Shown here: piece after piece, positions 1 to 64,000 of the stretch
Position numbering within the stretch: position 1 is the stretch's first letter
Layout: each line of letters opens with the position of its first letter
Source of the DNA: an uncultured delta proteobacterium
Lineage (GTDB): Bacteria; Desulfobacterota; Deferrimicrobia; Deferrimicrobiales; Deferrimicrobiaceae
Assembly: GCA_963760885.1 (NCBI GenBank)
Contig: CAVXEY010000007.1
Location: 136,883 to 200,882 of the forward strand
Direction: 5' to 3'
Length of the DNA stretch: 64,000 nucleotides
Notes under the pieces: model-generated
Told to the model about the DNA's origin: nothing
Database searches by the model: none
The model's input: the letters and a program-made list of their open reading frames with translations, nothing else
Made by a program: the position numbers and the translations under genes

Positions 1-6
1 CCATCC

Positions 7-1668
7 GTGCCTGACGAACTCTTCGGCAAGTTCCTCACGCTCGGCTACATTGCTCCCGATGACCTGAAGGAGATGATGGAGCGTTCCTCGGCCCTCGGGA
101 TTCCGCTGGCGGAGGCGTCCCTCCTCGCGGACCGTCTGCACCCGGACGCGCGCGCATGGATTCTCTCGGAGTCGCTCGGGATCCCGTTTCTCGAGGTCGA
201 GCCCGACTCCATTTCCCTCGATCTCGCCCCTCTGTTTCCCGAAGCGCTGGCCCGCGAGAACCGGATCGTCCCGATCGCCCGCGAAGGAAACCGGGTGACG
301 GTGGCGGTGACCGACCCGTTTCACCAGAGGACATTCGCGGTTCTCGAGGAGATGACCGGGCTTACCCTTCGAATGGTGGTGTGCCCCGGGCGGACGATCG
401 GCGGGATCCTTGCACGCTTTTACCCCGACCCGTCCGGCCTCGAGCCGCTCGACCTGGGCGAGGGCTCGATTTCCAGGGAGGAGGCCGAGGAGTGGCTCTC
501 GGAGGGAGGGAAGAAGCGGGTTTGCGGGCAGGTCCTGCTCCACGCGGCGTCCCGCCGGATGTCGGGCATCCGGATGTTCCCCGTCGGCCGGGACGTGGTG
601 ATCGAGGGACGCTCGGAGGAGAAAACCGTTCGCCTGCTCTCCTTCCCCCTCCGGTTCCGGAAACCTCTCTTCGACGCCTTCCTGGAACTTGCGGGCGTCC
701 CGAGCGGTTCGGACCTTCCCCCGGAGACGGTCTTCCACATCGAGTCCGGGACCGAGGTCGTCGCCCTCCAGGCGAGTTTCCTGAGAGGGCTCTCCGGGCC
801 CGAGGTGATCATAAAGATCCTCCCCGACCAGAAGGCGGGGATCTCGCTCGAGTCCGTCGGCTTCAACCCGAGCCAGCTTGATATCACCGAAAAGGTTCTG
901 CGCAAGGGAAACGGGCTCTTCCTCGTGTCGTCCCCCGGGCCCGAGGGGGTCCCCACCACCCTGTTCGCCATGCTCCGCGAGGTGTACCGGCCCGGACTTC
1001 GCGCCATCACCGTCGAAGAGCGCCACCGGTTCCGGAACGAGGGGTATATCCAGCTCGACCGGAGGCAGGCGGAGGACCGGTATTCCGGCGACTGGTCCCT
1101 CCTGGCGGAGTCGCTCGAACCCGACATCCTGATGATCGAGCACCTTCCCGATCCGGCGGCCCTCGCCGAGCTGCTTCACCTCGCGCAAGGCGGTCCCATC
1201 GTGCTGTGCGGCATCCGCAGGCCAAACTTCGACCGGGTGCTTCGCACGCTGCTGACCCTCGAGGTGGACCCGTTCATCCTGGCGCACGTCATGCGGCTCG
1301 TCATGCACCAGCGGCTGGTGAAGATGCTCTGCATGGAATGCCGCCGGCCGGTCCCTGCGAGGCCCTCCTTGCGGATGGTGGGGGAGCGGTACCGCGGCGA
1401 GCTGGAGCGGATCGTGGCGGATGCCTCGTTCTACCTTCCTTCCGGGTGCCCGAAGTGCGGCGGGACGGGCTATTCGGGCCGAATGGCGCTCATCGAGCTG
1501 ATCCCCTTCACGCCGGGGGTGCAGAACATCGTTTCGTCGGAAGGTACGCTCGAAGAAAAGCTGTCGCGGCTGATGGAGGAGGATCTGTACTCCGCCGCGC
1601 AATCGGTGCAGGAGATGCTCAAGAGCGGGTTGGTTACCTACGAGGACGTCGCTCCGTTCTTCCGTTGA
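7..1668 (+). CDS. GspE/PilB-family protein with degenerate ATPase motifs (T2SSE_N/MshEN-like N-domain; C-terminal CxxC...CxxC zinc motif). The 5' end may be cut by the window edge.
   Basis: N-terminal GSPII_E_N-like region. Walker A position reads SSPGPEGVPTTL instead of GPTGSGKTTTL. The Asp/His-box equivalents read TVEERH, ILMIEHLPD and CGIRRPN. The C-terminus has CMEC...CPKCGG as in GspE/PilB. Confidence 0.7.
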   Translation: MPDELFGKFLTLGYIAPDDLKEMMERSSALGIPLAEASLLADRLHPDARAWILSESLGIPFLEVEPDSISLDLAPLFPEALARENRIVPIAREGNRVTVAVTDPFHQRTFAVLEEMTGLTLRMVVCPGRTIGGILARFYPDPSGLEPLDLGEGSISREEAEEWLSEGGKKRVCGQVLLHAASRRMSGIRMFPVGRDVVIEGRSEEKTVRLLSFPLRFRKPLFDAFLELAGVPSGSDLPPETVFHIESGTEVVALQASFLRGLSGPEVIIKILPDQKAGISLESVGFNPSQLDITEKVLRKGNGLFLVSSPGPEGVPTTLFAMLREVYRPGLRAITVEERHRFRNEGYIQLDRRQAEDRYSGDWSLLAESLEPDILMIEHLPDPAALAELLHLAQGGPIVLCGIRRPNFDRVLRTLLTLEVDPFILAHVMRLVMHQRLVKMLCMECRRPVPARPSLRMVGERYRGELERIVADASFYLPSGCPKCGGTGYSGRMALIELIPFTPGVQNIVSSEGTLEEKLSRLMEEDLYSAAQSVQEMLKSGLVTYEDVAPFFR

Positions 1669-1730
1669 AATGCGGTCGGAACGGAGTACGGTGGAGCTCG
1701 GGCATACAAACGGATCGCCGAGGGGGTGCC

Positions 1731-3521
1731 ATGAAGGAGACGACGCTTCACCGGATGTTCCTGAACCGGATCGCCGAGGGGGGAGACTCGGTCCGGTACA
1801 TGGTCCCGGGCGATCAAGGCTACACGCCGGTGACGTACCGGCAGGTCGGTGAAGCGTCGCGGGAGATCGGTCTCGGGCTGATGGCGCTCGGCCTTTCGCG
1901 GGGGGACCGCGTGGCGATCCTGTCGACGACGCGCCTGGAGTGGTGCCTTGCGGACATCGGGTCGATCCTCGGGGGATTCGTCACGGTGCCGATCTACCCC
2001 TCGAACCTCCCCGACCAGGTGGAATATATCCTGGCCCACTCGCGCGCGCGGGTCGTATTCGTCGAGGACGAGCAGCAGTACAACAAGGTCGCAGGGGTCC
2101 GCTCCCGACTGCCTCATCTCTCGAGCGTCGTGATGATGACCGGCGGCGGGGGGAAGGAGGGCGATTCGACCCTGCCCGCTCTGCGCGAGCGCGGGCAGGC
2201 GCACGGTTCCGGGAACCCCGGGGCCCTCGAGGCGCGCGCGGAGGAGATCCTCCCCACGGATGACCTCACGATCATCTACACCTCCGGCACCACCGGCCCT
2301 CCGAAAGGGGTCGTGACGCGCCACAGCAACTACGCCTTCAACGTGACCTCGGCGCTGGAGGCGGTCAACGTTCCCCGGGGATCGATGTTCCTCCAGTTTC
2401 TCCCCCTGGCGCACTCCCTCGGGCGTCTGGAGCACTTCCTCGCCTTCGACGCGATGGCCGTCTCCTCCTTCGCCCGTTCCCTCCAGACGGTCGCGGAGGA
2501 CCTCGCGGCGGTCCGTCCGGAGATCATGGTGAGCGTGCCCCGGCTCTACGAGAAGTTCTACGCCCGCGTGCTGGCGAAGGTCGAGGAGGACGGGGGGCTG
2601 AAGAAGGCGATCTTCGAGTGGGCCCTCGGCGTCGGCCGCGAGGCGTCGCGGTGCCGCCAGCAGGGCGGAGAGCCGCAAGGGTTCCTCGCCGTGAAAAACG
2701 GGATCGCGGACCGACTGGTCTTCCGGAAGATCCGGGCGCGGATGGGCGGAAGGCTGCGCTTCTTCATCTCGGGGGGGGCGCCCCTGTCCCGGGAGATCGC
2801 CGAGTTCCTGCACGCCATCGGCGTTCTCATCCTCGAGGGATACGGGCTCACGGAGACCTCCACGGTCACGACGGTCAACCGCCTTGAGCGGTACAAGTTC
2901 GGCACCGTGGGGAAGGCGCTCCCGGGCACCGAGATCCGGATCGCCGTGGACGGCGAGATCCTCGTGCGGGGTCCGCACCTGTTCCGCGAGTATTTCAACG
3001 ACCCCGCCGCCACACGGGAGGCGATCGAACCGGACGGCTGGTTCCACACGGGGGACATCGGTGCCCTCGACGAGGAGGGGTTTCTTCGCATCACCGACCG
3101 GAAGAAGGACATCATCGTTACCTCGGGGGGGAAGAACATCGCCCCCCAGAACCTGGAGAATCTCCTCAAGAACGACCGGTACATCAGCCAGGCGTTCGTG
3201 TACGGCGACCGGAAGAAGTACCTGACCGCCCTCATCACGCTCGTTCCCGAGGAGATCGTCGCCTGGGCGGCCAAACAGGGGATCCCGGATCAAAGCATCA
3301 AGGCGTTGTCGAAGAACCCCGAGGTGCTGCAGTTGATTCGCGAGCGGGTCGACGAGGTCAACCGGGGTCTGGCCTCCTTCGAGCAGGTGAAGAAAATCGC
3401 GGTGCTGGAATCGGACTTCTCCCAGGAAACCGGAGAACTGACGCCCACGCTGAAGGTGCGCCGCAAGGTGGTGGTCGAGATGTACGGACGGATTCTCGAC
3501 GATCTCTACGGGAAGGATTGA
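1731..3521 (+). CDS. fadD: long-chain-fatty-acid--CoA ligase (AMP-dependent synthetase)
   Basis: AMP-binding motif IIYTSGTTGPPKGVV. Typical FadD-like length (596 aa). Start MKETTLHRM preceded by a GGAGG-like RBS. Confidence 0.85.
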   Translation: MKETTLHRMFLNRIAEGGDSVRYMVPGDQGYTPVTYRQVGEASREIGLGLMALGLSRGDRVAILSTTRLEWCLADIGSILGGFVTVPIYPSNLPDQVEYILAHSRARVVFVEDEQQYNKVAGVRSRLPHLSSVVMMTGGGGKEGDSTLPALRERGQAHGSGNPGALEARAEEILPTDDLTIIYTSGTTGPPKGVVTRHSNYAFNVTSALEAVNVPRGSMFLQFLPLAHSLGRLEHFLAFDAMAVSSFARSLQTVAEDLAAVRPEIMVSVPRLYEKFYARVLAKVEEDGGLKKAIFEWALGVGREASRCRQQGGEPQGFLAVKNGIADRLVFRKIRARMGGRLRFFISGGAPLSREIAEFLHAIGVLILEGYGLTETSTVTTVNRLERYKFGTVGKALPGTEIRIAVDGEILVRGPHLFREYFNDPAATREAIEPDGWFHTGDIGALDEEGFLRITDRKKDIIVTSGGKNIAPQNLENLLKNDRYISQAFVYGDRKKYLTALITLVPEEIVAWAAKQGIPDQSIKALSKNPEVLQLIRERVDEVNRGLASFEQVKKIAVLESDFSQETGELTPTLKVRRKVVVEMYGRILDDLYGKD

Positions 3522-3530
3522 CCGGGAACG

Positions 3531-4316
3531 TTGCCCACCACGATCTACGAGCTCAACCGGATGCCGGAGGTGGAGCGTTCCGCGCTATTGTCGCTCCTCG
3601 TCCCGAGGCGCCTCTTTTCAATGTTTTCGATCGACCCCCGGGACTTCCGGAATTCCTCCGGATTCGAGTGCGTGAAGTTCACCTGCCCGGATGAGATGCC
3701 GTTTTTCCAGATCGACGTACGGAGGGATCCCGCGGACAAGGACGCTGCGTACTTTCTCGACGTGTCGACCTCGGCGTTCGGGCAGATGGAGATCTCCTTC
3801 ATCATCGTCAATGATCCCGAGGGGGAGCGGTTCGGGATCGACCGGGACGAAAACGGTCACGAGACGTACTTCGGGACCGCGCGGCGAAACGTGCCGGAGG
3901 AACTCCGGGCGATGGAGGCCGGCCTGGCGCCGGGGCAGGTGCGCAGGGGCTTGCGAATGATGTCGGAGATGGTGGAGTGCTGGGACGCTTTCTTCGACCG
4001 GATGGGGTACAAGTTCTACTTTCTCGAGCCGCTGGGGTACAACAGCGCGATCCTCTATGAGCACGCGGGGTTCCAGTACTTGAAAGGAAAGGAAAATATG
4101 CTTTGGATCGACAGGGAGTTCCGCCCCGGGGGGCTGTTGCGCGAGCGGCTCGACGGGAGCACGCCGTTCCGGCGACCTTCTCTCGCCCTGACCGTTCGGG
4201 GGCGGGCGTGGGCGATTCACGACGGGATCCTCGACGAGCCGTGGGAAAGCCCAAAGATGTACAAAACCGTCGGCGTGCAGTCGGGCGTCCACACATTCAC
4301 AGGGGAGAAATATTGA
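3531..4316 (+). CDS. hypothetical protein
   Basis: 261-aa ORF in the sense frame, tightly spaced after fadD. No motif recognised. Confidence 0.45.
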   Translation: MPTTIYELNRMPEVERSALLSLLVPRRLFSMFSIDPRDFRNSSGFECVKFTCPDEMPFFQIDVRRDPADKDAAYFLDVSTSAFGQMEISFIIVNDPEGERFGIDRDENGHETYFGTARRNVPEELRAMEAGLAPGQVRRGLRMMSEMVECWDAFFDRMGYKFYFLEPLGYNSAILYEHAGFQYLKGKENMLWIDREFRPGGLLRERLDGSTPFRRPSLALTVRGRAWAIHDGILDEPWESPKMYKTVGVQSGVHTFTGEKY

Positions 4317-6304
4317 TCCCGTCGCGTCTTCTTCCCGTCGCGATTCTTCTGGCCGCGTTGCTGCCCGGGGCGGCGGCCCAGGATCGGGAGGATCCCCCCC
4401 GGATCTTCTTCGAGAAGAAGGTCTATTCCGATACGGCGGGCGGGAGACAGAGTTTCTTCGAGACGTACATCGTGGAGAAGGGGGACACGCTCTGGAAGAT
4501 CCTCCAGCGGAACGAGCCCCTCACACCGGACCGGTACTCGGAGCGCCTCAAGGAATTCCGGCGCGCCAATCCGAAGGTCGCCGACCCATCGCGGATCGCG
4601 CCGGGCCAGAAACTTCTCGTTCCCTCCGGCGCAAAACCGAAGACGATCGCCAACGGCAAGACGATCGATTACACGGTGGAGCGGGGGGACACCCTTTTGA
4701 AGATCCTGTCCGCCCGGGGCGTTCCGGCCCCACAGCGGAAGAAGTTCCTCGACGCGATTCAGGAGATCAATACATCGGTCACGGATGTGGACCGGATCCT
4801 CGCGGGGAATACCCTCCTTCTTCCGACGGAAAAGTACTTCACGCGAGAGGTTCCGCCTGCGGAAACGGAAAAGACGATGGCCGCCGCGGAACCGGCGAAG
4901 GCGGCGATCGTCCCGGAACCGTCGGAGCCCGCCGCTCCGGTGAAACGGGCCGCGTCGCCGATAGCCCCGGAGCCGGAGAAGGTCGCACCCCCGGAGGTCG
5001 CGCCGTCGGTCCTCCCGCGCCCGGCGGAGGGCATGCCATCCCCGGAGGTTCCCCCTGCGCAGGCGTTGACCCGCGACATCGCCGCCGGCCCGGGCACGGA
5101 CGCCCTGGCCGCCGGAAAGCCGGAGGCGGAGCTGCTGGTTCCCAAGCCGGTTCCCCCGGACGCTTCGGTCGTGGAGACGGGGAAGGCGAAGCCCGCGCGG
5201 GAGGTCGTCACCCCACCGGTGCGGTCTCCATACCGGGGGCTCCTGTCGGACCTCTTCCTGGCGATCGGAGAGAGATGGGTCGATCACGGAACGATGTATC
5301 TTCCTCTCCCTTCCGGGGGGGACGTGTTGCTGCAGTTGTCCGATTTCCCCGTCGTGCGATTCTCCGGGGGAGCGGAGGCGCTCATCGATTTCCGCGGAGG
5401 CATCCCACCCCGCATTGCGGATGCGATCTCCTCCCAATGGAAATCGCTCCGGGTGGTCTCTCTCGCCGACGCGGGCGGGGCGGGGGATCGGATCGACCGG
5501 ATTCTGCGCGTGTCGGGATACTATTCCGTGAAAGAGGGGATCTCCAACCCCGTGGTCGTGGGCGAGACCGTTTCGGTCACGCTCCCGGCGCGATGGGTCA
5601 TCCAGCGGACCGAGGACAGCCTCCTTTTGGGAGACCTCATCCTGCTGAAAGAGGTCCCGGAAAGGCCCGATCCCGAACTTCTCGCCGTCCTTCGGTACGC
5701 CCGTCGCGTCGGGCTCCGCGTTCTTCCCTACGCCGACGATCCGAACGCGATGGAAGGGTTCCTCGTGGGCATCCCGGAGGATGCGTCGGAGGAAGGGATC
5801 CCGGTGGCCCTCGCGGTGCCGAAAACGGGCGGGCTCCCGGCGGTCGACTTCGGTCTCTCCCTCCTCGGGATCCCCGCCAGGACCGGGGAGCGTCTGCGCG
5901 TGGGTGGGGCGGAAGACGCCTTCCGGCTCGTGGTATCGCCCGAGCGGTTCTTCGAGGCAGGCGGGAAGAAGTACGTCGTCGATACCGGGAAGATGTCCAC
6001 AGCGATCCGCTCGATCCTCCGGGAATCGGGGTACGCCGTCTTCATGGCGGGGAAGGACGTTTCCGGCAGGGAGATTTTCCTGCGGCTGATGAAGGCGGCG
6101 GGGATCGTGCCGGAAGAGCGAAAGGAGTATCTGCTGACGGGGGGCGCGAAGGCGGGATATGAGATTCGGGTCACGGGCACGTTCCTTTCCGTGCCAGGTC
6201 CCTCGGGCGGGGCGGGACGAAGGATCGTGCTGATTCGCAGGAAGATTCACTCGGCCACTCGGGCGTTGCTCGGAGACATGGGTGTGGAAATCGTCGAGTG
6301 GTAG
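4313..6304 (+). CDS. secreted LysM-domain protein (two LysM repeats, Pro-rich linker, C-terminal domain of unknown function)
   Basis: TTG start overlapping the upstream stop, with RBS AGGGGAGA. Signal peptide MIPSRLLPVAILLAALLPGAAAQ. LysM signatures YIVEKGDTLWKIL and YTVERGDTLLKIL. A PEPxxP-rich spacer follows. Confidence 0.7.
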   Translation: MIPSRLLPVAILLAALLPGAAAQDREDPPRIFFEKKVYSDTAGGRQSFFETYIVEKGDTLWKILQRNEPLTPDRYSERLKEFRRANPKVADPSRIAPGQKLLVPSGAKPKTIANGKTIDYTVERGDTLLKILSARGVPAPQRKKFLDAIQEINTSVTDVDRILAGNTLLLPTEKYFTREVPPAETEKTMAAAEPAKAAIVPEPSEPAAPVKRAASPIAPEPEKVAPPEVAPSVLPRPAEGMPSPEVPPAQALTRDIAAGPGTDALAAGKPEAELLVPKPVPPDASVVETGKAKPAREVVTPPVRSPYRGLLSDLFLAIGERWVDHGTMYLPLPSGGDVLLQLSDFPVVRFSGGAEALIDFRGGIPPRIADAISSQWKSLRVVSLADAGGAGDRIDRILRVSGYYSVKEGISNPVVVGETVSVTLPARWVIQRTEDSLLLGDLILLKEVPERPDPELLAVLRYARRVGLRVLPYADDPNAMEGFLVGIPEDASEEGIPVALAVPKTGGLPAVDFGLSLLGIPARTGERLRVGGAEDAFRLVVSPERFFEAGGKKYVVDTGKMSTAIRSILRESGYAVFMAGKDVSGREIFLRLMKAAGIVPEERKEYLLTGGAKAGYEIRVTGTFLSVPGPSGGAGRRIVLIRRKIHSATRALLGDMGVEIVEW

Positions 6305-6355
6305 TCGTACAATTGTTATTGATGGTGGCGGACGGGTGTCGGAGGGCACCGATCG

Positions 6356-6949
6356 ATGAGGAGTGCGACGAACCGAAACTCGGCGCGCCGATTGGATGAC
6401 GCGTCGACTCTGACCGGGCTTCTGGAGTTTCGCCCCAGGACGGCGGTCGTGCTCGTTTTTCTTACCCTCATGGTCGCCGTCGTCGGCTGGCGGATCGCCC
6501 GGGACACGGGAGTCCGCCGGGTCAACGACTTTGCGCGCGAAGCGATCACGCTGTTCGATGCCGCTCCGTCGACGGGTACCGCAACCGCCCCGCCGGATGC
6601 CGACGAGGTGGAAAAGAGGTTCCGGTCCTTCGCGGGTGATTCCATCGGGATCCCGCGGGACGACCCCGACTTCGTTCCCGTCGAGGTCCGCAAGGTGGTG
6701 TTTGCGAACCATCCGGCCGTCTCGCTGCGGTTCCGCTACGCGGGGGAGGGGTATCTGCTCGTGGTGTCCGCCCGGGACCGGCTCCTCGGGACTCCAACCG
6801 TCGCGGCGTTCCCCGAGAGGTCGTTCGTCTCCGGGGAGCGGGACGGCAGGTCGTTCGTCCTGTGGGAGCGGGAGGAGGCGACGTGCATCGTTGTTTCGGA
6901 GGGCGATGTGACCCAGGCGTTCGAACTGGTTCGCCGCCTGTTCACCTGA
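6356..6949 (+). CDS. hypothetical membrane-anchored protein
   Basis: 197-aa ORF with a single N-terminal TM helix (VVLVFLTLMVAVVGW). No family recognised. Confidence 0.45.
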   Translation: MRSATNRNSARRLDDASTLTGLLEFRPRTAVVLVFLTLMVAVVGWRIARDTGVRRVNDFAREAITLFDAAPSTGTATAPPDADEVEKRFRSFAGDSIGIPRDDPDFVPVEVRKVVFANHPAVSLRFRYAGEGYLLVVSARDRLLGTPTVAAFPERSFVSGERDGRSFVLWEREEATCIVVSEGDVTQAFELVRRLFT

Positions 6950-6986
6950 TGCGGAGCGGAACCGAATTCGTCAAAGAGGAGCTTCG

Positions 6987-7625
6987 ATGAACGTCGCCAA
7001 GAGGATGAAGCGGAACCCCGTGTTCGTCGACGAGGGGGACTCGATGAAGAAGGCGATGGATCTGCTGAAGGAACACGAGATCCGTCACCTCCCCGTCCTG
7101 AAGGACGGGGAGCGGCTCGTCGGCATCCTCTCGGAGCGGGATATCAAACAGGCGTCCCCTTCCCCCGCGACCGCCCTCGAGATCCGGGAGATCTACTACC
7201 TCCTCGACAAGGTCAAGGTGAAGCAGATCATGACGCGGCGGCCGTACACCGTCTCCTCCACGGCCCCGATCGAGGAGGCGGCCCTGATCATCCGGGAGAA
7301 GAAGATCGGCTGCCTGCCCGTGGTGGACGACGGGAAACTCGTCGGGATCCTCACGGAGACCGACATCATCGATGCGTTCATCGAGGGGATGGGCGTGGAC
7401 GGACCGGGGTACCGGATCGAGCTGGTGCTTCAGAACCGGCCCGGGAAGCTTCTCGAACTCCTCAAGCTGCTCAAGGATTTCGAAGCGAACGTCGTCTCGG
7501 TCGCGACGGCGGCCCACGAGGATCCGGCAAAGATCATCAACATCCTTCGAATCGAGACCAGGAACTACAAGGTGTTGAAGGCGGCGATCCGGAAGTCCGG
7601 GTTCGATCTTCTTTCCGCCGATTGA
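6987..7625 (+). CDS. CBS-pair plus ACT domain protein (AcuB-like)
   Basis: Two CBS motifs (HLPVLKDGERLVGILSERDI; GCLPVVDDGKLVGILTETDI) followed by an ACT-like tail. RBS AGGAG. Confidence 0.8.
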   Translation: MNVAKRMKRNPVFVDEGDSMKKAMDLLKEHEIRHLPVLKDGERLVGILSERDIKQASPSPATALEIREIYYLLDKVKVKQIMTRRPYTVSSTAPIEEAALIIREKKIGCLPVVDDGKLVGILTETDIIDAFIEGMGVDGPGYRIELVLQNRPGKLLELLKLLKDFEANVVSVATAAHEDPAKIINILRIETRNYKVLKAAIRKSGFDLLSAD

Positions 7626-7723
7626 ATTGACCCGCGTCAAGGAACGGCGGATCCTGCCCCTGCATCCTATATTCATGATGGTGGGGTTTTGACAACTCTG
7701 CGGGAAATCGAGGAGGTATACCG

Positions 7724-7942
7724 GTGAGACCAGAAGTCGAGAAAGTGCTGGAAAGCATTCGCCCCGCCCTCCAGGCCGATGGGGGAGACGTGGAACTCGT
7801 CGACATCGACGGTGGCGTGGTGAAGGTGCGCCTCATGGGCGCATGCGGCGGCTGCCCCATGGCCACCATGACGTTGAAGGGCGGCATCGAGGCGGCCCTC
7901 AAGGAGCGGATTCCGGCCGTCGAACGGGTGGAGTCCGTATAA
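7724..7942 (+). CDS. NifU-like (Nfu C-terminal domain) Fe-S assembly protein
   Basis: The 72-aa ORF has the [16 protein letters not shown] signature of Nfu/NifU C-terminal domains. GTG start. Confidence 0.8.
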
Positions 7943-7970
7943 CCCACTAACTTATTCAAAGGGAGGTGTC

Positions 7971-8141
7971 ATGGCGTACAAAATCACGGAGGAGTGCATC
8001 GCCTGCGGCGCATGCGCGCCGGAGTGCCCCGTCCAGTGCATCGCGGAGGGGGACCCGATCTACACGATCGACGCAAGCATATGCACGGATTGCGCGGCGT
8101 GCGCGGGGGTGTGCCCTACCGCGGCGTGCGTCCCGGCGTAA
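7971..8141 (+). CDS. 2x[4Fe-4S] ferredoxin (56 aa)
   Basis: MAYKITEECIACGACAPECPVQCI...CTDCAACAGVCPTAAC. Two CxxCxxCxxxCP motifs. RBS GGGAGG 6 nt upstream. Confidence 0.8.
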   Translation: MAYKITEECIACGACAPECPVQCIAEGDPIYTIDASICTDCAACAGVCPTAACVPA

Positions 8142-8186
8142 CGCGATCTTCACCGGGGCGAAACCTGGCCGGCGGACGCCGGCCCG

Positions 8187-8226
8187 AAGGGGGGCGAAAG
8201 GACACCTTTTCGCCCCCCTCTTTTTC
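8187..8226 (+). terminator. rho-independent terminator
   Basis: GGGGGGCGAAAG...CTTTTCGCCCCCC hairpin followed by TCTTTTT. Confidence 0.6.
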
Positions 8227-8351
8227 ATCCGGGAGACGATACCCGTGGATCCGTTCAACGAAGATAGCGTGCCTGTAAGGTGCAGACGCCTCCAGGGGAC
8301 ATACTTGGCGTAAACCCGGGATGCGGGAAATGCGTGTCCCCCGCCCAGACG

Positions 8352-8921
8352 CTACAACAGCTTCCTCACTTCCTTGTCGAACGCTTCCTTGTCCATGTAC
8401 CCGACGTGGACGTTCTTGATCTCCCCGTCCTTTCCAACGAAGAAGGTGGTCGGGAGGGCGGAGACCCCGCCGTACGCGCGGGCGGTGGCCAGGTCCCCGA
8501 AAAGAATCTTGTACCCGATCCGGTTGCTCATCAGGAACCCCGGCATGTTCTCCCGCGTGTCGGTGTCGAGCGAGATGCCGATCAACTCGAAACCGTTCTC
8601 CTTGTGCCGGTTGTACACCTCGACGAATCCGGGGATCTCCTCCCGGCAGGGGGGGCACCAGGTCGCGAAGAAGTTGATGGCTGCCGGCTTCCCCGCCAGT
8701 TGGGCGGAGGAGTAGATGTTTCCGTTCGTGTCCTTGAGGGAGAACGGGGGAGCGGTCCTCGACCCGGAGAACCCCGCCGTCGTTCCCGTCCCGTCCTTCG
8801 TGACCTCCCGCTCCTGTTGCCAATTCCGGTATAGCAGGAGGACTCCCGCCAGTACCACGACCAGCGCCAGGATCAGCGGAACCGCGCCGATTCCATTTCG
8901 CGACAACGTACCCCTCTTCAT
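8352..8921 (-). CDS. TlpA/ResA-like thiol-disulfide oxidoreductase (thioredoxin fold, membrane anchored)
   Basis: N-terminal TM helix. WCPPC active site (FFATWCPPCREEIP). Confidence 0.8.
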   Translation of the reverse strand: MKRGTLSRNGIGAVPLILALVVVLAGVLLLYRNWQQEREVTKDGTGTTAGFSGSRTAPPFSLKDTNGNIYSSAQLAGKPAAINFFATWCPPCREEIPGFVEVYNRHKENGFELIGISLDTDTRENMPGFLMSNRIGYKILFGDLATARAYGGVSALPTTFFVGKDGEIKNVHVGYMDKEAFDKEVRKLL

Positions 8922-9120
8922 TCCGTGTCCCCCGTGTTGCGCCTCATCGACCTTGTAGGAACATGATACCAAATCCGGTGTCCGCCTGCCTCGATGCGAC
9001 CCTTCGCCGGGCGTCCACGGTTGTCCCCATGGTATTATGGCGTTTTGGGTGGATTCCGTTTGAAACGGAATCCCTTCCCGGGAACTCCTATTAGAATGTA
9101 CGTCGGCAAAGGAGAGCGCG

Positions 9121-9318
9121 ATGGCGAACTGGTCCATGGAAGAGGCGTTGCGGATGGCGTTGCGCCTGGAGGCGGAGAACTTCACGGAGTACGAAAAGAG
9201 CGCCGCCGAGGCGACCAACCCCGGCGTGAAGTCGATGTTCCTCTTTCTCGCGGAGGAGGAGCGCAACCACCTGAAACTGATAAAGGAAAAGATGGCGCAG
9301 TTCAACGTCACACCGTGA
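9121..9318 (+). CDS. small ferritin-like (rubrerythrin-type E...EXXH half-site) protein, copy 1
   Basis: 65 aa: LEAENFTEY...FLAEEERNHLKLIKE. Paralogous to the ORF at 11011..11208. Confidence 0.6.
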   Translation: MANWSMEEALRMALRLEAENFTEYEKSAAEATNPGVKSMFLFLAEEERNHLKLIKEKMAQFNVTP

Positions 9319-9340
9319 ACGGGGGAGCGCGGACGAACCG

Positions 9341-10549
9341 ATGACGAAGGCTTTTTTCGACCATATATCGACCACCCCGCTCGATCCCCGCGTCTTCGAG
9401 GCGATGCGTCCGTACTTTCTCGAATCGTACGGCAACCCGTCCTCCCACATCCACGACCAGGGGCAGGCGGCGCTTCGGGCGGTCGATCAGGCCAGGGGCG
9501 AGGTCGCGTCGCTGATCGGGGCGAAGGCGGGAGAGATCGTCTTCACCTCGGGGGCCACCGAGTCGAACAACCTCGCTGTCCTCGGCGCGGCGGAGGGCGC
9601 CGGCGCCGGGAAGCGGCACGTCGTCGTGTCGGATGTCGAGCACTTCTCCGTGATGAACGCATTGATCCCGCTGCGCAACGCGGGGTACGAGGTGACCATC
9701 CTCCCCGTGGACCGGAACGGGGTGGTCGACCCCGACGCCGTCCGGAAGGCGCTTCGGGCCGACACGGCGGTCCTCTCGGTGATGCACGCCAACTCCGAGA
9801 TCGGCACGATCGAGCCGGTCGGGCCGATCGGCCGGATCGCCAGGGAGGCGGGAGTCACGTTCCACGTCGATGCGACCGCGTCGGCGGGGCACATCCCCCT
9901 GGACGTCCGGGAGATCCCCGCGGATCTCGTCACCCTCTCGGCGCACAATTTCTACGGGCCGAAAGGGGCCGGCGCGTTGTACCTCCGCGAGGGGACGAAG
10001 GTGGCGCCGCGGACGTTCGGCGGGTTCCAGGAGATGGGCTACCGGGCCGGGACCGAAAATGTCCCCGCCGTGGTGGGGATGGGCTCGGCGGCGATCCTCG
10101 CGGGCAGGGAGATGGGGGCGTGGGCCGGGCATCTCTCCCGCCTGGGGAAGACCCTGTGGGACGGCCTGGCCGCGATCCCGATGCTCCACTACACCGGGCA
10201 CCCTTCCGAGCGTCTTCCCGGGCACGTCTCGTTCTGGGTGGAGCATGTCGAGGGGGAATCGCTCCTCCTGTTCCTCAACATGAAGGGGGTCATGGCCGCG
10301 TCCGGATCCGCATGCAGTTCCAACCTGCGGGGGCACGACGAGGAGGATCTCGTGGCCTCCCCCGTCCTCCGGGCGATCGGAGTGCCGAGCGACATCTGCA
10401 CCGGATCGATCACCTTCAGTCTCGGGAAGGGGAACACCGCGGACGAGGTCCGTTCGGCCCTCGACGCGATGCCCGGCATCGTGGAACGGCTCAGGGAGAT
10501 GTCCCCGACGTATCTCGACTACCAGAAGCAGCAAATCAAGGGAGGATGA
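9341..10549 (+). CDS. nifS: cysteine desulfurase (NifS/IscS family)
   Basis: 402 aa. Class-V aminotransferase pattern: TSGATESNN, the PLP Lys region SAHNFYGPKGAGAL, and the active-site Cys in SGSACSS. Confidence 0.9.
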   Translation: MTKAFFDHISTTPLDPRVFEAMRPYFLESYGNPSSHIHDQGQAALRAVDQARGEVASLIGAKAGEIVFTSGATESNNLAVLGAAEGAGAGKRHVVVSDVEHFSVMNALIPLRNAGYEVTILPVDRNGVVDPDAVRKALRADTAVLSVMHANSEIGTIEPVGPIGRIAREAGVTFHVDATASAGHIPLDVREIPADLVTLSAHNFYGPKGAGALYLREGTKVAPRTFGGFQEMGYRAGTENVPAVVGMGSAAILAGREMGAWAGHLSRLGKTLWDGLAAIPMLHYTGHPSERLPGHVSFWVEHVEGESLLLFLNMKGVMAASGSACSSNLRGHDEEDLVASPVLRAIGVPSDICTGSITFSLGKGNTADEVRSALDAMPGIVERLREMSPTYLDYQKQQIKGG

Positions 10550-10556
10550 CCGGATC

Positions 10557-10940
10557 ATGGCGGCGGGACCCTATAGCGAAAAGGTGATGGACCACTTCAT
10601 GAACCCCCGGAACGTGGGGGAGATCGAGAGTGCCGACGGCGTCGGCGAGGTCGGCAACCCCGCCTGCGGCGACATGATGCGCCTCTACCTCAAGATCGAC
10701 GGGGGGAGGGTCGTGGACGCGAAGTTCCGGACGTTCGGGTGCGGTGCGGCGATCGCCTCCAGCTCGATGCTGACGGAGATGATCAAGGGGAAGACCGTGG
10801 ATGAGGCCCGCGCGATCACGAACGAGCACGTCGCGGACGCGCTCGACGGGCTGCCGGCCGTCAAGATCCACTGCTCCGTGATGGCGGAACAGGCGGTGAA
10901 ATCCGCCCTCGACGACTACGCCAAAAAGCACGCCGGCTGA
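10557..10940 (+). CDS. iscU: Fe-S cluster scaffold IscU/NifU N-terminal domain
   Basis: GNPACGDMMRLYL, FRTFGCGAAIASS and HCSVMAEQA are the three conserved IscU Cys motifs. Confidence 0.9.
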   Translation: MAAGPYSEKVMDHFMNPRNVGEIESADGVGEVGNPACGDMMRLYLKIDGGRVVDAKFRTFGCGAAIASSSMLTEMIKGKTVDEARAITNEHVADALDGLPAVKIHCSVMAEQAVKSALDDYAKKHAG

Positions 10941-11010
10941 AAAGATTCCCCGGTTTCCCGGCACGCCCGAGGCGCTCCGAACCTTACACATCCCGCTGGA
11001 GGGTATCGAG

Positions 11011-11208
11011 ATGCCCGTAAACCCGATGGACGTGATCCTGATGGCCCTGGAACGCGAGAAGAACGCGTACCGGAACTACACGGAGTATGCGCGGATCGCC
11101 ACGCAGCCGGAGATCCGGGAGCTGTTCCGGTATCTCGCCGAAGAGGAGAAGAAGCACGTGAAACTCCTCTCCGACGAGATCGAGAAGGAAACGCACCAGG
11201 AGATGTAG
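11011..11208 (+). CDS. small ferritin-like (E...EXXH) protein, copy 2
   Basis: 65 aa: LEREKNAYRNYTEY...YLAEEEKKHVKLL. Paralogous to the ORF at 9121..9318. Confidence 0.6.
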   Translation: MPVNPMDVILMALEREKNAYRNYTEYARIATQPEIRELFRYLAEEEKKHVKLLSDEIEKETHQEM

Positions 11209-11212
11209 CCCG

Positions 11213-12676
11213 GTGCACCCGCGCGACGGGATGCGCCTCATCCTTTACGACAGCGCATCCAGGGGGAACGTACCCTTCGCGCCCGCGGACCCGGAGCGGG
11301 TCCGCATCTATACCTGCGGTCCCACCGTCTACCGGTACGCCCACATCGGGAACCTCCGAACCTACCTCCTCACCGACCTCCTCGTTCGTACCTTGCGCTT
11401 CCTCGGGTACGGAACGTTCGCCGTCCAGAACATCACCGACATGGGGCACATGCACCAGGAGCGATTGGAGGCGGGCGAAGACAAGGTGATCGCCGCCGCC
11501 CGCGCGGCCGGGAAGTCGGGTCGGGAGATCGCGCGATTCTTCACGGAGGCGTTCTTCCGAGACTGCGGCCGCATGGCGTTCCTGCCGGCGGACGCTTACC
11601 CGAGGGCCTCGGAGCACGTTCCGGAGATGATCGCGCTCGTGCGCGCCCTCGAGGAGCGTGGGGCCGTCTACGGGGGGGGCGGGTACCTCTACTTCGATGT
11701 GATGAATGCGCCCGGATACGGGATCTTCTCCGGTGCACGCCTCGGGGAGGGGGAGGCCGCGGTGCGCACGGACGAGACGATCCATCGGCACAAGAAGCGC
11801 CCGGAAGATTTCACGCTCTGGATGCCGGCCGAGCCCGACAGGGAGTTCCAGTGGGAGAGCCGCTGGGGCGCGGGTTGGCCGGGATGGCACATCGAGTGCG
11901 CGGCGATGGCGATCCGGCATCTCGGGCCGGAATTCGATGTCCACGTCGGAGGCGTCGACCTCCGTTTCCCGCATCACGAGAACTCCCGGGCGGTGGCGAT
12001 GACAGCGACCGGGAAAAAGTTCGCGGCTCTCTGGCTGCACGCCGCGCACCTGCTGGTCGACGGGAAGAAGATGTCCAAGTCCACCGGAAACGAGCACACG
12101 CTGGATGATCTCGCCGCTCGTCCCCGGGCCCTCGGAGATGGGTACTCCCCGGCCGACTTCCGGTACTATTGCCTCACACTTCACTACTCCTCGCCGATGA
12201 ACTTCACCTGGGAGGGGCAGGAGGCGGCCGCCCGGGCGCGCTCCCGCCTGCGGGCCGCTTTCCGACGGGCGGCTCTGCACGCGACGTCGGGAGAAGACGC
12301 CGCGGCGGCGTTGCGAGCGGAGTTTCGCGGCGCGATCTCGGACGACCTGAACATGCCGCGCGCTCTCGCCGTGGTCCACAAGGCGGTCCGGTCGGGGATC
12401 GGAGGGGACGCGGCCCGGGGGCTCGCCACGGAGTGGGACGCGGTCCTCGGCGTGGGCCTGCTCTCCGAAGCGGACGGCAGCGAGGGGAACGGCGTCCGCG
12501 AAGGGGAGGCGGAAACGATCCCGGTCGAGGTCGCGTCGATGGCCCGGGAACGGGAGACCCGGCGTCGGACGCGCGATTACGCGGCGGCGGACGCGCTTCG
12601 GGAAAAGATCCGGTCCGCGGGGTACGAAGTGGTGGACGCGGCGGAGGGAACCGTGGTTCTTCGGAATATCCAGTAG
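11213..12676 (+). CDS. cysS: cysteinyl-tRNA synthetase
   Basis: HIGN (HIGH) motif, KMSKS motif, CysRS-type zinc Cys (YTCGPTVY). The start may be GTG at 11213 or ATG at 11231. Confidence 0.9.
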   Translation: MHPRDGMRLILYDSASRGNVPFAPADPERVRIYTCGPTVYRYAHIGNLRTYLLTDLLVRTLRFLGYGTFAVQNITDMGHMHQERLEAGEDKVIAAARAAGKSGREIARFFTEAFFRDCGRMAFLPADAYPRASEHVPEMIALVRALEERGAVYGGGGYLYFDVMNAPGYGIFSGARLGEGEAAVRTDETIHRHKKRPEDFTLWMPAEPDREFQWESRWGAGWPGWHIECAAMAIRHLGPEFDVHVGGVDLRFPHHENSRAVAMTATGKKFAALWLHAAHLLVDGKKMSKSTGNEHTLDDLAARPRALGDGYSPADFRYYCLTLHYSSPMNFTWEGQEAAARARSRLRAAFRRAALHATSGEDAAAALRAEFRGAISDDLNMPRALAVVHKAVRSGIGGDAARGLATEWDAVLGVGLLSEADGSEGNGVREGEAETIPVEVASMARERETRRRTRDYAAADALREKIRSAGYEVVDAAEGTVVLRNIQ

Positions 12677-12696
12677 ACCCGCAGGAGGTGGCACGG

Positions 12697-13674
12697 ATGG
12701 GACCGGTTCGGAACGTGGATGACCTGATGGCGCTCGGGCACGGCTACCAGCGAGCGATGATCCTGTTCGCCGCGCTGAAGCTCGGGGTGTTCCGGGGGCT
12801 TGCGGGCGGGGGATGCGACGCACCCGCGCTGGCGCGCCGGGTCGGCGCCGACCCGGGGAAGCTCTCCATCCTCCTCGACGCGCTCGCGACCCAGGGGCTG
12901 GTCGGGAAAAAGGGGAACAAATACCGGAACGCGCCGGCCGCGCGGGACCTCCTGCTCCCGGGGCCCCGTTCGATGGAGTCCATCCTCCTGCACCTCCTCG
13001 ACGGGTGGGGGGAATGGGGCCGCCTTCCCGCCACGGTACGGGCGGGGCGGACGCCTCGCGGAGGTGTGGAGGGGAACCTGCAGGAGAACTTCATTCGCGG
13101 GATGGAGGAAAACGCCCGCGAGCGGGCGGCGGCCGTGGCCCGGCAGATTCCTCTCCGCGGCGGGGACCGTCTCCTCGACCTCGGGGGCGGCCCGGGGTCG
13201 TATGCCCTCGCGTGGGCCGACGCCTGCCCGGGCGCGGAGATCACCGTCTTCGATACGCCGGCGACGCTGCGGGTCACGCGGAAGATCCTTCGGGAGAAGG
13301 GCGCGTACGGGCGGGTGCGCCTGGCGGAGGGGGATTTCCTCAAGGACCCTCTCGGCGGACCGTACGATTTCGTGTGGATCTCCCAGATCCTGCACGCCTA
13401 CTCCGAATCGGACTGCGTGAAACTGCTCCGCCGGGCGCGCTCCGCCCTGGTCCCGGGCGGGCGGGTGGCGGTCCAGGAGTTCCTGCTGGCGGAGGGGAAG
13501 ACCTCCCCGCCGGGACCGGTCTTCTTTTCCGTCCACATGGTGGCGGTGACCGAGGGCGGAAGGGCGTACACGGCCCGGGAGATCACGGCGATGATGAGGA
13601 CGGCGGGATTCCGGAAGCTCTCCGCCGATCCGCCGGACCCGCGGGGCGTCGGCATCGTGCGGGGGGGCGCGTGA
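12697..13674 (+). CDS. class I SAM-dependent O-methyltransferase (N-terminal dimerisation domain plus MTase)
   Basis: LDLGGGPGSYA SAM-binding motif. O-MTase-like layout. RBS GCAGGAGGTG. Confidence 0.75.
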   Translation: MGPVRNVDDLMALGHGYQRAMILFAALKLGVFRGLAGGGCDAPALARRVGADPGKLSILLDALATQGLVGKKGNKYRNAPAARDLLLPGPRSMESILLHLLDGWGEWGRLPATVRAGRTPRGGVEGNLQENFIRGMEENARERAAAVARQIPLRGGDRLLDLGGGPGSYALAWADACPGAEITVFDTPATLRVTRKILREKGAYGRVRLAEGDFLKDPLGGPYDFVWISQILHAYSESDCVKLLRRARSALVPGGRVAVQEFLLAEGKTSPPGPVFFSVHMVAVTEGGRAYTAREITAMMRTAGFRKLSADPPDPRGVGIVRGGA

Positions 13675-14560
13675 ACCGCCGCACGCCGCTCGGCAAAGGG
13701 GCGCTGAATCGTATCAGGGGCGCACAACAAGAATGGAACAGGAAGACTCGTCCCGATCGATTGCCGCAATGGCGATCCGCATCTTGTTTTATTTTGGCAT
13801 TTCCTCCATGGAGGGAAGGTGTGATGACAAGCGAATTGCGGATCCGGATCCCGGTTGCCGGATGCGAAAACGATGGCGGTTCGCCCCTCACCCTGCATAT
13901 CTGCGCAGGGCAGCACCCTCGGGGGAGGTTCCAGAAATAACGTATATATTTCGAATAATTTCATTAATATAGCGACTCAACCGCGTGCTCTCGACATTTT
14001 CGGATTCTCTTTGACCCTCGGAACGGGGGCGGGGAAAAACGGGTGATGAGATATTCGATGGCCTGTTGAGTTTTACAACACAAATTTTCGTTACGAATGC
14101 AATACGCATTTCCGCTGATTTCGGGGTGCAAAAATATTCCGCATCCAAAGATTTCCCGCCATCGAATCATTCGTGTGGCAATCCACCAGATAATTCATTA
14201 AATATCCGCATGTTGAACGGTGTCATGGATCCGGAATCCACCTCTGTGGCAATGAATGCGGTCGCCATGCGGCTGGAAGGGGGAATGTAGAAAAATTATA
14301 GTACTGTAGAATATTTCTATTATAGTATTCTTAAAAATATCGGTAGTAGCGGCATCATCTTCCACTTCATCCCATAAAATGATATTATTTCAAAAATAAA
14401 ATAATGTATCGGTGAAAATTATTTCGTAGTAAGCAGAATCGTCATAATTCCTTAATTTTGTCAATATCATTCAAGTCTTATATTGTAACAATAAAACATT
14501 ATTTTAATGTATTCGTATAATGGAAATAAATTATTTGTATGTCGTTTTGCTGAATTTGTA

Positions 14561-14589
14561 TTGACAGATACTGGAATTGTGCGTAGTTT
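14561..14589 (+). promoter_or_regulatory. sigma70-like promoter candidate inside the AT-rich island (TTGACA-17 nt-TAGTTT)
   Basis: Perfect -35 hexamer TTGACA, 17-nt spacer and TAGTTT -10, about 160 nt upstream of the hdrA-like gene. Confidence 0.4.
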
Positions 14590-14601
14590 GAAAATTATGA
14601 T

Positions 14602-14640
14602 GGTCAGGCCAATTCATGATGAAGGTCAGTCCAATTCATG
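14602..14640 (+). repeat. 17-nt direct repeat (GGTCAGGCCAATTCATG / GGTCAGTCCAATTCATG) with 22-nt periodicity
   Basis: Two copies with one mismatch, lying directly downstream of the candidate -10. Candidate operator or activator site. Confidence 0.5.
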
Positions 14641-14747
14641 CGGGAAAATCCCGGGAACTTCCTTCCATTACTTCGGAGCGTGACCGCGGACCACGGTATA
14701 GCGACTGTCAACCCCGATCAGAGCGGTACCGAACGAGGTAAAGCGCG

Positions 14748-16568
14748 ATGGTCAACGAATTGAGAACGGGCGTCTACATCTGCCAGGCAGGGATCGGCGG
14801 CGCCAACGACGTCGACCTGAAAAAAGTCGTCCGATACGCAGAAAGTCTCCCCAATGTCATAAAGGTTGGAATTCTGGGCGAGAATCCGAGACTCGATCCC
14901 GTTGTCCTCGCCCAGGAGATCCGGAACGACGAAATCGAGCGGATCGTCGTTGCGGGAGACTCTTCGGGGTACTTCAAGCCGGCCTTCACGTGCGCGATGG
15001 TTCAGGCGGGAGGCGATCCGGGCAACGTACTGGTTGCATCGTTCCTCGGAAACGGCGCCTCCGGACTGAACTCGACCGAACGTGCCAAGGGCGTAGTGGC
15101 CTGCTCCGTCTACGGCGTTCCCTTCGGACTGGCGGCGGTTCCGCAGTACGCGGCGGTTCACCCCGATACGCTCGTGATCGGCGGGGGCGTTGGCGGCATT
15201 CAGGCCGCCCTGGAAATCGCCGATGCCGGGAAGAAGGTCTTCCTCGTCGAGAAAAGCGGCACCATCGGCGGCCACATGGCGATGTTCGACAAGACCTTCC
15301 CGACCCTCGACTGCGCCGCCTGCATCCTGACCCCCAAGATGGTCGCTGTCGGTCAGCACAAGATGATCGACCTGATGACGTACTCCGAGGTCCAGGAGGT
15401 GACCGGATCGCCGGGGGCCTACAAGGTCAAGGTCCGAAGGTTCGCACGCCGCGTCGACGAAATCGCCTGCGTGGCCTGCAACGCCTGCTCCGAGGTCTGC
15501 CCGACCAGCGTTCCGAGCGAATTCGACGCCGGGATCAGCATGAGAAAGGCGATCTACGTTCCCTTCCCCCAGGCGGTGCCCAACTCTTTCCTGGTCGACG
15601 GCGATTCATGCCTCTACGTGCAGAGCGGCGGAAAGAAGTGCGGGGCGTGCGTCAAGAAGTGCGCGAAGGAAGCCATCCACCTCGACGACGAGGACCAGAT
15701 CGTCGAACTGACGGTCGGCAACATCGTCGTCGCTACCGGCTACGCCCCCTTCGACGCCAGGAGGATCGAGCGATACGGGTACGGCGTTTATCCCAACGTC
15801 CTCACGTCCCTCGAATTCGAGCGCCTGACGAACGCATCGGGCCCGACCGGCGGGAACATCGTGATGAAGGCCCTGCGGCACAACAAGCGCAAGAAGGTCG
15901 ACGAGTGGGTTTTCTCTACCGAGAATCCCAAACCGAAAAGCGTGGCGATCATCCACTGCATCGGCTCGCGCGACGAGAATTACAACTCGTACTGCTCGCG
16001 GGTCTGCTGCATGTACTCGCTGAAGTTCGCCCATCTGGTCCGGGAAAAGCTGCCCGACGCCGCCTGCTACGAGTTCTACATCGACATGCGCGCGTACGGG
16101 AAGAACTACGAGGAGTTCTTCCAGCGGATCGGGGAGGAAGGAGTCTTCCTTGTACGCGGCCGCACGGGCAAGGTCGTCGAGCAGAGCGGAAAGATGAGTA
16201 TCAAGGGCGAGGACATCGTTGGAGACAAGGTGCTCGAGTTCCAGGTCGACATGGTGATCCTCTCCGTAGGTTTGGAGGCGTCGGCCGATGCGGAGCGCCT
16301 CTCGGGACTTCTCGGAATCGCGCGCGACAAGGACGGCTGGTTCGCGGAACGGGACTACAACGCCGATCCGACCGGCACGGAACGCGGGGGAATCTTCGTC
16401 GCCGGCGTTTGTCAGGGGCCGAAGGACATCCCCGACACCGTATCACAGGCCTCGGCGGCGGCGGCCCGGGTCCTCAAGAGCATCCTCAGCGGGCGAATTC
16501 AGGAGAGTCGGTCCGGGTTGACGCTTGCCGATATCGAATCGCGCATCCGTCGTCAGGCGCACGCATAA
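14748..16568 (+). CDS. hdrA: HdrA-like FAD/FeS flavoprotein (heterodisulfide reductase subunit A family) with a cysteine-poor N-terminal domain
   Basis: FAD fold LVIGGGVGGIQAALEIADAGKKVFLVEKSG. HdrA signature CSRVCC. Inserted ferredoxin CVACNACSEVCP. The N-domain reads YICQAGIGG where canonical HdrA has CxCG. Confidence 0.85.
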   Translation: MVNELRTGVYICQAGIGGANDVDLKKVVRYAESLPNVIKVGILGENPRLDPVVLAQEIRNDEIERIVVAGDSSGYFKPAFTCAMVQAGGDPGNVLVASFLGNGASGLNSTERAKGVVACSVYGVPFGLAAVPQYAAVHPDTLVIGGGVGGIQAALEIADAGKKVFLVEKSGTIGGHMAMFDKTFPTLDCAACILTPKMVAVGQHKMIDLMTYSEVQEVTGSPGAYKVKVRRFARRVDEIACVACNACSEVCPTSVPSEFDAGISMRKAIYVPFPQAVPNSFLVDGDSCLYVQSGGKKCGACVKKCAKEAIHLDDEDQIVELTVGNIVVATGYAPFDARRIERYGYGVYPNVLTSLEFERLTNASGPTGGNIVMKALRHNKRKKVDEWVFSTENPKPKSVAIIHCIGSRDENYNSYCSRVCCMYSLKFAHLVREKLPDAACYEFYIDMRAYGKNYEEFFQRIGEEGVFLVRGRTGKVVEQSGKMSIKGEDIVGDKVLEFQVDMVILSVGLEASADAERLSGLLGIARDKDGWFAERDYNADPTGTERGGIFVAGVCQGPKDIPDTVSQASAAAARVLKSILSGRIQESRSGLTLADIESRIRRQAHA

Positions 16569-16584
16569 CACGGAGGACATGGAC

Positions 16585-17760
16585 ATGACCGTCCGTTCGA
16601 ACCCCAAGCTGGTCGAGGAAGTGAGGCGCTACGGCGCAGAGGACGTGCTCAAGTGCTACCACTGCGGCAACTGCAGCGCGGTCTGTCCGTTCTCGAAAGA
16701 GCCCTTCATCTTTCCACGGAAGTCCATGCGGTATCTCCAGATGGGACTTACGGAGAAGCTCAAGGGCAACCTTGAGCCGTGGCTGTGCTACTACTGCGGC
16801 GAGTGCTCGGAGCAGTGCCCGCGCGAGGCGGAGCCGGGCGAGACGATGATGAGCATGCGCCGCTGGCTCACCTCGCGGTACGACTTCACGGGGATCTCCC
16901 GGCTGTTCTACCAGTCCTGGAAGGCCGAACTGGCGGCGATCCTCCTCATGGCGGCGCTGACGGGGTTGGGATTCACCCTGTTCGGGTTGAAATACGGGGG
17001 AGGGGATATCCGGGTCTACGCGGGTCCCAACGCCTTCCTGCCCAGCGAAAGCGTGCACATCTTTGACTGGATCATGGGCGGGGTCCTCGGGGGACTGCTC
17101 ATGATCAATTGCGCCCGGATGTGGTGGTTCACGACGGGGAAGAGCGATACGCTGGAAATCTCCCTCTTCTCCTACATAAAGCACGCGCTTCTGCTGCCAT
17201 GGCATTTCATGACCCAGAAGCGATACAGCGAATGCGGCAAGAAAGGGCCGTGGCTGGTCCACTTCATCCTGGTGTGGAGTTATCTCACGCTTCTGATCCT
17301 GATCATGTTCTTCCTGAACCGGATGCATCACGGGCCGGAGACGCTCTGGGACGTCCACGCCTTCGGATACCTGGCGACTGCCGGGCTTCTCGGAACGACC
17401 TTCTACGCGTTGCGAGGCCGCTGGAAAAAAACCGAAACCCATTACAAGCACTCCCATGAAACCGACATGATCTTCCTGTACCTGCTGCTGTACGTCGGCG
17501 GGACAGGGATCCTGCAGAACATCCTTTACCGGGCCTTCGGCCTCGAAACCGCGGCCAACATCGTCTACATCGTGCACATGATGGGCGTCGTGCCGATGCT
17601 GACCCTCGAGGTTCCCTTCAGCAAGTGGGGCCACCTTGCCTACCGGCCCCTCGCGATGTACCTCTCCCGTCTTCATGTCGATGCGATAACGGCGAGGGAG
17701 GGCGCTTTAGAGCGGGCAAAGATCCCCGCGATGATGGCGCAGAAGCAGATGACCGCGTAG
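16585..17760 (+). CDS. QmoC-like protein: HdrC-type di-[4Fe-4S] domain fused to a multi-TM cytochrome-b-like (HdrE/NarI-like) membrane domain
   Basis: CYHCGNCSAVCP and CYYCGECSEQCP motifs, then about 6 TM helices with conserved His pairs. RBS GGAGGA 7 nt upstream of the ATG at 16585. Alternative ATG at 16579. Confidence 0.8.
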   Translation: MTVRSNPKLVEEVRRYGAEDVLKCYHCGNCSAVCPFSKEPFIFPRKSMRYLQMGLTEKLKGNLEPWLCYYCGECSEQCPREAEPGETMMSMRRWLTSRYDFTGISRLFYQSWKAELAAILLMAALTGLGFTLFGLKYGGGDIRVYAGPNAFLPSESVHIFDWIMGGVLGGLLMINCARMWWFTTGKSDTLEISLFSYIKHALLLPWHFMTQKRYSECGKKGPWLVHFILVWSYLTLLILIMFFLNRMHHGPETLWDVHAFGYLATAGLLGTTFYALRGRWKKTETHYKHSHETDMIFLYLLLYVGGTGILQNILYRAFGLETAANIVYIVHMMGVVPMLTLEVPFSKWGHLAYRPLAMYLSRLHVDAITAREGALERAKIPAMMAQKQMTA

Positions 17761-17772
17761 CCGGAGGAACGC

Positions 17773-19503
17773 ATGAAAAAAGAAGCGAGGATCGGCGTAT
17801 ACGTCTGCAATTGCGGAACCAACATCGCCAAGATGGTCGACTGCGAGGCGGTGTCCGGATTCGCATCCACGCAGCCCGGCGTGATCGCCTGCAAGTCGTA
17901 CAAGTACATGTGTTCCAACCCGGGCCAGGAAATGATCGTCAACGACATCCAGAACCTGAAACTCAACCGTGTCGTCGTCGCGGCGTGCAGTCCCCGCATG
18001 CACGAGCCGACCTTCCGCACCACTCTCGACAAGGCGGGGATCAACCCGTTCTTCCTCGAGATGGCCAACATCCGAGAGCAGTGCAGCTGGGTTCATGAAA
18101 ACCGCGAAACGGCCACGGACAAGGCGAAGGCATTGACCTGCGCGGCGATCCGCCGCGTGAAGCATCACGAACCGTTCAACAGGCAGTCCGTCCCGATGCA
18201 TCCCGCCACGCTGGTGATCGGCGGGGGCATCGCCGGCCTGACGGCCGCCCTCGAGCTCGCGGACGCCGATCAACCGGTGTACCTGGTCGAACGGGAGGAT
18301 CACCTCGGCGGCAACGTGGCCCGGATCGACCTGACGGCGCCTTATCTTTATTCCGCGCGCGACATGCTCAACGAGCGGATGACGCGCGTCCTCCGCCATC
18401 CCCGGATCACCGTCCTCCTCAACTCGGAGGTCGGGTCGATCTCGGGGTACGTGGGGAACTTCAAGGCCGTTATGAAGGGCGCGATTCCGGGCCAGGAGAT
18501 CGACGTGGGAAGCATCGTCGTCTGCACCGGCTTCCAGGAATTCGATGCGTCACGGGTTGCGCGCTTCGGGTACGGCCGGTTGCCCGACGTCATCACCTCG
18601 TTCGAGCTGGAACGGATGCTGCGCGAGGGGCGTGTCCTGACCCGGGGCGGCCACGAACCGAAGTACGTCACGCTGATCAACTGCGTCGGCAGCCGCAACG
18701 AGGAATACAACCATTACTGTTCGCGGGTCTGCTGCATGACCGCTCTGAAGTACGGGCACGAGATCCGGTCCGCGGTGCCGAATGTCTACATCCACAACCT
18801 CTACACCGACATGAACGCGTTCGGGAAGGGGTGCGAGGATTTCTACCTCCACAGCGCCGAGAGAAAAGCGATTTTCATGATGTACGGCCAGAACAACCCC
18901 CCTACGGTCGTTAATGCGAGGCCCGGGGACGGTTGCGGGTTGCTGGTTCGCGTGCATGAAATGCTCTCCGGGGAACACGTGGAGATCCCCGCCGACCTGG
19001 TCGTCCTGATGGTCGGCATGGAGGCCCGTTCCGACTCCGCACAGGTCGCGCGCCTGGTCAACATCAGCCGCGACAAGGACGGGTGGTTCATCGAAAGCCA
19101 TCCCAAGCTCGATCCGGTAGCCACCACGACCGACGGCATCTTCATCGCCGGGGTGTGCCAGGCACCGAAGGATATCCCCGAAACGGTCGCCCAGGCGCGG
19201 GCTGCCGTAGCCCGGATCCTGGGCAAAATAAGCAACGGAGAGATCGAAGTGGCGCCGGTGTTCGCCGAGATCGACGAGAACTTCTGTTCCGGCTGTCGCA
19301 TGTGCAACGAGCTGTGCCCCTACGCGGCGATCGAGTACAGCGTGGAAAAGAAGCGCAGTCACGTCATCAGTGTAATGTGCAAGGCGTGCGGAACCTGCGT
19401 CGCGGCCTGCCCGTCGGGCGCAATCAAGGGTCGACACTTCACGGATCGGGAAATCTGCGAAGAGATCGAGGGGGTGCTGGAATGGGATTCGAGCCGCGCA
19501 TAG
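17773..19503 (+). CDS. hdrA: HdrA (heterodisulfide reductase subunit A-like flavoprotein), canonical
   Basis: N-domain VYVCNCGTNI...C. FAD fold LVIGGGIAGLTAALELA. CSRVCCM. C-terminal ferredoxin CSGCRMCNELCP / CKACGTCVAACP. Confidence 0.85.
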   Translation: MKKEARIGVYVCNCGTNIAKMVDCEAVSGFASTQPGVIACKSYKYMCSNPGQEMIVNDIQNLKLNRVVVAACSPRMHEPTFRTTLDKAGINPFFLEMANIREQCSWVHENRETATDKAKALTCAAIRRVKHHEPFNRQSVPMHPATLVIGGGIAGLTAALELADADQPVYLVEREDHLGGNVARIDLTAPYLYSARDMLNERMTRVLRHPRITVLLNSEVGSISGYVGNFKAVMKGAIPGQEIDVGSIVVCTGFQEFDASRVARFGYGRLPDVITSFELERMLREGRVLTRGGHEPKYVTLINCVGSRNEEYNHYCSRVCCMTALKYGHEIRSAVPNVYIHNLYTDMNAFGKGCEDFYLHSAERKAIFMMYGQNNPPTVVNARPGDGCGLLVRVHEMLSGEHVEIPADLVVLMVGMEARSDSAQVARLVNISRDKDGWFIESHPKLDPVATTTDGIFIAGVCQAPKDIPETVAQARAAVARILGKISNGEIEVAPVFAEIDENFCSGCRMCNELCPYAAIEYSVEKKRSHVISVMCKACGTCVAACPSGAIKGRHFTDREICEEIEGVLEWDSSRA

Positions 19504-19916
19504 TAGGCTTCCTCTGCAACTGGTGCTCCTACACCGGGGCCGACCTCGCGGGGACCAGCAGGATCAAGTACCAGCCCAACGTGACTGTGATCCGGGTCAT
19601 GTGCTCCGCCAGGATCGATCCCACCTTCGTGATCAAGGCGCTGACCGCGGGCGCGGATGGCGTGCTCATCTGCGGCTGCCATCCAGGCGACTGCCACTAT
19701 GTCGAAGGAAACTACAAAACCATGCGCCGCTACCCGCTGTTGAAGCGGATGCTTCGGGACTTCGGAATCGAGGAGGAAAGGGTTCGCCTGGAATGGGTCA
19801 GCGCCAGCGAGGGGCAGCGTTTCGCCGACGTCATCAACGACATGACCGAGAAGGTCCGTGCGCTTGGCCCGAGCCGGATCCGGGTCTCGCTGGAAGCCGA
19901 CAAGGTCGCGAGGTGA
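19482..19916 (+). CDS. mvhD: MvhD (methyl-viologen-reducing hydrogenase delta subunit-like [2Fe-2S] protein)
   Basis: FLCNWCSY...ICGCHPGDCHY motif set. Overlaps the hdrA end by 22 nt. Confidence 0.85.
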   Translation: MGFEPRIVGFLCNWCSYTGADLAGTSRIKYQPNVTVIRVMCSARIDPTFVIKALTAGADGVLICGCHPGDCHYVEGNYKTMRRYPLLKRMLRDFGIEEERVRLEWVSASEGQRFADVINDMTEKVRALGPSRIRVSLEADKVAR

Positions 19917-19919
19917 GTC

Positions 19920-20883
19920 GTGGATAAGAAGAAACTACAGGTTGCACTTTACTGGGGTGCGGGATGCGGGGGCTGTGACGTGGCGGTCCTCGATACCGAC
20001 GAATTCATTCTCGAGCTTGCCGAAGTGGCCGACATCCGGTTGTGGCCCATCGCGGTGGACGCCAAGTATAAGGACGTCGAGGCGATGGCTCGACGGCGAG
20101 CTCGATCTGACGATTTTCAACGGGGCCGTCCGGAACAGCGAAAACGAGCACATCGCGAAGCTGTTGCGACGCAAGAGCAAGCTGGTGGTCGCTTTCGGTT
20201 CCTGCGCCCACCTGGGCGGGATCCCGGCGTTGGCGAACCAGACAACGAAAGAGGAGATCTTCGAGCGGGCGTACGGGAAGAATCCGTCGATCGAAGAGGG
20301 GAACACCACCGTCCCCCAGGCACATACCCGGGTGAACGGTGGCGAGCTCACGATCCCCATGTTCTACAGGCGGGTCTACAAGTTGGACGACGTGGTGGAC
20401 GTGGACCTGTATGTCCCCGGCTGCCCACCGGCCCCCGAACAGGTCAAGGCGGTGCTCAAGGCGGTGGCGAGCAACCTGCTTCCGCCGAAGGGCAGCGTGG
20501 TGGGCGCTTCGGAACGCGCGGTCTGCGACGATTGCCTGAGGAAGAAGGAAGAAAAGAAGGTCAAACGATTCTACCGGCCGTGGCAGATCATCCAGGATCC
20601 CGAACGGTGCCTGATGGAACAGGGCATCCTTTGCGCCGGATCGGCGACCCGCTCCGGGTGCGGTGTGCGCTGCCCGAACAGCAACATGCCGTGCCGCGGC
20701 TGTTACGGCCCGCTGCCCAATGTCATGGACCAGGGAGCGAAGCTTCTGAGCGCGGTGGCTTCGATCATCGACAGCAAGGATCCCGAGGAGATCGACCGGA
20801 TCCTTGACGGGATTCAGGATTTCACCGGATACGCCTACCGTTTCGGGATGGCGGGATCCCTATTGCAGAGGAGAACCGGCTGA
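19920..20883 (+). CDS. mvhG: [NiFe]-hydrogenase small subunit (MvhG-like), apparently frameshifted near 20085-20095
   Basis: N-terminus MDKKKLQVALYWGAGCGGCDVAV...KDVEAM is in frame 0. The rest (DGELDLTIFNGAVRNSENE...GSCAHLGGIP...CPPAPEQ...CRGCYGP) is in frame +1. One extra nt at ~20089. Confidence 0.7.
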
Positions 20884-22349
20884 TGGCCAGAACGATCAGC
20901 ATTGATCCCATTACGCGTCTGGAAGGGCACGGGAAGATAGAGATCTTCCTCAACGACGACGGGAGCGTGAAGGATTGCCACTTCCAGATCCCCGAACTGC
21001 GCGGTTTCGAGCGTTTCGTGGTCGGCAGGCCGGTCGAAGAACTGCCGCGCATCGTCACCCGGATCTGCGGCGTTTGCCCCGCCAGCCACCATCTGGCCGG
21101 TGCGAAAGCCGTCGACGGATGCTTCGGCGGAGAATTGCCTCCGCTGGCATTCAAACTTCGTGACATGTACTACCAGGCGCATTTCATCCACAGCCACATC
21201 GCCCACTTCTTCGCGCTGGCGGCGCCGGATTTCGTCTGCGGGCCGCAATCCGACCCGGCCCTGCGCAATATCCTCGGCGTCGTCGCCAAGGTCGGCCCGG
21301 AAATCGGCGGCAAGGTAATCAAGTCGCGGTCACAGGCCCAGAGGATCCAGCAGATCATCGGCGGCAGGAGCACGCACGTGGTGTGGGCCATTCCCGGCGG
21401 TGTGTCCAAGGGTCTCAAGGCTGAAGAGCTCGCGGAAATCAAACCGATGGTCGACGAGCTCTACGATTTCACCCTCTTCTCGATAAAGCTGTTCAAGGAC
21501 GTCGTGCTGGGCAACCCGGAATACCTGGACCTGATCCTCAACGGGCCGTACAACCTCGATATACAGAACATGGGGCTGGTGGACCGGAACAATGCGCCCA
21601 ACTTCTACGACGGCAAGGTCAGGGTGGTCGATTTCAAGGGCGAGGAAATCTGCAAATATTCGTCCAAGGAATATGCCGACAACGTGGCCGAGCACGTGGA
21701 ACCGTGGTCCTATCTGAAGTTCCCTTACCTGAAGCAGCGGGGGTGGAACGGGTTCGCCGAGGGGATCGATTCCAGCATCTACATGGCGACGCCGCTTTCG
21801 CGGCTCAACGTGGCCGACAGGATGGCGACGCCGAAGGCCCAGGAGGCGTTCGAGGAGATGTTCCAGACCTTGAAACAGAAGCCGTGCCGCGCGTTGATGG
21901 CGGCCCACTGGGCCAGGTTGGTGGAAATGGTGCAGAACGCCGAGACGCTGAAGATGTACTGCGCCGACCCGGAGATCACCGGCGACCGGTACCGGGTCGT
22001 CCCGCAAGGGATCACGGGGGAAGGCGTAGGGATCGTGGAGGCGATGCGGGGCACCCTGACGCATCACTACACTTGCGACAAGAACGGGATCTGTACCAGC
22101 GCGAACCTGATCGTCGGCACCACGAACAACAATGCGGCGATCCACATGGTTACCCGGAAGGCGGCCTCCGGACTCATCAAGCCGGGAGTCGAGCCGACCG
22201 AGGGGGTCCTGAATATGGTCGAAATGGCGTTCCGGACGTTCGATCCGTGCTTCAGCTGCGCGACGCACAGCCTTCCCGGGCAGATGCCGCTCCAGGTTAA
22301 GATCTTCAAGGGAGGCGGGCTTTATCGCGAATTCCAGCGCTGCTGTTAG
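20883..22349 (+). CDS. mvhA: [NiFe]-hydrogenase large subunit (MvhA-like, group 3)
   Basis: N-terminal RICGVCPASH (L1) and C-terminal DPCFSCATH (L2) Ni-Fe ligand motifs. The C-terminal extension is consistent with protease maturation. Confidence 0.85.
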   Translation: MARTISIDPITRLEGHGKIEIFLNDDGSVKDCHFQIPELRGFERFVVGRPVEELPRIVTRICGVCPASHHLAGAKAVDGCFGGELPPLAFKLRDMYYQAHFIHSHIAHFFALAAPDFVCGPQSDPALRNILGVVAKVGPEIGGKVIKSRSQAQRIQQIIGGRSTHVVWAIPGGVSKGLKAEELAEIKPMVDELYDFTLFSIKLFKDVVLGNPEYLDLILNGPYNLDIQNMGLVDRNNAPNFYDGKVRVVDFKGEEICKYSSKEYADNVAEHVEPWSYLKFPYLKQRGWNGFAEGIDSSIYMATPLSRLNVADRMATPKAQEAFEEMFQTLKQKPCRALMAAHWARLVEMVQNAETLKMYCADPEITGDRYRVVPQGITGEGVGIVEAMRGTLTHHYTCDKNGICTSANLIVGTTNNNAAIHMVTRKAASGLIKPGVEPTEGVLNMVEMAFRTFDPCFSCATHSLPGQMPLQVKIFKGGGLYREFQRCC

Positions 22350-22373
22350 GCGGGTGAAGGGAAGGGGCGTCGG

Positions 22374-22895
22374 GTGAAGACGTTGTTGCTCGGGATGGGG
22401 AACCCCATCCTTTCCGACGATGCGGTCGGCGTGCGGCTCGCGCGCGACATCGGGAAGCGGCTGGCAGGTACCACGGGACTCAGCACCGTGGAAGAGTGCT
22501 CGGTCGGCGGCCTCAATATCCTTGATATTGTCTCGGGTTTCGACCGCCTGATCGTGCTGGATTCGATCCGTACCGTCCGGGGAATTCCCGGGGAATGGCA
22601 TCGGTTCACGTCGGATGCGCTGCGTGGTACGATGCACTTGAACAATATACATGACGTCAACTTCGCAACGGCCCTCGAATTGGGGCGGAGGATGGGGGTG
22701 CCGCTGCCGTCCGGGGAGGATATCCACATCTTCACGGTGGAGGTGCAGGATACCGAGACGTTCAGCGAGGTGATGACCGGACTGCTCGAGCGATCGTACC
22801 CGGTGTATTTCGGGGGAATCTTGATGGAAATCGAAGAGATCCTCGCGGGAAACGATGCGGATACCGCTTATCAGGAATATGGAGGTCGAACATGA
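22374..22895 (+). CDS. hydrogenase maturation endopeptidase (HyaD/HybD/FrhD family)
   Basis: MKTLLLGMGNPILSDDAVGVR...LIVLD pattern typical of this protease family. Confidence 0.8.
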   Translation: MKTLLLGMGNPILSDDAVGVRLARDIGKRLAGTTGLSTVEECSVGGLNILDIVSGFDRLIVLDSIRTVRGIPGEWHRFTSDALRGTMHLNNIHDVNFATALELGRRMGVPLPSGEDIHIFTVEVQDTETFSEVMTGLLERSYPVYFGGILMEIEEILAGNDADTAYQEYGGRT

Positions 22896-23299
22896 CGAAT
22901 CTCCTGAATGACCAGGCCAGGGTCGAGCTTTCGGTGCTGAAAAAGTACGGCCTGCGGTACGCCATTCTGGCGGCCTGGGCCCACGAACTGCGGGATCGAG
23001 GCATTACGGATCCACCAAGTCTCTCCAAATCGTTCGAGAAGGTTCGCGTGAAGATCTCTTCCGGTTGTTTCTCGGTCTGCGATGTGGGATGCGACCTGGG
23101 ACGTATCGAGGCGATCCTCTTCTCGGCCGCTACAACCACGGGGCAGGAAACAGCAGACTCCTGGGTGGATATGCTGGGCGAATGCATGTCGGAGTATGCG
23201 AACATCGACGAGATCGAAAAGAGGATCGACGTTCAGGCGGTGAAGTTGCATTACAACCGGTTCGACTTCACCGGCGCCTGCGGCGAATGCGAAGGCTGA
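22892..23299 (+). CDS. hypothetical Cys-rich small protein co-transcribed with the hydrogenase genes
   Basis: 135-aa ORF whose start overlaps the protease stop (ATGA). Motifs CFSVCDVGCD and a C-terminal CGEC. Confidence 0.5.
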   Translation: MTNLLNDQARVELSVLKKYGLRYAILAAWAHELRDRGITDPPSLSKSFEKVRVKISSGCFSVCDVGCDLGRIEAILFSAATTTGQETADSWVDMLGECMSEYANIDEIEKRIDVQAVKLHYNRFDFTGACGECEG

Positions 23300-23324
23300 A
23301 ATCCGTCCTTGCCGCAAACAGGAA

Positions 23325-23358
23325 CCGGGGGTTCCCTCGATGGGTCCCCCCGGTTCGA
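23325..23358 (+). terminator. putative hairpin terminator after the hdr-mvh operon
   Basis: ACCGGGGG...CCCCCGGT stem followed by a weak T-tract (GATTTTG). Confidence 0.35.
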
Positions 23359-23369
23359 CGATTTTGCGG

Positions 23370-23444
23370 TGGTGGGCGCTACAGGATTTGAACCTGTGAC
23401 TTCCACCGTGTGAAGGTGGCACTCTACCGCTGAGTTAAGCGCCC
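23370..23444 (-). tRNA. tRNA-Val (anticodon CAC)
   Basis: Reverse complement GGGCGCTTAACTCAGCGGTAGAGTGCCACCTTCACACGGTGG...GGTTCAAATCCTGTAGCGCCCACCA. Cloverleaf with CAC anticodon and 3' CCA. Confidence 0.85.
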
Positions 23445-23531
23445 GAGAGACTCCTATTGTACCTTCCCGTTTCGCCGGTTCAACCGTTATTTCTCACCGT
23501 TGTTTTTTCTCGCGAACTCCGCGGGAGCGGT

Positions 23532-24294
23532 TCAGAACGAAAGCTGCGCCCCGAGGTACGGGCCGCTCAGTTTGAAGGAGACCAGCGTGTCGTCCCGGTC
23601 GATCTTCAGGTCGACGTACCGGTATCCCCCCTGGATCCGGACGAACGGCAGGGGAGCGAACGAGGCGTACGCGTCCGCGTCGTACAGGTGGTTCCCCGAG
23701 TAGGCGATCCCGGCCGCGCGGGCGTCGACACGCACCATGTCCTTCAGGAATCCTACCCCCGCCGCCGCGCCGATCATCGGGATCGGCGCCTTGAAATCCT
23801 TCGTCTCCGTCTGCAGGGTGTCCCGCAATTCCACTTTCCCGTCAACGTACTTCACCTTCAGGATCAGGCCGATGTTGAAGCCGGCGATGCCGAAGTCGGG
23901 GCGGAGGAAGTCGTACTGCACTTCCCCGTCGAGCATCTTCATGTCGAGCATGGAGATCACGTCGTCCGATGCGGAATAGGTCGTCCCGTTGAATACGACG
24001 GCCTGGGTCAGTCGCTTGTCCCCGTCGTACTTGATACTGGGTGTACCCCACTCGAAGCGTCGTGTTTCCAAACCGCAGGTACGCCTCCCCGAACGGGATA
24101 TTCTCGTCCTTCACACCCAGGGTGTCCTTGAAATCGAACCGGGTGTCACCGGTCATGTTCGTCTGCGCGCTCCCGGTCAGTTTGGGGAACCAGTACGCCC
24201 CGCGGGCTCCCACCTCGAATCCCGAAGCCGCAAACGCGCTCCCCGCCATGAGAAAGACACCCGCCACCGTCGCAACCTTGAGAATCCGTCGCAT
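23532..24294 (-). CDS. outer-membrane beta-barrel protein (OmpW/OmpA-like), apparently frameshifted near 24040-24071
   Basis: Signal peptide MRRILKVATVAGVFLMAGSAFA, alternating beta-strand pattern and a C-terminal ...AQLSF. The N- and C-terminal parts lie in different frames. RBS AAGGAG. Confidence 0.6.
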
Positions 24295-24377
24295 AATGAA
24301 CTCCTTTCCCCATTCGTGCGAATCCCCAATTGGTGTATTATCGGCAGGAAAGGCAGGAAACCTTACGATCAAAGGAC

Positions 24378-24473
24378 GGAAGCGGATGGGGCGCTGGTGG
24401 CCCCCCCGGACTTCAAATCCGGTCGGGAGGCGGAAACGTCTCCGGTGGGTTCGATTCCCTCACGCTTCCGCCA
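24378..24473 (+). tRNA. selC: tRNA-Sec-like (anticodon UCA, long variable arm, ~96 nt)
   Basis: GGAAGCGG...CCGGACTTCAAATCCGG...(long extra arm)...GGGTTCGATTCCC...CGCTTCCGCCA. The anticodon loop CTTCAAA gives a TCA anticodon. The acceptor stem is 7 bp plus a G.A pair, which is not ideal for a bacterial Sec tRNA. Confidence 0.7.
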
Positions 24474-25030
24474 TTCTTTTGCGAGTACCTGCACCCGCAA
24501 TACCGCTGGCGGTAGAGCCCCATCTCCCTGCTGGCGCGGACGCTTTTCAGGTACCCGTCCCCCTTTTTCAGGTCCGCCGCGACGAATCGGACCCCGGCAT
24601 GCTCCTCCTCCTCGCGTCCCACGCGGTTCACCATCGCGGCGTCTTTCTTCGGGCTGACGGTCAGCACCGTGCCGAAGGCGGGCATCCCGAGTTCCGCCGC
24701 TTTTTTCGCGGTCTCCCGAAGGCGGAGCCGGACGCACGCCTCGCACCGGCGTCCACGCTCGGGTTCGCCTTCCATCCCCCGGGCGGCGGCTTCCCACGCC
24801 TCCTCGCCGCCGGCGCCGACCACCAGGGGGAAGGGGTCTTTTTCCCGCAGGTCGAGGGTCGCATGGAGCCGTTTCCGGAATTCTTCCCGGGAATCGATGT
24901 TTGGGTTATAAAAGAAGCCGGTGACGTCGAACCGGTCCCGCAGCGCGCGAACGCCGTACGAGGCGTCGGGGGCGCAGCAGATGTGGACCAGCACTTCCGT
25001 GCCCGACGGGATGTCGCAAAGGAGATGCAC
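24413..25030 (-). CDS. queH: epoxyqueuosine reductase QueH (DUF208 family)
   Basis: HICCAPDASY, FFYNPNI and YCGCRYS motifs characteristic of QueH. The 3' 60 nt overlap the tRNA-Sec-like gene. Confidence 0.65.
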   Translation of the reverse strand: MHLLCDIPSGTEVLVHICCAPDASYGVRALRDRFDVTGFFYNPNIDSREEFRKRLHATLDLREKDPFPLVVGAGGEEAWEAAARGMEGEPERGRRCEACVRLRLRETAKKAAELGMPAFGTVLTVSPKKDAAMVNRVGREEEEHAGVRFVAADLKKGDGYLKSVRASREMGLYRQRYCGCRYSQKNGGSVRESNPPETFPPPDRI

Positions 25031-25222
25031 GACGGAACCCGCCCCCCCTGTCGGTGATCTTACAGGGGATAGTTAACCGAATTTTTTCCCGGAGGGGAAG
25101 GAGAGATTCCAACGGTACCGATCCTGCTGTTTCTGGCCACCTTCGTCACGACGCTGTTCGCCGGGTCGTTCCTTGCCGGGGGGAACCCGCTGGTACGCCC
25201 CGCGGACCTTCTCCTCGGCCTC

Positions 25223-25942
25223 ATGTTCAACGTCCCGTTGCTGTCGATCCTCGGGGTGCACGAGATGGGGCACTACACGGCGGCCCGGCATCACCGGGTC
25301 GACGTGACCCCGCCGTACTTCCTTCCGTTCGTGCCGTTCCCTCCCCCGGCTCCCGGCACGATGGGGGCCATCATCAAGCTGAAATCCCCCTTCCCGGACC
25401 GCAACGCCCTGATGGACCTCGGCGCCGCGGGCCCCCTGGCCGGAGCCCTGGTCGCCATCCCGGTGCTGGTCGCGGGTCTTGCCCTTTCGGAGGTCCGGCG
25501 CTCGACGGGCGGTGTCGGGTTGGAGCTCGGAGAGCCGCTTCTGTTCAAGCTCCTCTCGAAGGCCGTTCTCGGCGACGTCCCTGTGGGGTACGACGTGGCC
25601 CTCCATCCGGTCGCGTATGCGGGTTGGCTCGGGCTCTTCATCACGATGCTGAACCTGATCCCCGCCGGTCAGCTCGACGGCGGGCACATCGCCTACGCTC
25701 TCTTCGGAGATCGGTTCTCCGAAATCGCGCGGCTGGTCCCGTATGCGCTTCTGCTGATGGGCCTGGCGTGGACCGGTTGGTATATCTGGGCCGCTTTTCT
25801 CTTTTTCCTCGGTACGCGGCATCCGAAACCGATGTTTGACAACGTGCCTCTGACACGGGCACGCGTCTTCCTCGGCATCTGCTCCGCCCTGCTGTACATC
25901 CTTTGCTTCACCTTGAACCCGTTTCGCATGCTTGGGGGCTAA
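25223..25942 (+). CDS. site-2 protease family (peptidase M50) membrane metalloprotease. The true start is probably upstream, since the frame is open from 25073.
   Basis: HEMGHY zinc motif and multiple TM helices. An upstream in-frame TM segment (TVPILLFLATFVTTLFAG) and RBS GGAGGGGAAGGAGA at 25091-25104 have no canonical start codon after them. Confidence 0.7.
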   Translation: MFNVPLLSILGVHEMGHYTAARHHRVDVTPPYFLPFVPFPPPAPGTMGAIIKLKSPFPDRNALMDLGAAGPLAGALVAIPVLVAGLALSEVRRSTGGVGLELGEPLLFKLLSKAVLGDVPVGYDVALHPVAYAGWLGLFITMLNLIPAGQLDGGHIAYALFGDRFSEIARLVPYALLLMGLAWTGWYIWAAFLFFLGTRHPKPMFDNVPLTRARVFLGICSALLYILCFTLNPFRMLGG

Positions 25943-27749
25943 CGCCATTCGCGAGTTACTGACCCTTCGCCCGTACCTCGCCATGCACCGGCGGGTGTAC
26001 GCCCTGTGCGTCCTCGGACTCGTCGTCGCCAGCGTCTTCGGCCTCCTCGTCCCCTGGATGACCCGGGCGGCGGTGAACGCCGTATCCGCCGCGCGTGGGG
26101 GCGGACCTCCCGGCGCGGGCGCTCTTCTTCGCGCCGTCGGGCTCATGATCCTCTTCTCGATCCTGTACGCCGTCTTCCGGTTCCTTTCGCGCCGCTTCCT
26201 GTTCGTGGCCGCGCGGGACGTGGAGCGGGAGGTGCGGAGGCGCCTATTCTCCCATGTGGTCCGCCTGCCGATCGGCTTCTTCCACGCGACCCCGACGGGG
26301 GACGTGATGTCGCGCATGACGAACGACCTGACCGCCGTGTGGCTCTTCCTCGGGCCCGGCCTGCTCATGCTCGTCGGGACCGTCATCTCGTGGCTGCTCG
26401 CCATCGCCTTCATGCTCCGGATCAGTCCCGTCCTCACAGGCGTTTCGCTGCTGATCGCCCCCGCGGTCGTGTTCCTCTCCCGGGAGTACGGGCGCGCCTT
26501 CCACCGGCGGCACCGCCTGGTCCAGGAGGCGCTCGCCTCGATGAACGGGACGCTGCAGGAGAACGTCTCCGGGATCCGCCTGGTGAAGGCGTTCACGCTC
26601 GAGGCGAGGGAGGAGGAGCGGTTCTCCGGGGAGTGCGAGCGGTATTACCGTCACAACCTGGCCGTCGCGCGGACTTCCGCTGCGTTCCACGGGGCGATCG
26701 GCCTGCTCGCCGGCGCGGGCGTCGCCGTCGTCCTGTACCTCGGGGGGCGGGCGGTCGCCCGGGGGGATCTCACCCTCGGGGGGTTCGTCGCCTTCAACGC
26801 GTACCTCGCGATGCTTGCCTTCCCGACGATGGCGATGGGGTGGGTGATCAACCTTCTCCAGCGGGGGAGCTCCGCCATGGGGCGGATCAACGAGTTCCTT
26901 CGGCTTCCCGTGGAGGTTCCCGCGGAAGGAGAGGAGCCCGCCCCGGAGGGGATGCCGCCGGTCGAGGATGCGCGGGAATCCGGGACCGGGGAGCCGCCGC
27001 TTCTCGAGGTCCGCGGTCTCGTTTTCTCCCATGGAGGCGAGGGAAGGGGGGAGGCGCTCCGGGGCGTCTCCTTCGCCGCGCGGAAGGGGGAGGTGCTCGG
27101 GCTGGTGGGGCCCACGGGCGGCGGGAAGAGCACGCTCCTCTCCCTGCTCTCCGGACTCTACCCCCCGCCGTCCGGATCGGTCTTCCTGGAAGGGATCGAC
27201 GCGTCGACGATCCCGCTTCCCGATCTGCGCCGAAGGTTCGCCGTGGTTTCCCAGGACCCGTTCCTCTTCTCCGATACGGTTCTGGAGAACGTCTGCTTCG
27301 GCCTCGAACGGACCGATCCGGAGGCCGCAGGGAAGGCGACCGGGCTCGCCCGCTTCCTCGCCGAGGTCGAGGAGATGCCGGACGGGTTCGGCACCGTCGT
27401 GGGGGAGCGTGGGATCTCCCTCTCGGGGGGGCAGAAGCAGCGGGTCACCATCGCGCGGGCCCTGTGCGCCGAAGCGAAGTTCCTCCTGCTGGACGATGCC
27501 CTCTCCGCAGTGGACGCCGTGACGGAGCGGGAGATCTTCGAGGGGATCCTCTCGGAAAAGGGGGAGAGGACGGTCCTTTTCAGCACGCACCGGATGGCTT
27601 CCCTCTCCCGGTGCGACCGGATCCTCGTGCTGGCGGCCGGCCGGATCGTCGAGGAGGGGACGCACGACGATCTTCTCTCCCTGCGCGGCGTCTACTTCGA
27701 CCTGTACTCCCGCCAGATGATCGCCCGCGAGCTGGAGGAGTCGTCGTGA
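25932..27749 (+). CDS. ABC exporter, fused permease/ATPase (MsbA-like), subunit 1
   Basis: Six-TM domain. Walker A GPTGGGKST. ABC signature LSGGQKQRVTIARAL. Walker B LLLDDALSAVD. Confidence 0.85.
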   Translation: MGANAIRELLTLRPYLAMHRRVYALCVLGLVVASVFGLLVPWMTRAAVNAVSAARGGGPPGAGALLRAVGLMILFSILYAVFRFLSRRFLFVAARDVEREVRRRLFSHVVRLPIGFFHATPTGDVMSRMTNDLTAVWLFLGPGLLMLVGTVISWLLAIAFMLRISPVLTGVSLLIAPAVVFLSREYGRAFHRRHRLVQEALASMNGTLQENVSGIRLVKAFTLEAREEERFSGECERYYRHNLAVARTSAAFHGAIGLLAGAGVAVVLYLGGRAVARGDLTLGGFVAFNAYLAMLAFPTMAMGWVINLLQRGSSAMGRINEFLRLPVEVPAEGEEPAPEGMPPVEDARESGTGEPPLLEVRGLVFSHGGEGRGEALRGVSFAARKGEVLGLVGPTGGGKSTLLSLLSGLYPPPSGSVFLEGIDASTIPLPDLRRRFAVVSQDPFLFSDTVLENVCFGLERTDPEAAGKATGLARFLAEVEEMPDGFGTVVGERGISLSGGQKQRVTIARALCAEAKFLLLDDALSAVDAVTEREIFEGILSEKGERTVLFSTHRMASLSRCDRILVLAAGRIVEEGTHDDLLSLRGVYFDLYSRQMIARELEESS

Positions 27750-29613
27750 AGCACGGGCCGGACGACTTCTTCACGGACGATCGCGTGGGAACCCGGGGGA
27801 TCGACCGGCGGCTCCTGGCGCGCCTTCTGCGGTACGTCCTTCCCCACCGGGGCATCCTCGCGGCGGCGCTGGCGGCGCTTCTCTGCGGGACCGCCTGCCA
27901 GCTCGCGGGACCGTACCTCATCAAGATCTTCATCGACCGGTACGTGATGTCCGGGCGCCTTTCCGGGATGGGAGGTTGGATCCTCCTGTATTTCGGGGCC
28001 CTCGTCGGCGCGATGGGGTTCCTCTATGTGCAGATGTACGCCGTGTCGGTCCTCGGCCAGCGGGTGATCCTCGCGCTGCGCCGGGAGATGTTCGCGCGGA
28101 TGCAGCGGCTCCCCGTCGTCTTCTTCGATCGCACGCCGACCGGGCGCCTCATGACGCGCCTGACCTCCGACGTCGAGGCGCTCCAGGAGCTCCTCTCCTC
28201 CGGCCTCGTCTCCACGATCGGCGACGTCGCGGTGCTGGCGGGCACGGCCGCGATTCTGCTCTGGATGGACCCGCGCCTCGCGCTCGTCACCTTCTCCGTC
28301 CTCCCCGTCCTCGTGCTGTTCGTCGAGCTGCTGAAAAAAAGGATCCGCGAGGCGAACCGGGAGATGCGGCGGAAGCTCGCGCGGATGAACGCCTTCCTCC
28401 AGGAGCACGTGACGGGGGTGGCGGTGGTCAAGGCGTTCGGGATGGAGGGGAAGTCGCAGCGGAGGTTCGACGCGCTGAACGGGGAGTACGCCGCGGAGAG
28501 CGTGCGTCTCACCAACCTCTACTCCGTGTATTTCCCGGGCGTCGAAATGCTCGCCTCGATCGCGCTGGCGCTGCTGCTGTGGCAAGGCGGCGTCGGCCAT
28601 CTCGCGGGCGCGGTCACCTTCGGCACGCTCGTGGCGTTCCTCGAATACGCCCGAAGGTTCTACGACCCGATCCGGGACATGAGCGACAAGTACAACATCC
28701 TGCAGACCGCGCTGGCCTCCTCGGAGCGGATCTTCCGGCTCCTCGACGAGGAGATCTCCCCCGAATACGTTGAATCCCCTCCCGTACCCGCCCTCGATGC
28801 CCGGCCGTCATCGCCACCGCCACCTCCCGCTCCGGTTTCCCCCGCCGTGCCCGCGATCGAATTCCGGGACGTCTGGTTCTCCTACCCGAGGTCTGCGGGA
28901 GGGGAGGGTGCGGGGGGGAGGAAGGACCACTGGTCCTGCGCGGGGTCTCCTTCGTCCTCGAGGAAGGGCAGACCGGGGCGATCGTCGGTGCGACGGGGGC
29001 GGGGAAGACGACGGTCCTTTCCCTGCTGTGCCGCTTCTACGAGATCCGCCGCGGGAAGATCCTTCTCTTCGGTCGGGACATCCGGGAGATTCCCCGGGAG
29101 GAGCTGCGCCGGTCGCTCGCCCTCGTACTCCAGGACCCGTTCCTCTTCTCCGGGACGGTGCGGGAGAACGTCGCCGCGGGCGGCGAGGCGATCGGGGCCG
29201 CGCTGTCGGCGATCGGCGTGGAACGGTTCACCCGGGAATGGTCCGAGGGGCTGGCGACGGACGTGGGGGAGCGGGGAGTGCGGCTGTCGACGGGGCAGCG
29301 CCAGATGGTGTCGTTCGCCCGCGCGCTGGCGCGGGAGCCGCGCGTCCTCCTTCTGGACGAGGCGACGTCGAGCGTCGATCCCGTGACGGAGGGCCGGATC
29401 CAGGAGGCGCTGGCGGGGATCCTCCCCGGCCGGACCGCCCTCGTCGTCGCCCACCGCCTGTCGACGGTCCTGTCCGCCGACCGGATCCTCGTGATGCACA
29501 AGGGGAAGGTGCGGGAGACGGGGACCCACCGCGAGCTTCTGGAGGCGGGGGGGATCTACCAACGGCTCTACGCGCTCCAGTTCGAGGAGGGGGACGCCTC
29601 CCGGACGGGGTAG
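27746..29613 (+). CDS. ABC exporter, fused permease/ATPase, subunit 2, apparently frameshifted in a G7 run at ~28909-28919
   Basis: The TM domain and IEFRDVWFSYP lie in one frame. GAIVGATGAGKTT, LSTGQRQMVSFARAL and LLLDEATSSVD lie in the next frame. The switch point is inside GCGGGGGGGAGG. Confidence 0.75.
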
Positions 29614-29848
29614 GGACCCAACCCGCCCCCACGTCGTCCGGGATCCCGCGGACTTTCTCCCTCAGCGCTTTCGGCGAAACGGCTCCTGGGGGAGCGGTTC
29701 CCGGGCCGGGAGGACGCCGTCGGATGCGATCTCCTTTTCCGAAAGAACGGAACGGCACGGATCCACAGGGATACTATCGTTGTTTCACGGGGATTCATCA
29801 CTGCTCCCGGGCGCCGATGCCGGGGGCCGTCCCCGTGAATTCGGTGGT

Positions 29849-29858
29849 GTGGTATAGT
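29849..29858 (+). promoter_or_regulatory. extended -10 promoter candidate (TGgTATAGT) upstream of purC
   Basis: TGGTATAGT lies 25-40 nt upstream of the purC start. No convincing -35. Confidence 0.3.
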
Positions 29859-29895
29859 AAAAAATTCAAACCACGCCTTCATGGAGGTCCGCAAC

Positions 29896-30792
29896 GTGAG
29901 CCAGGCCACGGTGGTCGAGACGTCTCTTCGCGGGTTGAAACTGCTGGGCCGCGGCAAGGTCCGCGACATATACGACGTGGACGGGAAGCTGCTGCTGGTG
30001 GCCTCCGACCGGCTCTCCGCGTTCGACGTGGTGATGCCGGACGGGATCCCGGGGAAGGGGAAAGTGCTGACCCAGATCTCCGCGTTCTGGTTCGGCATGC
30101 TGGAAGATATCGTCCCCAACCACATGATCTCCATCGACGTCGACGCGTTCCCGCCGGAGGCCCGCGTGCACGCGGAAACGTTGCGCGGCCGGGCGATGCT
30201 GTGCCGGAAGGCGAAGCCGTTCCCCGTGGAGTGCGTCGTCCGCGGGTACCTGTCCGGTTCCGGGTGGGCGGAATACAGGGAGAAAGGCGAGGTGTGCGGC
30301 ATCCGGCTGCCGAAAGGATTGCGCGAATCGGACCGGCTTCCGGAACCCGTTTTCACTCCGGCCACGAAGGAGGAGAAGGGGAAACACGACGAGAACATCT
30401 CCTTCGAGCGGATGGTGCAGACCGTGGGAAAGGAGACGGCCGGGGAGGTGCGTTCCATCGCCGTCGGGTTGTACGAAAAAGCCGCCGGCTACGCCCTTTC
30501 GAAGGGGATCATCATCGCCGACACGAAGTTCGAGCTGGGGACCGTGGACGGGGAGCTGATCCTGATCGACGAGGCGCTCACCCCCGATTCCTCCCGGTTC
30601 TGGCCCGTAGCCGGCTACCAGCCCGGGGGCCCGCAAAAAAGCTTCGACAAGCAGTTCGTCCGCGACTACCTGCTGACCCTGCCGTGGAACAAGACGGCCC
30701 CGGGCCCGCGCCTGCCGGCGGACGTGGTGGAAAAGACCGCCCTGAAGTACCGCGAGGCGCTTACGATCCTCACCGGCAAGGACATCGGGTAG
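29896..30792 (+). CDS. purC: phosphoribosylaminoimidazole-succinocarboxamide synthase (long form)
   Basis: SAICAR synthetase motifs ([30 protein letters not shown]). GTG start with GGAGG 8 nt upstream. Alternative ATG at 29881. Confidence 0.85.
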
Positions 30793-30802
30793 TTCCGGGA
30801 CC

Positions 30803-32242
30803 ATGGGCGTCTTCCGCAAGATCTTCGTCGCGAACCGGGGGGAGATCGCCTGCCGGGCCATTCGGCCCGCGCGGGAGCTGGGGATCCCCGTGGTGGTGGG
30901 GTACTCCGACTGCGACGCCCTGTCGCTGCACGTGAAACTCGCCGACGAGGCGGTGCGCCTGGGGCCGTCCCCCGCCTCGATGAGCTACCTCGACATCGAC
31001 GCGGTCCTGCGCGCCGCGAAGGACTCCGGCTGCGACGCGATCTTCCCGGGGTACGGGTTCCTCGCGGAGAACCCCGACTTCGCGGAGGCGGTGGAGCGGG
31101 AGGGGCTGGTCTTCATCGGGCCGTCCGCCCGCGTCATGCGGATCCTGGGCGACAAGATCGCGGCCCGCAAGGCGCTCTCGGCCTCCGGCGTGCCGGTGAC
31201 TCCCGCCCTCGAGGACGTGGACGATCCCCGGAAGGTGGTCGCGTTCGGCGACCGGGTGGGGTGGCCGATCCTCATCAAGGCGTCCGCCGGCGGGGGCGGG
31301 AAGGGGATGCAGAAGGTCTTTTCCGCCGACGAGGTCGAGGAAGGTCTCGCCTCGGCGCGCTCCGTCGCGGAGAAGGCGTTCGGAAAGGGGACGGTCTTCG
31401 TCGAGAAGTTCATCGAGAGCGGCCGCCACATCGAGTTCCAGTTCCTCGCGGACCGGTTCGGGAACGTCATCCATCTCGGCGAGCGCGAATGCTCCATCCA
31501 GCGGCGGCACCAGAAGCTGGTGGAGGAGGCGCCGAGCTCCCTGCTGACCCCCGAGGTCCGGGCGAAGATGGGGGCGGTGGTCGTCAAGGCGATGAAGGAC
31601 ATCGGTTACGAGACGGCGGGGACGCTGGAATTCCTCGTGGACCGGGGAGGGAAGTTCTACGCCCTCGAGGTGAACACCCGGATCCAGGTGGAACACACGG
31701 TCACCGAGATGATCAGCGGCTTCGACATCATCCGGAAGATGTACAAGATCTCGGCCGGGGAACGGCTGTCCCTGCGGCAGGAGGACGTGCTGCTGCGCGG
31801 CCACGCGATCCAGTGCCGGATCAACGCGGAAGACCCGAAGAACAATTTCGCCCCCGCATTCGGCAGGGTCTCCTTCCTGCGCCAGATCAGCGGCCCCTTC
31901 GTCCGCACCGAGTCGGGGATCTACCAGGGGTGGGAAATCCCTCCGTTCTACGACTCCCTGCTGTCGAAGATCTGCTCGGTGGGGAAGGACCGGGAGACGG
32001 CGATCCAGCGGATGCGGCGCGCCCTGCGGGAATTCGATATCTGGGGCGTCCGCACTACGATCCCGCTTCTGCGGCGGATCATGGACAACCTGGATTTCGT
32101 GGCAGGCAGGATCGACACCGGGTTCATCGAGGAGAACATCGCCGAACTGACCGAGTACGCGGATTCCGAGGAGGAGATCTTCAAGGTGGCTGGGTTCGTC
32201 GCCGAGGTCTCCGGCCTTGGCCGCAACGTCCACAGCGGCTGA
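30803..32242 (+). CDS. pycA: biotin carboxylase subunit (AccC-like; subunit A of a two-subunit pyruvate carboxylase)
   Basis: ATP-grasp biotin carboxylase: KIFVANRGEIA, GYGFLAEN, EMNTR-like VNTRIQVEH. Confidence 0.85.
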   Translation: MGVFRKIFVANRGEIACRAIRPARELGIPVVVGYSDCDALSLHVKLADEAVRLGPSPASMSYLDIDAVLRAAKDSGCDAIFPGYGFLAENPDFAEAVEREGLVFIGPSARVMRILGDKIAARKALSASGVPVTPALEDVDDPRKVVAFGDRVGWPILIKASAGGGGKGMQKVFSADEVEEGLASARSVAEKAFGKGTVFVEKFIESGRHIEFQFLADRFGNVIHLGERECSIQRRHQKLVEEAPSSLLTPEVRAKMGAVVVKAMKDIGYETAGTLEFLVDRGGKFYALEVNTRIQVEHTVTEMISGFDIIRKMYKISAGERLSLRQEDVLLRGHAIQCRINAEDPKNNFAPAFGRVSFLRQISGPFVRTESGIYQGWEIPPFYDSLLSKICSVGKDRETAIQRMRRALREFDIWGVRTTIPLLRRIMDNLDFVAGRIDTGFIEENIAELTEYADSEEEIFKVAGFVAEVSGLGRNVHSG

Positions 32243-32261
32243 GAGGGAGGATTCGCGGGGG

Positions 32262-34289
32262 ATGCCGGGCAGCCTGAAGAAGAAGGGGTACCGCAAGGTT
32301 CTCAAGACCATCCGGGACGGCAAGGCCATCTGGTTCGTCGGGACCGGCCCGCGCGATACCGGCCAGAGCGACTTCAAGAACCGGTTCACCCTCCACGACA
32401 TGGCGCGCCTGCTCCCGATCTACGACGCCTCGGGATACTTCGCCATCGATACGCACGGCGGCGCCCGCCTGCACCAGAACATGATGAACAACATGATCCA
32501 CCCCTTCGAGGAGGCGCGCTTCTTCGCTTCGCTCATGCCGAACGTCCTCACCCAGACGCTCATCCGCGCCACGAACGTCTGGGGGTACCGGATGTATTCC
32601 AGGAACACGGTGCGACTTGCGGTCGAGTCGTTCCTCCCGATGATCGACGTGTGGCGGTGCTTCGACTTCCTGAACTACATCCCGAACATGGCGCCGGTGG
32701 CCGAGGAGGTCCTGCGGGGGGGGAAGATCTTCTCGCCGGCCATCTCCTTCACCGAGTCCCCCGAAACGACGGACGCCTACTACCTCCGGGTGCTCAAGGA
32801 GATCGTATCCCTGTGCGGCGGCACGAAGGACATCATCCTCGTGATCAAGGACATGGCCGGGGTGGGCAGCCCGGCCCGGATCCGGCGTCTCGTGGACGCG
32901 TTTCTCCAGAAGTACCCGGGGCTGATCGTCCTGTACCACCGCCATTCCACGGACGGCCTGGTGATGCCGGCCATGGCCGCGGCGGCCGCGGCGGGGGCGA
33001 AGCTCTTCGACGTGACCGACGACGCCTTTTCCCGGTTCTACGGGCACCCGCCGGTGCGCCCGCTGGTGCGGTACCTGCGGGAACTGGGGCACGAGGTCCG
33101 GTTCGACATGGAGCGGGCCGACGAGGCGTCCGACGCGGTCCGCGGCTTCATCCGGAACTACGACCGGTTCGAATCGCAGTTCAAGGGGTTCTCCAACGAC
33201 GTCACCGCCCACCGGATGCCGGGCGGCGCCTTCCCCTCCTCCTTCGAGCAGGCGGAGAAGGGTGGGTTCCTCGATCTCATGCCCCACATCCTGAAGGGGA
33301 TGTCGTACGGGAACCGGATCATCAAGTATTTCGACGTGACCCCGGGATCGCAGATCACGTGGACGACGTGGGCGGCGATCCTGCAGCGGTACCACAAGGA
33401 GGGCGGGGAACACAACGTCAAGCGGCTGTTCAGCGTCCTCGACCGGTTCTTCGAGTCGGGGGAACGACTCGAAGCGCTTGCCCACGCCGACCAGAGCGTT
33501 CTGCTGCGGCTCTACACGGGGGCCACCGACGACCTGAAGAACCTTCTGCTCGGGAAGTACGGGCCCCTTCCGTTCGGGTGGCCGAAAGACTGGGTTTACC
33601 GGAGCGCCTTCGGGGAAGGGTGGGCCGAGAAGGTCGAGGCGGAACGGATACCCGCCTCCCCGCTGTCGAAGCTGCCGGACGAGGATCTGGACAGGGCGCG
33701 GGCGGCGATGGAGGCGGAGATGGGCCGGTCCGTCACGCAGGAGGAATTCGTCCTGTACCTGATGCACCCGAAGGCGGCGACCGATTTCCTCAAGTTCCGC
33801 GCCTGGTACGGCGACACCACGGTGCTACCGACCGACGTCTGGTTCCACGGCCTGCGCAGGCCCGGGGACGAGGTGATGATCACGATCGGCAACAAGCCGC
33901 ATGCCATCCGGCTGGTCTCCATCGGCGAGGGAGTGGGGGGAGTGAAACACGTGGTGCTTTCCGTGGACAACATCATGCACGTCTTCCCCGTGGAGCTTCC
34001 CGAGGCCGCCGCGACCCGCAAGACGGTCCGGAAGGCCTCCCCGGGGGAGAAGGGGCAGATCGGCGCCACCGTCACCGGGACGGTGTGGCGGATCGGGACG
34101 AAGGACCGCCTGCTGAAGGAAGGGGACCGCCTCCGCAAGGGGGAGGAGATCATGAACATCGAAGTGATGAAGACCGAGAACGCGGTGAAGTCCCCGGTGG
34201 CGGGCGTCATCCGCGAGCTGTGCGTGAGGGTGAACGACCGGGTCGAAGAGGGGCAGCTCCTCGCCGTGATCGATCCCGGGGGCGAATGA
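32262..34289 (+). CDS. pycB: pyruvate carboxylase subunit B (carboxyltransferase plus C-terminal biotinyl domain)
   Basis: TIM-barrel carboxyltransferase region, then biotinyl-lysine motif EVMKTE in the last 70 aa. Immediately downstream of the biotin carboxylase gene. Confidence 0.8.
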   Translation: MPGSLKKKGYRKVLKTIRDGKAIWFVGTGPRDTGQSDFKNRFTLHDMARLLPIYDASGYFAIDTHGGARLHQNMMNNMIHPFEEARFFASLMPNVLTQTLIRATNVWGYRMYSRNTVRLAVESFLPMIDVWRCFDFLNYIPNMAPVAEEVLRGGKIFSPAISFTESPETTDAYYLRVLKEIVSLCGGTKDIILVIKDMAGVGSPARIRRLVDAFLQKYPGLIVLYHRHSTDGLVMPAMAAAAAAGAKLFDVTDDAFSRFYGHPPVRPLVRYLRELGHEVRFDMERADEASDAVRGFIRNYDRFESQFKGFSNDVTAHRMPGGAFPSSFEQAEKGGFLDLMPHILKGMSYGNRIIKYFDVTPGSQITWTTWAAILQRYHKEGGEHNVKRLFSVLDRFFESGERLEALAHADQSVLLRLYTGATDDLKNLLLGKYGPLPFGWPKDWVYRSAFGEGWAEKVEAERIPASPLSKLPDEDLDRARAAMEAEMGRSVTQEEFVLYLMHPKAATDFLKFRAWYGDTTVLPTDVWFHGLRRPGDEVMITIGNKPHAIRLVSIGEGVGGVKHVVLSVDNIMHVFPVELPEAAATRKTVRKASPGEKGQIGATVTGTVWRIGTKDRLLKEGDRLRKGEEIMNIEVMKTENAVKSPVAGVIRELCVRVNDRVEEGQLLAVIDPGGE

Positions 34290-34879
34290 ACCGAGGGACC
34301 CTCGATACGGACCGGTTCTTCGGGGCGCTCCGGGGGGCGCTTTCCCCGGTCGCGACCTCCGAGCCGCCGCCGCCGGGATTGCGCCCCGCGGGGGTCCTCG
34401 TCCCGTTGCGGGATGCCGGCGGGGAGATCACCGTGACGCTCGCCCGCCGGACCGAGCGCGTTCCCCACCACAAGGGGCAGATCTGCTTCCCCGGCGGAAG
34501 CCGCGACCCGGGCGACCGGGATCTGCTGGGGACCGCGCTGCGCGAGGCGGAGGAGGAGCTGGGGATCCGGGGGGGCGACGTGGAGTTGCTGGGGGCGATG
34601 GAGCGGGTCCACACGGTCACCGGGTTCTGCATCCAGCCGTTCGTCGCCCGGATCCCGCGGGACGCGCGGTTCCACCTGGACGGGTTCGAGGTGGCGGAGA
34701 CGTTCGACGCCCCGCTGTCGGTGTTCACCGACTTCTCCCGGTACCGCACCGCCGGCACGACCTTCCTCGGGAAACCGTACAAGGTGTACTTCCTCGACTA
34801 CGACCGATTCACGATCTGGGGGGCGACGGCGCGCATCCTCCACAGCCTCGCGGAACTCGCCCGCGGAACAGGAGCGTAA
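34286..34879 (+). CDS. NUDIX hydrolase (CoA pyrophosphatase NudL-like)
   Basis: Nudix box GGSRDPGDRDLLGTALREAEEELG. ATGA overlap with the pycB stop. Confidence 0.75.
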   Translation: MNRGTLDTDRFFGALRGALSPVATSEPPPPGLRPAGVLVPLRDAGGEITVTLARRTERVPHHKGQICFPGGSRDPGDRDLLGTALREAEEELGIRGGDVELLGAMERVHTVTGFCIQPFVARIPRDARFHLDGFEVAETFDAPLSVFTDFSRYRTAGTTFLGKPYKVYFLDYDRFTIWGATARILHSLAELARGTGA

Positions 34880-34884
34880 TCCCG

Positions 34885-35493
34885 ATGGGGCCCCCAGGGA
34901 CAAGGATCGACCACGACATCATCCTCGACATCGTCCCCCGCGGCGCGAAGGTGCTCGACCTCGGGTGCGGCGACGGATCGCTCCTCGAGAAACTGGTGCG
35001 CACGAAGGATGTCCGCGGCAGCGGCATCGAGATCTCGGACGAGGGGATCCGGGAGTGCATCGCCAGGGGGCTCGCCGTCCTGCAGGAGGACATCGACCAC
35101 GGGTTGAAGGATTACCCCGACCGGTCGTTCGACTACATCATCCTCAACCAGACGCTGCAGGCGGTGAAGAAGCCCCACGTCGTCCTGTCCGAGATGCTTC
35201 GGGTGGGCGAGAAGGCGGTGGTCGGTTTCCCCAACTTCGCCCACTGGAAGATGCGGTCGTACCTGCTGCTGCGCGGCCGTATGCCGAAGACGGAGTATCT
35301 CCCGTACGAGTGGTACGATACGCCGAACATCCACTTCTGCACCGTGACGGATTTCGAGGAGTATTGCCGGAAGTACTCCCTGCGGGTGGAACAACGGGTT
35401 TACCTCTCCAACGATTATGGGGGAAGGGTGCTGCGCGGGTTCGGCACCAACCTGTTCGCCGAGTCCGCGGTGTACCTCCTGTCGAAAAGGTGA
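34885..35493 (+). CDS. metW: methionine biosynthesis protein MetW (class I methyltransferase fold)
   Basis: VLDLGCGDGSLL...FDYIILNQTLQ...FPNFAHWKMR...GRMPKTEYLPYEWYDTPNIHFCTVTDFE is a near-consensus MetW sequence. Confidence 0.8.
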   Translation: MGPPGTRIDHDIILDIVPRGAKVLDLGCGDGSLLEKLVRTKDVRGSGIEISDEGIRECIARGLAVLQEDIDHGLKDYPDRSFDYIILNQTLQAVKKPHVVLSEMLRVGEKAVVGFPNFAHWKMRSYLLLRGRMPKTEYLPYEWYDTPNIHFCTVTDFEEYCRKYSLRVEQRVYLSNDYGGRVLRGFGTNLFAESAVYLLSKR

Positions 35494-35563
35494 GGCGTGT
35501 CCTGTTGCCGCTTCACCGTTGCAATTCGAGCCGCGATGGGGTAACCTTCGACGTTACATAACG

Positions 35564-35639
35564 TGGGGCTGTAGCTCAGCTGGGAGAGCGCCTGAATGGC
35601 ATTCAGGAGGCCGACGGTTCGATCCCGTTCAGCTCCACC
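35564..35639 (+). tRNA. tRNA-Ala (anticodon GGC)
   Basis: GGGGCTGTAGCTCAGCTGGGAGAGCGCCTGAATGGCATTCAGGAGGCCGACGGTTCGATCCCGTTCAGCTCCACCA. G3:U70 pair. Confidence 0.9.
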
Positions 35640-35650
35640 AGGCAATTCAA

Positions 35651-35689
35651 AGGTTTCGGACGAAAGTCCGGAACCTTTTTCTTTTTTTC
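35651..35689 (+). terminator. rho-independent terminator
   Basis: GGTTTCGGACGAAAGTCCGGAACC hairpin followed by TTTTTCTTTTTTT. Confidence 0.65.
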
Positions 35690-35873
35690 GACAGGTTGTT
35701 TAACGGTATCGAAAGTTCCCGGATGTCCTCCCGCCCACCCATCGAATTCCCCCCTTCCGACCGTTCCCGGCCGGAGAAGGTTCCCTCCATCGGGAAGAAT
35801 CTCATCTTCCAAGGAATCCCCGCGAGGGCGAGATGTTTCCAAGGGATATGGATGAAGGATCGGCAGGTGGTTC

Positions 35874-36710
35874 ATGAATTCCATGGAATTCTCCCTCCTG
35901 GTTTGTCTGGGAGGCGTGGCGGCGGGATTCCTCGGGTCCCTGACGGGGTTGGGGGGCGGTATCGTCATCGTGCCGCTCCTGGTCCTGTGGTTCGGGGTCG
36001 ACCTCCGGTATGCCATCGGCGCGTCCCTCATCTCGATCATCGCCACCTCCTCCGGGGCCGCGGCGGTCTACGTAAAGGAAGGATACACGAACTTCCGGAT
36101 CGGGATGTTTCTGGAGATCGCGACGACCGTGGGAGCAGTGGTCGGGGCGTTCCTGGCGGCCAGGGTCTCGCCTTCCTCGATCGCGGTCGTCTTCGGGGTC
36201 GTTCTCCTTTACTCGGCGTACCAGTCGAACCGCCCGCCACCGGAACGGCCGGAAGCCGCCGCGCCCGATCCGGTGGCAACCTTCCTGAAAATGGATTCGA
36301 ATTATCCGACGGTCAACGGTCCGCGATCCTACCGTGTGTCCAATGTCCCGGGTGGTTTCAGCCTGATGTTCGTCGCCGGAACGCTCTCCGGTCTGCTCGG
36401 AATCGGGTCGGGGGCCGTCAAGGTGCTCGCGATGGACCAGGTCATGCGTATCCCGTTCAAGGTTTCGACGACCACAAGCACCTTCATGATCGGCGTGACG
36501 GCGGCCGCCAGTGCCGGAGTCTACTTGAGCCGCGGATACATCGATCCGGTCCTTGCCATGCCGGTCCTGCTGGGGGTCCTCGCCGGGTCCATGGTCGGCG
36601 CCGGGATATTGGCCCGCACGGAGACCCGGATCCTGCGCATCGTATTCAGCCTGGTCATCCTGGCGCTCGGCGCGGAACTCATCTACAACGGGCTGACGGG
36701 AAGGATTTAG
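35874..36710 (+). CDS. sulfite/anion exporter TauE/SafE family (DUF81) membrane protein
   Basis: Internally duplicated 4+4 TM pattern with LGGGIVIVPLL and GIGSGAVKVLAM motifs. Confidence 0.8.
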   Translation: MNSMEFSLLVCLGGVAAGFLGSLTGLGGGIVIVPLLVLWFGVDLRYAIGASLISIIATSSGAAAVYVKEGYTNFRIGMFLEIATTVGAVVGAFLAARVSPSSIAVVFGVVLLYSAYQSNRPPPERPEAAAPDPVATFLKMDSNYPTVNGPRSYRVSNVPGGFSLMFVAGTLSGLLGIGSGAVKVLAMDQVMRIPFKVSTTTSTFMIGVTAAASAGVYLSRGYIDPVLAMPVLLGVLAGSMVGAGILARTETRILRIVFSLVILALGAELIYNGLTGRI

Positions 36711-36723
36711 GGAGGAATCGCGG

Positions 36724-37176
36724 ATGCGCGCATGGAGCGATGATCGGGTCCAGCGGGTGATCGGGACGATCCTGCGGTGGGGAGTCGTATTGGCCGCGGC
36801 GATGGTCCTGGCGGGAGGGGCCATGTACTTCGGCAGCTGCGGGTCAACGATCCCCGATTACAAGGTGTTCCGCGGCGAACCGCCGGAGATGCGGGTGGTG
36901 ACCGGGATCGTGAGGGAAGCGGTTTCTCTGAACCCCCTGGGGTTGATCCAGTTCGGGCTCCTGTTGCTGATCGCAACCCCGTTGGCGAGGGTGGCCTTCT
37001 CCGTGGCCGCATTCGCCCTGCAAAGGGACCGCACCTATGTCGTGGTGACCCTGTGCGTCCTCGCGGTGGTTCTGCTTGGCCTGACGCGGGAGGGTTCGAA
37101 CACCGTCGTGCCGCCGGAAAGGTTTCGACCGATGTGCATCACTTCCGATGCGTCGTCGCGATCGTTCCATCCGTGA
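36724..37176 (+). CDS. DUF1634-like small membrane protein (usual partner of TauE/DUF81)
   Basis: Three TM helices and RWGVVLAAAMVLAGG. Adjacent to DUF81 as commonly observed. Confidence 0.65.
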   Translation: MRAWSDDRVQRVIGTILRWGVVLAAAMVLAGGAMYFGSCGSTIPDYKVFRGEPPEMRVVTGIVREAVSLNPLGLIQFGLLLLIATPLARVAFSVAAFALQRDRTYVVVTLCVLAVVLLGLTREGSNTVVPPERFRPMCITSDASSRSFHP

Positions 37177-37268
37177 AAAACGGGTCCCCGAAAGAATTCC
37201 GTCCTCCCATCGGGGGCGAGAGCGGACGCCTGTCTTCCAGGCCGGGTCCGGTTGCGACGGCAGGTCGT

Positions 37269-38033
37269 CTACACCCCGGGAATCTTCTCCGGGGAGCGGC
37301 CGAGGAAGCCGAGGATGCCGTACAGGAGCGTCAGCGGGTGGGGAGGGCACCCGGGGATGAACAGATCGACCGGCAAGACGGCACCGACGCCGTTTTCGAC
37401 CGCATAGGAGTCCCGGAAGATCCCGCCGCTTGCGGCGCATGCGCCGATCGCGATGACGATCCGGGGCTCCGCGATCGCCTCGTACGTCTTGACAAGGGCC
37501 ACCCGCATGTTCTTCGACACGGGGCCGGTTACCAGCAGCCCGTCCGCGTGCCGGGGGGATGCGACGAAGTCGATCCCGAACCGCTGCAGATCGAATACAG
37601 GGTTTCCGAGCGCCTGCGCTTCGAGGTCGCAGCCGTTGCAGCCGCCGGCGGACACTTCCCGCAGGTGAAGCGACCGGCCGAGGAGGGACCGGATGTCCTG
37701 GGAGGCCGTCAGGGGGGGAAATTCCTGCCCTCCAAGCACAAGGTGTTCCCGCTTGCCGCACGGGAGACGGGGATCCTGCGAGAACCGGATTCCCTCGCCG
37801 CCGCATGCTTCCTCGCACAGGCCGCAGAAGACGCACCGCCCGAGGTCGATCGTCCTCTTCTCCGGGTCGATCGCGTCCGTGGCGCACGCCTTCGCACACG
37901 TCGCGGCGACACCGAGGATCCGGAACGCCTCCCCGATCTCCGGCATTCCGCGGAACGGAGACGGGAGATCACCCGCCGGCAGGGCTACGGTTACGTTTCC
38001 CGCGCTCGTTCGCTTCATTATCGATTCCAGCAT
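37269..38033 (-). CDS. group-4-hydrogenase-type small subunit (NuoB/HycG-like) with an N-terminal ferredoxin-like (HycF/NuoI-like) extension
   Basis: CVFCGLCEEAC cluster motif, then GGCNGCDLE...IAIGACAASGG...PGCPPHP (proximal [4Fe-4S] ligands). GAGG RBS before the ATG at 38033. Confidence 0.75.
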   Translation of the reverse strand: MLESIMKRTSAGNVTVALPAGDLPSPFRGMPEIGEAFRILGVAATCAKACATDAIDPEKRTIDLGRCVFCGLCEEACGGEGIRFSQDPRLPCGKREHLVLGGQEFPPLTASQDIRSLLGRSLHLREVSAGGCNGCDLEAQALGNPVFDLQRFGIDFVASPRHADGLLVTGPVSKNMRVALVKTYEAIAEPRIVIAIGACAASGGIFRDSYAVENGVGAVLPVDLFIPGCPPHPLTLLYGILGFLGRSPEKIPGV

Positions 38034-38044
38034 GGAATACCTCG

Positions 38045-39580
38045 TTAAAGGTCCGTGCCCGCGTACGACAGGTTGAAGCTCTTGTTGCACACGGGGAAGT
38101 CGGAGATGACGTTTTTCTGGACGGCGAACGACAGGGCCGGCCAGTTACGGAACGACGGGTCGACGACCTTGTAGCGCGTGATCCGCCTCTCGCCGTCGAA
38201 GACGGCCGCATGGACGATCTCACCGCGCCACCCCTCTTCGATGGACACGGCCAGACAGCGGCCGGCGGCGGGGGCGACCCCTTCCGCCGCGATCGAGCCC
38301 GGGGGCATCTCCCCGGCGAGGATGCCGGAAAGCCACTCGAACGAGGCCCGCATCTCCATGACCCGGACTCTTGCGCGGGCCATCACGTCCCCGGCGTCGA
38401 GCAGTACCTTCGCCGGGGGCGAGTCCACATAGGCCGGGGAAGGGAAGTCCCGCCGCGCGTCGACGTCCCGGCCGGAGGCGCGGGCCGCCATGCCCACGAA
38501 TTGGAGCGTCTTCGCCGTGTGCGGGAAAAGACGCCCCGTTCCTTCCATCCGGGCTCCGACCGACGGGGCATCCAGCAGCATCGTCCCGACCCCTTCCACT
38601 TCGGATCGCAGGCGCCCCAGCTCCGCCATCAGGTCTTCCGGAGCGATCCCCGGGACGCGGGGGCCGATCCCTCCGATCCGGTTCAGCCCGCGCCCGTAAC
38701 GGTTTCCGGTGATCTTCAGAAGCAGGTTCAGCGCCGCGCCGCGGAGGCGCCCGAAGTGGGCCGCCCCGAACAGGTATCCGATGTCGGTCGAGAGCCCCCC
38801 GAGGTCCCCGCAATGGTTCGAGATCCGCTCGATCTCGAGCGAGACGGCGCGCCATCGTTCCGCGGAGCGGTTCGCGGGGTTCCCCGTGATCGCTTCGAGG
38901 AGGCGGGCGCACGCGGTCGCGTGCCCCACTGCGGTGTCCCCCGAGATCGATTCGGAAAGGAGGATCTTCCCCATCCCCGGATCGCCGGGCAGGAGGGTTT
39001 CGATCCCCTTGTGCTGGTATCCCAGACGGATCTCGAGGTTCTGGATCGTCTCTCCGGCGCAGGAAAAACGGAAGTGCCCCGGTTCGATGATCCCGGCGTG
39101 GACGGGCCCCACCGCCACCTCGTGGATTCCCTCGCCCCGCACAAGAAGGAACCGGTAGGCACGGCGCGGATCGGGCGCGGGCGCATCCGCGGAACGCAAT
39201 GGGAAGAACTTCTCCGGCCACGCTTCATGGAAGCGCAGGGGGTTGAGCTCGGGATGGCCTTCCGGAACCAGGCCGAAGAGGTCGTAGACTTCCCGCTCGA
39301 ACCAATGGGTTCCGGGGCAGACGTCGGTGAACGTCCGGAAGGAGCGCGGGGAGGTCTCCACGCAGGCGTGGACGAACCGGCCCGGTGCGGCCCCCCCGGC
39401 GACCGCGTGAAGAAGAAATCGTCCGGAAGATGGCTCCTCCGCGAACAACGCGAGGAGGCGGTCGCCGCCGGTGGATGTTTCACGGAGGAACGCGCGGAAC
39501 GCTTCCTCCTTCAGCGGGGAGGTGTTGCCGAGGTCGAACGTGCGGACACAGCGCATCGACTTGTCCCTTTCGCCGTTCAT
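38045..39580 (-). CDS. group-4-hydrogenase-like large subunit (NuoC+NuoD / HycE-like) lacking the NiFe cysteine ligands (Ehr-like)
   Basis: NuoC-like N-domain (EVYDLFGL...). NuoD-like GPVHAGIIEPGHFRF. The L1 position reads SISGDTAVGH instead of RxCGxCxxxH. The C-terminus reads DFPVCNKSF instead of DPCxxCxxR. Confidence 0.8.
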   Translation of the reverse strand: MNGERDKSMRCVRTFDLGNTSPLKEEAFRAFLRETSTGGDRLLALFAEEPSSGRFLLHAVAGGAAPGRFVHACVETSPRSFRTFTDVCPGTHWFEREVYDLFGLVPEGHPELNPLRFHEAWPEKFFPLRSADAPAPDPRRAYRFLLVRGEGIHEVAVGPVHAGIIEPGHFRFSCAGETIQNLEIRLGYQHKGIETLLPGDPGMGKILLSESISGDTAVGHATACARLLEAITGNPANRSAERWRAVSLEIERISNHCGDLGGLSTDIGYLFGAAHFGRLRGAALNLLLKITGNRYGRGLNRIGGIGPRVPGIAPEDLMAELGRLRSEVEGVGTMLLDAPSVGARMEGTGRLFPHTAKTLQFVGMAARASGRDVDARRDFPSPAYVDSPPAKVLLDAGDVMARARVRVMEMRASFEWLSGILAGEMPPGSIAAEGVAPAAGRCLAVSIEEGWRGEIVHAAVFDGERRITRYKVVDPSFRNWPALSFAVQKNVISDFPVCNKSFNLSYAGTDL

Positions 39581-40992
39581 GAGAACGCGACCACGGTGGA
39601 GAGCCGCTCCAGGGTCTTGTACAAGCCCGCGGGGACGTGGAGCCCCAGCCACAGGGAGGCAAGAAGCAGGACGCACGCCGGGAGGAGGCACCAAAGTTCC
39701 GGGCCGGCAAGTTTTCGCGGCACGCCTTCCCCGAAGACCATGCCGCTGCCGTACATGAGGAAGGATCCGAAAAGAATCGCGAGCAGGACGAGGTATGCGA
39801 GGGAAACGGCCAGGTGCCCGCCCGCGATCCCCCCGACGAGGATGCCGAACTCGCTCCAGAAGGCGCCGAACGGCGGGGATCCCGTGATCGCGAGGACCCC
39901 GCCGAACAGCAGGACGCCGCGCAGCGGAGACTCCCTCAGGATCCCGTGGATATGCCGGATCTTCTGCGTGCCGAACCGCAGGATGAGGTCTCCGGCGACG
40001 AGGAAGAGCAGGACCTTGGCCACGGAGTGGTTCAGCACGTGCAGCAGTGCTGCCGGTCGGGCGGCCCCGCCGAACCCGAGCCCGAGGACGACGATCCCCA
40101 TGTTCTCGATCGAGGAAAAGGCGAGCAACCGCTTGATGTCCCGCTGGACCGCCACGAGGAGCGCGGGAACCGCGATCGATAGAATCCCGAAGAGGATCAG
40201 CAGGGGCGAAGCGTACGCACCGGGGACCGCCGGGGCGACCCGCAGGATCGAGAGCAGGGCGCAGTTCAGCAAGACCCCCGACAGCATCGCGGAAGACGGC
40301 GCGGGAGCCTGGCTGTGCGCGTCCGGAAGCCACGTGTGCATCGGCGCGAGCCCCATCTTGGTACCGTACCCTACGAGAAAGAAGAGGAACGCCAGCCGCA
40401 GGAAGCGTGGGTCGAGCCGCTTCGCGGCAAGGGGAAGCGCCGTGTACGTCAGCGGGATGTCCCCGGCCGCCCGCGAGAGGAAGATGATCCCGAGGAAGGC
40501 CAGGGCGATCCCGACCGAGCAGATGAGCAGGTACTTCCAGGCGGCCTCCATTCCTCGGCGGTCCCCGTGCAGGTAGATGAGCGGGGCCGAGAAGAGCGTC
40601 GTGGCCTCTACGGCGACCCATTGCAGGGCGAGGTGGTGGGAGCAGACGACCACGACCATCGAGAGGACGAACAGGTTGGTCCACACGTGATACATCTGCA
40701 CCTTGGCCGGGCCGATGTGCCCTCCCTCGAGCTCCCGCCGGAAATACCCGTACGCGTACACGGAGCACAGGAAGTGAATGCCGGCGACGATCAGGAGGAA
40801 GTAGGATCCGAGCTCGTCGAGCCGCAGAAGTTCGCCCCACGCGGCGATGCGGGGGGACAGCCCCTGGATCACCGCGCCGGAAAGGAGCGCGGTCGCGCCG
40901 ACGACGGTTCCGAGGGCGGCCTGCCAAGGGGCGCGCGACAGAAGTGCCAGGATCACCCCGGTCAACGGGGCGAGGAGCAGCAGCGGGATCAT
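39577..40992 (-). CDS. antiporter-like membrane subunit (NuoN/NuoM/HyfF-like)
   Basis: 472 aa, about 14 TM helices. Conserved TKMGLAPMHTWLPDAH motif of the Mrp/NuoLMN family. Confidence 0.8.
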   Translation of the reverse strand: MIPLLLLAPLTGVILALLSRAPWQAALGTVVGATALLSGAVIQGLSPRIAAWGELLRLDELGSYFLLIVAGIHFLCSVYAYGYFRRELEGGHIGPAKVQMYHVWTNLFVLSMVVVVCSHHLALQWVAVEATTLFSAPLIYLHGDRRGMEAAWKYLLICSVGIALAFLGIIFLSRAAGDIPLTYTALPLAAKRLDPRFLRLAFLFFLVGYGTKMGLAPMHTWLPDAHSQAPAPSSAMLSGVLLNCALLSILRVAPAVPGAYASPLLILFGILSIAVPALLVAVQRDIKRLLAFSSIENMGIVVLGLGFGGAARPAALLHVLNHSVAKVLLFLVAGDLILRFGTQKIRHIHGILRESPLRGVLLFGGVLAITGSPPFGAFWSEFGILVGGIAGGHLAVSLAYLVLLAILFGSFLMYGSGMVFGEGVPRKLAGPELWCLLPACVLLLASLWLGLHVPAGLYKTLERLSTVVAFS

Positions 40993-40994
40993 CC

Positions 40995-41621
40995 CTAATC
41001 CTTCAACGTGTGGATTTTCCGGACGTCCATGTGCGTGAACGTCCGCTGGATCTTGAGCATCAGGATCCCCATCAGGAAGACTGCGACGAACAGGTCGAGG
41101 AAGATCCCCAGCTCGATCGGCAGCGTGAACTCGCTGCCCGACGCCGCGCCGAACAGGAAAATCCCGTTTTCGAGGACGACGAACCCGATCACCTGGGTGA
41201 CGGCCTTGACGCGCGTGGTCATCATGAGGAGGCCGGAAAAAAGGAGCGTGAGTCCCGCGGCGGCGCCGAGCTGGTCCTGGCCGGAAAGCCCGAACCGGTC
41301 GCAGGCGACGAAGGCGGAAAGGGCGAGCACCCCCGTAAGAAGGACGGAGGTCTTCGTCGATACGAGCGATTCCGTCTCCCGCTTGATCTCCAGGCGGGAA
41401 ACGGCGTGGGTGAGGATCGCCGGAATCGCCACACTCTTCACGGCGACGGTGGCGAGGCCCAGCGCCACGGCGCGCCACAAGGGCCGGGGCGACGCGAGGA
41501 AGGGGAGGAGGGCGAGCAGAACTCCTTGCGCGGCCAGTGACCGGATTGCGGTGGGGATGCGCTCCGTCATGGCCATGTGGAGGCCGAGGAGGAGAAGGAG
41601 AACGGTGACGGTGCCCATCAT
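40995..41621 (-). CDS. HyfE-like small membrane subunit of hydrogenase-4-type complexes
   Basis: 208 aa with 6 TM helices. Position and size match HyfE/NuoK-like subunits. Confidence 0.7.
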   Translation of the reverse strand: MMGTVTVLLLLLGLHMAMTERIPTAIRSLAAQGVLLALLPFLASPRPLWRAVALGLATVAVKSVAIPAILTHAVSRLEIKRETESLVSTKTSVLLTGVLALSAFVACDRFGLSGQDQLGAAAGLTLLFSGLLMMTTRVKAVTQVIGFVVLENGIFLFGAASGSEFTLPIELGIFLDLFVAVFLMGILMLKIQRTFTHMDVRKIHTLKD

Positions 41622-41631
41622 CTTTCCCCCC

Positions 41632-42534
41632 TCACCCCGCGAACCGGATGGCGAGCGCGATGGATGCCAGCACGGTGGCGACCAGCAGGTACGAGGCGGT
41701 CCGCGACAGCCGCATCCGCGCCAACCCCGCCTCCGTCGCGCCGATCAGCACCCCCGAAAGGACGACCTTCACGACGGCACCCGGGATCGCGAGAAACGTC
41801 GGCAGGGAGAACATCTCGGGGAAGAGGGTCCCGGAAACAAGGGCGGAAAAGAGGACCAGGCGAACGCCGGACGCCAGCTGGATCATCGCGAGATCGACCC
41901 CCGCGTGGTCCAGCACCATCGCTTCGTGGATCATCGTCAGTTCGAGGTGCGTGGCCGGGTCGTCCACCGGGATCCGCGCGTTTTCCGCCAGGAGCAGCAG
42001 GAACATCGTCCCGGCAAGAAGGATCACCTCCGGCCGCCAGAGCACCCTTCCCGGGGGAACGCCCGCGATCATCCCGCTCACCGTGTCCGCGCCCCCGAGG
42101 TACGCCAGGCCGCAGAACGAAAGGATCAGCGCCGGCTCCGCCATCGCCGAGATGGCCACTTCCCGGCTGGACCCCAGCCCTCCGAACGCGCTTCCCGTGT
42201 CCATCCCGGCAAGGGTCTGGAAGAACCGGGGCAGCGCCATCAGGTAGAGAAAGAGGACGAAGTGCATCGGGAGCGGAACGTCGCGGGACCATAAGGGGGT
42301 CGCCGCCGCGAGGACCAGCGAAGCGCCGAGGACGACCGGGGCGGACAGGTCGAACACCCACGATGCCGTCGTGCTGCGGACGATCCCCCTGCGGAACAGT
42401 TTCCAAAGGTCCAGGTATGGCTGGAACACCGGCGCTCCTTGCCGGCAGGAGAGGAACGCTTTGGTCTTCCGGACGACTCCGGCAAGGAGGGGTCCGAGAA
42501 GGACGAAGAGCCCGATGTGCGCGGCGAAGTACAT
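41632..42534 (-). CDS. NuoH/HycD/HyfC-like membrane subunit
   Basis: 300 aa with 8 TM helices. NuoH-family loop motifs (LVSGTLFPE...). Confidence 0.8.
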   Translation of the reverse strand: MYFAAHIGLFVLLGPLLAGVVRKTKAFLSCRQGAPVFQPYLDLWKLFRRGIVRSTTASWVFDLSAPVVLGASLVLAAATPLWSRDVPLPMHFVLFLYLMALPRFFQTLAGMDTGSAFGGLGSSREVAISAMAEPALILSFCGLAYLGGADTVSGMIAGVPPGRVLWRPEVILLAGTMFLLLLAENARIPVDDPATHLELTMIHEAMVLDHAGVDLAMIQLASGVRLVLFSALVSGTLFPEMFSLPTFLAIPGAVVKVVLSGVLIGATEAGLARMRLSRTASYLLVATVLASIALAIRFAG

Positions 42535-42549
42535 GAATGCGTCTCTCCC

Positions 42550-44541
42550 TTAATGGAAAAAAACCAGCAGAAGCACGATGGTACCCAGGATGTAGCCGAG
42601 ATACAGGTGGATGTACCCCGGGTGCAGGCGGCGCGCCTGGAACGCGGCCTGCACGAACAGGCGGTATACAGGGAGGTACAGGCCGTTTTCGAGGAGATCG
42701 TGGAAATGCGTCTCGTGCTCCACCTCGAGCAGGAACCTTCCGGAAAGCCGTTCCGTGCGGATGGTGTGCGGACGGAGGATCCCCTGAAAGACGTGCAGGA
42801 TCGGGTCGGCGAACGACGACGCGGTGTACTGCATCCGTGGGGTGGCGTTCGGGAAGCCACACCCCCACGTTTCCCCCGCGCGTTGGCCGTTCCGTCGAAG
42901 CAGAAACGTCCGGAGGAGCCACAGCACCCCGATCGCGGCCGCCAGCGCGATCGCCACGGTGAACGGTTTCCCGCCTGCCGCCGGGATCGCGACGCCCGCC
43001 GGCGCACCCGCCGACGAGAGGAAGGAGGTGATCTCCATGAGACGGTCCAGGACGAGGGAGGGGAAGACCCCGAGCCCGAGGCAGAAAAGGGCCAGCGTCC
43101 CCATCGGGAATTCCATCGCGACGGACGGGTCGCGGGCCGCGGACGCCTGGGGGCTGCGCGCGTTTCCGAGGAAGACCGTCCCCACGACCTTGACGAAGCA
43201 GACGACCGCCAACCCCCCGATCAGTGCGAGCCCCGCCATCGCGGCGAGGTAGACTCCTCCGATCCCCGCGCCCCGGGCGGCGGCCCACAGCCCCCGGTAG
43301 ATGGCGAACTCGCTCGCGAACCCGTTGAACGGGGGTACGGCCGAGATGGCGAGGGATCCCGCGAGGAACGCGATCCCTGTGACCGGCATCCCTCGCATCA
43401 ACCCGCCGAGTTTCTCGATGTTGCGGGTGTGCGCGCCCTGGAGGACCGCGCCGGCTCCCAGGAAAAGGAGCGCCTTGAACGTGGCGTGGTTCAGAACATG
43501 GAACAACCCCCCGACGAGGAGAAGTCGCGCGGCGTCGGGCCGGCCCGTGGCCTGGCACAGGGAGGCCGCCCCGACCCCGATCAGGATGATTCCGATGTTC
43601 TCGACGCTGTGGAAGGCGAGCAGCCGCTTCAGGTCGTGCTGGACGATCGCGTAGAGGACGCCGAAGACGCCGGAGAGCAGGCCCAGGGCGAGCAAGGTCG
43701 CCCCGAAGGAGGCGGGAGGAGCGGGGAGCAGGTAGAAGAGGAAGCGGACGATCCCGTAGATCCCCATCTTGATCATGACGCCGGACATGACGGCCGAAAC
43801 CGGCGATGGCGCCTCCGGATGGGCGTACGGCAACCAGATGTGGAACGGGAAGATCCCCGCCTTCGTGCCGAACCCCAGCAGGGCGAACCCGAACGTGGCG
43901 GCGAGGATCGCCGGGTCGGAGATGGGGACCGGTGCGAACCCGTTGAAGGAGAACGAGCCCGTCGTCTGCTCGAGGAAGAGGAACGCCAGGAGGATCCCGC
44001 CCGTCCCGATGTGCGTCGCGATCAGGTAGATAAGCCCCGCCTGCCGCGCCTCCCGCTTCTCGTGGTTGAGGACGACGAGGAAGTAGGAAGCGAGGCTCAT
44101 TCCCTCCCAGCCGAGGAGGAACGACAGCATGTCTCCGGCGGATACGACGAAGGCCATGGAGAGAAGGAGCAGATTCAGGAGCAGCGGCGCGGCCTGCCCC
44201 CTCCGGCGCGCGTCGAACTCCTTCATGTACCCGGCGGCGTACACGGAGACGAGGAACCCGATGAAGAAGATCAGCGCGAGGAAGAACGCGGAGAGCCCGT
44301 CGAGGAACAGCTCGGAGGCCACCCACGGCACGGGGGCCGGAAGCGGGATGCGCATCGGGGCTTCCCTCATCGAGGCGGCCAGCGTGACGGCCAGGCCGAG
44401 GAAGGAGGCGACGGCGCCCCCCCCGAATCCAACGACGCGCGAGCGTCGAGGGTCCCGGATCAGGAGCGCAAGGACGCCGGGGACGAGGAAGGCGGATGCG
44501 ACAACAAACGACAACGCCGAAGGCATCGTGGACGGCTCCAT
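42550..44541 (-). CDS. antiporter-like membrane subunit (NuoL/HyfB/HycC-like)
   Basis: 663 aa. TKAGIFPFHIWLPYAHPEAPSPVSAVMSG motif and long multi-TM layout of NuoL/HyfB. Confidence 0.8.
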   Translation of the reverse strand: MEPSTMPSALSFVVASAFLVPGVLALLIRDPRRSRVVGFGGGAVASFLGLAVTLAASMREAPMRIPLPAPVPWVASELFLDGLSAFFLALIFFIGFLVSVYAAGYMKEFDARRRGQAAPLLLNLLLLSMAFVVSAGDMLSFLLGWEGMSLASYFLVVLNHEKREARQAGLIYLIATHIGTGGILLAFLFLEQTTGSFSFNGFAPVPISDPAILAATFGFALLGFGTKAGIFPFHIWLPYAHPEAPSPVSAVMSGVMIKMGIYGIVRFLFYLLPAPPASFGATLLALGLLSGVFGVLYAIVQHDLKRLLAFHSVENIGIILIGVGAASLCQATGRPDAARLLLVGGLFHVLNHATFKALLFLGAGAVLQGAHTRNIEKLGGLMRGMPVTGIAFLAGSLAISAVPPFNGFASEFAIYRGLWAAARGAGIGGVYLAAMAGLALIGGLAVVCFVKVVGTVFLGNARSPQASAARDPSVAMEFPMGTLALFCLGLGVFPSLVLDRLMEITSFLSSAGAPAGVAIPAAGGKPFTVAIALAAAIGVLWLLRTFLLRRNGQRAGETWGCGFPNATPRMQYTASSFADPILHVFQGILRPHTIRTERLSGRFLLEVEHETHFHDLLENGLYLPVYRLFVQAAFQARRLHPGYIHLYLGYILGTIVLLLVFFH

Positions 44542-44613
44542 TTCATCGGATCGTTGGAGGTCGACGGGCCGGGCGCGTTGGAACGGAGGTCACGGTCCTA
44601 TCAGTGGGAGGAT

Positions 44614-44640
44614 GCTATAGGAAATCCAGGGGCAGGTCAA
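44614..44640 (-). promoter_or_regulatory. sigma70-like promoter candidate for the Ehr-like operon (TTGACC-15 nt-TATAGC)
   Basis: On the minus strand, -35 TTGACC overlaps the histidine-kinase stop codon. TATAGC lies 15 nt downstream. The spacer is short, so confidence is low. Confidence 0.3.
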
Positions 44641-46253
44641 CCGCTGTCCAGGACCTCGCGTACCTTCCGGGCGAAACTTTCCGCGGTGAACGGCTTCTGC
44701 AGAAAAGGGATCCCGTCCTCCAGGACACCATGACGGAGGATGGCGTCGTCGGTGTATCCCGACATGTACAGGGTCCGCAGGTCCGGGCGGTGGAGCCGGA
44801 TCCGCTCGCCGAGCTCCCTCCCGCTCATCTTCGGCATCTCGACGTCGGTCAGCAGCAGATGGATCTCCCCGCGATGGGCTTCGGAGAGCAGCAACGCCTC
44901 GCGGCCGCTCCCCGCCTCGAGCACCTTGTAGCCGTTCCCCGACAGGATCTCCCTCGCGAGCCGGCGTACCACCTCCTCGTCTTCCGCCAGAAGGACCGTC
45001 TCGGTCCCCGGGGAAGGGCGGGGAAGGTGCGGGCGATCCGCCCCCGGGGCGTCGTCTTCGGGGGCCTCTACCCGCGGCAGGTAGATGAGGAACGTCGACC
45101 CGTGTTCGGCGGCGCTGTTCACCCGGATGTGCCCGCCACTCTGCTGCACGATGCCGTAGACCGTGGCCAGGCCTAGGCCGGTCCCTTTTCCCCTCTCCTT
45201 CGTTGTGAAAAACGGCTCGAACAGGTGGGCCTGGGTCTCGTCGCTCATCCCCTGACCCGTGTCCAGCACGGAGAGGAGGACGTGCGGTCCCGGAACCACA
45301 TCGAGGTGGGCGGCCGCGTAGGAGGGGGAAAGATCCGCGTCGGCGGTCGCGATGGTGATGCGGCCCCCGTCGGGCATCGCGTCCCGGGCGTTGACCACCA
45401 GGTTCACGATCACGTGCTCGATCTGCCCCGGGTCGGCCTTCACCCGCGAGAGGGAAGGGGAGAGGTCGACCGACAGCTCGATGTCCTCGCCGATCAGGCG
45501 GCGCAGCATCGGTCCCATCTTCGTCACCACGGTGTTCAGGTCCAGAACCTCCGGCTGCAGGATCTGGCGGCGGCTGAAGGCGAGCAGCTGGCGCGTGAGC
45601 GCCGCGGCGCGGTCTCCCGCCTTCCGTATCTCCTCCACGTCCCGGCGAAGCGTCGAATAGTCGGGGAGTCGGTGGAGCAGAAGGTCGGAGTAGCCAGAGA
45701 TGGCGGTCAGCAGGTTGTTGAAGTCGTGGGCGACGCCCCCTGCAAGCCTGCCCACGGCCTCCATCTTCTGCGACTGGCGGAGCTGTTCCTCCACGATCGT
45801 CAGCCGTTCCCGTGTTTCTTCGGCCGCCTTCCGCTCGGTGACGTCCATCAGGATCGACATGATCCCGTAGATGGTCCCGTCCGGGCGTCGAAGAGGGGCG
45901 GTGGATACGCTGACGACGATCGGGGACCCGTCGGCCCGCCTCCGGTGCAGTTCGGGCTCGGTGAACACCTCCCCGAGGAGGGCGCGTCGGCGAAGCTCGA
46001 GGAACTCGGCCTGCTTCTCGGCCGGGACGAAGGGGAGGCGCATCCCGAGGGCCTCGTTCTCGGGCCACCCGAAGATCCGCTCGGCCGCCGGGTTCCACAT
46101 CGTGACGACGCCTTCGGGGTCGAACGTGACGATCGCGAGAGGGGACGCCTCGATGAGGGTGGCGAGGATCCGGGACGCCGCCGGGCGGTCGATCTCCTCC
46201 GCGTCGGGTAACGATATGGGTTGCTCCACGCTCATTGGGAATCGTTTCGGCAA
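44637..46253 (-). CDS. hybrid sensor histidine kinase (PAS - HisKA - HATPase - receiver)
   Basis: PAS ([13 protein letters not shown]). H-box [10 protein letters not shown]. HATPase N/G boxes ([16 protein letters not shown]). C-terminal REC with [12 protein letters not shown]. Confidence 0.8.
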
Positions 46254-46495
46254 AACCTCCGGGAATCTTTAGCACCTCGAGAAGCGGACCGTTGGCAACG
46301 GTCGGGGGAACACTTCTGGCAGCGGGGGACACTCCTTGTCGTTTCGACGGGAAATCCAGGAGTGTCTCCCCTCATGGAGGAGCGTCCTCCGCCAGCCACG
46401 CAGATGGGAAGGAGCGTCCCATGACCACCGTTTGACTTGATTGTCCACCTGATGTCTCATGGGAGAAACGACTTCCCTCCACCGACGAGGTACCG

Positions 46496-49061
46496 ATGCG
46501 AATCCGTCATTTCCACGTCCGACCGAACATCCCGAAGGAACTCGCTCCGCTCGAGGAGATCGCCCGGAACCTCTGGTTCTCGTGGAGCTGGGAGGCGGTA
46601 CAGCTCTTCATCCGGCTGAATCCCGTTCTCTGGGAGCAGGCGTACCAGAACCCGGTGCATATGCTCGGGTCGTTGCCGCAGGCGGACCTCGAAGCCGCCG
46701 CGAAGGACGAGAGCTTCGTCGCGAACCTCGAGCGGGTGTACCGGTCGTTCCAGGAGTACCGGAAGAGGACGTCGTGGTTCCAGGAGGTCCACCTCGCCGA
46801 GGCCGGCGCCCGGGTGGCCTATTTCTCCTGCGAGTACGGGATCGACGAGGGGCTCCCGATCTACTCCGGGGGGCTCGGAGTCCTCTCGGGCGACCACCTG
46901 AAGTCGGCATCCGACCTCGGGATCCCGCTTGTCGGCGTCGGGCTCCTGTACCAGAAGGGATATTTCCGCCAGGTGCTGTCGCTGGACGGGTGGCAGAAGG
47001 AGCTGTACCCGGACAACGACTGGTACAACATGCCGGTGGCGATGGAGAGGACGGCGGAGGACCGCCACCTGGAGATCTCGGTGGACATCGGCGACGAGGA
47101 GGTGAAGGCGCGCGTCTGGCGGGTCGACGTCGGCCGCACCCCCCTGTACCTGCTCGACAGCAACTTCAAGGCGAACTCCGTGCGCTCCCGGGAGATCACC
47201 TCGACCCTCTACGGAGGGGACCGGGACATGCGCATCCGGCAGGAGATCCTGCTCGGCGTCGGCGGAGTACGGGCGCTGAAGGCCCTCGGAATCGAGGCGA
47301 CCGTGTACCACATGAACGAGGGCCACTCCGCGTTCCTCATCGTGGAACGAATCCGCGACCTGATGGCGTCGCACGGCCTCACCTACGCGCAGGCGCGGGA
47401 GGTAGTGCTCGCGACCGGCGTCTTCACCACCCACACCCCCGTCCCCGCGGGGAACGAACGGTTCGATCCGGACCTGCTGCGAAAATACCTCGATTCGAAG
47501 ATCCGGTCGCTCGGGATTCCGTGGGAGGAGTTCCTCGCGCTCGGCCAGTTCGGCAATCCGCAATCGAAGGAGTTCGGGATGACGGTGTTCGCCCTTCGGT
47601 CGTCGGCGTTCGCGAACGGCGTGGCGAAGCTCCACGCCGAGACCTCCCGGGCGATGTGGAAGGATCTGTGGCCGGCGCTCCCCGAGGGGGAGGTGCCGAT
47701 CCGCGCCATCACCAACGGGATCCACACCCGCTCCTGGCTCAGCCACGAGATGGTAGAGCTGTACACGCGCTACTTCGGGCCGCGGTTCCTGGAGAAGCCC
47801 GCGGACCACGCGGTATGGGAGCGGGTGGAGGCGATCCCCCCCGTGGAGCTCTGGCGGACCCACCAGTCCCGCAGGGAGCGGCTCGTCTTCTTCGCCCGCA
47901 AACGGCTGAAAAACCAGCTCCGCCGCCAGGGCGCCGGGATTGGCGCTCCAGCGGGCGGCGGAGGAGGCGCTGAACCCCGAGGCGCTGACGATCGGCTTCT
48001 CCCGGCGGTTCGCCACCTACAAGCGGGCCAACCTGCTCTTCCGGCAGCCCGATCGGCTGATCCGGCTCCTGACGAACCCGGCCCGGCCGGTGCAGATCCT
48101 CTTCGCCGGAAAGGCGCACCCGCAGGATCTCCCGGCGAAGGAGATCATCCGGTCGGTCATCCATTTCGCGTCGGACCCGAGGATTCGCGACCGGCTGGTC
48201 TTCCTCGAGGATTACGACATCAACATGGCGAGGTACATGGTGCAGGGGGTCGACGTGTGGCTGAACAACCCGCGGCGTCCCCTGGAGGCGTCGGGGACGA
48301 GCGGGATGAAGGCGGCGGCGAACGGCGCGCTGAACGTGTCGATCCTCGACGGGTGGTGGGACGAGGGGTACTCCCCCGACCTCGGATGGGCGATCGGGAG
48401 CGGGGAGATGTACGGCGATCCGGAGGAGCAGGACCGGGTGGAGTGCGAGGCCCTCTACAGCCTCCTCGAGAACGAGATCGTCCCCCTGTTCCACGATCGG
48501 GACCGCGGGGGGCTGCCGCGCGCCTGGATCGCGATGATGAAGGCGTCGATCCGGAAGCTGGGCGCGTACTTCAACACCCACAGGATGATCCAGGAGTACA
48601 CGGAGACGTCGTACCTTCCCGCCCATCGCGCGGGTTCGCGGCTCTCCGGGAACGATTTCTCCGCCGCCCGGGAGTTGACCGAGTGGCGGGAGCGCGCAGC
48701 GTCGGCCTGGCCGGGGGTCACGATCCGGGTGGAGGAGACGCGGAAGCACAAGGATATGCGCGTGGGGGACACGGTGGGAGTCGCCATCCGCGTCCGCCTG
48801 GGGGGCCTCGCTCCCGCCGATGTCGCCGTCGAGATCCGGTACGGCTTCTACGACGCCGCCGGACAGGTGGGCATGGGGACCATCCTGTCGGCGCGGCACG
48901 ACGGGCGCGACGGCGACGAGGAGATCTACCGGGTGGAGATTCCGTGTGCGGGGAGCGGCCGGTACGGGTTCGCCGCGCGGGTTCTTCCGCGGCACCCGGA
49001 TCTCGCGAACATCCTCACCCCCCTGCGGATGACGTGGGAGGAGGCGGTTCCCGGCGTGTGA
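46496..49061 (+). CDS. glgP: alpha-glucan (glycogen/maltodextrin) phosphorylase, GT35 family (short-N-terminus type), apparently frameshifted near 47925-47945
   Basis: The N part contains CEYGIDEGLPIYSGGLGVLSGDHLKSASDLGIPLVGVGLLY. The C part, in another frame, contains GTSGMKAAANGALNVSILDGWWDE. Confidence 0.75.
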
Positions 49062-49770
49062 GCGCAGGTCCGCGGCGGTACGCTTCGGCGCATCGCGACG
49101 GCGTCCACCCGAGGAGGTAGCCGACCCGGAGGCGCCACATGAAAAGGATGGTCCGGAGGGGGCCCCACCCCTCCCAGCGCCGTCCCGACGTCTCCACGCG
49201 CAGCGGCAGCAGTACCGTCATTCCCGCCCGCCGCATGCGCCGCGACAGTTCGACGTCCTCCATGAGCGGGACCTCCGGGTAGCCGCCGAGGGAGCGGAAC
49301 GCCTCCGCCCGCACGAAGATCGCCTGATCGCCGGTGAACGCCCGCGTGACTCCCGCCCGCACCCCGATCATCCGCCCCGCGATCCCGAGCGTGGCACGGA
49401 CGTACCGGCCCGCGCCGGAGGACGGGGCCAGCCGGACACGGAAGGCGCCGCCGATCACCGCCGGGTCTCGCAGGGCGTCGAGCACGGAGGTCATGGATCC
49501 CGCGGGCAGGAGGGTGTCCGCGTGCAGGAAGAGGAGGACCTCCCCGCGGGCGACGGCCGCGCCCTGGTTCATCTGTACCGACCTCGCCCGCGACGCGGAG
49601 ATCACGGTATCCGCCGCGCCCCGCGCGATCTCCACCGTGCGGTCCCGGCTTCCCCCGTCGACGACTACCACCTCGCACGGCCCCGCCTCCCGGCACGACC
49701 GGATCGCCCGGGGGATCGACGCCTCCTCGTCCAGCGTGGGGATGACCACCGAAATCCCGGCGGGCATCAT
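49015..49770 (-). CDS. family-2 glycosyltransferase
   Basis: VVIPTLDEE...VVVDGGSRD...HADTLLP GT-A fold DxD pattern. The 3' end overlaps the glgP 3' end. Confidence 0.7.
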   Translation of the reverse strand: MMPAGISVVIPTLDEEASIPRAIRSCREAGPCEVVVVDGGSRDRTVEIARGAADTVISASRARSVQMNQGAAVARGEVLLFLHADTLLPAGSMTSVLDALRDPAVIGGAFRVRLAPSSGAGRYVRATLGIAGRMIGVRAGVTRAFTGDQAIFVRAEAFRSLGGYPEVPLMEDVELSRRMRRAGMTVLLPLRVETSGRRWEGWGPLRTILFMWRLRVGYLLGWTPSRCAEAYRRGPALTRREPPPPTSSAGG

Positions 49771-49818
49771 TTATTGCCCGCACGGGGAAGCGTGCGACGT
49801 GGAATCGAAAACGTTCAT

Positions 49819-50553
49819 CTATGCCGGGTCGTTTCCGCCCGGCGGAAGGAGCTCGCGGCCCTTGCGGATCCGCTTCAGGAGGGTCGGTAGGAAGAAGGAG
49901 AATGCGAGGAGGAGGACGGGGACGAGCAGGTCGAACGTCAAGAGGTCCGTCGGCCGCTGGTACGTGGCGAGGACATCCCTCATCGCCCCCACGAAGTAGG
50001 TGAAGATGAAGACGGGCGGAAGCAGGCCCAGCGCCGTTCCGAGGAGGTAGTCGCGGAACCGGATCCGCGTCGCACCGGCGGCGTAGTTGAGGACGATGAA
50101 GGGGAACCAGAAGATCCGCAGGTAGAAGATCACCGAAAACCCGTCCTCGGCCGCCTTCCGGTCGAGCCACGGCATCCTGGTCTCGAGGAACCCGCGGGCG
50201 ACCCCGTGAAGGAAGTACCTCCCGAGGTAGAAGGAGATCGACGCCCCGAGCGTGTCGGCCGCGAGGTTGTACAGCATCCCGTGGAACTTGCCGAAGATCA
50301 TCGCCCCCGCGATGGTGAACGGAGTGGCGGGGAGGAAGAGCGCCGCGGTGCTGTAGAGGAGGATGAAGAGCGCGGGACCGAGCGGTCCCGCCGCCTGGAC
50401 GAGGAAGTCCAGTTTTCCGACCAGCGCCTTCCTTCCCTCGTGCGTCCGGAACATGGCGCCCGTCGGGGTGAAGAACAGGAGGTACGCGACGCCCGCGGCG
50501 ATGAGGAGGAAAGCCGCGAACTTTAGGTAGTCCCTCCTCGTCCGTTCACGCAT
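49819..50553 (-). CDS. TVP38/TMEM64 (DedA-related) family membrane protein
   Basis: Characteristic PATPFTIAGAMIFG, LGRYFLHGV and YLRIFWFPFIVLNYAAG motifs. Confidence 0.75.
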   Translation of the reverse strand: MRERTRRDYLKFAAFLLIAAGVAYLLFFTPTGAMFRTHEGRKALVGKLDFLVQAAGPLGPALFILLYSTAALFLPATPFTIAGAMIFGKFHGMLYNLAADTLGASISFYLGRYFLHGVARGFLETRMPWLDRKAAEDGFSVIFYLRIFWFPFIVLNYAAGATRIRFRDYLLGTALGLLPPVFIFTYFVGAMRDVLATYQRPTDLLTFDLLVPVLLLAFSFFLPTLLKRIRKGRELLPPGGNDPA

Positions 50554-50695
50554 GCCGGTGCCCTCGGGTCATCCCGGAATATTACACCACCGCGTCGGCT
50601 TGTGTGTCGAGTGTGTGGCGGGCAAAGGGTGGCTGCACGGTTGTGGCGCTGCTACAATGGAGCATTCCGCAATTATCCGGGAAGGGGGGACGGCC

Positions 50696-51355
50696 ATGCG
50701 AGGGAGCTGGATCGGGAAGGGGATCGCGCTGGTGCTGGTGGCGGCGGTGGGGGCGCTCTCCGCGGGGTGCTTCGGCAAGTTCCAGTTGACGCGCAAGGTG
50801 TACGACGTGAACCGGTCGATCGACGACAAGTACGTCCGCAGCGCGGCGACATGGGTCTTCGTCATCGTGCCGGTGTACGGGATCGCGGCACTGCTCGACC
50901 TGATCGTGTTCAACGTGATCGAGTTCTGGACGGGCGATAACCCCGTCGTCTCCGCGCCGGTGACCAGGGTGTACGCGCAGGGCGCCGCGAGGACGGTCCT
51001 CACCCTCTCCCGCGACGGCTCCGCGACGGTGGCGGTGATCGAGCGGTACGAAGGAGAGAAACTCGTCTCCACTCTCCGGGTCCGCGACGATGGAACCGGG
51101 AAGGTCACGGCGGTCGAGACGGCGGCGGGGAAGAAAGTCCGCGAGGTCGTCGCGGTCGCGGCGGCCGACGGGTCGATGGATGTAACGGTCTCCACGGCGG
51201 CGGGAGCGGGCACGGAGAGGTACCCTGCGCCGTCCGTCCGTGCGCAGGAAACGCGCGTGGCCCGGATCGCGTCGGAAGTCGCGCGGGCGTCGCGGGGCGC
51301 GGCGGGGACGATCCCACTGGCCGCCACCGCCCGGGTCCCGGCATACGGGGGCTGA
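50696..51355 (+). CDS. DUF3332-like lipoprotein
   Basis: Lipobox LSAGC followed by FGKFQLTRKVYDVNRSIDDKYVRSAATWVFVIVPVYGIAALLDLIVFNVIEFWTG. RBS GAAGGGGGGA. Confidence 0.65.
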   Translation: MRGSWIGKGIALVLVAAVGALSAGCFGKFQLTRKVYDVNRSIDDKYVRSAATWVFVIVPVYGIAALLDLIVFNVIEFWTGDNPVVSAPVTRVYAQGAARTVLTLSRDGSATVAVIERYEGEKLVSTLRVRDDGTGKVTAVETAAGKKVREVVAVAAADGSMDVTVSTAAGAGTERYPAPSVRAQETRVARIASEVARASRGAAGTIPLAATARVPAYGG

Positions 51356-51379
51356 AGCACGCGCATTATTGGAGGCGTC

Positions 51380-52840
51380 ATGAAATTTCGGGGCATTCCC
51401 CTGCGTGATCGGGGGCTGCAGTTCAAGCTCACGCTGGTCATGCTGATCCTCTTCGCCTGCTCCCTCGGGTCGGTGTACATCCCGTACATGTTCGGGCGGA
51501 ACGCGCTGAAGAGGGACCTCGAGAACAGCTTCCTCGAACTTTCCAACGCGATCAGCGTCAGCGTCGACCAGTTGACGACGCCGGGGGTCTCCGAGGAGGA
51601 CCGCCTGTACCATTACGTGGAATCGCTGAAGAAAACGGGGATCCGCGAGGTGTCGATCGTCGGCGAGGACATGGGCGTGATCGACAGCACCAACCTCAAG
51701 GCGATCGGCCGGCCGGCGAAGATCAGGCTGCCGCCCAAGAAACTGGTGATCAACGCGACGTTCGGGGATGATGCGGGGGAGAAGCTCCAGCCCCGGGACC
51801 TCGTGGTGCCGGTCAAGGTGGTGGGGGACACCCTCGGTTACATCCACATGCGATTGAAGATCGACGACTTCACCGAGCCGATCCGTCGGAACCTCTACCT
51901 GCGCCTCTTCAGCACCCTCCTCATCTTCTCGGGCGGGCTCGTCCTCGCGGTCATCATCTCCGCCCACTACGTATCCCCCGTGGTTCGGCTGGCGCACGCC
52001 GCCGAGACCGTGGCCGCCGGGGATCTTTCTCAGGAGCTTCCCGTCGAGGGGAACGACGAGGTGGGACGGCTCACCCGTTCCTTCAACGAGATGATCGTCC
52101 GGCTCCGGCAGAACCGGTCGCTCGAGGAGGCGGTACGGGAGAACCAGTACCTGACGCATCTCGGGAAGCTCTCGTCGGGAATGGCCCACGAGATCCGCAA
52201 CCCGCTCAACTTCATCGGGCTCGCGGTGGACCACCTCGACGCGATGACGGAGGGGAAAGGGTTCGAGGGGGAAGCGGAGAAATGCCAGGTGATCGGCCGG
52301 ATCAAGGAGGAGATCGGGCGCCTGAACGAGCTGGTGACCAACTTCATCCTCTACGGGCGTCCGCCCGAGCTGCAGCGCGCGGCCGTCCGGGTCCCCGAGC
52401 TCGCGGTCGGAGTGCTCCAGATGGCGGAGGAGCGTCTTCGCGCGCAATCGATCTCCTGCCGCACGGAGCTCGGGGACACCCGTGAGATCAACGCCGATCC
52501 CGACATGCTGCGGAGGGCGCTGGTGAACCTGGTGGGGAACGCCATCGACGCGATGCCCAACGGCGGAACCCTGTCCGTTTCCGCGGGACCCCGGCCCGAC
52601 GGGAGATACTCCGTCGTCGTGGAGGATACGGGTGTCGGAATCCCGGCGAAAGAACGGGAAAGGATCTTCGAGCCGTACTTCACCACCAAGGTGTCCGGGC
52701 TGGGGCTCGGGTTGGTCCTCACGAAGAAGATCGTCGACGCCCACGGGGGGGAGATCTTCGTGGATTCCGCCCAGGGGAAGGGGACGCGGATCGAGATTGC
52801 GCTTCCGGCGGGGTCCCTCGCGGGGGGGGCGCCCGGATGA
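51380..52840 (+). CDS. sensor histidine kinase (2 TM - HAMP - HisKA - HATPase), NtrB/ZraS-like
   Basis: HAMP (AAGDLSQELPVEGNDEVGRLTRSFNEM). H-box LSSGMAHEIRNPLN. N/G boxes NLVGNAIDAM and GLGLGLV. Confidence 0.8.
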   Translation: MKFRGIPLRDRGLQFKLTLVMLILFACSLGSVYIPYMFGRNALKRDLENSFLELSNAISVSVDQLTTPGVSEEDRLYHYVESLKKTGIREVSIVGEDMGVIDSTNLKAIGRPAKIRLPPKKLVINATFGDDAGEKLQPRDLVVPVKVVGDTLGYIHMRLKIDDFTEPIRRNLYLRLFSTLLIFSGGLVLAVIISAHYVSPVVRLAHAAETVAAGDLSQELPVEGNDEVGRLTRSFNEMIVRLRQNRSLEEAVRENQYLTHLGKLSSGMAHEIRNPLNFIGLAVDHLDAMTEGKGFEGEAEKCQVIGRIKEEIGRLNELVTNFILYGRPPELQRAAVRVPELAVGVLQMAEERLRAQSISCRTELGDTREINADPDMLRRALVNLVGNAIDAMPNGGTLSVSAGPRPDGRYSVVVEDTGVGIPAKERERIFEPYFTTKVSGLGLGLVLTKKIVDAHGGEIFVDSAQGKGTRIEIALPAGSLAGGAPG

Positions 52841-54195
52841 AGGGGACCGTCCTCGTCGTAGACGACGAGCGGAACCAGCGGGAGATCCTCGGCGCGATTC
52901 TCAAAAGTGAAGGGTACTCCCCGGTGCTGGCCTCCGGGGGCGTGGAGGCGCTGCGGCTCCTCGAGCGGGAGGCTGTCGACCTCGTGATCACCGATCTCGT
53001 CATGCCGGGGATGACGGGGGAGGAGCTGATCGACGCGATCCTCGCCCGCAACCCGGGGATGCCCATCCTGCTCAGCAGCGCCTACGGCACGATCCAGACG
53101 GCGGTCGACGCGATCAAGAAGGGGGCGTACTACTTCTTCGAAAAGCCGGTCGACCGGGCCCGCCTGCTGATCATCATCGAACGGGCCATCGAGAACCTGC
53201 ACCTGCGCGAGTCCCATCGGGTGCTGTCGGAGAAGCTCTTCCCCGGCGCCGTTCCGATCCTCGGCGAGCACGCGGCGATCCGCGAGATCAAGCGGATCCT
53301 GCCGCGCGTCGCGAGGAGCGAGAGCACCATCCTCCTCACCGGCGAAAGCGGCACGGGGAAGGAGGTGATCGCCCGCAGCGTCCATTCCATGAGCGGCCGC
53401 AGCGCCGCCCCGTTCCTCGCGGTCAACTGCGCCTCTCTCCCGGACACCCTGTTCGAGAGCGAGCTGTTCGGCCACGAGCGCGGGGCGTTCACCGGCGCGG
53501 TGCGCCGGGAGATCGGTCTCTTCGAGGCCGCGGGAGGGGGTACGATCTTCCTCGACGAGATCGCGGAGATCAAGCTGGAGACCCAGGCAAAGCTGCTGCG
53601 CACCTTGCAGGAAAAGGAGATCCGCCGGATCGGCGGGAAGGAGAACATCCCCGTCGATGCCCGGATCGTCGCCGCGACGAACCGGGATCTCGACGACGCC
53701 GTGCGGGAAGGAAAGTTCCGGGCGGATCTCTTCTACCGGTTGAACATCGTGAAGCTCACCCTCCCGCCGCTGCGGGACCGGATCTCCGACATTCCCCTCC
53801 TCGCGGAGCACTTCCTGGAGAAGCACGGGGAGAAGGGCGTCCCCCCGGTGGACGAGATCACGAAGGAGGCGATGCGGCTCCTGATGCGATACCCGTGGCC
53901 CGGGAACATCCGCGAACTTTCCTCCGTCGTCGAGCGTGCGGTCGTCCTCGCGGAAGGGGGGAAGATCGGGCCCGGCGAACTGCCTCTGGAACTGCGGGAG
54001 GGGGCGGATGCCGTCCCCGCGAAGTCGTTCGACCTTCCTCCCCAGGGGGTGGAGTTCGAGAAGGTCGAGGAGCATCTGCTCCGGCAGGCGTTGGCGCGTT
54101 CCGGGGGCGTTCACACCCGGGGTGCCGAGCTGCTCCGGATGAGTTACAAGGCGTACATCTACCGCCTGAAGAAGTTCGGGATTCTTCCTCCCTGA
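52837..54195 (+). CDS. sigma54-dependent response regulator (NtrC family: REC - AAA+ - HTH)
   Basis: REC domain Asp-containing LVITDLVMPGM. AAA+ GESGTGKE. GAFTGA motif (ESELFGHERGAFTGA). C-terminal Fis-type HTH. Confidence 0.85.
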   Translation: MKGTVLVVDDERNQREILGAILKSEGYSPVLASGGVEALRLLEREAVDLVITDLVMPGMTGEELIDAILARNPGMPILLSSAYGTIQTAVDAIKKGAYYFFEKPVDRARLLIIIERAIENLHLRESHRVLSEKLFPGAVPILGEHAAIREIKRILPRVARSESTILLTGESGTGKEVIARSVHSMSGRSAAPFLAVNCASLPDTLFESELFGHERGAFTGAVRREIGLFEAAGGGTIFLDEIAEIKLETQAKLLRTLQEKEIRRIGGKENIPVDARIVAATNRDLDDAVREGKFRADLFYRLNIVKLTLPPLRDRISDIPLLAEHFLEKHGEKGVPPVDEITKEAMRLLMRYPWPGNIRELSSVVERAVVLAEGGKIGPGELPLELREGADAVPAKSFDLPPQGVEFEKVEEHLLRQALARSGGVHTRGAELLRMSYKAYIYRLKKFGILPP

Positions 54196-54309
54196 TCGAT
54201 TCCCCAAATGGGGAATGCGTGCCTCCATTGGGGAGACAGGAGAGATAATCCTCTCGGGTGTTAATTTGCAACTTCAATGATTCCGAAGGGTTGTATCTTT
54301 CGGAGCGGT

Positions 54310-54326
54310 TGGCACCGTCCTTGAAT
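54310..54326 (+). promoter_or_regulatory. sigma54 (-24/-12) promoter candidate TGGCACcgtccTTGAA
   Basis: TGGCAC at -24, then 5 nt, then TTGA at -12 (the GC of consensus TTGC is GA here). Located 47 nt upstream of the Ala/Lys-rich ORF and downstream of the NtrC-family regulator. Confidence 0.5.
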
Positions 54327-54372
54327 AACCTATTCCCAAACACCCAAATACTCCCTTTGAGAGGGGACAGAA

Positions 54373-54798
54373 ATGAAGAGAATTTTTGCGGTAGTGATGG
54401 CAGTTGCGTTTGTGTTCTCGGTCGCGGGCTTCGCGGTCGCGGCGGAGAAGGCGGCGCCTGCGGCGGAGAAGTCGGCCACGGCGGCGGAGAAGGCTCCCGC
54501 GGCGAAGAAGGCTCCCGTGGCGAAGAAGGCGAAGTCCCACCAGATCACCGGCACGGTCGAGGCGGTCGACGCGGCGGCCGGCACCTTTACGGTGAAGGGC
54601 AAGAAGGGGAACGTGGACCTGAAGGCGGGCGACAAGGTCAAGCTGGGCGACGTCAAGGTCGGCGACAAGGTCGTCGTCAAGTATGCCGAAGGCACCGCTT
54701 CGTCCCTGAAGGCCGTGAAGGCTCACAAGGCGGCCAAGGCTGCGAAGAAGTCGGCCGTGAAGGCGGAGAAAGCGGCGGATGCGGCGGAGAAGAAGTAA
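54373..54798 (+). CDS. secreted Ala/Lys-rich small protein (signal peptide, AAEK-type repeats, central beta-rich domain)
   Basis: Signal peptide MKRIFAVVMAVAFVFSVAGFAVA. Repeats AAEKAAPAAEKSATAAEKAPAAKKAPVAKKAK. Core TGTVEAVDAAAGTFTVKGKKGNVDLKAGDKVKLGDVKVGDKVVVKY. RBS GAGAGGGGA. Confidence 0.65.
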   Translation: MKRIFAVVMAVAFVFSVAGFAVAAEKAAPAAEKSATAAEKAPAAKKAPVAKKAKSHQITGTVEAVDAAAGTFTVKGKKGNVDLKAGDKVKLGDVKVGDKVVVKYAEGTASSLKAVKAHKAAKAAKKSAVKAEKAADAAEKK

Positions 54799-54850
54799 CC
54801 CGTTTCTACCGGGTGGCGGTCCGGCCCCACAAGGGCTTTCCAAGGACCCG

Positions 54851-54887
54851 CGGGCGGGGGGACACAATCCCCCCGCCTTTTTATTTC
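54851..54887. terminator. bidirectional rho-independent terminator between convergent genes
   Basis: GCGGGGGGACACAATCCCCCCGC hairpin followed by CTTTTTATTTC. Confidence 0.6.
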
Positions 54888-55443
54888 AGCGATATTTCGC
54901 CATGTGCCCGGCGACCTTCCGGAGCGCCTCTTCCATTTTCACGCGGCATGTGGCCTCGTCCTGAAGGCAGTGCCGTTCCGCGTCCATCATCGTGGCCAGC
55001 CACCGTTGGCGGTCCCGGCGGAGCGTGCCGATCCACTGGTTGAACGCCTGCGCGAGCGGTTGGATCTGGTCGCCGCTCCGGAAGGAAACCGTCCGCGTGG
55101 CGGCGCCCGACCGATACTGGTCCAGGACCATTTCCATCCGGTACAACGGACCCGCTACCTTGTGGAGGATGTAGACGCAAAGCGCCGACGTCGAGCCGCA
55201 GGCCAGCAGCGCGTAAAGCAGGACGGAGACCGCGAGGATCGGCCGGAGGAACGGGGAGAGCTCGCGCAGGGCGTGAAAGACCCCCGCGTAGTCCCCGGGG
55301 AGGGGACGGGAGAGCGCGAAGTAGAGGATTACGAACAGGAGGCCCACCCCTCCCGCGGTGTTGACGCAGAGGCGGAGCAGGAGGCCGACGACATACCGGC
55401 GCTGGACCAGGGGGCCGTTGCCCGCCGCTTCGGGGCCGCTCAT
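54886..55443 (-). CDS. hypothetical 4-TM membrane protein
   Basis: ATGA-type overlap with the upstream gene. Hydrophobic segments VVGLLLRLCV..LLFVILYFAL, ILAVSVLLYALLACG. Confidence 0.45.
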   Translation of the reverse strand: MSGPEAAGNGPLVQRRYVVGLLLRLCVNTAGGVGLLFVILYFALSRPLPGDYAGVFHALRELSPFLRPILAVSVLLYALLACGSTSALCVYILHKVAGPLYRMEMVLDQYRSGAATRTVSFRSGDQIQPLAQAFNQWIGTLRRDRQRWLATMMDAERHCLQDEATCRVKMEEALRKVAGHMAKYR

Positions 55444-56009
55444 GGGGCGATCGTCCTGATTCGCTGTTTCAGTTCGTCCCATCGGAGCCGGAATTCCTCC
55501 TGGGACATCCCGCCCGCTGCGAGCGCCGTCGCCTCGCTCCGGATCTTCTGGACGGATTTGAGGGTATCGGAGCGCGCGGCGTCGATATTATTCCCGAACC
55601 GGTCGAACTCGCCGATGGGACACCTGCCGGTGGGTGTGGACAGGTCCCCGTCCGCCGACGCCCGCAGGGAGTCGACGGACTTGCCGATGCCTTGCCGGGT
55701 GGCGGCGACAAGGAGCAGGGTCAGGATCGAACCGATAAGAAAGACGCCGAAGAAGAGACCCGCCAGGTGCCAGGAGAGAAGATTCCGGACGATGTCGTAC
55801 GCGGAACCGAACGTGTAGTGCCCCCGGATGGCGGCGTGCAGGAAGACCCGCTGGAACTCGCCGTCGACCAGTTTCCAGAAGATCGCGCCCCCGATCGCGA
55901 TGACGGCGGCGAACGCCAACACCGCCGGCCCCTGGAAGCGGGGGTTTACAAAGCGGATCCTTACGAAGCGGATCCTGGGCCGGCTGCGTTGCAGGGCGGG
56001 GTTCCTCAT
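55440..56009 (-). CDS. membrane protein with 2 TM helices and a HAMP-like domain but no output domain
   Basis: AVLAFAAVIAIGGAIFWKL / LAGLFFGVFLIGSILTLLLVAA, then a HAMP-like GDLSTPTGRCPIGEFDRFGNNIDA. Start overlaps the cytochrome stop (ATGA). Confidence 0.5.
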   Translation of the reverse strand: MRNPALQRSRPRIRFVRIRFVNPRFQGPAVLAFAAVIAIGGAIFWKLVDGEFQRVFLHAAIRGHYTFGSAYDIVRNLLSWHLAGLFFGVFLIGSILTLLLVAATRQGIGKSVDSLRASADGDLSTPTGRCPIGEFDRFGNNIDAARSDTLKSVQKIRSEATALAAGGMSQEEFRLRWDELKQRIRTIAP

Positions 56010-56452
56010 CGTTTTCCGTGGCACGCTTCGCAAAGAACATCGAAACCGTGGTCCGGGCCGGATCTGCGCAGGAAGTACGACACGTATTGGCCGTGCGCCG
56101 TGTGGCAGGTCAGGCACATGATCCGGCCGTCGTCATCCATCGGGAAGTCGGCGGGCACCTTCATCTTCCGGAACTTCTCTTCCGGACGCACGTTCACGGG
56201 GTGGGAGCGTCCCAGGCTTCTCTTCGCGTGGCATTCAAGGCATATCTTGTCCGTTTCGGTAGAGAAGCGGTCGAAAGCCGGCTGCGAACCCCGGTAGAGG
56301 TGGCATTTCGGGCACTGGTCCGGGTTCCGGAAATACGCGTGAGGGTTCCCGCGCCGGGGTTCGTCGGAGGCGAAGAGGGCCGGGGCGAAGCAGAGAAGGC
56401 CGGCCAAGACCGCCAGCAGCCCCGCCCGGATGCATGCTCCCCGGATCTTCAT
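56006..56452 (-). CDS. small periplasmic tetraheme c-type cytochrome
   Basis: Signal peptide MKIRGACIRAGLLAVLAGLLCFAPALFA. Four CxxCH motifs (CPKCH, CLECH, CLTCH, CEACH). Confidence 0.7.
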   Translation of the reverse strand: MKIRGACIRAGLLAVLAGLLCFAPALFASDEPRRGNPHAYFRNPDQCPKCHLYRGSQPAFDRFSTETDKICLECHAKRSLGRSHPVNVRPEEKFRKMKVPADFPMDDDGRIMCLTCHTAHGQYVSYFLRRSGPDHGFDVLCEACHGKR

Positions 56453-56467
56453 CGCCTCCGGCGCCCC

Positions 56468-57592
56468 TCACTTCGTCCGCGCGAACGCCTCCATGAAGGC
56501 GGCGAGCGTCTCCACCCATTCGTACGGAGCGGCGTTGTAGATCGACACCCGGATTCCCCCGACGGAGCGGTGCCCCTTGAGGCCGATCATCCCCTGTTTC
56601 TTCGCCTCGGAGATGAACCGCTCTTCGAGTTCGGGGGCCGGGAGCCGGAAGACGACGTTCATCACCGAGCGGCTCTCCCGTTCCACCGGCGAACGGAAAA
56701 ATTCCGGGTTTCCGTCGATGACGCCGTAGAGGCGCGCCGCCTTCTTCCGGTTGATCGCCTCCATCCCGGCGAGCCCTCCCTGTCCCTTGAGCCAGGAGAG
56801 GACGTTGCGGACCATGTAGACGCCGAAGGTGGGCGGCGTGTTGTAGAGCGACTTGTTCTCGGCGTGGGTCCGGAACTGGAAGATCTTCGGGATATCCTTC
56901 CGCCCCCGGTCGAGCAGTTCCTTCGACACCACCGCGACCACCACGCCCGACGGGCCGATGTTCTTCTGGGCGCCGGCGTAGACCATGCCGAACTTCGTCA
57001 CGTCGAACGGGCGCCAGAGGAAGTCGCTCGACATGTCCGCGATCAGCGGCACGTCTCCCGTGACCGGGAAGGCGCGGGACGGGTCGACGTTGTACTCGAC
57101 GCCGTGGATCGTCTCGTTCGAGGTGATGTGCAGGTAGGCGGATCCGGGTTCGACCTTCACCCCGGAGGGAGCGGGCACGCGGGTGTAGCTCTTACCCTTC
57201 CCCTCGCCGACGCCCAGGCTCTGCACCGAGACGGAGGCTCCGAACATCGCCGAGACGCTCTTCGCCTCGCCGAGCGCCTTTTCGCCCCAGGCGCCGGTGA
57301 CGAGGTACTGCGTGGTCGCACCCTTGTCCAGGAAATTCATCGGAATCTGGGCGAACAGGGCCGTGGCCCCGCCCTGAAGCAGGAGAACTTCGTGGCTCGC
57401 CGGGACCCCGAGCAACTCCCGCACGAGGGCGATCGCCTCGTCGTGTACGGCTTCGTACTCCTTCCCTCGGTGGCTGTGCTCCATGACCGACATGCCGCTT
57501 CCGGCGAAGTCGAGAAACTCGTCGCGGGCCCGCTCAAGCGCGGGAAGGGGAAGGGCGGCGGGTCCGGCGTTGAAATTGACCGTTCGTTTCAT
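56468..57592 (-). CDS. serC: phosphoserine aminotransferase
   Basis: [15 protein letters not shown] start. Class-V aminotransferase. PLP Lys region [13 protein letters not shown]. Confidence 0.9.
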
Positions 57593-57817
57593 GGGATGTC
57601 CTCACATGGGCGCGCGGGGGATTCCCGCGGGACGCGCCGCGTTGCCGGCCGCGGGCCGGATGAAGGGTCTGTCGATTCCCGCATTCTCGCAAGGTCCGCG
57701 CCCGCCTTCAAGGGTTTTCTGCGCATCCCGAGATTGACTTTTCCCGGGCCCTTTGATACGTAATGCAGTTGCATTTTCCCACGATCGCCAAGGAACCGGA
57801 AAACAGGAGAGAGACGC

Positions 57818-60707
<2,890 letters not shown>

Positions 60708-60747
60708 CACTTCCGGCCCTGGGAACTTAAAATATCCAATTCCGGGG

Positions 60748-60823
60748 GAGCCCATAGCTCAGTTGGCAGAGCATCTGACTTTTAATCAGAGGGTCGTTGG
60801 TTCGATCCCAACTGGGCTCACCA
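60748..60823 (+). tRNA. tRNA-Lys (anticodon UUU)
   Basis: GAGCCCATAGCTCAGTTGGCAGAGCATCTGACTTTTAATCAGAGGGTCGTTGGTTCGATCCCAACTGGGCTCACCA. Confidence 0.9.
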
Positions 60824-60831
60824 CCGTGCGC

Positions 60832-60909
60832 GTCCCCATCGTCTAGTTCGGCCAAGGACACCGCCCTTTCACGGCGGCGACGGGGGTTCAAATCCCCCTG
60901 GGGACGCCA
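60832..60909 (+). tRNA. tRNA-Glu (anticodon UUC)
   Basis: GTCCCCATCGTCTAGTTCGGCCAAGGACACCGCCCTTTCACGGCGGCGACGGGGGTTCAAATCCCCCTGGGGACGCCA. Close to the E. coli tRNA-Glu sequence. Confidence 0.9.
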
Positions 60910-60927
60910 TATTCCAATGATATTCCA

Positions 60928-62760
60928 ATGAGCAGCGCGCTGATAGATTCCCTTCGCCCGGAAAACCTTCTTCGAACCGGATACAAGGATTGCCTGCTCT
61001 GCGTGGTCCCGCGCCCGGGCGAGGAGGAGCGGTGCCGTGACTGCTCCGGCCGGCTGGACCAGCGTGACCGACTCCTGTGGGAGATCGGGCGGAAGCGGAT
61101 CCGCAAAACGGCGGGGGTCCTTTCGCTCGTCTACCCGGGACTCGGGCATTTCTACTCGGGCCGGATCGCCTACGGGGTCTTCTGGGCGGCACTCCTTCCC
61201 CTGACCCTGGTTCTCGTCTTCAACGTGGGGTCCGGGATCTCCATCGGACACGGCTTCCTCCTGGTCGAGGCGGTCGTGATCTGGTGGATGGCGTATGTCG
61301 ACGCGCGGCGCGGCCCTCGCGATACGGCCGCTCCGTGCGAGAGCGCCTGCCCTGCCCGCATCCGTGTTCCGGACTACATCGCCCTCGTGCGTGAAGGACG
61401 GCCTCTCGAGGCGCTGGCGCTGGTGCACGACAAACTCCCGTTCGCGGCGTTCTGCGGCCGCGCCTGTCCACATCCGTGCGAGCAGATGTGCGTGCGGAAC
61501 GAGTGCGGCGCGCCGATTTCCATCATGGCGATCAAGCGGTACGCGGCGGACCTTGGGTACGCGGCGGGGGTCCCCCCATCATCCGGGGAAAGCGGAGGGG
61601 CACGCGGGCCCGGGGTGGCGGTCGTCGGCGCCGGCGCGTCCGGATTGTCGGCCGCCGACACGCTCGCGCGGCTCGGCGCCCTCGTCACGGTGTTCGACCC
61701 GTACCTGGAACCCGGCGGGATGATGCGGTACGGCGCCGCGGAGTTCCGGTTCCCTGCGGACGCGCTCCTCGCGGACGTGGCGCGAATCCTTGCCCGGGGG
61801 GTGCGCTTCCGGGGCGGGGTGACCTTCGGCAAGGACGTTACATTCGCTTCCCTCGCGGCGGAGGGGTTCGACGCCGTCCTGATCGCCGTGGGATCCCGCG
61901 AAGCGCTGCGGTTGCCAGGAGCGGGAGGAGAAGATCAGGGCTTCCACGATGCGCTTTCGTTCCTCGTGCGCGTTCGGGAACACCGGTTTCCCCGCCTCCT
62001 CGGACGGGTGGTCGTGATCGGCGGCGGGAACGTCGCGGTCGACTCGGCGCGGTGCGCCCTCCGGATGGGGGCGAAGGAAGTGACGATCGCCTGTCTCGAG
62101 TCCAGGGAGGCGATGCCGGCGTTCGCGTGGGAGATCGAGGCGGCCGTTTCGGAGGGGGCGAAGTTCCTTCCGGGCACGTCGGTAAGCCGTTTCCATTTGA
62201 AGGATGGCAGGGTGGCCGCGTTCGAGGCGCTGAAGGTGGAGCGGGTCGACCTCGACACGGACGGGAGGGTCGTTCCGCGGACCGTTCCCGGCACCGAATT
62301 CGAGGTCCCGGCCGACACGATCGTGGTGGCGATCGGAACTCGGCCAGACCTCTCCTTCCTGCCGGACGGAGTCTCCCGGAAGCCCGCGGATCCGCAAGGG
62401 CATGTTTTCCGCTTGCAATTTCCCGGGGGGGAACCTAGAATCCCCGCCTATATGTGCGGTGATTGCGTTCAGGGCCCCGGCACCGTGGTGGAAGCGTCCA
62501 CCTCCGGGCGGGAAGCCGCGTTGAATATCTTCGGGGATCTCGCCGTCGAAGAGGCTAGAAGGGCGCGATACAAGGACAACTACCGCAGGCGCCCCGAACC
62601 CCAAGTGACCGACCGCCCCGAATGGCGGGTCCGGCGCGCGGCGGAGAGGATCTCTCCCGAGGTGGCGCGCGGGACGTTCGACGAGGTCGAAAAATGCTTT
62701 ACGGACCGGTGCGCGCGCGAGGAATCGGAACGATGCGCACGGTGCAATCTCTCGCTGTAG
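60928..62760 (+). CDS. membrane-anchored GltD-like (glutamate synthase small subunit / DPD family) NAD(P)H-dependent FAD/FeS oxidoreductase with an N-terminal zinc-ribbon
   Basis: N-terminal CLLCV...CRDCSG plus 2 TM helices. GltD-type Cys clusters CESACPA...CGRACPHPCEQMC. Dinucleotide folds VAVVGAGASGLSAA and VVVIGGGNVAVD. Confidence 0.7.
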   Translation: MSSALIDSLRPENLLRTGYKDCLLCVVPRPGEEERCRDCSGRLDQRDRLLWEIGRKRIRKTAGVLSLVYPGLGHFYSGRIAYGVFWAALLPLTLVLVFNVGSGISIGHGFLLVEAVVIWWMAYVDARRGPRDTAAPCESACPARIRVPDYIALVREGRPLEALALVHDKLPFAAFCGRACPHPCEQMCVRNECGAPISIMAIKRYAADLGYAAGVPPSSGESGGARGPGVAVVGAGASGLSAADTLARLGALVTVFDPYLEPGGMMRYGAAEFRFPADALLADVARILARGVRFRGGVTFGKDVTFASLAAEGFDAVLIAVGSREALRLPGAGGEDQGFHDALSFLVRVREHRFPRLLGRVVVIGGGNVAVDSARCALRMGAKEVTIACLESREAMPAFAWEIEAAVSEGAKFLPGTSVSRFHLKDGRVAAFEALKVERVDLDTDGRVVPRTVPGTEFEVPADTIVVAIGTRPDLSFLPDGVSRKPADPQGHVFRLQFPGGEPRIPAYMCGDCVQGPGTVVEASTSGREAALNIFGDLAVEEARRARYKDNYRRRPEPQVTDRPEWRVRRAAERISPEVARGTFDEVEKCFTDRCAREESERCARCNLSL

Positions 62761-62803
62761 GTCGCAAAGTCGTGGAACACAAACCAGAAGGGGGTGGGCA
62801 GGA

Positions 62804-63154
62804 ATGAAGAGATTCGCAATGTTGTTGGCAGTCGTCATGTTGGGGGTGTTCTCGGCCGGCACGATCGTCGCGGCGAACGTTCCCGTGAAAGTGACCATCA
62901 AGGATGTGCAGAAGTCGAGGCCGCCGGTTACCTTCGACCACAAGGCGCACGCGGAACGGATCAAGAATTGCGAGGAGTGCCACCACAAGGACAAGCCCGG
63001 CAAGGAGCAGTCGTGCTTTGTCTGCCACAAGGCCGAGAAGAAGGGCGACGTGATCTCTTTGAAGGACGCCATGCACACGAAGTGCAAGGGGTGCCATTCG
63101 AAGGACGCGACGAAGAAGGCTCCTACGAAGTGTGACGGCTGCCACAAGAAGTAG
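62804..63154 (+). CDS. tetraheme cytochrome c3 family protein
   Basis: Signal peptide. 116 aa with four CxxCH motifs (CEECHH, CFVCH, CKGCH, CDGCH). VTFDHKAHAE start typical of class III cytochromes. RBS GAAGGGGG. Confidence 0.8.
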   Translation: MKRFAMLLAVVMLGVFSAGTIVAANVPVKVTIKDVQKSRPPVTFDHKAHAERIKNCEECHHKDKPGKEQSCFVCHKAEKKGDVISLKDAMHTKCKGCHSKDATKKAPTKCDGCHKK

Positions 63155-63180
63155 GCGATCCGCGGTTTCGCGAACGTCGG

Positions 63181-63214
63181 GAGAGGGCGGGGAAGTTCCC
63201 CGCCCTCTTTTATT
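63181..63214 (+). terminator. rho-independent terminator
   Basis: GAGAGGGCGGGGAAGTTCCCCGCCCTCT hairpin followed by TTTATT. Confidence 0.6.
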
Positions 63215-63296
63215 CGGTGCGGATTTCGATTCCGTTTGACGGCGTGTAACATCTTTGGTATACAGTATTCATTCCGAATAACCGAGGGTGACCCGC

Positions 63297-64000
63297 ATGG
63301 CTGACGAGAAACGCACTCTATCCCCGATGGATCGGGTGTGGGACTTCTTCATCTCCGTCAAGCTGGCCATCGTCACCCTGATCGTGCTTGCCTCCACGTC
63401 GATCCTCGGCACGATCATCGAGCAGAACCAGCCCCTCGAGAAGTACCACCAGATCTACGAGGATTGGGCGTTCGCCCTCATGGAGCGCCTCAACCTGTTC
63501 GATATGTACCACTCCACGTGGTTCCTCCTGATCCTCGTCCTGTTCACCGTGAACCTGTCCTGCTGCACCATCGACCGCTTCCCGAAGATGCTGAAAGTGG
63601 TGCGGAACCCGAGGACGAAACTCGACAGAAGCCTCGAAAAATCACTGTCGCTCTCGGACCGGTGGAAGCGGAAAGGGACCCTTTCGGAGTGGGCGGGGAA
63701 ATACGCGGAGGCGCTCTCCGGTTCCTTCGCGAAGCCGAAGGTCACCGAGGATGGGGGCGAGGTGCACCTGTACGCCGAGACCGGCGTGGCCTCCCGGTTC
63801 GGCGTCTATGTGACCCACCTTTCCATCGTCATCATCTTCATCGGGGCGATCGTCGGCAACGTCGTCGGTTTCAAGGGATACGTGAACATCACCGAAGGGG
63901 AGGCGATCACGCAGGTCCCCATCCGGGGTGGGAGCCGGATTCAGGACCTGGGATTCACCGTCCGGTGCAACTCGTTCACCCTCGAGACGTACCCGAGCGG
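63297..64000 (+). CDS. resB: cytochrome c biogenesis protein ResB/Ccs1 (system II), 5' part (runs off window)
   Basis: MADEKRTLSPMDRVWDFFISVKLAIVTLIVLASTSILGTIIEQN... matches the ResB N-terminal TM/periplasmic architecture. No stop before the window end. Confidence 0.75.
   Translation, partial: MADEKRTLSPMDRVWDFFISVKLAIVTLIVLASTSILGTIIEQNQPLEKYHQIYEDWAFALMERLNLFDMYHSTWFLLILVLFTVNLSCCTIDRFPKMLKVVRNPRTKLDRSLEKSLSLSDRWKRKGTLSEWAGKYAEALSGSFAKPKVTEDGGEVHLYAETGVASRFGVYVTHLSIVIIFIGAIVGNVVGFKGYVNITEGEAITQVPIRGGSRIQDLGFTVRCNSFTLETYPS

Follow-up and report, generated by a model that had tools for sequence, protein, structure and literature searches.

Gene clusters that combine a hydrogenase with Hdr- and Qmo-type electron carriers have been described in two archaea. 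An Mvh-Qmo-Hdr cluster occurs in the Archaeoglobi Ca. Methanoglobus nevadensis and Ca. M. hypatiae (Buessecker et al. 2023, ISME J 17:1649, bioRxiv 10.1101/2022.12.01.518715; Lynes et al. 2024, bioRxiv 10.1101/2023.09.08.556235). These genomic reports termed the cluster "unique" and "fascinating," noted its high transcription, and put forward the hypothesis that it bifurcates electrons from H2 to menaquinone and ferredoxin. A hydrogenase has likewise been proposed as the missing partner of Qmo by Ramos et al., who observed no electron transfer in vitro between menaquinol analogues and the partner with purified canonical QmoABC. Because of that failure, quinone coupling in the Qmo family is incompletely understood.

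Gene content and conserved features of the operon

The window, by which we mean the whole 64-kb stretch of DNA analyzed, carries an operon that combines a cytoplasmic [NiFe] hydrogenase with two HdrA flavoproteins and a QmoC-type membrane cytochrome b. Translations together with Pfam and NCBIfam profile matches bore out the gene content, order, and coordinates proposed in an initial annotation made from the sequence:

13941..14747, no strand applicable: AT-rich non-coding region of ~0.8 kb upstream of hdrA1
14748-16568, + strand: hdrA1, HdrA-like FAD/Fe-S flavoprotein, 606 aa
16585-17760, + strand: qmoC-like gene, 391 aa; HdrC-like 2x[4Fe-4S] domain joined to a NarI/HdrE-type cytochrome b membrane domain with six helices
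17773-19503, + strand: hdrA2, HdrA-like flavoprotein, 576 aa
19482-19916, + strand: mvhD, FlpD family, free-standing [2Fe-2S] adaptor subunit, 144 aa
19920-20883, + strand: mvhG, [NiFe] hydrogenase small subunit, frame broken in the window
20883-22349, + strand: mvhA, [NiFe] hydrogenase large subunit, 488 aa
22374-22895, + strand: hydrogenase maturation endopeptidase (TIGR00072), 173 aa
22892-23299, + strand: small Cys-containing ORF, 135 aa, six Cys

In the upstream region, GC content falls to 0.54 in a window of roughly 66% GC, and two tandem direct repeats are found at 14295-14341 and 14594-14637. Promoter-like matches within 13941..14747 were no more numerous than expected by chance; it is possible that this region serves as a promoter or regulatory region of hdrA1.

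The membrane subunit had been read as a QmoC-type fusion, and the protein does cover positions 4-358 of the 360 in the NCBIfam qmoC model, with a score (175 bits) below the equivalog cutoff of 300 bits. Its N-terminal part is an HdrC-like domain carrying two [4Fe-4S] clusters, which can be aligned to HdrC chains of known structure. Six membrane helices are predicted, and the model of the membrane domain finds its best fold matches in Mycobacterium smegmatis EtfD and Escherichia coli NarI. All eight Fe-S cysteines are kept and are invariant across the QmoC superfamily, in a set of sequences that includes one protein passing the canonical qmoC cutoff. Conservation of heme-ligating histidines, which the initial annotation had singled out for checking, holds for candidate residues across this whole superfamily (H226, H331, and H350), while H158 is conserved in the close clade. 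In the predicted model, two of the candidate histidines lie near each membrane face. These four residues are named here as candidate heme ligands, an assignment drawn from conservation and the predicted model rather than from a residue-level structural alignment. Where the last helix ends on the cytoplasmic side, the motif PFS(K/R)xxH resembles that of NarI, a likeness treated as a lead only.

Both HdrA paralogs have the [4Fe-4S] signature as well as the GxGxxG motif for FAD, and they differ in their remaining domains. HdrA1 has an inserted ferredoxin domain (8 Cys), a DCxxC pair adjoining the FAD, and a C-x-G-S-R...YCSxxCC cluster motif. It scores 545 and 393 bits against the NCBIfam HdrA2 and HdrA models, both under the cutoffs, and aligns to 5odc_A over residues 2-571 (E 1e-134). 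Its N-terminal domain is depleted of cysteines, as had been noted, reading YICQAGIGG where HdrA2 reads YVCNCGTNI, and this loss is conserved in orthologs. HdrA2 (592 bits in NCBIfam) retains the N-terminal cluster cysteines and a C-terminal 2x[4Fe-4S] ferredoxin domain, but it has neither the inserted ferredoxin domain nor the DCxxC pair by the flavin; its alignment to 8rvu_a covers residues 10-241 and 326-656 and leaves out the inserted domain. The missing cysteine pair is an observation that speaks against a bifurcating path. The cysteine pattern of HdrA1 is kept in 60/61 orthologs, including all eight cysteines of the inserted domain, and that of HdrA2 in 55-56/57. In solved Hdr complexes the inserted ferredoxin domain is the low-potential exit, and the N- and C-terminal domains of HdrA form the hydrogenase docking arm. 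Because the complementary losses of HdrA1 and HdrA2 are fixed in ~60 orthologs, we read the pair as an evolved asymmetric heterodimer and reject decay of the HdrA domains.

Downstream of the HdrA genes, mvhD is a free-standing, unfused gene, as first annotated, and its first 22 nt lie within the end of hdrA2. MvhD matches two NCBIfam models, VhuD at 129 bits and the HdrA2 C-terminal domain at 189 bits; the counterpart of mvhD in the related contig L001 matches Pfam FlpD. MvhA shows the nickel-binding motifs RICGVCPASHH and DPCFSCATH (both CxxC) and a C-terminal extension corresponding to the cleavable tail. With matches to Pfam NiFeSe_Hases (E 5.6e-34) and to NCBIfam VhuA (366 bits, under the cutoff of 800), its sequence appears closest to the Vhu/Mvh type, group 3c-like. 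The maturation endopeptidase scores 69.1 bits against TIGR00072, over the cutoff of 47.45, and follows mvhA in 48 of 81 loci examined (the best 80 related loci plus L001). The 135-aa ORF, with six cysteines arranged CxxxCxxxC and CxxC, has no Pfam or NCBIfam match and only 25 homologs among 5.8 billion proteins, all without names. It follows the protease in just four of the 81 loci (L001, L003, L004, and L056) and is an accessory gene that only the closest relatives carry.

The initial annotation described a complete MvhDGA. The gene set is indeed present, but it is not complete as encoded, since one extra base, a T near 20090, splits mvhG over two frames. The shift follows ...KYKDVEAM, past the N-terminal CxxC cluster motif. 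MvhG matches VhuG at 210 bits. In L001, a contig 96.7% identical to the window, the counterpart is an intact 320-aa ORF that matches Pfam Oxidored_q6. This copy of the operon may be inactive as a result. That the frameshift is genuine, making the operon a recently inactivated pseudogene cluster in this genome, is what the insertion itself would suggest, yet we consider it somewhat unlikely. The other operon genes are intact and ~99% identical to those of L001, and the MvhA proteins are 100% identical. Nearby, an outer-membrane barrel gene (at 24036) and an ABC transporter gene (at 28918), both intact in L001, are also each broken by a single-base indel. Assembly errors give such a pattern, and the contig names look like those of long-read assemblies.

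No hdrB, aprAB, sat, or dsr genes and no CCG-domain HdrB or DsrK protein were found in the 64-kb window. Flanking hdrB or aprAB genes, which the initial annotation had named as counting against its reading, are thus absent from it. Nor did Pfam scans of a few related-locus flanks detect HdrB or DsrK, the remaining loci having been checked for the operon's own genes only. The operon has no linked ferredoxin gene. The window also contains a TauE/SafE sulfite-exporter gene (35874-36710) and encodes a group 4 hydrogenase-related membrane complex.

Distribution and exchange of electron-input modules

The operon had been described as unusual, but the arrangement is common in uncultured bacteria. Close relatives of the QmoC-like protein occur in at least 594 GTDB species genomes, and the order hdrA1-qmoC-hdrA2-mvhD-mvhG-mvhA is kept in 53/81 loci examined, in MAGs labeled Acidobacteriota, Thermoleophilia, Krumholzibacteriota, Aminicenantes, Latescibacterota, Sumerlaeota, Eisenbacteria, Anaeromyxobacteraceae, and Polyangiaceae. 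The hydrogenase is not the only partner of the hdrA1-qmoC-hdrA2 core. At two loci (L017 and L019) the core, followed by mvhD, is joined to a selenocysteine formate dehydrogenase instead of Mvh, and at two others (L045 and L074) a Flx-like NADH module takes the place of Mvh. HdrABC is likewise known to partner with Mvh, Fdh, and Flx. At one related variant locus, a DsrE-like gene adjoins qmoC.

A possible route from H2 to menaquinone and ferredoxin

On balance, we favor a [NiFe] hydrogenase complex that is anchored in the membrane, is built around HdrA flavoproteins, and reduces menaquinone and ferredoxin with H2 by flavin-based bifurcation. The basis for this reading consists of gene content, conservation of domains and ligands, fold, conserved synteny, and input-module swapping; from these we infer that the proteins assemble together, how electrons flow and in which direction, and that quinone and ferredoxin are used. 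We expect the operon to connect H2 with the quinone pool and, probably, with ferredoxin. H2 would be oxidized by MvhA and MvhG. One branch would reach menaquinone in the membrane by way of the QmoC-like subunit, first its HdrC-like two-cluster domain and then its two b hemes, and the other would pass through the inserted ferredoxin domain, retained by HdrA1 only, to a low-potential ferredoxin. The overall reaction, perhaps reversible, would be 2 H2 + MQ + 2 Fd(ox) -> MQH2 + 2 Fd(red) + 2 H+, with the quinone pool standing in for the heterodisulfide and HdrB. As judged from the sequence, all cofactor-binding elements needed for such a path appear to be present and conserved. Literature and structure searches returned no biochemical or genetic evidence, solved structure, or assay for the complex. 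The initial annotation's reading of the operon is supported as a functional proposal, although the idea is not new.

The same machine could instead run mainly in reverse, confurcating electrons from menaquinol (at QmoC) and reduced ferredoxin to form H2 at low H2 partial pressure. If so, the quinol pool would be re-oxidized during fermentative or syntrophic growth, and oxidation of quinol near the membrane's outer face could add to the proton-motive force. Group 3 hydrogenases are regarded in the literature as possibly bidirectional, the NarI-type fold is that of a quinol-oxidizing anchor, and the group 4 hydrogenase-related complex lies in the same window. The potential of ferredoxin is about -450 mV. 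With menaquinol at about -75 mV (Ramos et al.), the average of the two, calculated from standard potentials, reaches the H+/H2 couple only at roughly 1 Pa H2 or below. Confurcation with a hydrogenase partner is the Qmo model favored by Ramos et al., but many hosts here are soil Acidobacteriota and Thermoleophilia, which are not known syntrophs, and Ca. M. hypatiae expresses its cluster in a setting interpreted as H2 uptake. We regard the reverse direction as unlikely.

A plain, non-bifurcating cytoplasmic H2:quinone oxidoreductase, in which the HdrAs act as wires or two-to-one-electron converters without ferredoxin, seems improbable to us. It would fit the lack of an operon-linked ferredoxin gene and an HdrA2 without the flavin-adjoining Cys pair and inserted domain, and some HdrA-containing enzymes reportedly do not bifurcate. 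However, the inserted domain of HdrA1 would be useless in a simple wire to QmoC and yet keeps its eight cysteines almost throughout; two large flavoproteins would be wasteful for an exergonic transfer, roughly 340 mV downhill; and the core is also paired with NADH and formate modules, like bifurcating HdrABC. A classical Qmo serving an APS reductase encoded elsewhere (sulfate reduction or sulfite oxidation), with Mvh as the long-sought third partner, is exactly the partnership proposed by Ramos et al. and would suit the sulfite-exporter and DsrE-like genes, but we consider it very improbable given the absence of sat, aprAB, and dsr in 64 kb, a qmoC score well under the equivalog cutoff, host phyla that are mostly not known sulfate reducers, and archaeal carriers of the cluster that lack AprAB, Sat, and DsrAB.

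Comparison with known systems

The bifurcating hydrogenase complex that we favor shares parts with several known systems. With QmoABC it has in common a QmoC-type subunit (HdrC-like domain plus two-heme cytochrome b) and two HdrA-like flavoproteins, and the domain content of HdrA2 plus MvhD is that described for QmoB. As initially proposed, it is nevertheless not a canonical QmoABC. Its qmoC match reaches 175 where the cutoff is 300, the genes run A-C-A instead of A-B-C, and MvhD has a gene of its own. HdrA1 exceeds the described QmoA in size and has the inserted ferredoxin domain, and a hydrogenase is in the operon, with no linkage to aprBA or sat.

The MvhADG-HdrABC complex of methanogens (PDB 5ODC, 8RVU, and 7BKB) resembles it in MvhA/G/D, the HdrA FAD and Fe-S motifs, and the HdrC-like two-cluster domain, and the HdrA proteins align to these structures at E 1e-134 to 1e-149. 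The view that the operon is not a canonical HdrABC-MvhADG also stands, on the missing CCG-domain partner described above. Because there is no HdrB, the operon's complex would have no heterodisulfide site; its HdrC-like domain and a membrane cytochrome b form one protein, and two HdrA paralogs with complementary domains replace the homodimer. FlxABCD-HdrABC of Desulfovibrio and Fdh-Hdr likewise use exchangeable electron-input modules docked via an MvhD-type adaptor, but electrons leave them through HdrBC to a disulfide (DsrC or CoM-S-S-CoB), whereas the system here would end in a quinone-linked cytochrome b.

FixABCX/EtfABCX, reviewed as NADH-dependent bifurcating systems that reduce quinone and ferredoxin or flavodoxin, offer a precedent for quinone as the high-potential acceptor; their bifurcating flavoprotein is of the Etf type and unrelated to HdrA, and they lack both a hydrogenase and a cytochrome b anchor. 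The QmoC-like membrane domain has its top fold matches in NarI and M. smegmatis EtfD (PDB 1Q16 chain C and 9OJN), but any similarity at the sequence level is marginal or below detection (Pfam Nitrate_red_gam at E 0.004 only, in one homolog), and the partner enzymes differ.

The Ca. Methanoglobus cluster has, by its published description, the same gene set and proposed function, with AprAB and HdrB absent. A quinone-coupled bifurcating hydrogenase has therefore already been published as a hypothesis for two archaea. Here the host is a bacterium, probably a relative of Deferrimicrobiaceae, and the cluster is widespread in bacteria, with Fdh and Flx variants.

The operon and its surroundings

Family searches and translations bear out the operon described in the initial annotation, in which a QmoC-like gene lies between two hdrA paralogs and is followed by the Mvh [NiFe] hydrogenase genes and a maturation protease. 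The eight genes run in the same direction and are closely packed between positions 14748 and 23299 of the window, which has a GC content of about 66%. Their features are listed here together with those of L001, a near-identical contig.

14748-16568 (+), hdrA1, 606 aa; 545 and 393 bits against the NCBIfam HdrA2 and HdrA models, under their cutoffs
16585-17760 (+), QmoC-like gene, 391 aa; NCBIfam qmoC (NF038018, QmoC equivalog), 175.4 bits against a cutoff of 300, model positions 4-358 of 360
17773-19503 (+), hdrA2, 576 aa; NCBIfam, 592 bits
19482-19916 (+), mvhD, a separate gene whose product starts MGFEPRIVGFLCNWC...; L001 copy 144 aa, FlpD family
19920 (start; +), mvhG, frame change near 20088-20090; L001 copy intact, 320 aa, Pfam Oxidored_q6
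20883-22349 (+), mvhA; Pfam NiFeSe_Hases, best NCBIfam match VhuA at 366 bits
22374-22895 (+), maturation endopeptidase; TIGR00072, over cutoff

A small cysteine-rich ORF is the eighth gene. MvhA with its [NiFe] ligand motifs, MvhG, and the [2Fe-2S] adaptor MvhD, free-standing as first described, provide the hydrogenase part of an MvhADG-HdrABC system. The best NCBIfam matches of the three are VhuA, VhuG and VhuD, each under the equivalog cutoff. Assigning 19523-19927 to MvhD and 19920-20807 to MvhG was rejected, as these frames gave no family matches; the true MvhD frame runs from 19482, and mvhG is frameshifted. The operon is therefore as originally observed, except that its hydrogenase is not "complete" in the window: mvhD and mvhA are intact, and mvhG is not.

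Exact look-up on contigs gave no match for the QmoC-like protein or for the protein P0121, and MvhA alone returned a contig, L001, from an ENA metagenome. Its MvhA protein is identical to that of the window, and its DNA is 96.7% identical over about 20.8 kb. Relative to L001, the window mvhG carries an extra T (within 20085-20092), and single-base indels also break an outer-membrane barrel gene (24036) and an ABC transporter gene (28918); all three genes are intact in L001. These single-base indels are probably assembly errors. Since the gene is unbroken in orthologs both near-identical and distant, programmed frameshifting of mvhG was rejected as an explanation. L001 also has a universal-stress-protein (Usp) gene of about 725 bp (L001 2146-2871), which is missing from the window at the matching point (about 13750), upstream of the operon. 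The closest named related locus belongs to a "Deltaproteobacteria bacterium" MAG, at 88-89% identity. PurA from the window clusters at 90% with proteins of "Ca. Deferrimicrobiaceae"/"Ca. Deferrimicrobium" and "Deltaproteobacteria" MAGs, and the DNA probably comes from a relative of Deferrimicrobia.

The surrounding genes are of a housekeeping kind. Upstream lie genes for cysteinyl-tRNA synthetase and a methyltransferase; downstream are tRNA-Val, the outer-membrane barrel gene, tRNA-Sec, QueH, an M50 peptidase, ABC exporters, purine genes and pyruvate carboxylase. L001 gene calls and Pfam searches of all sizeable ORFs found no HdrB or DsrK (CCG-domain), AprAB, Sat or Dsr protein in the 64-kb window. 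A rearranged canonical system with hdrBC or aprAB close by, which the initial annotation had named as an outcome that would overturn its reading, was accordingly rejected for this window.

Several further features of the window were recorded. Upstream of hdrA1 is a non-coding stretch of about 0.8 kb (13941-14747) that is unusually AT-rich for a genome of 66% GC and could contain regulator binding sites. Tandem direct repeats with units of 22 to 23 nt occur at 14295-14341 and 14594-14637. No sigma-54 promoter match was found upstream of the operon, and sigma-70-like matches were at chance level. An Rfam search returned tRNAs alone, including tRNA-Val (23370-23444, reverse strand) and tRNA-Sec (24378-24473, forward strand, 74 bits) closely downstream of the operon. 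The presence of the tRNA-Sec gene indicates that the organism uses selenocysteine; none of the operon proteins of the window requires an in-frame TGA. A second, membrane-bound cluster at 37269-44541 on the reverse strand is related to group 4 hydrogenases and complex I and encodes NuoB-like, fused NuoC/NuoD-like and NuoH-like proteins together with two antiporter-like subunits. AT skew is strongly positive over 40-44 kb. A TauE/SafE sulfite-exporter gene lies at 35874-36710, and the window ends with adjacent genes (60928-63998) for a GltD-like Fe-S flavoprotein (Fer4_20 and Pyr_redox_2), a class III (c3/c7-type) multiheme cytochrome c and ResB.

Subunit architecture and proposed electron flow

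The QmoC-like protein is predicted to have the architecture of QmoC, namely an HdrC-like part for two [4Fe-4S] clusters joined to a membrane cytochrome b with candidate heme histidines. Residues 1-100 align to the solved HdrC chains 7BKB, 5ODC and 8RVU with a best E value of 1e-11 for the single sequence; a profile built from 31 homologs lowers this to 2.5e-14. Past this part, Pfam and PDB sequence searches miss the membrane domain and match no solved protein; a relaxed Pfam scan gave one sub-threshold match to Nitrate_red_gam, in a homolog. A fold search placed EtfD and NarI at the top, and the model contains six membrane helices. The comparison with qmoC called for at the outset produced a full-length match, though one that falls short of the equivalog cutoff. 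Relatives from all locus types score between 173 and 198 bits against the same model, and P0317, a distant member of the QmoC superfamily, scores 305.7.

Conservation of the histidines was examined at two depths. In the close clade, H207, H226, H258, H291, H331 and H350 never vary, and H158 hardly does. The wider comparison took in 21 members of the QmoC superfamily that share 25-55% identity with the window protein and include one sequence above the canonical qmoC cutoff. All of them have the eight Fe-S cysteines, H226, H331 and D294, and 20 have H350. The model places H158 and H331 near the outer membrane face and H226 and H350 near the cytoplasmic face, an arrangement that would suit bis-His ligation of two stacked hemes. 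Conserved histidines thus occur on both faces, so the membrane domain does not lack candidate heme ligands.

The two HdrA paralogs show complementary losses. HdrA1 aligns to residues 2-571 of Methanothermococcus thermolithotrophicus HdrA, which takes in the inserted ferredoxin domain and ends ahead of the C-terminal one. HdrA2 aligns to residues 10-241 and 326-656 of Methanococcus maripaludis HdrA, skipping the inserted domain and taking in the C-terminal ferredoxin domain. Across about 60 HdrA1 orthologs, the DCxxC pair beside the flavin, the eight inserted-domain cysteines and the [4Fe-4S] signature are kept, and the N-terminal cluster cysteines are never present; the cysteine depletion first noticed in this one protein is thus general. 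A similar number of HdrA2 orthologs (about 60) keep the N-terminal cysteines, the signature and eight C-terminal cysteines, and lack the DCxxC pair. Each paralog is without what the other keeps, and neither is a single full-domain HdrA of the homodimeric type. Structures of Hdr complexes assign the low-potential exit to the inserted domain, and the mobile hydrogenase arm to the N- and C-terminal domains with MvhD/VhuD. Given these roles and the complementary losses, the HdrA pair resembles, from its sequence, an asymmetric heterodimer that has a single input arm and a single exit to ferredoxin.

The best-supported reading of these sequences is that the operon encodes a membrane-anchored complex that would split H2 electrons between menaquinone and ferredoxin. 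Electrons would pass from H2 through MvhG, MvhD and HdrA2 to an HdrA flavin. From there, one branch would lead through the QmoC clusters and hemes to menaquinone, and the other through the inserted domain of HdrA1 to ferredoxin. The potential of H2 is -414 mV and that of ferredoxin about -450 mV. For menaquinone, a value of about -75 mV has been given (Ramos et al. 2012). By arithmetic from these potentials, the overall reaction from H2 to menaquinone and ferredoxin is exergonic, with a margin similar to that of the heterodisulfide case.

Four other readings were considered. The same enzyme might run in reverse at very low H2. If the quinone site lies near the outer face, by analogy with NarI, membrane potential would be spent on quinone reduction and built up by the reverse reaction. 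An H2:quinone oxidoreductase of the plain kind, with no ferredoxin involved, would need the menaquinone branch alone; the retained inserted domain of HdrA1 favors the two-branch scheme. The classical role of Qmo, with an APS reductase encoded elsewhere, has against it the sub-cutoff qmoC score and the absence of sat, aprAB and dsr genes from the 64-kb window. An inactive operon copy in this strain, with a real frameshift in mvhG, is made less likely by the two similar indels in neighboring genes.

Distribution and exchangeable input modules

Systems that would split electrons to menaquinone and ferredoxin in this way appear to be common. More than 1,700 homologs of the QmoC-like protein were detected, the best 120 all at least 62% identical, and with one genome per GTDB species there are at least 594 confirmed relatives. 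The operon, initially called unusual, does fall outside the canonical systems, but its type is widespread in bacteria. We compared 81 loci, namely the 80 best related loci and L001. The order hdrA1-qmoC-hdrA2-mvhD-mvhG-mvhA occurs in 53, of which 48 have the protease, and another 7 are cut by contig ends in a manner compatible with this order. By MAG labels, the hosts include Acidobacteriota, Thermoleophilia and other Actinomycetota, Krumholzibacteriota, Aminicenantes, Latescibacterota, Sumerlaeota, Eisenbacteria, Anaeromyxobacteraceae and Polyangiaceae, among others.

The remaining loci vary in what accompanies the core. In two Thermoanaerobaculia loci (L017 and L019), mvhD is followed by genes for an Fe-S protein and a molybdopterin enzyme whose CARL(TGA)HS motif identifies it as a selenocysteine formate dehydrogenase (Fdh). 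At 14128-16182 of L019, the Fdh catalytic subunit stands in place of MvhGA, and the TGA in DHCARL(TGA)HSVTVAGL is read through in frame, making it a selenoprotein. No mvh genes follow hdrA1-qmoC-hdrA2 in 6 of the 81 loci. The two of these that were scanned, L045 and L074, both have Flx-like upstream genes (an Fe-S protein and an NAD/FAD-binding subunit), with an FlpD protein and a second Fe-S protein also upstream in L045; the other four have an MvhD-like gene about 5 kb upstream. In a further 13, the order is nearer to qmoABC. The one scanned, L058 (4880-11698), encodes a 965-aa GltD-fused "HdrL-like" flavoprotein upstream, an HdrA-like protein with a C-terminal ferredoxin domain, an 82-aa ORF, the QmoC-like protein and, downstream, a DsrE-family protein; the locus may represent a relative of the system with a link to NAD(P)H or sulfur. 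A Pfam scan found no CCG-domain proteins in the flanks of L045, L058, L017, L019 or L074; the remaining related loci were searched with the operon's own proteins alone.

Two other features of these loci concern their history. Identity between the window and L004 (709-9321), a related locus that itself seems to carry frameshifts, is mosaic (MvhD 97%, MvhA 96%, HdrA1 and HdrA2 79%, QmoC 69%), which suggests recombination or separate histories of the Mvh and Hdr/Qmo halves. Several genomes also have a second hdrA-mvhD-mvhG cluster without qmoC a few kilobases upstream of the qmoC cluster, on the same strand in L006, L033 and L067 and on the opposite strand in L021, L032, L050 and L053. Most of these clusters also have mvhA, or mvhA and the protease, and their proteins are mostly about 45-65% identical to those of the window, lower in L053.

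A constant core with exchangeable H2, formate and NADH input modules is a pattern known for HdrABC. We tentatively suggest, as a possibility short of an even bet, that hdrA1-qmoC-hdrA2(-mvhD) serves generally as a modular core for quinone-linked bifurcation, the equivalent of FixABCX in the HdrA class, in hundreds of bacterial species, most of them uncultured, from at least eight phyla. Electrons would enter it from H2 (Mvh), from formate (Sec-Fdh) or from NADH (Flx-like) and be split to menaquinone and ferredoxin, or it would operate in reverse, venting quinol electrons as H2 or formate. If so, it would be a major uncharacterized means of reducing ferredoxin and cycling hydrogen in soils and sediments, and a direct experimental handle on the workings of Qmo-type complexes.

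Relation to Qmo and Hdr systems

Confurcation or bifurcation with a third partner such as a hydrogenase is the leading hypothesis for how Qmo works. Since a hydrogenase is encoded beside a Qmo-like core and HdrB and AprAB are absent, the operon offers a clean system for testing the third-partner idea. Were it bifurcating, it would be the first HdrA-type enzyme with quinone as the high-potential acceptor, and would let anaerobes and facultative anaerobes reduce ferredoxin with H2 and supply the respiratory chain at the same time. At least several hundred species carry the cluster, in abundant lineages of soil and sediment such as Acidobacteriota and Thermoleophilia, and there are versions for formate and NADH; genome-based metabolic models that now label these genes "cytoplasmic Mvh/Hdr" or "ferredoxin" may therefore miss a membrane-coupled hydrogen pathway.

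In open-access papers and preprints, we found no biochemistry, solved structure, bacterial distribution or account of Fdh or Flx variants for the complex, and nothing on "group 3c" with QmoC or on "QmoC-like" or "Qmo-like" proteins. The cluster goes unmentioned in the genome paper on MBNT15/Deferrimicrobium. A Dissulfuribacter cluster described as "HdrAC2-MvhAGD" might correspond to it.

As the initial annotation held, the operon is neither a canonical QmoABC nor a soluble HdrABC-MvhADG. Canonical QmoABC has the order qmoA-qmoB-qmoC, a QmoB with a fused C-terminal MvhD-like domain, and linkage to aprBA and sat, whereas here the order is hdrA1-qmoC-hdrA2, mvhD is separate, and neither aprBA nor sat is among the window ORFs; the qmoC score likewise places it outside that group. 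QmoB as described by Ramos et al. (2012) nevertheless has the domain content of HdrA2 plus MvhD. In MvhADG-HdrABC, the CCG domains of HdrB form the heterodisulfide site and HdrA is a single full-domain homodimer, whereas this operon has no HdrB within 64 kb and an HdrA split into two paralogs, and so falls outside that system as well.

The proposal itself has precedents. In the model of Ramos et al. (2012), Qmo operates by confurcation together with a required third partner, which could be a hydrogenase. For a Mvh-Qmo-Hdr cluster in "Ca. Methanoglobus," Buessecker et al. (2023) speculated on electron flow among H2, ferredoxin and menaquinone. Lynes et al. (2024) reported high transcription of the same "unique" cluster in cultured "Ca. 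M. hypatiae" and proposed bifurcation to menaquinone and ferredoxin. The finding made in the window is real and its interpretation holds, the idea having already been published for archaea; its added interest lies in the breadth among uncultured bacteria and in the modular variants, which strengthen the functional inference. All components of the "Ca. Methanoglobus" cluster are present and adjacent in the window, and by composition the operon belongs to the kind already noticed there.

Follow-up and report, generated by a model that had tools for sequence, protein, structure and literature searches.

The stretch from 24378 to 24473 on the forward strand of the window (the whole 64-kb piece of DNA analysed here) is, judging from its sequence and conservation, a genuine tRNA-Sec gene (selC), of a form typical of its lineage. 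That lineage is the candidate phylum MBNT15, or Ca. Deferrimicrobiota (PMC9386147), a group of uncultured iron reducers. Two irregular oppositions in the acceptor/T branch of the tRNA, a G·A and a U·U, appear to be the usual, inherited state of this lineage, and neither an indel nor a sign of decay. ARAGORN places a tRNA-SeC with anticodon tca at exactly 24378-24473(+), one of five tRNAs that it finds across the window, and the Rfam family RF01852 matches 24378-24469 with 74.1 bits (gathering score 47, E = 2.5e-13). The initial annotation had described a 96-nt tRNA-Sec with anticodon UCA and a long variable arm; the Rfam match and the ARAGORN run that it had proposed both bear this out.

The 96 nt include an encoded CCA, and the gene model is supported by ARAGORN, Rfam, covariation and conservation alike. 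The acceptor stem is formed by tRNA nt 1-8 and 85-92. It is followed by a D arm (nt 11-27) with 6 bp, a bulged nt 16 and a UGGU loop, by an anticodon arm (nt 29-45) whose 7-nt loop CUUCAAA contains the anticodon TCA at 24413..24415 (UCA, reading UGA), by a variable arm (nt 47-67) with 7 bp and a GAAA loop, and by a T arm (nt 68-84) in which G68-U69-G70-G71-G72 face C80-C81-C82-U83-C84. The discriminator G93, equivalent to G73, lies at 24470 and precedes the CCA. The identity elements for serine are thus in place, namely the long 7-bp variable arm and G73, and the discriminator is G in the 110 related tRNA-Sec sequences discussed below as well (110/110). In the acceptor, nt 1-7 and 86-92 make seven Watson-Crick pairs, after which G8 (24385), the 5' partner of the eighth position, stands opposite A85 (24462), which is not a Watson-Crick combination; reading the sequence in this way agrees with the earlier description of an acceptor of 7 bp plus a G·A. 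There is a second irregularity in the T stem, where U69 (24446), on the 5' side of the second pair, faces U83 (24460). The acceptor/T branch therefore has 13 nt on each strand and 11 standard pairs.

Could this irregular branch result from an assembly error (a 1-nt indel or a substitution) or belong to a decaying pseudogene? Single-base indels do set the window apart from a near-identical ENA contig, ERZ25039539:contig_28125 (347 kb), a close relative rather than the same sequence, which we retrieved through a protein look-up. About 2-3% of the flanking positions differ over 7.5 kb, and there are several indels besides, among them those at 20090 and 24036; the extra A at 24036 breaks the neighbouring outer-membrane-protein gene, which is intact in the other contig (253 aa). 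However, none of these differences falls inside 24378-24473. The same 96 nt are found in independent long-read and short-read assemblies: in ERZ25039539:contig_28125, in the GTDB genome L045 and in dozens of short-read (JGI) metagenome contigs. Moreover, relatives differ from the window tRNA by substitution alone, position 85 included and never in length, they show compensatory changes, they conserve about 97% of the tRNA beside unalignable flanks, and the Rfam score equals that of canonically paired relatives. The indel, one of two alternatives offered in the initial annotation, is therefore rejected, and we regard error or decay in general as extremely improbable.

The extent of this conservation emerged from two scans. 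The first covered GTDB, with one genome per species, using the sequence of the anticodon and T arms as a query. It returned 120 loci, mostly from Desulfobacterota, three of which have a tRNA of the window type: L045, identical to the window, L042 ('Candidatus Deferrimicrobium sp.'), with a G at position 85, and L115. The second was a metagenome scan anchored on the D and anticodon arms, which yielded 120 further contigs from many different samples, 107 of them with the full-length tRNA. Over 99 contigs, mean pairwise identity is 0.965 in the part of the tRNA outside the search anchor and 0.39 in the 96 nt upstream, so that the flanks are effectively unalignable across relatives. Only 13 positions of the tRNA vary. 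In 24 of 24 cases the variable-arm pair G55:C60 becomes A55:U60 jointly, U replaces C65 and C66 in some contigs with G·U pairs remaining, positions 46, 47, 57 and 58 are junction or loop bases, and positions 2, 10 and 62 change in one contig each. Such a pattern bears what we read as the signature of a functional RNA under purifying selection.

The two irregular oppositions take part in this variation on one side only, G8, A9, U83 and C84 being invariant in the 99 contigs. At position 85, A is carried by 80 contigs, G by 9 and C by 10, the last giving a Watson-Crick G8:C85; at position 69, 86 contigs have U, 6 have A, which restores an A:U pair, and 7 have G, which restores a G·U pair. The mismatched alleles dominate (A or G at 85 in 89 of the 99 contigs, U at 69 in 86), hence selection for pairing is not apparent at either 8:85 or 69:83. 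The same allele pattern would also be expected of two unpaired nucleotides.

We then aligned 110 distinct tRNA-Sec sequences, 20 with the D arm of the window tRNA (19 of the window type) and 90 others, mostly from Desulfobacterota. The 8/5 cloverleaf has standard pairs in 96% of the cells of this alignment, it scores 0.226 for covariation where shuffles score 0.095, and the pairing collapses once partners are slid by one column. All six pairs of the D stem are recovered, five with changes on both sides, and nt 16 is bulged. At 8:85, we found CG in 42 sequences, GC in 4, UA in 2 and AU in 1, a diversity which argues for genuine pairing at this point of the acceptor. The remaining 61 of the 110 have a non-standard combination there, mostly G·G, so an unpaired eighth position is ordinary in that part of the tree. 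G8·G85 occurs in 37 of the 90 distinct sequences outside the lineage, together with an intact 5-bp T stem, and its carriers include the cultured Desulfobulbus rhabdoformis DSM 8777 and Desulfopila sp. IMCC35006; one further locus, L104, combines a G·A with a fully paired T stem. At 69:83, UA is found in 86 of the 110 sequences, besides CG, GC, AU and GU, while U·U is confined to the window's lineage. Columns 8:85 and 69:83 covary across the 110 relatives. Both G·A and U·U together are specific to the tRNA of MBNT15 type. Canonical and irregular members score alike in Rfam, at 73-77 bits. The initial annotation had also considered a 'non-canonical UGA-decoding tRNA'. This term is overstated: the Rfam score matches that of canonically paired relatives, G73, the long variable arm and the 13-nt strands of an 8/5 branch are retained, and 61 of the 110 related sequences share a non-standard eighth pair. 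We consider it reasonably probable that the window tRNA is the bacterial 8/5 tRNA-Sec in the variant form of its lineage.

Which fold does the irregular branch adopt? We lean, with some reserve, towards the 8/5 register with two non-standard layers, 8 and 10. Family homology and covariation, the full 13-nt strands, the pair-restoring alleles C85, A69 and G69 and the G·A of L104 beside a fully paired T stem all speak for it. Alternatively, the same functional tRNA-Sec could be slipped into a 9/3-like form in which A85 is bulged, G8 pairs with C84 (24461), A9 pairs with U83 and only three G:C pairs are left of the T stem; this gives 12 pairs and one bulge, G68 and U69 becoming part of the variable-arm junction, and would imply a natural tRNA-Sec with an acceptor branch like that of allo-tRNAs. 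RNAfold makes this slipped form the minimum-free-energy fold of the window allele, at -46.3 against -46.0 kcal/mol for 8/5, and the ensemble also prefers it, with P(8:84) = 0.59 and P(68:84) = 0.08; this difference of 0.3 kcal/mol, however, ignores tertiary contacts and mismatch geometry. The four nucleotides that the slipped fold requires, G8, A9, U83 and C84, are the invariant ones, and the positions of the stem region that vary freely, 85 and 69, are exactly those it leaves unpaired. A canonical sister, L187, shares the D arm and has C8:G85, G68·U84 and U69:A83. Relative to it, the lineage shows C8>G, U84>C and A83>U, the very changes that create G8:C84 and A9:U83. Natural 12-bp forms of tRNA-Sec are known, too (PMC5389517, PMC5330540). 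On the other hand, 8:84 and 9:83 are invariant and show no covariation; of the 110 sequences across the family, no more than 26 can pair at 9:83 and 61 at 8:84. Both strands keep 13 nt, unlike those of the 12-bp types described, and a single linker nucleotide (U10) would be left before the D stem. The natural C85 and A69 alleles fold back to the 8/5 register, so that a single SelA/SelB pair would need to work with either form.

Tested as a 13-bp (8 + 5) branch, the window tRNA presents 13 nt per strand, the 8/5 covariation of its family, and G·A and U·U at layers 8 and 10. Tested as the 12-bp branch of an allo-tRNA, its slipped fold offers 9 + 3 pairs and the bulged A85, with no covariation and with 13 nt on the 3' strand. 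The alignment of the lineage holds no informative covariation at 8, 9, 83 and 84, and the family-wide alignment favours 8/5 for the family at large but cannot speak for the window's lineage. Overall, the slipped fold appears to us a possible but distinctly less likely reading. The argument extends beyond this lineage, since G8 could also pair with U84 in the G·G class, and 8:84 is standard in 40 of the 44 extra-lineage sequences that lack a standard 8:85. The slip in Deferrimicrobiota and a slip in the G8·G85 class might then belong together as an unrecognised but common fold class of tRNA-Sec, with 13-nt strands and a 12-bp helix. Under this tentative and rather doubtful proposal, the G8·G85 tRNAs of Desulfobulbales and Desulfobacterales would pair G8 with U84 and bulge G85 (8/4 plus a bulge), and a 12-bp helix would be what SelA, SelB and EF-Tu meet.

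A more radical alternative is that the gene only resembles selC and relies on EF-Tu to place a standard amino acid at UGA, either as an opal suppressor of the serine allo-tRNA type or as a tRNA-Cys of the SelC* type. A UCA anticodon on an irregular acceptor/T branch, the lack of any Sec machinery within the window, and the position of cysS, which lies 12 kb upstream in the window and immediately precedes the tRNA in many relatives, would be compatible with such a look-alike. However, SelC* has U73 (PMC5389517) where the window tRNA has G, and downstream we find queH (as in 76 of 96 related loci) instead of a selB*/cysS* pair; the SelC* identity is rejected on both counts. The homology with Desulfobacterota tRNA-Sec holds position by position, and the 3' strand has 13 nt, not 12, between the T loop and the discriminator. 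In addition, TGA ends 21 of the 34 confident genes of the window, queH included, and is the commonest stop codon there. UGA is thus not reassigned, and a constitutive suppressor would be costly. Taken together, we deem a look-alike very unlikely.

Comparison with known systems brings out what is ordinary and what is particular in this tRNA. With the E. coli selC type (8/5, RF01852) it shares the UCA anticodon, G73, the encoded CCA, the long variable arm, the 6-bp D stem with its 4-nt loop, the acceptor ends GGAAG…CUUCCG and 13 nt per strand; it differs in the non-standard layers 8 (G·A) and 10 (U·U), which leave 11 pairs instead of 13, and in the bulged D-stem nucleotide, which is common to the related tRNA-Sec sampled. 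The G8·G85 tRNA-Sec of Desulfobacterota belong to the same sequence family and likewise have a purine-purine eighth acceptor position, but their T stem is fully paired (G·U, U:A and three G:C), whereas the window tRNA has G:C and then U·U, with A at 85. Tolerated deviations from 8/5 have precedents in the 12-bp tRNA-Sec, either 8/4 with a bulge at 51a in Actinobacteria and Chloroflexi or 7/5 in Cloacimonetes and Gammaproteobacteria (PMC5389517, PMC5330540). Those are natural and apparently functional too, and are often bulged, and 12 pairs and a bulge are what the slipped form of the window tRNA would have as well. However, they are one nucleotide shorter on one strand, while the window tRNA retains full 13-nt strands and any bulge would lie on the 3' acceptor strand, at A85. 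Allo-tRNAs (8/4 or 9/3, PMC5389517) share the long variable arm, a D arm like that of tRNA-Sec and, in the slipped fold, a possible 9/3 branch; they nevertheless stand apart as a group, their anticodons being varied and their 12-bp branch a true one, whereas the window tRNA aligns with Desulfobacterota tRNA-Sec and has UCA throughout its lineage. The SelC* tRNA-Cys of Desulfobacterales and Syntrophobacterales (PMC5389517) come from a related phylum and have a tRNA-Sec-like shape, some of them with UCA; they differ in U73, followed by selB* (and cysS*), where the window tRNA has G73, followed by queH. Conserved non-standard oppositions in the acceptor helix of a functional tRNA-Sec are found in eukaryotes as well (U6:U67, G5a·U67b, A5a·G67b), and for one of these a part in shaping the backbone for the Sec elongation factor has been suggested (PMC7609411), although in another domain of life, in a 9/4 fold and at other helix positions.

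In bacterial selenocysteine insertion, SerRS serylates the tRNA, SelA turns the serine into selenocysteine and SelB delivers the product to a UGA marked by a SECIS element. Helix length and the pairs at layers 8-10 are the features by which SelA, SelB and EF-Tu tell tRNA-Sec apart from ordinary tRNAs, and engineers have mutated the positions of these layers to reroute selenocysteine through EF-Tu. By analogy with this pathway, SerRS would charge the window tRNA with serine by way of its long variable arm and G73, SelA would convert that serine to selenocysteine, and SelB would bring the tRNA to UGA codons with a SECIS element in genes outside the window. The bacterial 8/5 layout would be kept, layers 8 and 10 being non-Watson-Crick oppositions that are inherited and tolerated. 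In the account given in PMC11231383, which cites Rudinger et al. 1996, layers 8-10 of E. coli tRNA-Sec (C7:G66, G49:U65, C50:G64) form an antideterminant box that blocks EF-Tu. The irregular layers 8 and 10 would be compatible with this exclusion and may contribute to it, helix length being kept for SelA and SelB; it is plausible, by this comparison, that they are tolerated or even useful for keeping EF-Tu off.

The conserved selC gene predicts that the organism uses selenocysteine. In the 64-kb window, we found neither selA, selB or selD nor any selenoprotein gene, and the 11 kb past its right end, as represented in the near-identical contig, hold none either. Motif scans for SelA, SelD and a SelB-type GTPase over the window and 241 related loci gave no match, Pfam annotation of 30 window proteins revealed no sel gene, and an exact-protein look-up at the left end of the window found no match. 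A tblastn search for Sec/Cys pairs among orthologues at all loci produced off-frame, low-complexity artefacts only. HdrA, FlpD/MvhD and the [NiFe] large subunit (DPCFSCATH) are encoded in the window in their Cys forms. The initial annotation had seen no in-frame UGA in the hdrA/mvh genes; we likewise found no TGA with a coding signal on both sides, there or elsewhere in the window, the candidates that passed our filter (3519 and ~56470) being gene junctions. Inspected as possible Sec codons, three TGA proved to be ordinary boundaries: 3519, between an acyl-CoA ligase and an unknown protein, 51353, between a lipoprotein and a histidine kinase, and ~56468-56470, between SerC and a cytochrome; a more stringent scan brought up no others. 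The selenoproteins predicted by the presence of selC in MBNT15 genomes would be unreported ones, most likely formate dehydrogenases. Two of the latter are reported in the MBNT15 genome paper (PMC9386147); selenium is mentioned neither there nor in its supplements, and a literature search gave nothing relevant.

As a lineage-typical variant of a known gene, the window tRNA is of modest weight on its own, and a pseudogene flag by annotation pipelines would be unwarranted. It raises a question of moderate interest, for the window type and the G·G class alike: does the branch keep 13 layers, mismatches included, or does it slip into a 12-bp helix that carries a bulge? With a candidate phylum that has G·A and U·U at two of the three layers and a large share of relatives that have G·G at layer 8, such irregular tRNA-Sec may be viewed as experiments made by nature on the tolerance of the Sec machinery for departures from regular pairing. 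Should the slipped fold prove real, the known natural scaffolds (8/5, 9/4, 8/4 and 7/5) would be joined by a new one.

The surroundings of the gene are as the initial annotation had them, with the tRNA between an outer-membrane-protein gene and queH. The former lies upstream in divergent orientation and is split by a frameshift in the window; beyond it come a tRNA-Val and the hdrA/flpD(mvhD)/mvhG/mvhA hydrogenase cluster. A scan for sigma-70 promoters and terminators around the tRNA gave nothing convincing adjoining the gene. Downstream, the queH frame occupies 24413-25030 on the minus strand (205 aa) and is convergent with the tRNA, as it is in 76 of 96 related loci. Its conserved part, residues 1-185 (24476..25030), encodes the epoxyqueuosine reductase QueH: PF02677 matches residues 13-185 over profile positions 1-174 of 175 (E = 4.3e-56), and the end of the conserved ...YCGCRYS motif lies 9 nt beyond the 3' end of the tRNA. 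Residues 186-205 lie outside the domain.

These last 20 codons and the stop (24413..24475, minus strand; …NGGSVRESNPPETFPPPDRI and stop) run antisense to tRNA nt 96-36, which substantiates the overlap noticed in the initial annotation. Read from the antisense strand of the tRNA, the tail is GGSVRESNPPETFPPPDRI, up to a TGA (24415-24413) that is the reverse complement of the anticodon. In most relatives, QueH stops 2-4 residues after CGCRYS, outside the tRNA; the tail is present in 15 of the 76 loci, window included, where the spacer measures 6-18 nt and contains no stop codon. The T-stem U·U, the slipped fold of equal energy and the nature of this tail, a non-conserved read-through onto the anti-anticodon, had not figured in the initial annotation. 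With queH packed so tightly and no earlier stop, the frame runs antisense through the tRNA to the TGA opposite the anticodon. Since the Pfam domain does not extend into the tail and relatives can do without it, we take the overlap to be a by-product of packing and not a regulatory device; as far as sequence can tell, it is an accident of close gene packing with no mechanism behind it. Owing to this overlap, the stop and the tail of queH are frozen by selection on the tRNA.

Of 90 distinct sequences of tRNA-Sec, mostly from Desulfobacterota, that were sampled beyond the lineage carrying the window-type tRNA-Sec (MBNT15/Ca. Deferrimicrobiota), 37 (about 40%) have G8 facing G85 as the eighth acceptor layer. 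These tRNAs, found on genome contigs at the related loci L004, L022, L040, L052, L055, L073, L108 and about 30 more, have an otherwise intact 5-bp T stem, and their cultured carriers include Desulfobulbus rhabdoformis DSM 8777 and Desulfopila sp. IMCC35006. G8 could pair instead with U84, leaving G85 bulged. We found no description of this G8·G85 class in the tRNA-Sec literature that we examined. The D arm (24388-24404 in the window) is one nucleotide longer than the Rfam consensus, both here and in all 110 aligned relatives. Its stem has six pairs, five of them covarying, closed by a UGGU loop; the bulged nucleotide is nt 16 in most aligned sequences and nt 15 in a few. A D-stem bulge is already on record for the tRNA-Sec of Clostridiales (PMC5330540).

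The convergent minus-strand gene queH has as its stop codon, at 24413-24415, the reverse complement of the anticodon of tRNA-Sec; one set of three base pairs thus encodes both a UGA stop and the tRNA by which UGA is decoded. Of 76 related loci, 15 show this sharing.

A conserved element some 140 nucleotides long, absent from the window, lies directly on the 3' side of tRNA-Sec in 29 of the roughly 107 related loci (for example L208:3914-4075; also L123, L133, L162, L191 and L239, with two tandem units in L162). At least the last 21 nucleotides of the tRNA are repeated exactly at the end of the element, in a second copy whose position-85 allele matches that of the local tRNA, and the element begins with a partial, inverted copy of the same tRNA end sequence. 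The element thus has tRNA-derived terminal inverted repeats together with an att-like direct repeat. It may be a MITE-like insertion or what is left of an integrated element; it has no Rfam match, and its fold is unexceptional (z = -0.78). Where the element is present, the queH tail is read from the second tRNA copy and ends in …GGSVRESPR*.

Upstream, cysS lies about 0.3-2 kb from tRNA-Sec in many relatives (for example L143:970-2403). In the window, where cysS occupies 11213-12676 and tRNA-Sec starts at 24378, and in the related loci L001 and L175, the two are separated by a hydrogenase cluster of about 10.6 kb (in the order hdrA, Fe-S protein, hdrA, flpD, mvhG, mvhA, maturation protease), an outer-membrane-protein gene and a tRNA-Val. 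The presence of this hydrogenase island beside tRNA genes seems to be polymorphic, by insertion or deletion. Single extra bases set the window apart from the near-identical contig ERZ25039539:contig_28125: an A at 24036 and a T at 20090, both outside homopolymer runs. The former breaks the outer-membrane-protein gene, intact in the other contig (253 aa), into ORFs 23842-24372 and 23532-24071, and the latter shifts the start of mvhG. The extra bases may be assembly errors or may mark real pseudogenes.

Elsewhere in the window, the minus strand carries at 37269-44541 a gene cluster similar to that of an energy-converting (group 4) [NiFe] hydrogenase or a complex-I-like module, with a NuoB-like small subunit bearing an Fe-S domain and NuoH-like and NuoL-like membrane subunits; a simple gene call gave no clean single ORF over its 38090-40995 portion. 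One related metagenome contig, L146, has a c-di-GMP-I-GGC riboswitch at 8463-8538 (RF03167; 62.7 bits, gathering score 59), some 5.5 kb downstream of its tRNA-Sec.

Follow-up and report, generated by a model that had tools for sequence, protein, structure and literature searches.

What does a membrane complex built like a group 4 [NiFe] hydrogenase do once its large subunit has lost the cysteines that bind the metals? The question is raised by six genes on the minus strand of a 64,000-nucleotide stretch of DNA from an uncultured delta proteobacterium, the whole of which is referred to here as the window. Judged by gene content and sequence motifs, the region (window positions 37269-44541) is an ehrABCDLS operon encoding an Ehr (energy-converting-hydrogenase-related) complex and is an ordinary member of a described family, which has carried its name since 2005. 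An earlier note on this DNA had grouped the same six genes into an operon, and all six are real, with unchanged coordinates (Table 1). They are tightly packed, with junctions of 2-15 nucleotides (nt) or a 4-nt overlap. For ehrS, the open frame extends to a GTG at 38090, yet the homologues begin at an ATG, which gives the start listed in the table. All six open reading frames (ORFs) are intact, and comparison with four relatives gave dN/dS values of 0.09-0.31 across the genes (0.20-0.28 for ehrL), indicating purifying selection.

Table 1 Features of the ehr locus and of the control hydrogenase gene, in window coordinates
Feature	Position	Strand	Description
ehrA	42550-44541	minus	HyfB/NuoL-like antiporter-type membrane subunit, 663 aa
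ehrB	41632-42534	minus	HycD/HyfC/NuoH-like membrane subunit, 300 aa
ehrC	40995-41621	minus	HyfE-like small membrane subunit, 208 aa
ehrD	39577-40992	minus	HyfF/NuoN-like antiporter-type membrane subunit, 471 aa
ehrL	38045-39580	minus	NuoC+NuoD / HycE-like large subunit without Ni-Fe ligands, 511 aa
ehrS	37269-38033	minus	Fusion of HycF/NuoI-like domain and HycG/NuoB-like small subunit, 254 aa
L1 remnant	38921-38950	minus	EhrL residues 211-220, SISGDTAVGH, aligned to HycE RVCGICGFAH
L2 remnant	38048-38074	minus	EhrL C-terminus, residues 503-511, NLSYAGTDL, aligned to HycE DPCYSCTDR
Degenerate 2x[4Fe-4S] region	37803-37919	minus	EhrS residues 39-77; motif 1 degenerate, motif 2 intact
Hybrid sensor kinase	44637-46253	minus	PAS-HisKA-HATPase-REC, directly upstream of ehrA
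Sigma-70-like promoter candidate	44612-44640	minus	TTGACC-17-TAGCAT, 9/12 matches; 95-nt gap before ehrA
Control [NiFe] hydrogenase large subunit	20883-22349		Intact RICGVCPASHH and DPCFSCATH

The large subunit EhrL combines Complex1_30kDa and Complex1_49kDa domains (Pfam), and its top relative of solved structure is HycE (7z0s_E, 1e-55), with which it shares 31% identity. HycE was also the top Foldseek match (TM 0.77) of the AlphaFold model of EhrL, which has a pTM of 0.84 and is unreliable at the pocket segments 141-188 and 488-511 (pLDDT <50). The complex thus has the group 4 large-subunit fold and a homologous membrane arm, and neither the L1 (RxCGxCxxxH) nor the L2 (DPCxxCxx[HR]) signature of group 4 [NiFe] hydrogenases is found in EhrL. 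The segment that the earlier note had read as L1 is borne out by alignment to HycE, with Ser213 and Thr216 in place of the two cysteines. For L2, the same note had picked DFPVCNKSF, which is the wrong segment, as the HMMER alignment sets NLSYAGTD opposite DPCYSCTD; here, the cysteines are replaced by Ser505 (94% of the family) and Gly508 (98%), and the arginine by Leu511 (87%). The ligand loss that it had deduced therefore stands, whereas its count of at least three out of four was too low, since all four are replaced. Because EhrL has lost all four Ni-Fe cysteines, the Ehr complex is, on the evidence of these alignments, not a hydrogenase. A sequencing artefact does not account for the missing cysteines, as the window also encodes a true [NiFe] hydrogenase large subunit with both signatures intact (Table 1). 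The former active site is instead predicted to be lined with the family-invariant polar residues Glu166, Asp215, Arg452, Asn499, Lys500, Ser505, Tyr506 and Asp510. The second-sphere residues Glu166 and Arg452 are common to the sister sequences that keep four cysteines, while Asp215 is new, being present in 92% of 105 Ehr representatives where those sisters have Val or Ile.

The small subunit EhrS matches Oxidored_q6 (4e-30) and Fer4 in Pfam and is 45% identical to HycG and 32% to HycF. It retains the four cysteines previously assigned to the proximal [4Fe-4S] cluster, as its GGCNGC, GACAASGG and PGCPP motifs align to the equivalent motifs of HycG, HyfI and NuoB. These ligands (Cys132, Cys135, Cys199 and Cys229) are conserved in >90% of the family and are missing solely in ORFs that seem frameshifted or mis-called. 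The N-terminus, described before simply as ferredoxin-like, is indeed so and is in addition a HycF/NuoI homologue, one of whose two clusters is lost in this clade. In motif 1, LGVAATCAKACA, Cys1 and Cys2 are lost and Cys3 and Cys4 retained, and the same loss is seen in 5/5 close relatives examined, while motif 2 (CVFCGLCEEAC) is intact. Across the family, 40 of 63 loci keep all eight ferredoxin-type cysteines and likewise all 12 cysteines for three clusters. The present clade, Desulfobacterales and Melainabacteria have lost one ferredoxin-type cluster, Gemmatimonadota the other, and two Omnitrophota loci both. Judging from the cysteine ligands, several lineages can dispense with ferredoxin-type clusters, but not with the proximal one.

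The membrane arm comprises four subunits, two of them antiporter-like. EhrA matches Proton_antipo_M (4e-55, Pfam) and the NCBIfam model for hydrogenase-4 subunit B (1e-180, below the cut-off of the model), and is 36% identical to E. coli HyfB; its channel residues Glu146 (TM5), Lys227 (TM7) and Glu411 (TM12) align to HycC/MbhH and are found in at least 95% of 77 family sequences. Similarly, EhrD matches Proton_antipo_M (3e-49, Pfam) and the HyfF model (3.5e-119, NCBIfam), is 42% identical to HyfF and has Glu129, Lys212, Lys326 and Glu380 kept in at least 95% of 63 sequences. The predicted proton-channel Glu and Lys residues are hence conserved in both subunits. EhrB matches NADHdh (3e-26, Pfam), is 31-32% identical to HycD and HyfC and carries the loop ENxRIPVDDPATHLELTMIHE, which is near-invariant in the family. 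Finally, EhrC matches the HyfE model for a hydrogenase-4 membrane subunit (4e-18, NCBIfam) and, weakly, Oxidored_q2/NuoK, with its C-terminal 78 residues being 33% identical to HyfE. Neither NuoA nor NuoJ was matched in the operon with Pfam and NCBIfam models, so the full membrane core of complex I (NuoA, H, J, K, L, M, N) is not encoded there.

Relatives of EhrL are found in at least 599 species genomes from many phyla, and the A-B-C-D-L-S order in nearly all of 80 related loci. In a neighbor-joining (NJ) tree, EhrL falls within a clade of all 105 representatives with no or one cysteine (bootstrap 22/60), separate from the four-cysteine hydrogenases, which lie outside as sister, and not inside true hydrogenases. 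Recognised Ehr was represented in the comparison by Geobacteraceae and Melainabacteria loci together with the published descriptions of GSU0739-GSU0745; the present locus groups with it by the NJ clade and by motifs common to the loci of both lineages, and has the six core gene types, the CxxC-less large subunit and the retained proximal ligands. The suggestion of the earlier note that the complex is not a hydrogenase and probably Ehr is therefore supported by the loss of 4/4 ligands, the cysteine-poor clade and the gene order, the operon being named ehrABCDLS in Methylacidiphilum (PMC6688271). Its other suggestion, a complex-I-ancestor-like module, is not, as the subunits are closer to Hyf/Hyc (29-45% identity) than to Nuo (22-39%), and those sequences nearest to EhrL that keep four cysteines are true hydrogenases. 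Loss of the Ni-Fe site is complete and maintained by selection, and the NJ tree (bootstrap 22/60) is consistent with its having a single origin. The literature searched held no experiments on the function of any Ehr complex.

The gene directly upstream of ehrA on the same strand is, as had been noticed before, a PAS hybrid kinase, which domain identification confirmed. Relatives with 78-85% identical EhrL also have a PAS-domain gene at this position, namely a full hybrid kinase in two loci (L087 and L088) and a 158-aa PAS-only gene in a third (L086). In more distant relatives, the position is occupied by an HTH_17+PTS_EIIA_2 gene, the sole recurrent neighbour of ehr loci, which the kinase replaces here. 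A regulator gene adjoins the operon in most loci, and its adjacency suggests that the PAS hybrid kinase is probably a dedicated regulator setting ehr expression. The sigma-70-like promoter candidate is a consensus match only; no second site of this kind occurs within 10 kb (0.5 sites expected), and the 95 nt ahead of ehrA contain no sigma-54 site. Genes of the FdhF, NuoEFG, HycB or CooS type do not adjoin the operon. The lack of an adjacent donor module had been noticed for this locus alone and turns out to be a property of the whole family, as no donor or acceptor module was found in 88/88 loci (up to 10 kb on each flank of ehrL), and FdhF, NuoE, NuoF, NuoG and HycB/HyfA are absent from all of these loci and from the window.

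At roughly 55% probability, the Ehr complex may be a redox-linked translocator of ions (H+ or Na+) on a Hyf-type scaffold, with an acceptor other than protons. Its donor would be soluble and of low potential, ferredoxin being the simplest choice, as for Ech and Mbh, and would reduce the remaining ferredoxin-type cluster of EhrS, from which the electron would move to the proximal cluster. The missing docking or donor subunit in the 88 loci and in the window is in keeping with a donor that diffuses freely. The polar pocket where EhrL, EhrS and EhrB meet would then be the site at which a non-proton acceptor is reduced or the charge changes, and, as happens in complex I and FHL, the antiporter-like subunits could be driven by this event. 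Menaquinone would be the simplest acceptor candidate in this organism, given that the window also contains genes for a QmoC-like quinone-interacting subunit and for ResB. Yet, a quinone cannot be the acceptor family-wide, since some of the lineages with Ehr relatives are reported to have no quinone synthesis (PMC6349859). Two further findings weigh against parts of this mechanism. The repeated loss of ferredoxin-type clusters is hard to square with an obligatory electron wire through them, and the canonical NuoD quinone ligands are missing, as a phmmer alignment to 2fug_4 sets Nqo4 His38 opposite Ile165 and Tyr87 opposite Gly214.

A possible, although tentative, alternative is that Ehr does not reduce quinones, is more than a simple relic and represents a third independent conversion of a hydrogenase, into an ion transporter gated by redox or energy state or into a machine with unrecognised chemistry. 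Here, the Ni-Fe site would have become a buried carboxylate/hydroxyl pocket (Asp215, Ser/Thr216 and Ser505, with Glu166, Arg452 and Lys500), the proximal cluster alone would be indispensable while the ferredoxin-type clusters could be dropped, and a PTS-EIIA-type transcription factor, or the PAS hybrid kinase in this clade, would turn the complex on.

Rather unlikely is a specific version of the translocator explanation, in which Ehr is a ferredoxin:menaquinone oxidoreductase, likened to Fpo-like or cyanobacterial NDH-1 enzymes, that works as a minimal complex-I-like pump with the quinone at the EhrL/EhrS/EhrB interface. The architecture would suit it, being a complex I core minus the NADH module, and the host probably has a quinone pool, as judged from the QmoC-like gene, with no other acceptor module encoded nearby. 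However, the residues that stand in for the quinone ligands of complex I are invariant (Ile165) or nearly so (Gly214) across Ehr; NuoA and NuoJ are missing, the subunits are nearer Hyf/Hyc than Nuo, and Ehr occurs in Riflemargulisbacteria, for which no complete quinone pathway was found (PMC6349859).

It is likewise doubtful that Ehr is a cation/proton antiporter or ion-homeostasis module comparable to Mrp, without electron turnover, whose peripheral arm serves as a plug or as a gate sensing redox or energy state. Such a role would account for the repeated independent loss of either or both ferredoxin-type clusters alongside retention of the proximal cluster and the membrane-arm residues, and for the lack of linked donor or acceptor genes in 88 loci. 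The change of the Ni-Fe site to carboxylate and hydroxyl groups (Asp215, Ser/Thr216, Ser505), not to new metal or cofactor ligands, also favors it, as does the EIIA-type regulator as conserved neighbour; in proteobacteria, EIIA-Ntr controls K+ transport. In Methylacidiphilum, a role in pH homeostasis has been suggested (PMC6688271). Nevertheless, keeping all 12 cysteines, as the 40 loci do, would be costly if the clusters were purely structural, the present clade keeps two clusters under purifying selection, and MrpB, MrpE, MrpF and MrpG are absent.

It is quite improbable that Ehr is a reductase whose substrate, be it sulfur, polysulfide, a disulfide or some other small molecule, reacts at the proximal cluster or beside it. 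The precedent is the membrane-bound sulfane reductase of Pyrococcus (MBS/MBX), a group 4 hydrogenase descendant that lost its Ni-Fe site and still conserves energy, having taken on a new acceptor, and its large subunit is a detectable homologue of EhrL. Moreover, EhrL has the extra conserved subfamily cysteines Cys174 and Cys498 (the latter 7 residues upstream of the first L2 position), with Cys507 added in many members. As these occur in just about 35-57% of Ehr representatives, they cannot define the chemistry of the family, and the MbsL match (6u8y_L) is very distant at 4e-5 compared with 1e-55 for HycE, with no sulfur-metabolism genes linked to ehr loci.

Very improbable is a non-functional hydrogenase relic that drifts as selection relaxes, the status given to the Ehr of G. 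sulfurreducens in a paper that reports missense mutations accruing in ehrA-2 and ehrB over long-term culture on electrodes (PMC13194489). While the catalytic site is lost, this view is already contradicted by the conservation seen in the sequences, namely six intact ORFs under purifying selection, gene order and motifs shared across the family, and near-invariant replacement residues filling the former site. In addition, the G. sulfurreducens subunits are made and detected in proteomes, with abundances shifting with the electron donor (PMC7894505). That Ehr is still a hydrogenase, with an unconventional metal site or ligands from another subunit, is barely credible: the proton-gate Glu166, the canopy-type Arg452 and His220 are retained, yet Ser, Thr, Ser and Gly replace the four ligands, neither Hyp nor protease genes accompany ehr in the 88 loci and the only maturation protease in the window follows a Vhu-type hydrogenase.

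The locus, whose host is probably a Deferrimicrobium-like lineage of Desulfobacterota, adds one member to the known family of at least 599 species, and a loss of the Ni-Fe site that is maintained by selection contradicts the recent statement of a non-functional Ehr (PMC13194489). The family-level data (no linked modules, an EIIA neighbour and dispensable ferredoxin-type clusters) constrain hypotheses on how complex-I-like machines couple redox chemistry to ion pumping and on how hydrogenases are repurposed.

Among known systems, Mrp-type antiporters were considered for the operon and rejected, since EhrA and EhrD have MrpA/D-like domains but no other gene of the operon could be MrpB, E, F or G, and since the Fe-S peripheral arm sets it apart from the MrpA-G set, which has no redox arm. 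An assignment to MBS/MBX was rejected as well, given the distant match and the six genes; a complete Mrp module is among the 13 subunits of MBS, and Ehr has an independent origin in the Hyf-like branch. Respiratory complex I (NuoB, CD, H, I, K, L, M, N) has L-shaped core modules homologous to Ehr, and both share antiporter-like subunits with Glu/Lys channel residues and a proximal, N2-like cluster. In contrast to complex I, Ehr has two antiporter-like subunits instead of three and lacks the His38/Tyr87 quinone ligands, NuoA, NuoJ and NuoEFG, and EhrL is only 22% identical to NuoCD. The best characterised homologues of every Ehr subunit are found in E. coli hydrogenase-4 (HyfABCDEFGHIJ) and hydrogenase-3/FHL (HycBCDEFG); the ehrABCDLS gene order matches hyfB-C-E-F-G-H-I, and the EhrL fold matches HycE. 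Unlike these enzymes, Ehr lacks the Ni-Fe cysteines, the C-terminal protease-processing tail, HyfA/HycB, HyfD and HyfJ/HycH, has HycF and HycG fused, and comes without an FdhF partner or an FhlA/HyfR-type regulator. The nearest cysteine-containing sequences (35-40% identity) are the four-cysteine 'Ehr-like' group 4 hydrogenases, e.g., of Desulfotomaculum, which have been placed nearest Ehr and described as close to group 4f (PMC3569383, PMC10284858). They have DFPLxNKSF, Glu166, Arg452 and Tyr506 in common with Ehr and likewise lack the C-terminal tail, but keep AERxCGxCxxSH and LCYxCxDR where Ehr has Asp215, Ser505, Gly508 and Leu511. In four Geobacteraceae loci (L024, L071, L072 and L078; 39-41% identity), the GD[TS] and DFP.CNKSFNLSY motifs are shared, whereas Geobacteraceae have two ehrA copies (seven genes in total), an HTH_17+EIIA gene upstream and the ferredoxin-type cluster missing from EhrS here, compared with one ehrA and the PAS hybrid kinase in the window. 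Overall, the Ehr of G. sulfurreducens (GSU0739-GSU0745) and the ehrABCDLS operon of Methylacidiphilum have the same subunit types, the same A-B-C-D-L-S order and the same CxxC-less large subunit as the operon described here.

Six densely packed minus-strand genes occupy window positions 37269-44541, with junctions of 2-15 nt gaps and one 4-nt overlap, and their products match Pfam and NCBIfam families at E-values of 1e-18 to 1e-180. They encode an energy-converting-hydrogenase-related (Ehr) complex, a type first defined in Geobacter as kin to Ech hydrogenases and complex I without the Ni-Fe cysteines (PMC3569383, PMC7894505, PMC6349859, PMC10284858), and are named here after the six-gene form ehrABCDLS of Methylacidiphilum (PMC6688271). 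The earlier note's reading of an Ehr-like complex that is not a hydrogenase was essentially right, as the four Ni-Fe ligands are absent, the sequence belongs to a cysteine-poor clade and the scaffold is Hyf-like. The operon belongs, as a typical member, to a family that is known and widespread but uncharacterised; peculiar to its clade are the single ehrA, the loss of one Fe-S cluster and the exchange of the regulator. No functional test of Ehr is reported in the literature searched, and Rfam and tRNA scans gave no match tied to the operon.

Features of the ehr operon and other genes in the window
Feature	Position	Strand	Length	Assignment
ehrA	42550-44541	-	663 aa	HyfB/NuoL-like
ehrB	41632-42534	-	300 aa	HycD/NuoH-like
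ehrC	40995-41621	-	208 aa	HyfE-like
ehrD	39577-40992	-	471 aa	HyfF/NuoN-like
ehrL	38045-39580	-	511 aa	NuoC + NuoD/HycE-like
ehrS	37269-38033	-	254 aa	HycF/NuoI-like domain fused to HycG/NuoB
Hybrid kinase	44637-46253	-		PAS-HisKA-HATPase-REC
HdrA-like	14748-16568	+		
QmoC-like	16525-17760	+		
HdrA-like	17773-19503	+		
ORF	between HdrA-like 17773-19503 and VhuG-like 19858-20883	+	134 aa	no family match
VhuG-like	19858-20883	+		small subunit
VhuA-like	20883-22349	+		[NiFe] large subunit, CxxC pairs intact
Maturation protease	22374-22895	+		
tRNA-Sec	24378-24473	+		anticodon TCA
Putative QueH ORF	24413-25072 (predicted limits)	-		
Flavoprotein	60928-62760	+	610 aa	GltD/NfnB-like, NAD(P)H-dependent, Fe-S
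ResB-like	63282-63998	+		cytochrome c biogenesis, continues past window end

Alignment of EhrL to E. coli HycE (phmmer, 7z0s_E, E = 1e-55) places SISGDTAVGH opposite RVCGICGFAH at the L1 motif and NLSYAGTD opposite DPCYSCTD at L2, so that Ser213, Thr216, Ser505 and Gly508 replace all four Ni-Fe ligands. The ligand loss proposed earlier thus stands, although "at least three" should be four, and the DFPVCNKSF segment then taken for L2 sits seven residues upstream of the aligned NLSYAGTD. The Vhu/Mvh-type [NiFe] large subunit in the same window has intact motifs (RICGVCPASHH and DPCFSCATH) and is followed by a maturation protease gene, and the missing EhrL cysteines are therefore not due to sequence quality.

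Only five positions discriminate Ehr from its four-cysteine sisters, namely Asp215, which lies between the two former L1 cysteine positions, Pro475, Ser505, Gly508 and the C-terminal Leu511. Both groups keep Glu166 (EPGH motif), Arg452 (xRGE motif), Asn499, Lys500, Tyr506 and Asp510, all of which lie around the Ni-Fe site of hydrogenases. Where complex I has the quinone-ligating His38 and Tyr87 of Thermus Nqo4, EhrL has Ile165 and Gly214, which are invariant and nearly invariant, respectively, in the Ehr family. Cys174 and Cys498 are conspicuous in the EhrL subfamily of the window, yet a new redox-active pair was rejected as a family feature, since they occur in only about 50-57% of Ehr representatives. 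Ehr also lacks the C-terminal tail that is removed from HycE and HyfG in maturation; this was rejected as a sign of lost maturation because the four-cysteine sister hydrogenases have no such tail either. An AlphaFold2 model of the EhrL monomer, made to check for clustering of the new invariant residues, has a confident core and pLDDT < 50 in the site-forming segments 141-188 and 488-511, and gives no site geometry.

The replaced motifs, xxGD[TS]xx[GA]H and DFP[LV]CNKSFNLSY[ACS]G.DL, are found in all of the best 120 homologues among 5.8 billion proteins, and the closest of these (84-97% identity) come from 'Candidatus Deferrimicrobium' and a 'Deltaproteobacteria CG_4_9' MAG. At least 599 genomes carry a relative in a scan with one genome per species. 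Among the matches listed, the A-B-C-D-L-S order is almost universal in 80 related loci, which span Omnitrophota, Planctomycetota, Verrucomicrobiota, Desulfobacterota, Gemmatimonadota, Spirochaetota, Bacteroidota, Acidobacteriota, Melainabacteria, Rokubacteria and others. In a census of the best 150 representatives at 50% clustering, 121 lack every one of the four Ni-Fe cysteines, 12 have the first only and 17 have all four; the last group, which includes Desulfotomaculum and Planctomycetota sequences, reads AERxCGxCxxSH ... LCYxCxDR. A neighbour-joining tree, the only kind built, with a NuoCD root and E. coli references, places all cysteine-poor sequences including the query (105/105) in one clade, whose sister is a four-cysteine sequence, and HycE and HyfG branch further away; the bootstrap for monophyly in this tree is modest (22/60 under a strict criterion). 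Judged from these comparisons and from the dN/dS values given below, ligand loss is a family trait under selection.

Several related loci depart from the common layout. A Geobacteraceae MAG (L024) has two complete ehr operons in tandem on one contig (4882-12292 and 13473-20563), together with an additional ehrA-like gene in inverted orientation and a divergently oriented gene for an EIIA regulator. Three Rokubacteria loci (L061, L077 and L079) carry a NuoB-like (C-terminal) ehrS segment before ehrA, giving the order S-A-B-C-D-L, and none was detected behind ehrL; still further upstream, the opposite strand carries a kinase-like gene with a weak match to the window's kinase. In L088, a relative with 85% identity, the ehrS frame (11513-12400) shifts once near the 'AIAEP' codons, which is why the gene caller missed it; the likely cause is an assembly error (the source is a long-read metagenome), and not pseudogene formation.

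EhrS in the window keeps all four proximal-cluster cysteines when aligned to HycG, HyfI and NuoB, as had been noticed from the sequence. Its ferredoxin-type domain, aligned with HycF, HyfH and NuoI, reads LGVAATCAKACA at motif 1 (CxxCxxCxxxCP), with Cys1 and Cys2 lost, while motif 2 (CVFCGLCEEAC) is complete; all five compared relatives of 64-79% EhrL identity share this motif 1 loss. If ligation follows the usual 2x[4Fe-4S] scheme, the lost cluster is the one bound by motif 1 Cys1-3 with motif 2 Cys4, and the retained one is bound by motif 2 Cys1-3 with motif 1 Cys4. In terms of the Thermus structure, the retained cluster would correspond to N6b, which adjoins N2. The order of complex I clusters in the literature is N5-N6a-N6b-N2. 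Among 63 family loci, 40 keep all 12 EhrS cysteines; loci of Desulfobacterales and Melainabacteria show the same loss as the window, the other ferredoxin-type cluster is gone from five Gemmatimonadota loci, and both are gone from two Omnitrophota loci. Proximal-cluster cysteines are absent only in ORFs of frameshifted or mis-called appearance. Several lineages can thus do without one or both ferredoxin-type clusters, but the proximal cluster is indispensable.

On one side, the operon is flanked by genes for pyruvate carboxylase subunits, MetW and TauE/DUF1634, of which the last-named is convergent with it. On the other, the hybrid PAS histidine kinase already described directly upstream on the same strand was confirmed, 95 nt from ehrA, and beyond it lie a divergent alpha-glucan phosphorylase and a DedA-family gene. 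The 95-nt gap contains a candidate sigma-70-like site (TTGACC-17-TAGCAT, a consensus match only). All-against-all clustering of flank ORFs from the 80 loci returned a single recurrent neighbour, a protein of ~225 aa with HTH_17 and PTS_EIIA_2 domains (AIPHPR-type histidine motif). Its gene lies directly upstream of ehrA in ~34 of the 53 loci with upstream sequence, in many phyla and at a distance of about 0.1-0.8 kb, and no mention of this link was found in the literature searched. This suggests that PTS or PTS-Ntr phosphorylation state may control ehr. The PTS-Ntr link led to a search for sigma-54 sites (TGGCAC-N5-TTGC), which gave fewer matches than chance and none in the gap upstream of ehrA; terminator matches were at chance level, with none convincing after ehrS. 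The EIIA gene is still present in relatives with 64-71% identical EhrL, and those at 73-85% have a PAS-domain gene instead (L087 and L088 have the complete hybrid kinase, and L086 has a gene for 158 aa with PAS only), followed by a divergent phosphorylase as in the window; the regulator was therefore swapped within the window's clade.

A donor module had been reported missing from the vicinity, and E. coli FdhF, NuoE, NuoF and NuoG probes indeed found no match in the window or 88 Ehr loci at E <= 1e-3. The same holds for HypA, HypB, HycI, HycH and HyfJ, and the HycB and HyfA probes matched nothing but the EhrS N-terminal domain. Genes for SulP transporters (in 6 loci) and for sigma-54 activators (in 5) were too rare to be conserved partners. 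The ehr operon has a probable dedicated regulator adjacent and no linked partner genes, and the 'FDH-Ehr' idea proposed for Margulisbacteria (PMC6349859) is therefore without gene-linkage support in this sample.

The genes at 14748-22895 look like a Mvh/Vhu-Hdr/Qmo-type hydrogenase cluster, possibly electron-bifurcating, which could supply reduced ferredoxin from ~15 kb away. G+C is 0.54 at 14001-16000, at the start of this cluster, against 0.62-0.70 elsewhere, and 12800-14700 has no family match; this segment may be foreign or non-coding. A tRNA-Sec gene, recognised by both Rfam (74 bits) and ARAGORN, overlaps the putative QueH ORF at its 3' end, and the organism therefore uses selenocysteine. 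The flavoprotein and ResB-like genes are consistent with a respiratory anaerobe using ferredoxin and cytochromes.

In the membrane arm, at least 95% of family members conserve EhrA Glu146, Lys227 and Glu411, which align to the TM5 Glu, TM7 Lys and TM12 Glu/Lys of HycC and MbhH, as well as EhrD Glu129, Lys212, Lys326 and Glu380. EhrB has a near-invariant ENxRIPVDDPATHLELTMIHE loop where NuoH/HycD have their acidic TM5-6 loop. On this evidence, the machinery for ion translocation looks intact. Ehr is a complete scaffold without Ni-Fe ligands, with conserved proximal-cluster and channel residues and genes under selection. A soluble low-potential carrier such as ferredoxin would pass electrons to EhrS, and a redox or charge event in a polar pocket at the L/S/B interface would then drive ion translocation. 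Menaquinone is a plausible acceptor in this host because of the QmoC-like gene, and unlikely family-wide because the quinone ligands are missing and Riflemargulisbacteria have Ehr without a complete quinone pathway having been found (PMC6349859).

A serious alternative is a redox-gated or redox-independent cation/proton antiporter, consistent with the repeated loss of ferredoxin-type clusters. Each of the six genes has a dN/dS of 0.09-0.31 against four relatives, and both an evolutionary relic and, with all four ligands replaced, a cryptic hydrogenase are very unlikely. The conservation data contradict a 2026 paper that called Ehr non-functional (PMC13194489). In one proteomic study, all Geobacter Ehr subunits were more abundant with formate than in hydrogen-containing conditions (PMC7894505). 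What Ehr does is an interesting question at the level of the family, more than for this locus.

With E. coli Hyf, Hyc and Nuo proteins as references, all six subunits are nearer Hyf/Hyc than Nuo. EhrA and EhrD are 36% and 42% identical to HyfB and HyfF, the identity of EhrL is 31% with HycE and 22% with NuoCD, and that of EhrS is 45% with HycG and 39% with NuoB. The gene order is that of the E. coli hyf operon (hyfB-C-E-F-G-H-I), from which ehr differs in having no hyfA, hyfD or hyfJ and in the fusion of its hyfH and hyfI equivalents.

Follow-up and report, generated by a model that had tools for sequence, protein, structure and literature searches.

What does a GltD-like oxidoreductase do when it is tied to a membrane, and to which partner does it pass its electrons? 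Soluble iron-sulfur enzymes use modules of the GltD/NfnB/StnC kind as their standard NAD(P)H ports, for entry and exit alike. In a 64,000-nucleotide stretch of contig CAVXEY010000007.1 from an uncultured member of the Deferrimicrobiaceae (the window), a 610-residue open reading frame (60928..62760, + strand) joins such a module to a Cys4 zinc-ribbon and a two-helix membrane hairpin. An earlier note on this DNA had proposed that arrangement, with two Rossmann folds in the core, and had predicted a membrane-tethered NAD(P)H-linked reductase. The fusion is confirmed by the open reading frame, Pfam matches, homologues and an AlphaFold2 (AF2) model, the two folds by a Pyr_redox_2 match and two GxGxxG-type motifs, and the reductase, an activity predicted from sequence and model, is likewise supported. 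The gene and its parts are the following:

60928..62760, + strand: fusion gene (open reading frame; Pfam and NCBIfam matches; full-length homologues; AF2 pLDDT 87.5, pTM 0.90)
60979..61053, + strand: Cys4 zinc-ribbon knuckles, residues 18-42, with C22, C25, C36 and C39 (conserved Cys; weak DZR_2)
61060..61158, + strand: basic amphipathic helix and interfacial PGLGHFYSGR motif, residues 45-77 (AF2 helices H45-68 and H72-76)
61162..61227, + strand: predicted transmembrane (TM) helix 1, residues 79-100 (Kyte-Doolittle up to 2.22; AF2 helix H80-99)
61243..61308, + strand: predicted TM helix 2, residues 106-127, whose periplasmic end carries the conserved G107-H108 (hydropathy; AF2 helix H106-128)
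61324..61563, + strand: FeS domain Fer4_20, residues 133-212, with C137, C141, C180, C184, C188 and K203 (Pfam; invariant in 64/64 sequences)
61603..62541, + strand: FAD and NAD(P)H Rossmann domains, residues 226-538 (Pfam Pyr_redox_2; alignments to NfnB, StnC and GltD; Foldseek)
62593..62757, + strand: C-terminal tail, residues 556-610, ending in invariant ERCARCN with C603 and C606 (permutation test; 64/64 sequences)

Pfam places Fer4_20 at residues 122-210 (71.8 bits, cutoff 25.8) and Pyr_redox_2 at residues 230-527 (78.6 bits, cutoff 26.1), and the Rossmann domains carry the dinucleotide motifs GAGASG (234-239) and GGGNVA (365-370). The catalytic part is predicted to hold one FAD site, one NAD(P)H site and two [4Fe-4S] clusters. 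Pfam searches with the N-terminal 135 residues and with a 75-residue tail gave no match above threshold. The ribbon, spaced CxxC-x10-CxxC, drew weak DZR_2 matches in 5 of 11 family members, and DUF6677 matched the N-terminus weakly in 10 of 11 (best E=0.0046, 14.4 bits against a cutoff of 24.3). RDRLLWEI and P70/G71/G73 are conserved in the interfacial region.

Hydropathy and AF2 agree on two membrane segments: the strongly hydrophobic 19-residue windows of the protein are confined to about residues 79-100 and 104-126, the second helix reads GHGFLLVEAVVIWWMAYVDA (108-127), and the hairpin is retained in every clade of the family. The earlier note was right that there are two helices, but the string it quoted for the hairpin comprises an interfacial segment and the first helix only, and the second lies outside it. 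There are six Lys/Arg residues before the first helix, none in the loop between the helices and three Arg after the second, a distribution that would place both termini, and hence the catalytic domain, in the cytoplasm. The hairpin contains no Cys. In the 64-sequence, two-clade alignment H108 is present in 62 sequences, and position 74 is His in 24, the c3-containing clade among them, and Gln in 40; H108 is missing in the P0131, P0134 and P0147 clades. Haem-b ligation through H74 and H108 is unlikely, since H74 is often Gln and H108 is lost in some clades. Sequence and structural model together predict a cytoplasm-facing flavo-iron-sulfur protein, tethered to the inner membrane through its N-terminal ribbon and hairpin.

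It is important to consider whether the N-terminal extension is genuine, since the true product might instead be a soluble GltD-like protein starting near M121, and the earlier note had itself named a start near residue 140 as the finding that would overturn its proposal. What speaks for such an annotation artefact is the start codon itself: the ATG at 60928 has no Shine-Dalgarno sequence upstream of it and lies 18 nt after tRNA-Glu. A promoter-like element, TTGCTT-N17-nAnAAT, nevertheless ends about 9 nt upstream of this ATG and is conserved in most related loci, which suggests a leaderless or short-leader mRNA and would explain the absent Shine-Dalgarno sequence. The extension is kept in more than 100 protein clusters and 43 species genomes; with 99-100% coverage and identities as low as 62%, homologues of 605-610 residues make up more than 100 clusters. 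Protein-level conservation of residues 9-130 extends over 33-96% identity: the four ribbon Cys, RDRLLWEI, PGxGH and G107-H108 are invariant in a 16-sequence alignment of the window clade, and the four Cys are found in 61-62 of the 64 rows of the alignment of both clades, the remainder being gaps. Over codons 9-100 in 43 loci, third-position differences dominate (810/627/1488 at positions 1/2/3), and codon differences are synonymous in 1047 cases and non-synonymous in 1014. AF2 models residues 1-130 at pLDDT 77-92 with the 64-sequence alignment, which gave the model used here; the shallow 16-sequence alignment gave an unusable model (pLDDT 53). In addition, the ribbon-hairpin module is fused to the core in several divergent clades. 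An artefact is therefore extremely improbable, and residue conservation, codon statistics and the confident model exclude the later start that the earlier note had envisaged.

The core itself departs from the classical small subunit, and on sequence grounds it is a circularly permuted GltD module of the StnC/NfnABC type. The C-terminal tail is homologous to the N-terminal segment of canonical GltD, NfnB and dihydropyrimidine-dehydrogenase-type (DPD) proteins. In a permutation test we moved the tail artificially to the front and compared sequence scores before and after: NfnB (4ylf_B) rose from 185.6 to 205.8 bits, GltD (6s6s_G) from 131.8 to 149.8 and DPD from 95.8 to 106.4, gains of 11-20 bits with alignments now reaching the N-termini of these chains, whereas StnC-type chains gained nothing. 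The PDB sequence matches 9n5u_A, 9bov_A and 8oh5_C align over residues 132-607, tail included, and the same three are the top Foldseek entries (510-518 aligned columns). Seven Cys and K203, the eight putative cluster ligands, are invariant in 64/64 sequences, as is R274; K203 aligns with K170 of StnC and with the Glu ligand of NfnB, and R274 with R239 of StnC. The two Cys clusters of the earlier note thus stand, but not both at the N-terminus: the chain has no first CxxC pair ahead of C137, and C603/C606 at the C-terminus take its place. Models of the glutamate synthase small subunit score below cutoff (TIGR01317, 213 bits vs 483; TIGR01318, 168 vs 448), and no GltB-like gene occurs in any neighbourhood examined. 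PRK12771 (361 bits vs 516) and PRK12814 (331 vs 916) also stay below their cutoffs, with alignments restricted to residues 132-607, and the protein has no Pfam domains of the N-terminal [2Fe-2S] or C-terminal NuoG/FdhF-like kinds. Electron bifurcation as in NfnB is unlikely, because the StnC-type Lys replaces the Glu of NfnB and no NfnA-like partner is encoded nearby. In the second Rossmann domain CLESR (389-393) stands where YRRxR is expected; the window clade has lost this NADPH-type YRR motif and may therefore prefer NADH.

For the question of the partner, the neighbouring features of the window are needed:

60748-60823, + strand: tRNA-Lys(UUU) (ARAGORN, Rfam)
60832-60909, + strand: tRNA-Glu(UUC) (ARAGORN, Rfam)
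62804..63154, + strand: tetrahaem cytochrome c3, 116 residues, signal peptide, four CxxCH, periplasmic (open reading frame; Pfam Cytochrom_CIII 56.8 bits)
63179..63214, + strand: GC-rich hairpin with T-run after c3, terminator or attenuator (RNA fold -33.9 kcal/mol)
63236..63264, + strand: possible promoter TTGACG-N17-TATACA before ResB, weak evidence (read from the sequence; scan tool silent)
63297..64000, + strand: ResB/Ccs1, a subunit of the System II cytochrome c synthase, cut off by the end of the window (translation; Pfam ResB in related loci)

The earlier note had set the gene between a tRNA pair and a c3/resB unit. The positions are right and c3 and ResB are conserved, but the closeness of the tRNAs is incidental: in three related loci (L001, L002 and L004) they accompany purA, with about 2-3 kb of variable genes between them and the fusion gene, and we rejected the pair as a functional neighbour. 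The cytochrome, which is TmcA/c7-like (60 bits against a TmcA cutoff of 114), starts 43 nt after the fusion gene with no terminator between them. The hairpin that follows was found by reading and folding the sequence, the consensus terminator scan not having reported it, and at least 25 of 36 loci keep it, although its stem sequence differs among them; lying between fusion-c3 and ResB, it suggests that co-transcription with ResB in the window clade is perhaps only partial. Beyond ResB, related loci carry CcsA, a 38-residue peptide and a NapH-like Fer4_5 gene (Pfam ResB and Cytochrom_C_asm; tblastn survey).

The order fusion-(c3)-ResB-CcsA is found in 40/40 Deferrimicrobia loci with enough downstream sequence. 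The c3 gene is present in 36 related loci and absent from four Deferrimicrobia loci and from the Deferrisomatales; in c3-less loci the gap between fusion gene and ResB is -24 to +54 nt. The Deferrisomatales, whose fusion protein is about 35% identical (ResB, 37-40%), have the downstream cluster in common with the Deferrimicrobia, whereas the upstream genes are entirely different. Among themselves, Deferrisomatales loci conserve the upstream side (PTPS, GCHY-1) as well as they do the downstream one, and some of the synteny is therefore simply inherited vertically. The NapH-like gene is kept downstream in both clades, 3-8 kb from the fusion gene with optional inserts between; its product bears cytoplasmic FeS motifs and scores 56 bits against a NapH cutoff of 213. 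At one locus (L078) the fusion gene is followed by CcsA without ResB. The gene adjoins no ResB, CcsA, cytochrome or Fer4_5 gene in three clades that are more distant (P0253/P0254, P0131 and P0134), where it sits among housekeeping genes (NadA, MoaC, BamD-like, FtsB-like, near dnaA). Partners of the sulfide dehydrogenase or NfnAB 'large subunit' kind, suggested by the earlier note, are absent from all neighbourhoods examined; in eight annotated loci the +/-7 kb around the gene contain nothing like NuoE/NuoF, and in the annotated loci the cluster lacks genes for cytochrome b, NrfD and CCG proteins. The conserved neighbours are ResB-CcsA, c3 and the NapH-like protein. The names of cluster members are generic annotations only. 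ResA-like TPR proteins encoded in the cluster have no CxxC. A thiol-reducing role of the CcdA/ResA kind was considered and rejected on the Cys-free hairpin, the generic nature of the Cys4 ribbon and the same TPR proteins.

Our preferred reading, held tentatively and at somewhat less than even confidence, is that the protein is a membrane-tethered, non-bifurcating NAD(P)H electron-input module for a membrane partner in the System II cluster, plausibly in cytochrome c maturation, a role read from gene context. By homology, NAD(P)H (probably NADH in the window clade) would reduce FAD, and electrons would leave singly through two clusters, as in non-bifurcating StnC: a FAD-proximal cluster with C141, C180, C184 and K203 as putative ligands, and a distal exit cluster with C137, C188 and the C-terminal C603/C606. 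Experimentally, the FAD of StnC is non-bifurcating and feeds a linear cluster chain (PMC10482914). C137 lies about 10 residues past the second helix and the chain ends 4 residues after C606, so the exit cluster would sit at the membrane surface with no further acceptor in the chain, which points to donation to a separate membrane-associated partner. Conserved gene order suggests that this partner is in the adjacent System II cluster, namely ResB-CcsA and/or the NapH-like membrane polyferredoxin, and that the fusion protein may supply reducing equivalents for cytochrome c production. Its most plausible role would be to keep haem ferrous at the cytoplasmic haem-entry site of ResB/CcsA, a function analogous to that of yeast Cyc2p and the proposed haem reductase CcmF. 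Haem attachment requires ferrous haem, CcsBA binds ferrous haem at a membrane-embedded His site, and Cyc2p, which is anchored in the membrane, acts in vitro as an NAD(P)H haem reductase (PMC3884852). Two traits expected of such a protein are seen here: it is predicted to be an NAD(P)H flavoprotein anchored in the membrane, and in two classes gene order links it to a cytochrome c synthase. That the family is the missing dedicated System II reductase, docking to ResB/CcsA (possibly via the NapH-like protein) to deliver or maintain ferrous haem as the bacterial counterpart of Cyc2p and the CcmF haem-b reductase, is a bolder claim that we consider rather unlikely.

Several observations weigh against a maturation role. 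Gene order is the sole basis of the functional link, and it is weakened by the three distant clades, by the conserved upstream side in the Deferrisomatales, by the locus lacking ResB and by the hairpin and T-run before ResB in the window clade. To our knowledge, System II functions without such a protein in well-studied organisms, and the cytoplasm of an anaerobe may keep haem reduced already. A respiratory or redox-balancing NAD(P)H dehydrogenase, passing electrons through the NapH-like polyferredoxin or menaquinone to the quinone pool, with the ResB-CcsA/c3 adjacency reflecting co-regulated cytochrome respiration, is a possibility we take seriously while thinking it doubtful. NapH-family proteins are quinol/quinone-interacting membrane subunits, a NapH/MauN-like Fer4_5 protein with cytoplasmic FeS motifs is kept in both clades, and the exit cluster would sit at the membrane surface. 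Small periplasmic cytochrome genes also adjoin ResB/ResC in Geobacter, as neighbours with no implied maturation role (PMC2700814). The distance of the Fer4_5 gene with its optional inserts, the score of its product far below the NapH cutoff, the unlinked clades with no such gene nearby and the direct abutment of ResB on the fusion gene in c3-less loci all count against a dehydrogenase of this kind.

Unlikely, in our view, is that the synteny is a historical leftover beside a stand-alone housekeeping oxidoreductase, unrelated to cytochromes, with its partner or substrate encoded elsewhere. The distant clades, amid housekeeping genes with no redox partner nearby, and the collinearity of Deferrisomatales loci on both sides would fit it; between the classes, however, only the downstream side is common and the genes upstream are wholly rearranged, the fusion protein has diverged about as far as ResB, and ResB or c3 follows the fusion gene at a very short distance or overlaps it. 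We give still less credence, little in all, to a Tmc/Hmc-like transmembrane conduit in which a hairpin dimer binding haem b via H74/H108 would carry electrons from cytoplasmic NAD(P)H to the co-transcribed periplasmic c3. Such a conduit draws on the TmcA-like c3 gene directly downstream and on the His residues, H108 being nearly universal in the two-clade alignment and position 74 being His in the c3-containing clade. Against it stand the frequent Gln at position 74, the three clades without H108, the missing cytochrome b or NrfD-like subunit and the c3-less loci of both classes. H74 and H108 lie at opposite membrane faces on different helices, probably too distant for a two-haem relay, and unrelated small proteins have the same kind of hairpin, a generic DUF6677/TM2-like anchor.

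The fusion represents a GltD-type module stripped of its flanking redox domains and attached to the membrane; if electron input to a membrane partner is correct, the module would link this partner directly with the pool of pyridine nucleotides. Its position before ResB-CcsA in cytochrome-rich, iron-reducing lineages makes it a testable candidate for how haem stays or becomes ferrous for System II assembly; reductases have been proposed for Systems I and III, and we found none reported for System II in the literature. Nor did we find a report of the fusion protein or its gene cluster, including in the MBNT15 genome paper and in ResB/CcsA, NfnB and GSU0610/0611 contexts. If the link is one of co-regulation only, the protein would still be an undescribed type of membrane-associated NAD(P)H dehydrogenase. 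A cultured species, Deferrisoma palaeochoriense, carries the gene (JCM30394_19590), which opens the hypothesis to genetic and biochemical testing.

Among known systems, the closest to the core are StnC of Sporomusa ovata StnABC (8oh5 chain C) and the large subunits of NfnABC (9bov_A, 9n5u_A), at about 31-33% identity over about 475-518 aligned positions. StnC and the fusion protein have in common the permuted topology with an R-C-x-x-C segment after the Rossmann domains, the Lys ligand (K170 = K203), the Arg near FAD (R239 = R274), and the FAD site, NAD(P)H site and two [4Fe-4S] clusters, which in the fusion protein are predicted; C114 of StnC is Val in the fusion protein. StnC-type proteins, however, are soluble chains of about 950-1180 residues whose N-terminal [2Fe-2S] and C-terminal NuoG/FdhF-like domains pass electrons to a HydBC-like bifurcating module. 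The 610-residue fusion protein has the ribbon and hairpin at its N-terminus, lacks both flanks, stops 4 residues after its CxxC and has no StnAB/HydBC genes nearby. Canonical GltD, NfnB (4ylf_B, 5jca_L) and DPD have its fold and cofactor set (TM-score to the target 0.75-0.79), but in them the first CxxC pair is N-terminal, not C-terminal, and the proximal-cluster ligand is Glu in NfnB and Gln in DPD where the fusion protein has Lys. They are also soluble proteins that function together with a large subunit (GltB, NfnA), of which there is no counterpart near the fusion gene.

A profile search with the N-terminal 130 residues matched zinc-ribbon proteins with a DUF6677/TM2-like 'PGxG[QH]xYxGR' hairpin. 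P0157, P0161, P0166 and P0179 follow the order of the fusion N-terminus (CxxC...CxxC, basic linker, PGxG motif, two TM helices), but they are stand-alone proteins of 120-230 residues with no enzymatic domain; the profile had 67 representatives among 1.84 billion at E<=1e-3, of which only about ten are fused to the GltD core. Tmc and Hmc complexes combine a c3-type cytochrome with membrane cytochrome b/NrfD-like and cytoplasmic CCG/FeS subunits; the fusion cluster has a c3 but no cytochrome b, NrfD or CCG genes. In Geobacter, ppcA-GSU0613(ResB)-GSU0614(ResC) likewise places a small periplasmic multihaem cytochrome gene directly upstream of ResB/ResC, with multihaem cytochromes after them (PMC2700814). 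We found no literature report of a GltD-like gene upstream of Geobacter ppcA. Yeast Cyc2p, of System III, is not known to have a related fold or FeS clusters, and its redox domain faces the intermembrane space, whereas that of the fusion protein is predicted to face the cytoplasm. Cyc2p is nonetheless a membrane-anchored FAD protein that uses NAD(P)H, can reduce haem in vitro and has a genetic link with cytochrome c maturation (PMC3884852). The likeness that we propose between the two is plausibly one of function, drawn only from gene context.

The open reading frame at 60928-62760 encodes a protein of 610 residues with the Pfam domains Fer4_20 (residues 122-210) and Pyr_redox_2 (residues 230-527) and no above-threshold family in the first 135 or last 75 residues; the best NCBIfam models (PRK12771, PRK12814 and the gltA/gltD families) all scored under cutoff and covered only residues ~132-607. 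A CxxC-x10-CxxC pattern lies within residues 22-39, and the only strongly hydrophobic stretches are ~79-100 and ~104-126. The fusion of CxxC...CxxC and a double transmembrane (TM) hairpin to a GltD-like core, proposed in the earlier note, is therefore present. The charge distribution (six K/R ahead of TM1, none between the two helices, three R after TM2) favours a predicted cytoplasmic location of both termini, which fits the requirement of the cofactor-bearing domain, and the number of hydrophobic helices is even across the whole family. The gene and its neighbouring elements are as follows.

Features around the fusion gene in the window
60704-60733: strong sigma-70-type promoter-like site, near-consensus TTGACA-18-TAAAAT (11/12 matches), directly upstream of tRNA-Lys
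60928-62760, + strand: fusion gene
62804-63154: gene of c3, a periplasmic tetrahaem cytochrome
63179-63214: GC hairpin with T-run after c3, -33.9 kcal/mol
ahead of ResB: promoter-like TTGACG-N17-TATACA

Four concordant lines of evidence establish that the N-terminal extension is real and not an annotation artefact. The best 120 matches are full-length (605-610 aa, 99-100% coverage, identity down to 62%). Two alignments, one of 16 and one of 64 sequences, spanning 33-96% identity, show the four ribbon cysteines, RDRLLWEI, the PGxG motif and G107-H108 to be invariant or conserved at ≥90%. Across codons 9-100 in 43 genomic loci, differences at codon positions 1/2/3 number 810/627/1488, with roughly half of the codon differences being synonymous. 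Finally, the AlphaFold2 model built from the 64-sequence alignment (mean pLDDT 87.5, pTM 0.90) places helices at 45-68, 72-76, 80-99 and 106-128 in this region.

Among 1.84 billion proteins, no more than 67 representatives matched a profile of residues 1-135, and about 10 of these 67 are GltD fusions from divergent clades: some carry ribbon and hairpin (P0128, P0131, P0134), some the hairpin only (P0144, P0147, P0253, P0254) and some the ribbon with ~4 TM helices (P0145, P0188). The remaining matches are small stand-alone proteins combining a zinc-ribbon with a PGxG[QH]xYxGR hairpin, or DUF6677/TM2-like proteins; thus the module is a generic, pre-existing membrane anchor, which argues that CxxC...CxxC binds zinc in a structural role and is not a redox centre. 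P0145 and P0188, with about four TM helices between ribbon and GltD core, come from a low-GC Thermodesulfobacteriota lineage; the P0188 contig, which ends just past the gene, has upstream of it the PTPS-GCHY-1 pair that is also seen in Deferrisomatales.

The core has the GltD fold and cofactor motifs, as the earlier note stated, but not in the classical form. The nearest solved structures by sequence, T. sibiricus NfnABC (9n5u_A), C. saccharolyticus Nfn-ABC (9bov_A) and S. ovata StnC (8oh5_C), hold GltD-like modules embedded in large soluble subunits; alignments to them span residue 132 to 606-607, including the C-terminal tail, and they are the top three Foldseek hits (510-518 aligned columns, against ~435 for NfnB, GltD and DPD). 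The sequence of this tail (R..F.EVE....A..E..RCxxC) is similar to that of the segment at the N-terminus of canonical GltD. We placed residues 556-610 ahead of 133-540 and compared scores.

Native and permuted query against known chains (bits; first chain residue aligned)
NfnB 4ylf_B: 185.6 to 205.8; 45 to 10
NfnB 5jca_L: 189.6 to 202.7; 32 to 22
GltD 6s6s_G: 131.8 to 149.8; 56 to 24
DPD 1gt8_A: 95.8 to 106.4; 76 to 37

StnC-type chains showed no gain, which together with these increases indicates that the core is circularly permuted relative to classical GltD, in the topology common to StnC. C137, C141, C180, C184, C188, C603, C606 and K203 are invariant in 64/64 sequences. Going by the cluster ligands of the homologous DPD, the proximal cluster would use C141, C180, C184 and K203, and the distal one C603, C606, C137 and C188. 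K203 aligns with StnC K170, the Lys that experiments have shown to be an important ligand of the FAD-proximal cluster (PMC10482914), where NfnB has a Glu ligand, and R274 aligns with StnC R239. Since ~10 residues lie between the end of TM2 and C137, and 4 residues follow C606 before the chain stops, the exit cluster would have to lie at the membrane surface, with no further acceptor in the chain. The NADPH-type motif YRR(S/T)R occurs in 42/64 members; C(L/I/V)E(S/T)R replaces it in the window clade (22/64; residues 389-393, window 62092-62106), which suggests a preference for NADH there and an NADPH-to-NADH switch between clades.

No Shine-Dalgarno sequence precedes the fusion ATG. In most related loci this is accounted for by a conserved promoter-like element, TTGCTT(T)-N17-nAnAAT, ending ~9 nt before the ATG (~35 nt upstream in L001-L004, L010, L015 and L018-L047, contrasted with window 60910-60927), suggesting that the mRNA has no leader or almost none. 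The window and its closest relatives have tRNA-Glu abutting the gene in place of this element, and their start codon is five codons upstream of that in the other loci. The stretch from tRNA-Glu to the fusion gene in the window contains no predicted terminator, so the gene may be co-transcribed with tRNA-Lys/tRNA-Glu in this genome. The tRNA pair and its promoter-like site belong with purA: ~2-3 kb of variable genes separate the pair from the fusion gene in three related loci (L001, L002, L004), and the position beside the tRNAs in the window is incidental. Elsewhere in the window, tRNA-Sec (24378-24473; Rfam 74 bits) adjoins tRNA-Val (23370-23444), and the organism thus uses selenocysteine.

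The order fusion-c3-ResB-CcsA is kept in 40/40 Deferrimicrobia/Deferrimicrobiaceae loci whose contigs extend far enough, four of them without c3 and with ResB at -24 to +54 nt from the fusion gene. After CcsA comes an optional block of a 12-haem DmsE/GSU2203-like cytochrome and ResA-like thioredoxin-fold/TPR proteins without CxxC, then a 38-aa TM peptide and a NapH/MauN-like Fer4_5 membrane protein. Deferrisomatales, including the cultured Deferrisoma palaeochoriense, have the same cluster but without c3, with a fusion protein ~35% identical and wholly different upstream genes (PTPS, GCHY-1). On one Deferrisomatales-type contig (L078), CcsA follows without an intervening ResB; the gap (7812-8167 of that locus) contains nothing but a 70-aa ORF on the other strand. 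Two such ResA/TlpA-like TPR fusions lie in the cluster of L001 (12925-13935 and 14442-15575) and two in that of L048 (12767-13783 and 13807-14928); they have sequences such as WATWSGRS or WATWSPRS at the active site, match weakly the 'ResA-like WAxxUGC' selenoprotein family, and may act as apocytochrome chaperones without redox activity. Beyond the NapH-like gene, on its downstream side, a conserved polytopic membrane protein of 633 residues is encoded (L002 12698-14599, with homologues in ~15 loci), for which neither Pfam nor NCBIfam gives a match.

The hairpin and T-run between c3 and ResB, missed by a consensus terminator scan, are conserved in at least 25 of 36 loci (-28 to -34 kcal/mol), with stem sequences that differ yet pair. 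They probably form a terminator or attenuator setting a high ratio of c3 to ResB-CcsA expression; with the promoter-like site before ResB, the layout looks like two units, [fusion-c3]-attenuator-[ResB-CcsA...].

In their source annotations these proteins carry generic names ('glutamate synthase beta subunit-like', 'FAD-dependent oxidoreductase'). The MBNT15 genome paper makes no mention of the protein, and literature searches found no description of it or its cluster. Its fold and chemistry are already known; its membrane-anchored, domain-stripped architecture and its linkage to System II seem not to have been described before.

Beyond the architecture, conservation, topology and gene order shown here, homology suggests that electrons would pass from NAD(P)H to FAD, then to the proximal [4Fe-4S] (3 Cys + Lys) and the distal [4Fe-4S] at the membrane face without bifurcation, as in StnC, whose FAD does not bifurcate and supplies a linear chain of clusters (PMC10482914), and from there to an external partner, which gene context would place within the System II cluster. 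It is unlikely that the protein forms a Tmc-like conduit through haem b to c3: H74 is Gln in 40/64 members, H108 is absent in some clades and a membrane cytochrome is lacking. The chief alternatives are an NAD(P)H:quinone/NapH-type dehydrogenase and a housekeeping oxidoreductase independent of gene context; in three more distant clades (P0253/P0254, P0131, P0134) housekeeping genes surround the fusion gene, and ResB, CcsA, cytochrome and Fer4_5 genes are all missing from the vicinity. Thioether formation needs ferrous haem, which CcsBA binds at a membrane-embedded His site; CcmF is the proposed haem reductase of System I, and Cyc2p of System III, a flavoprotein anchored in the membrane and using NAD(P)H, can reduce haem in vitro; the review names no dedicated System II reductase (PMC3884852). 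Given this need and the position directly upstream of ResB-CcsA, it is plausible by analogy that the fusion protein is a tethered, NAD(P)H-driven System II counterpart of Cyc2p and CcmF.
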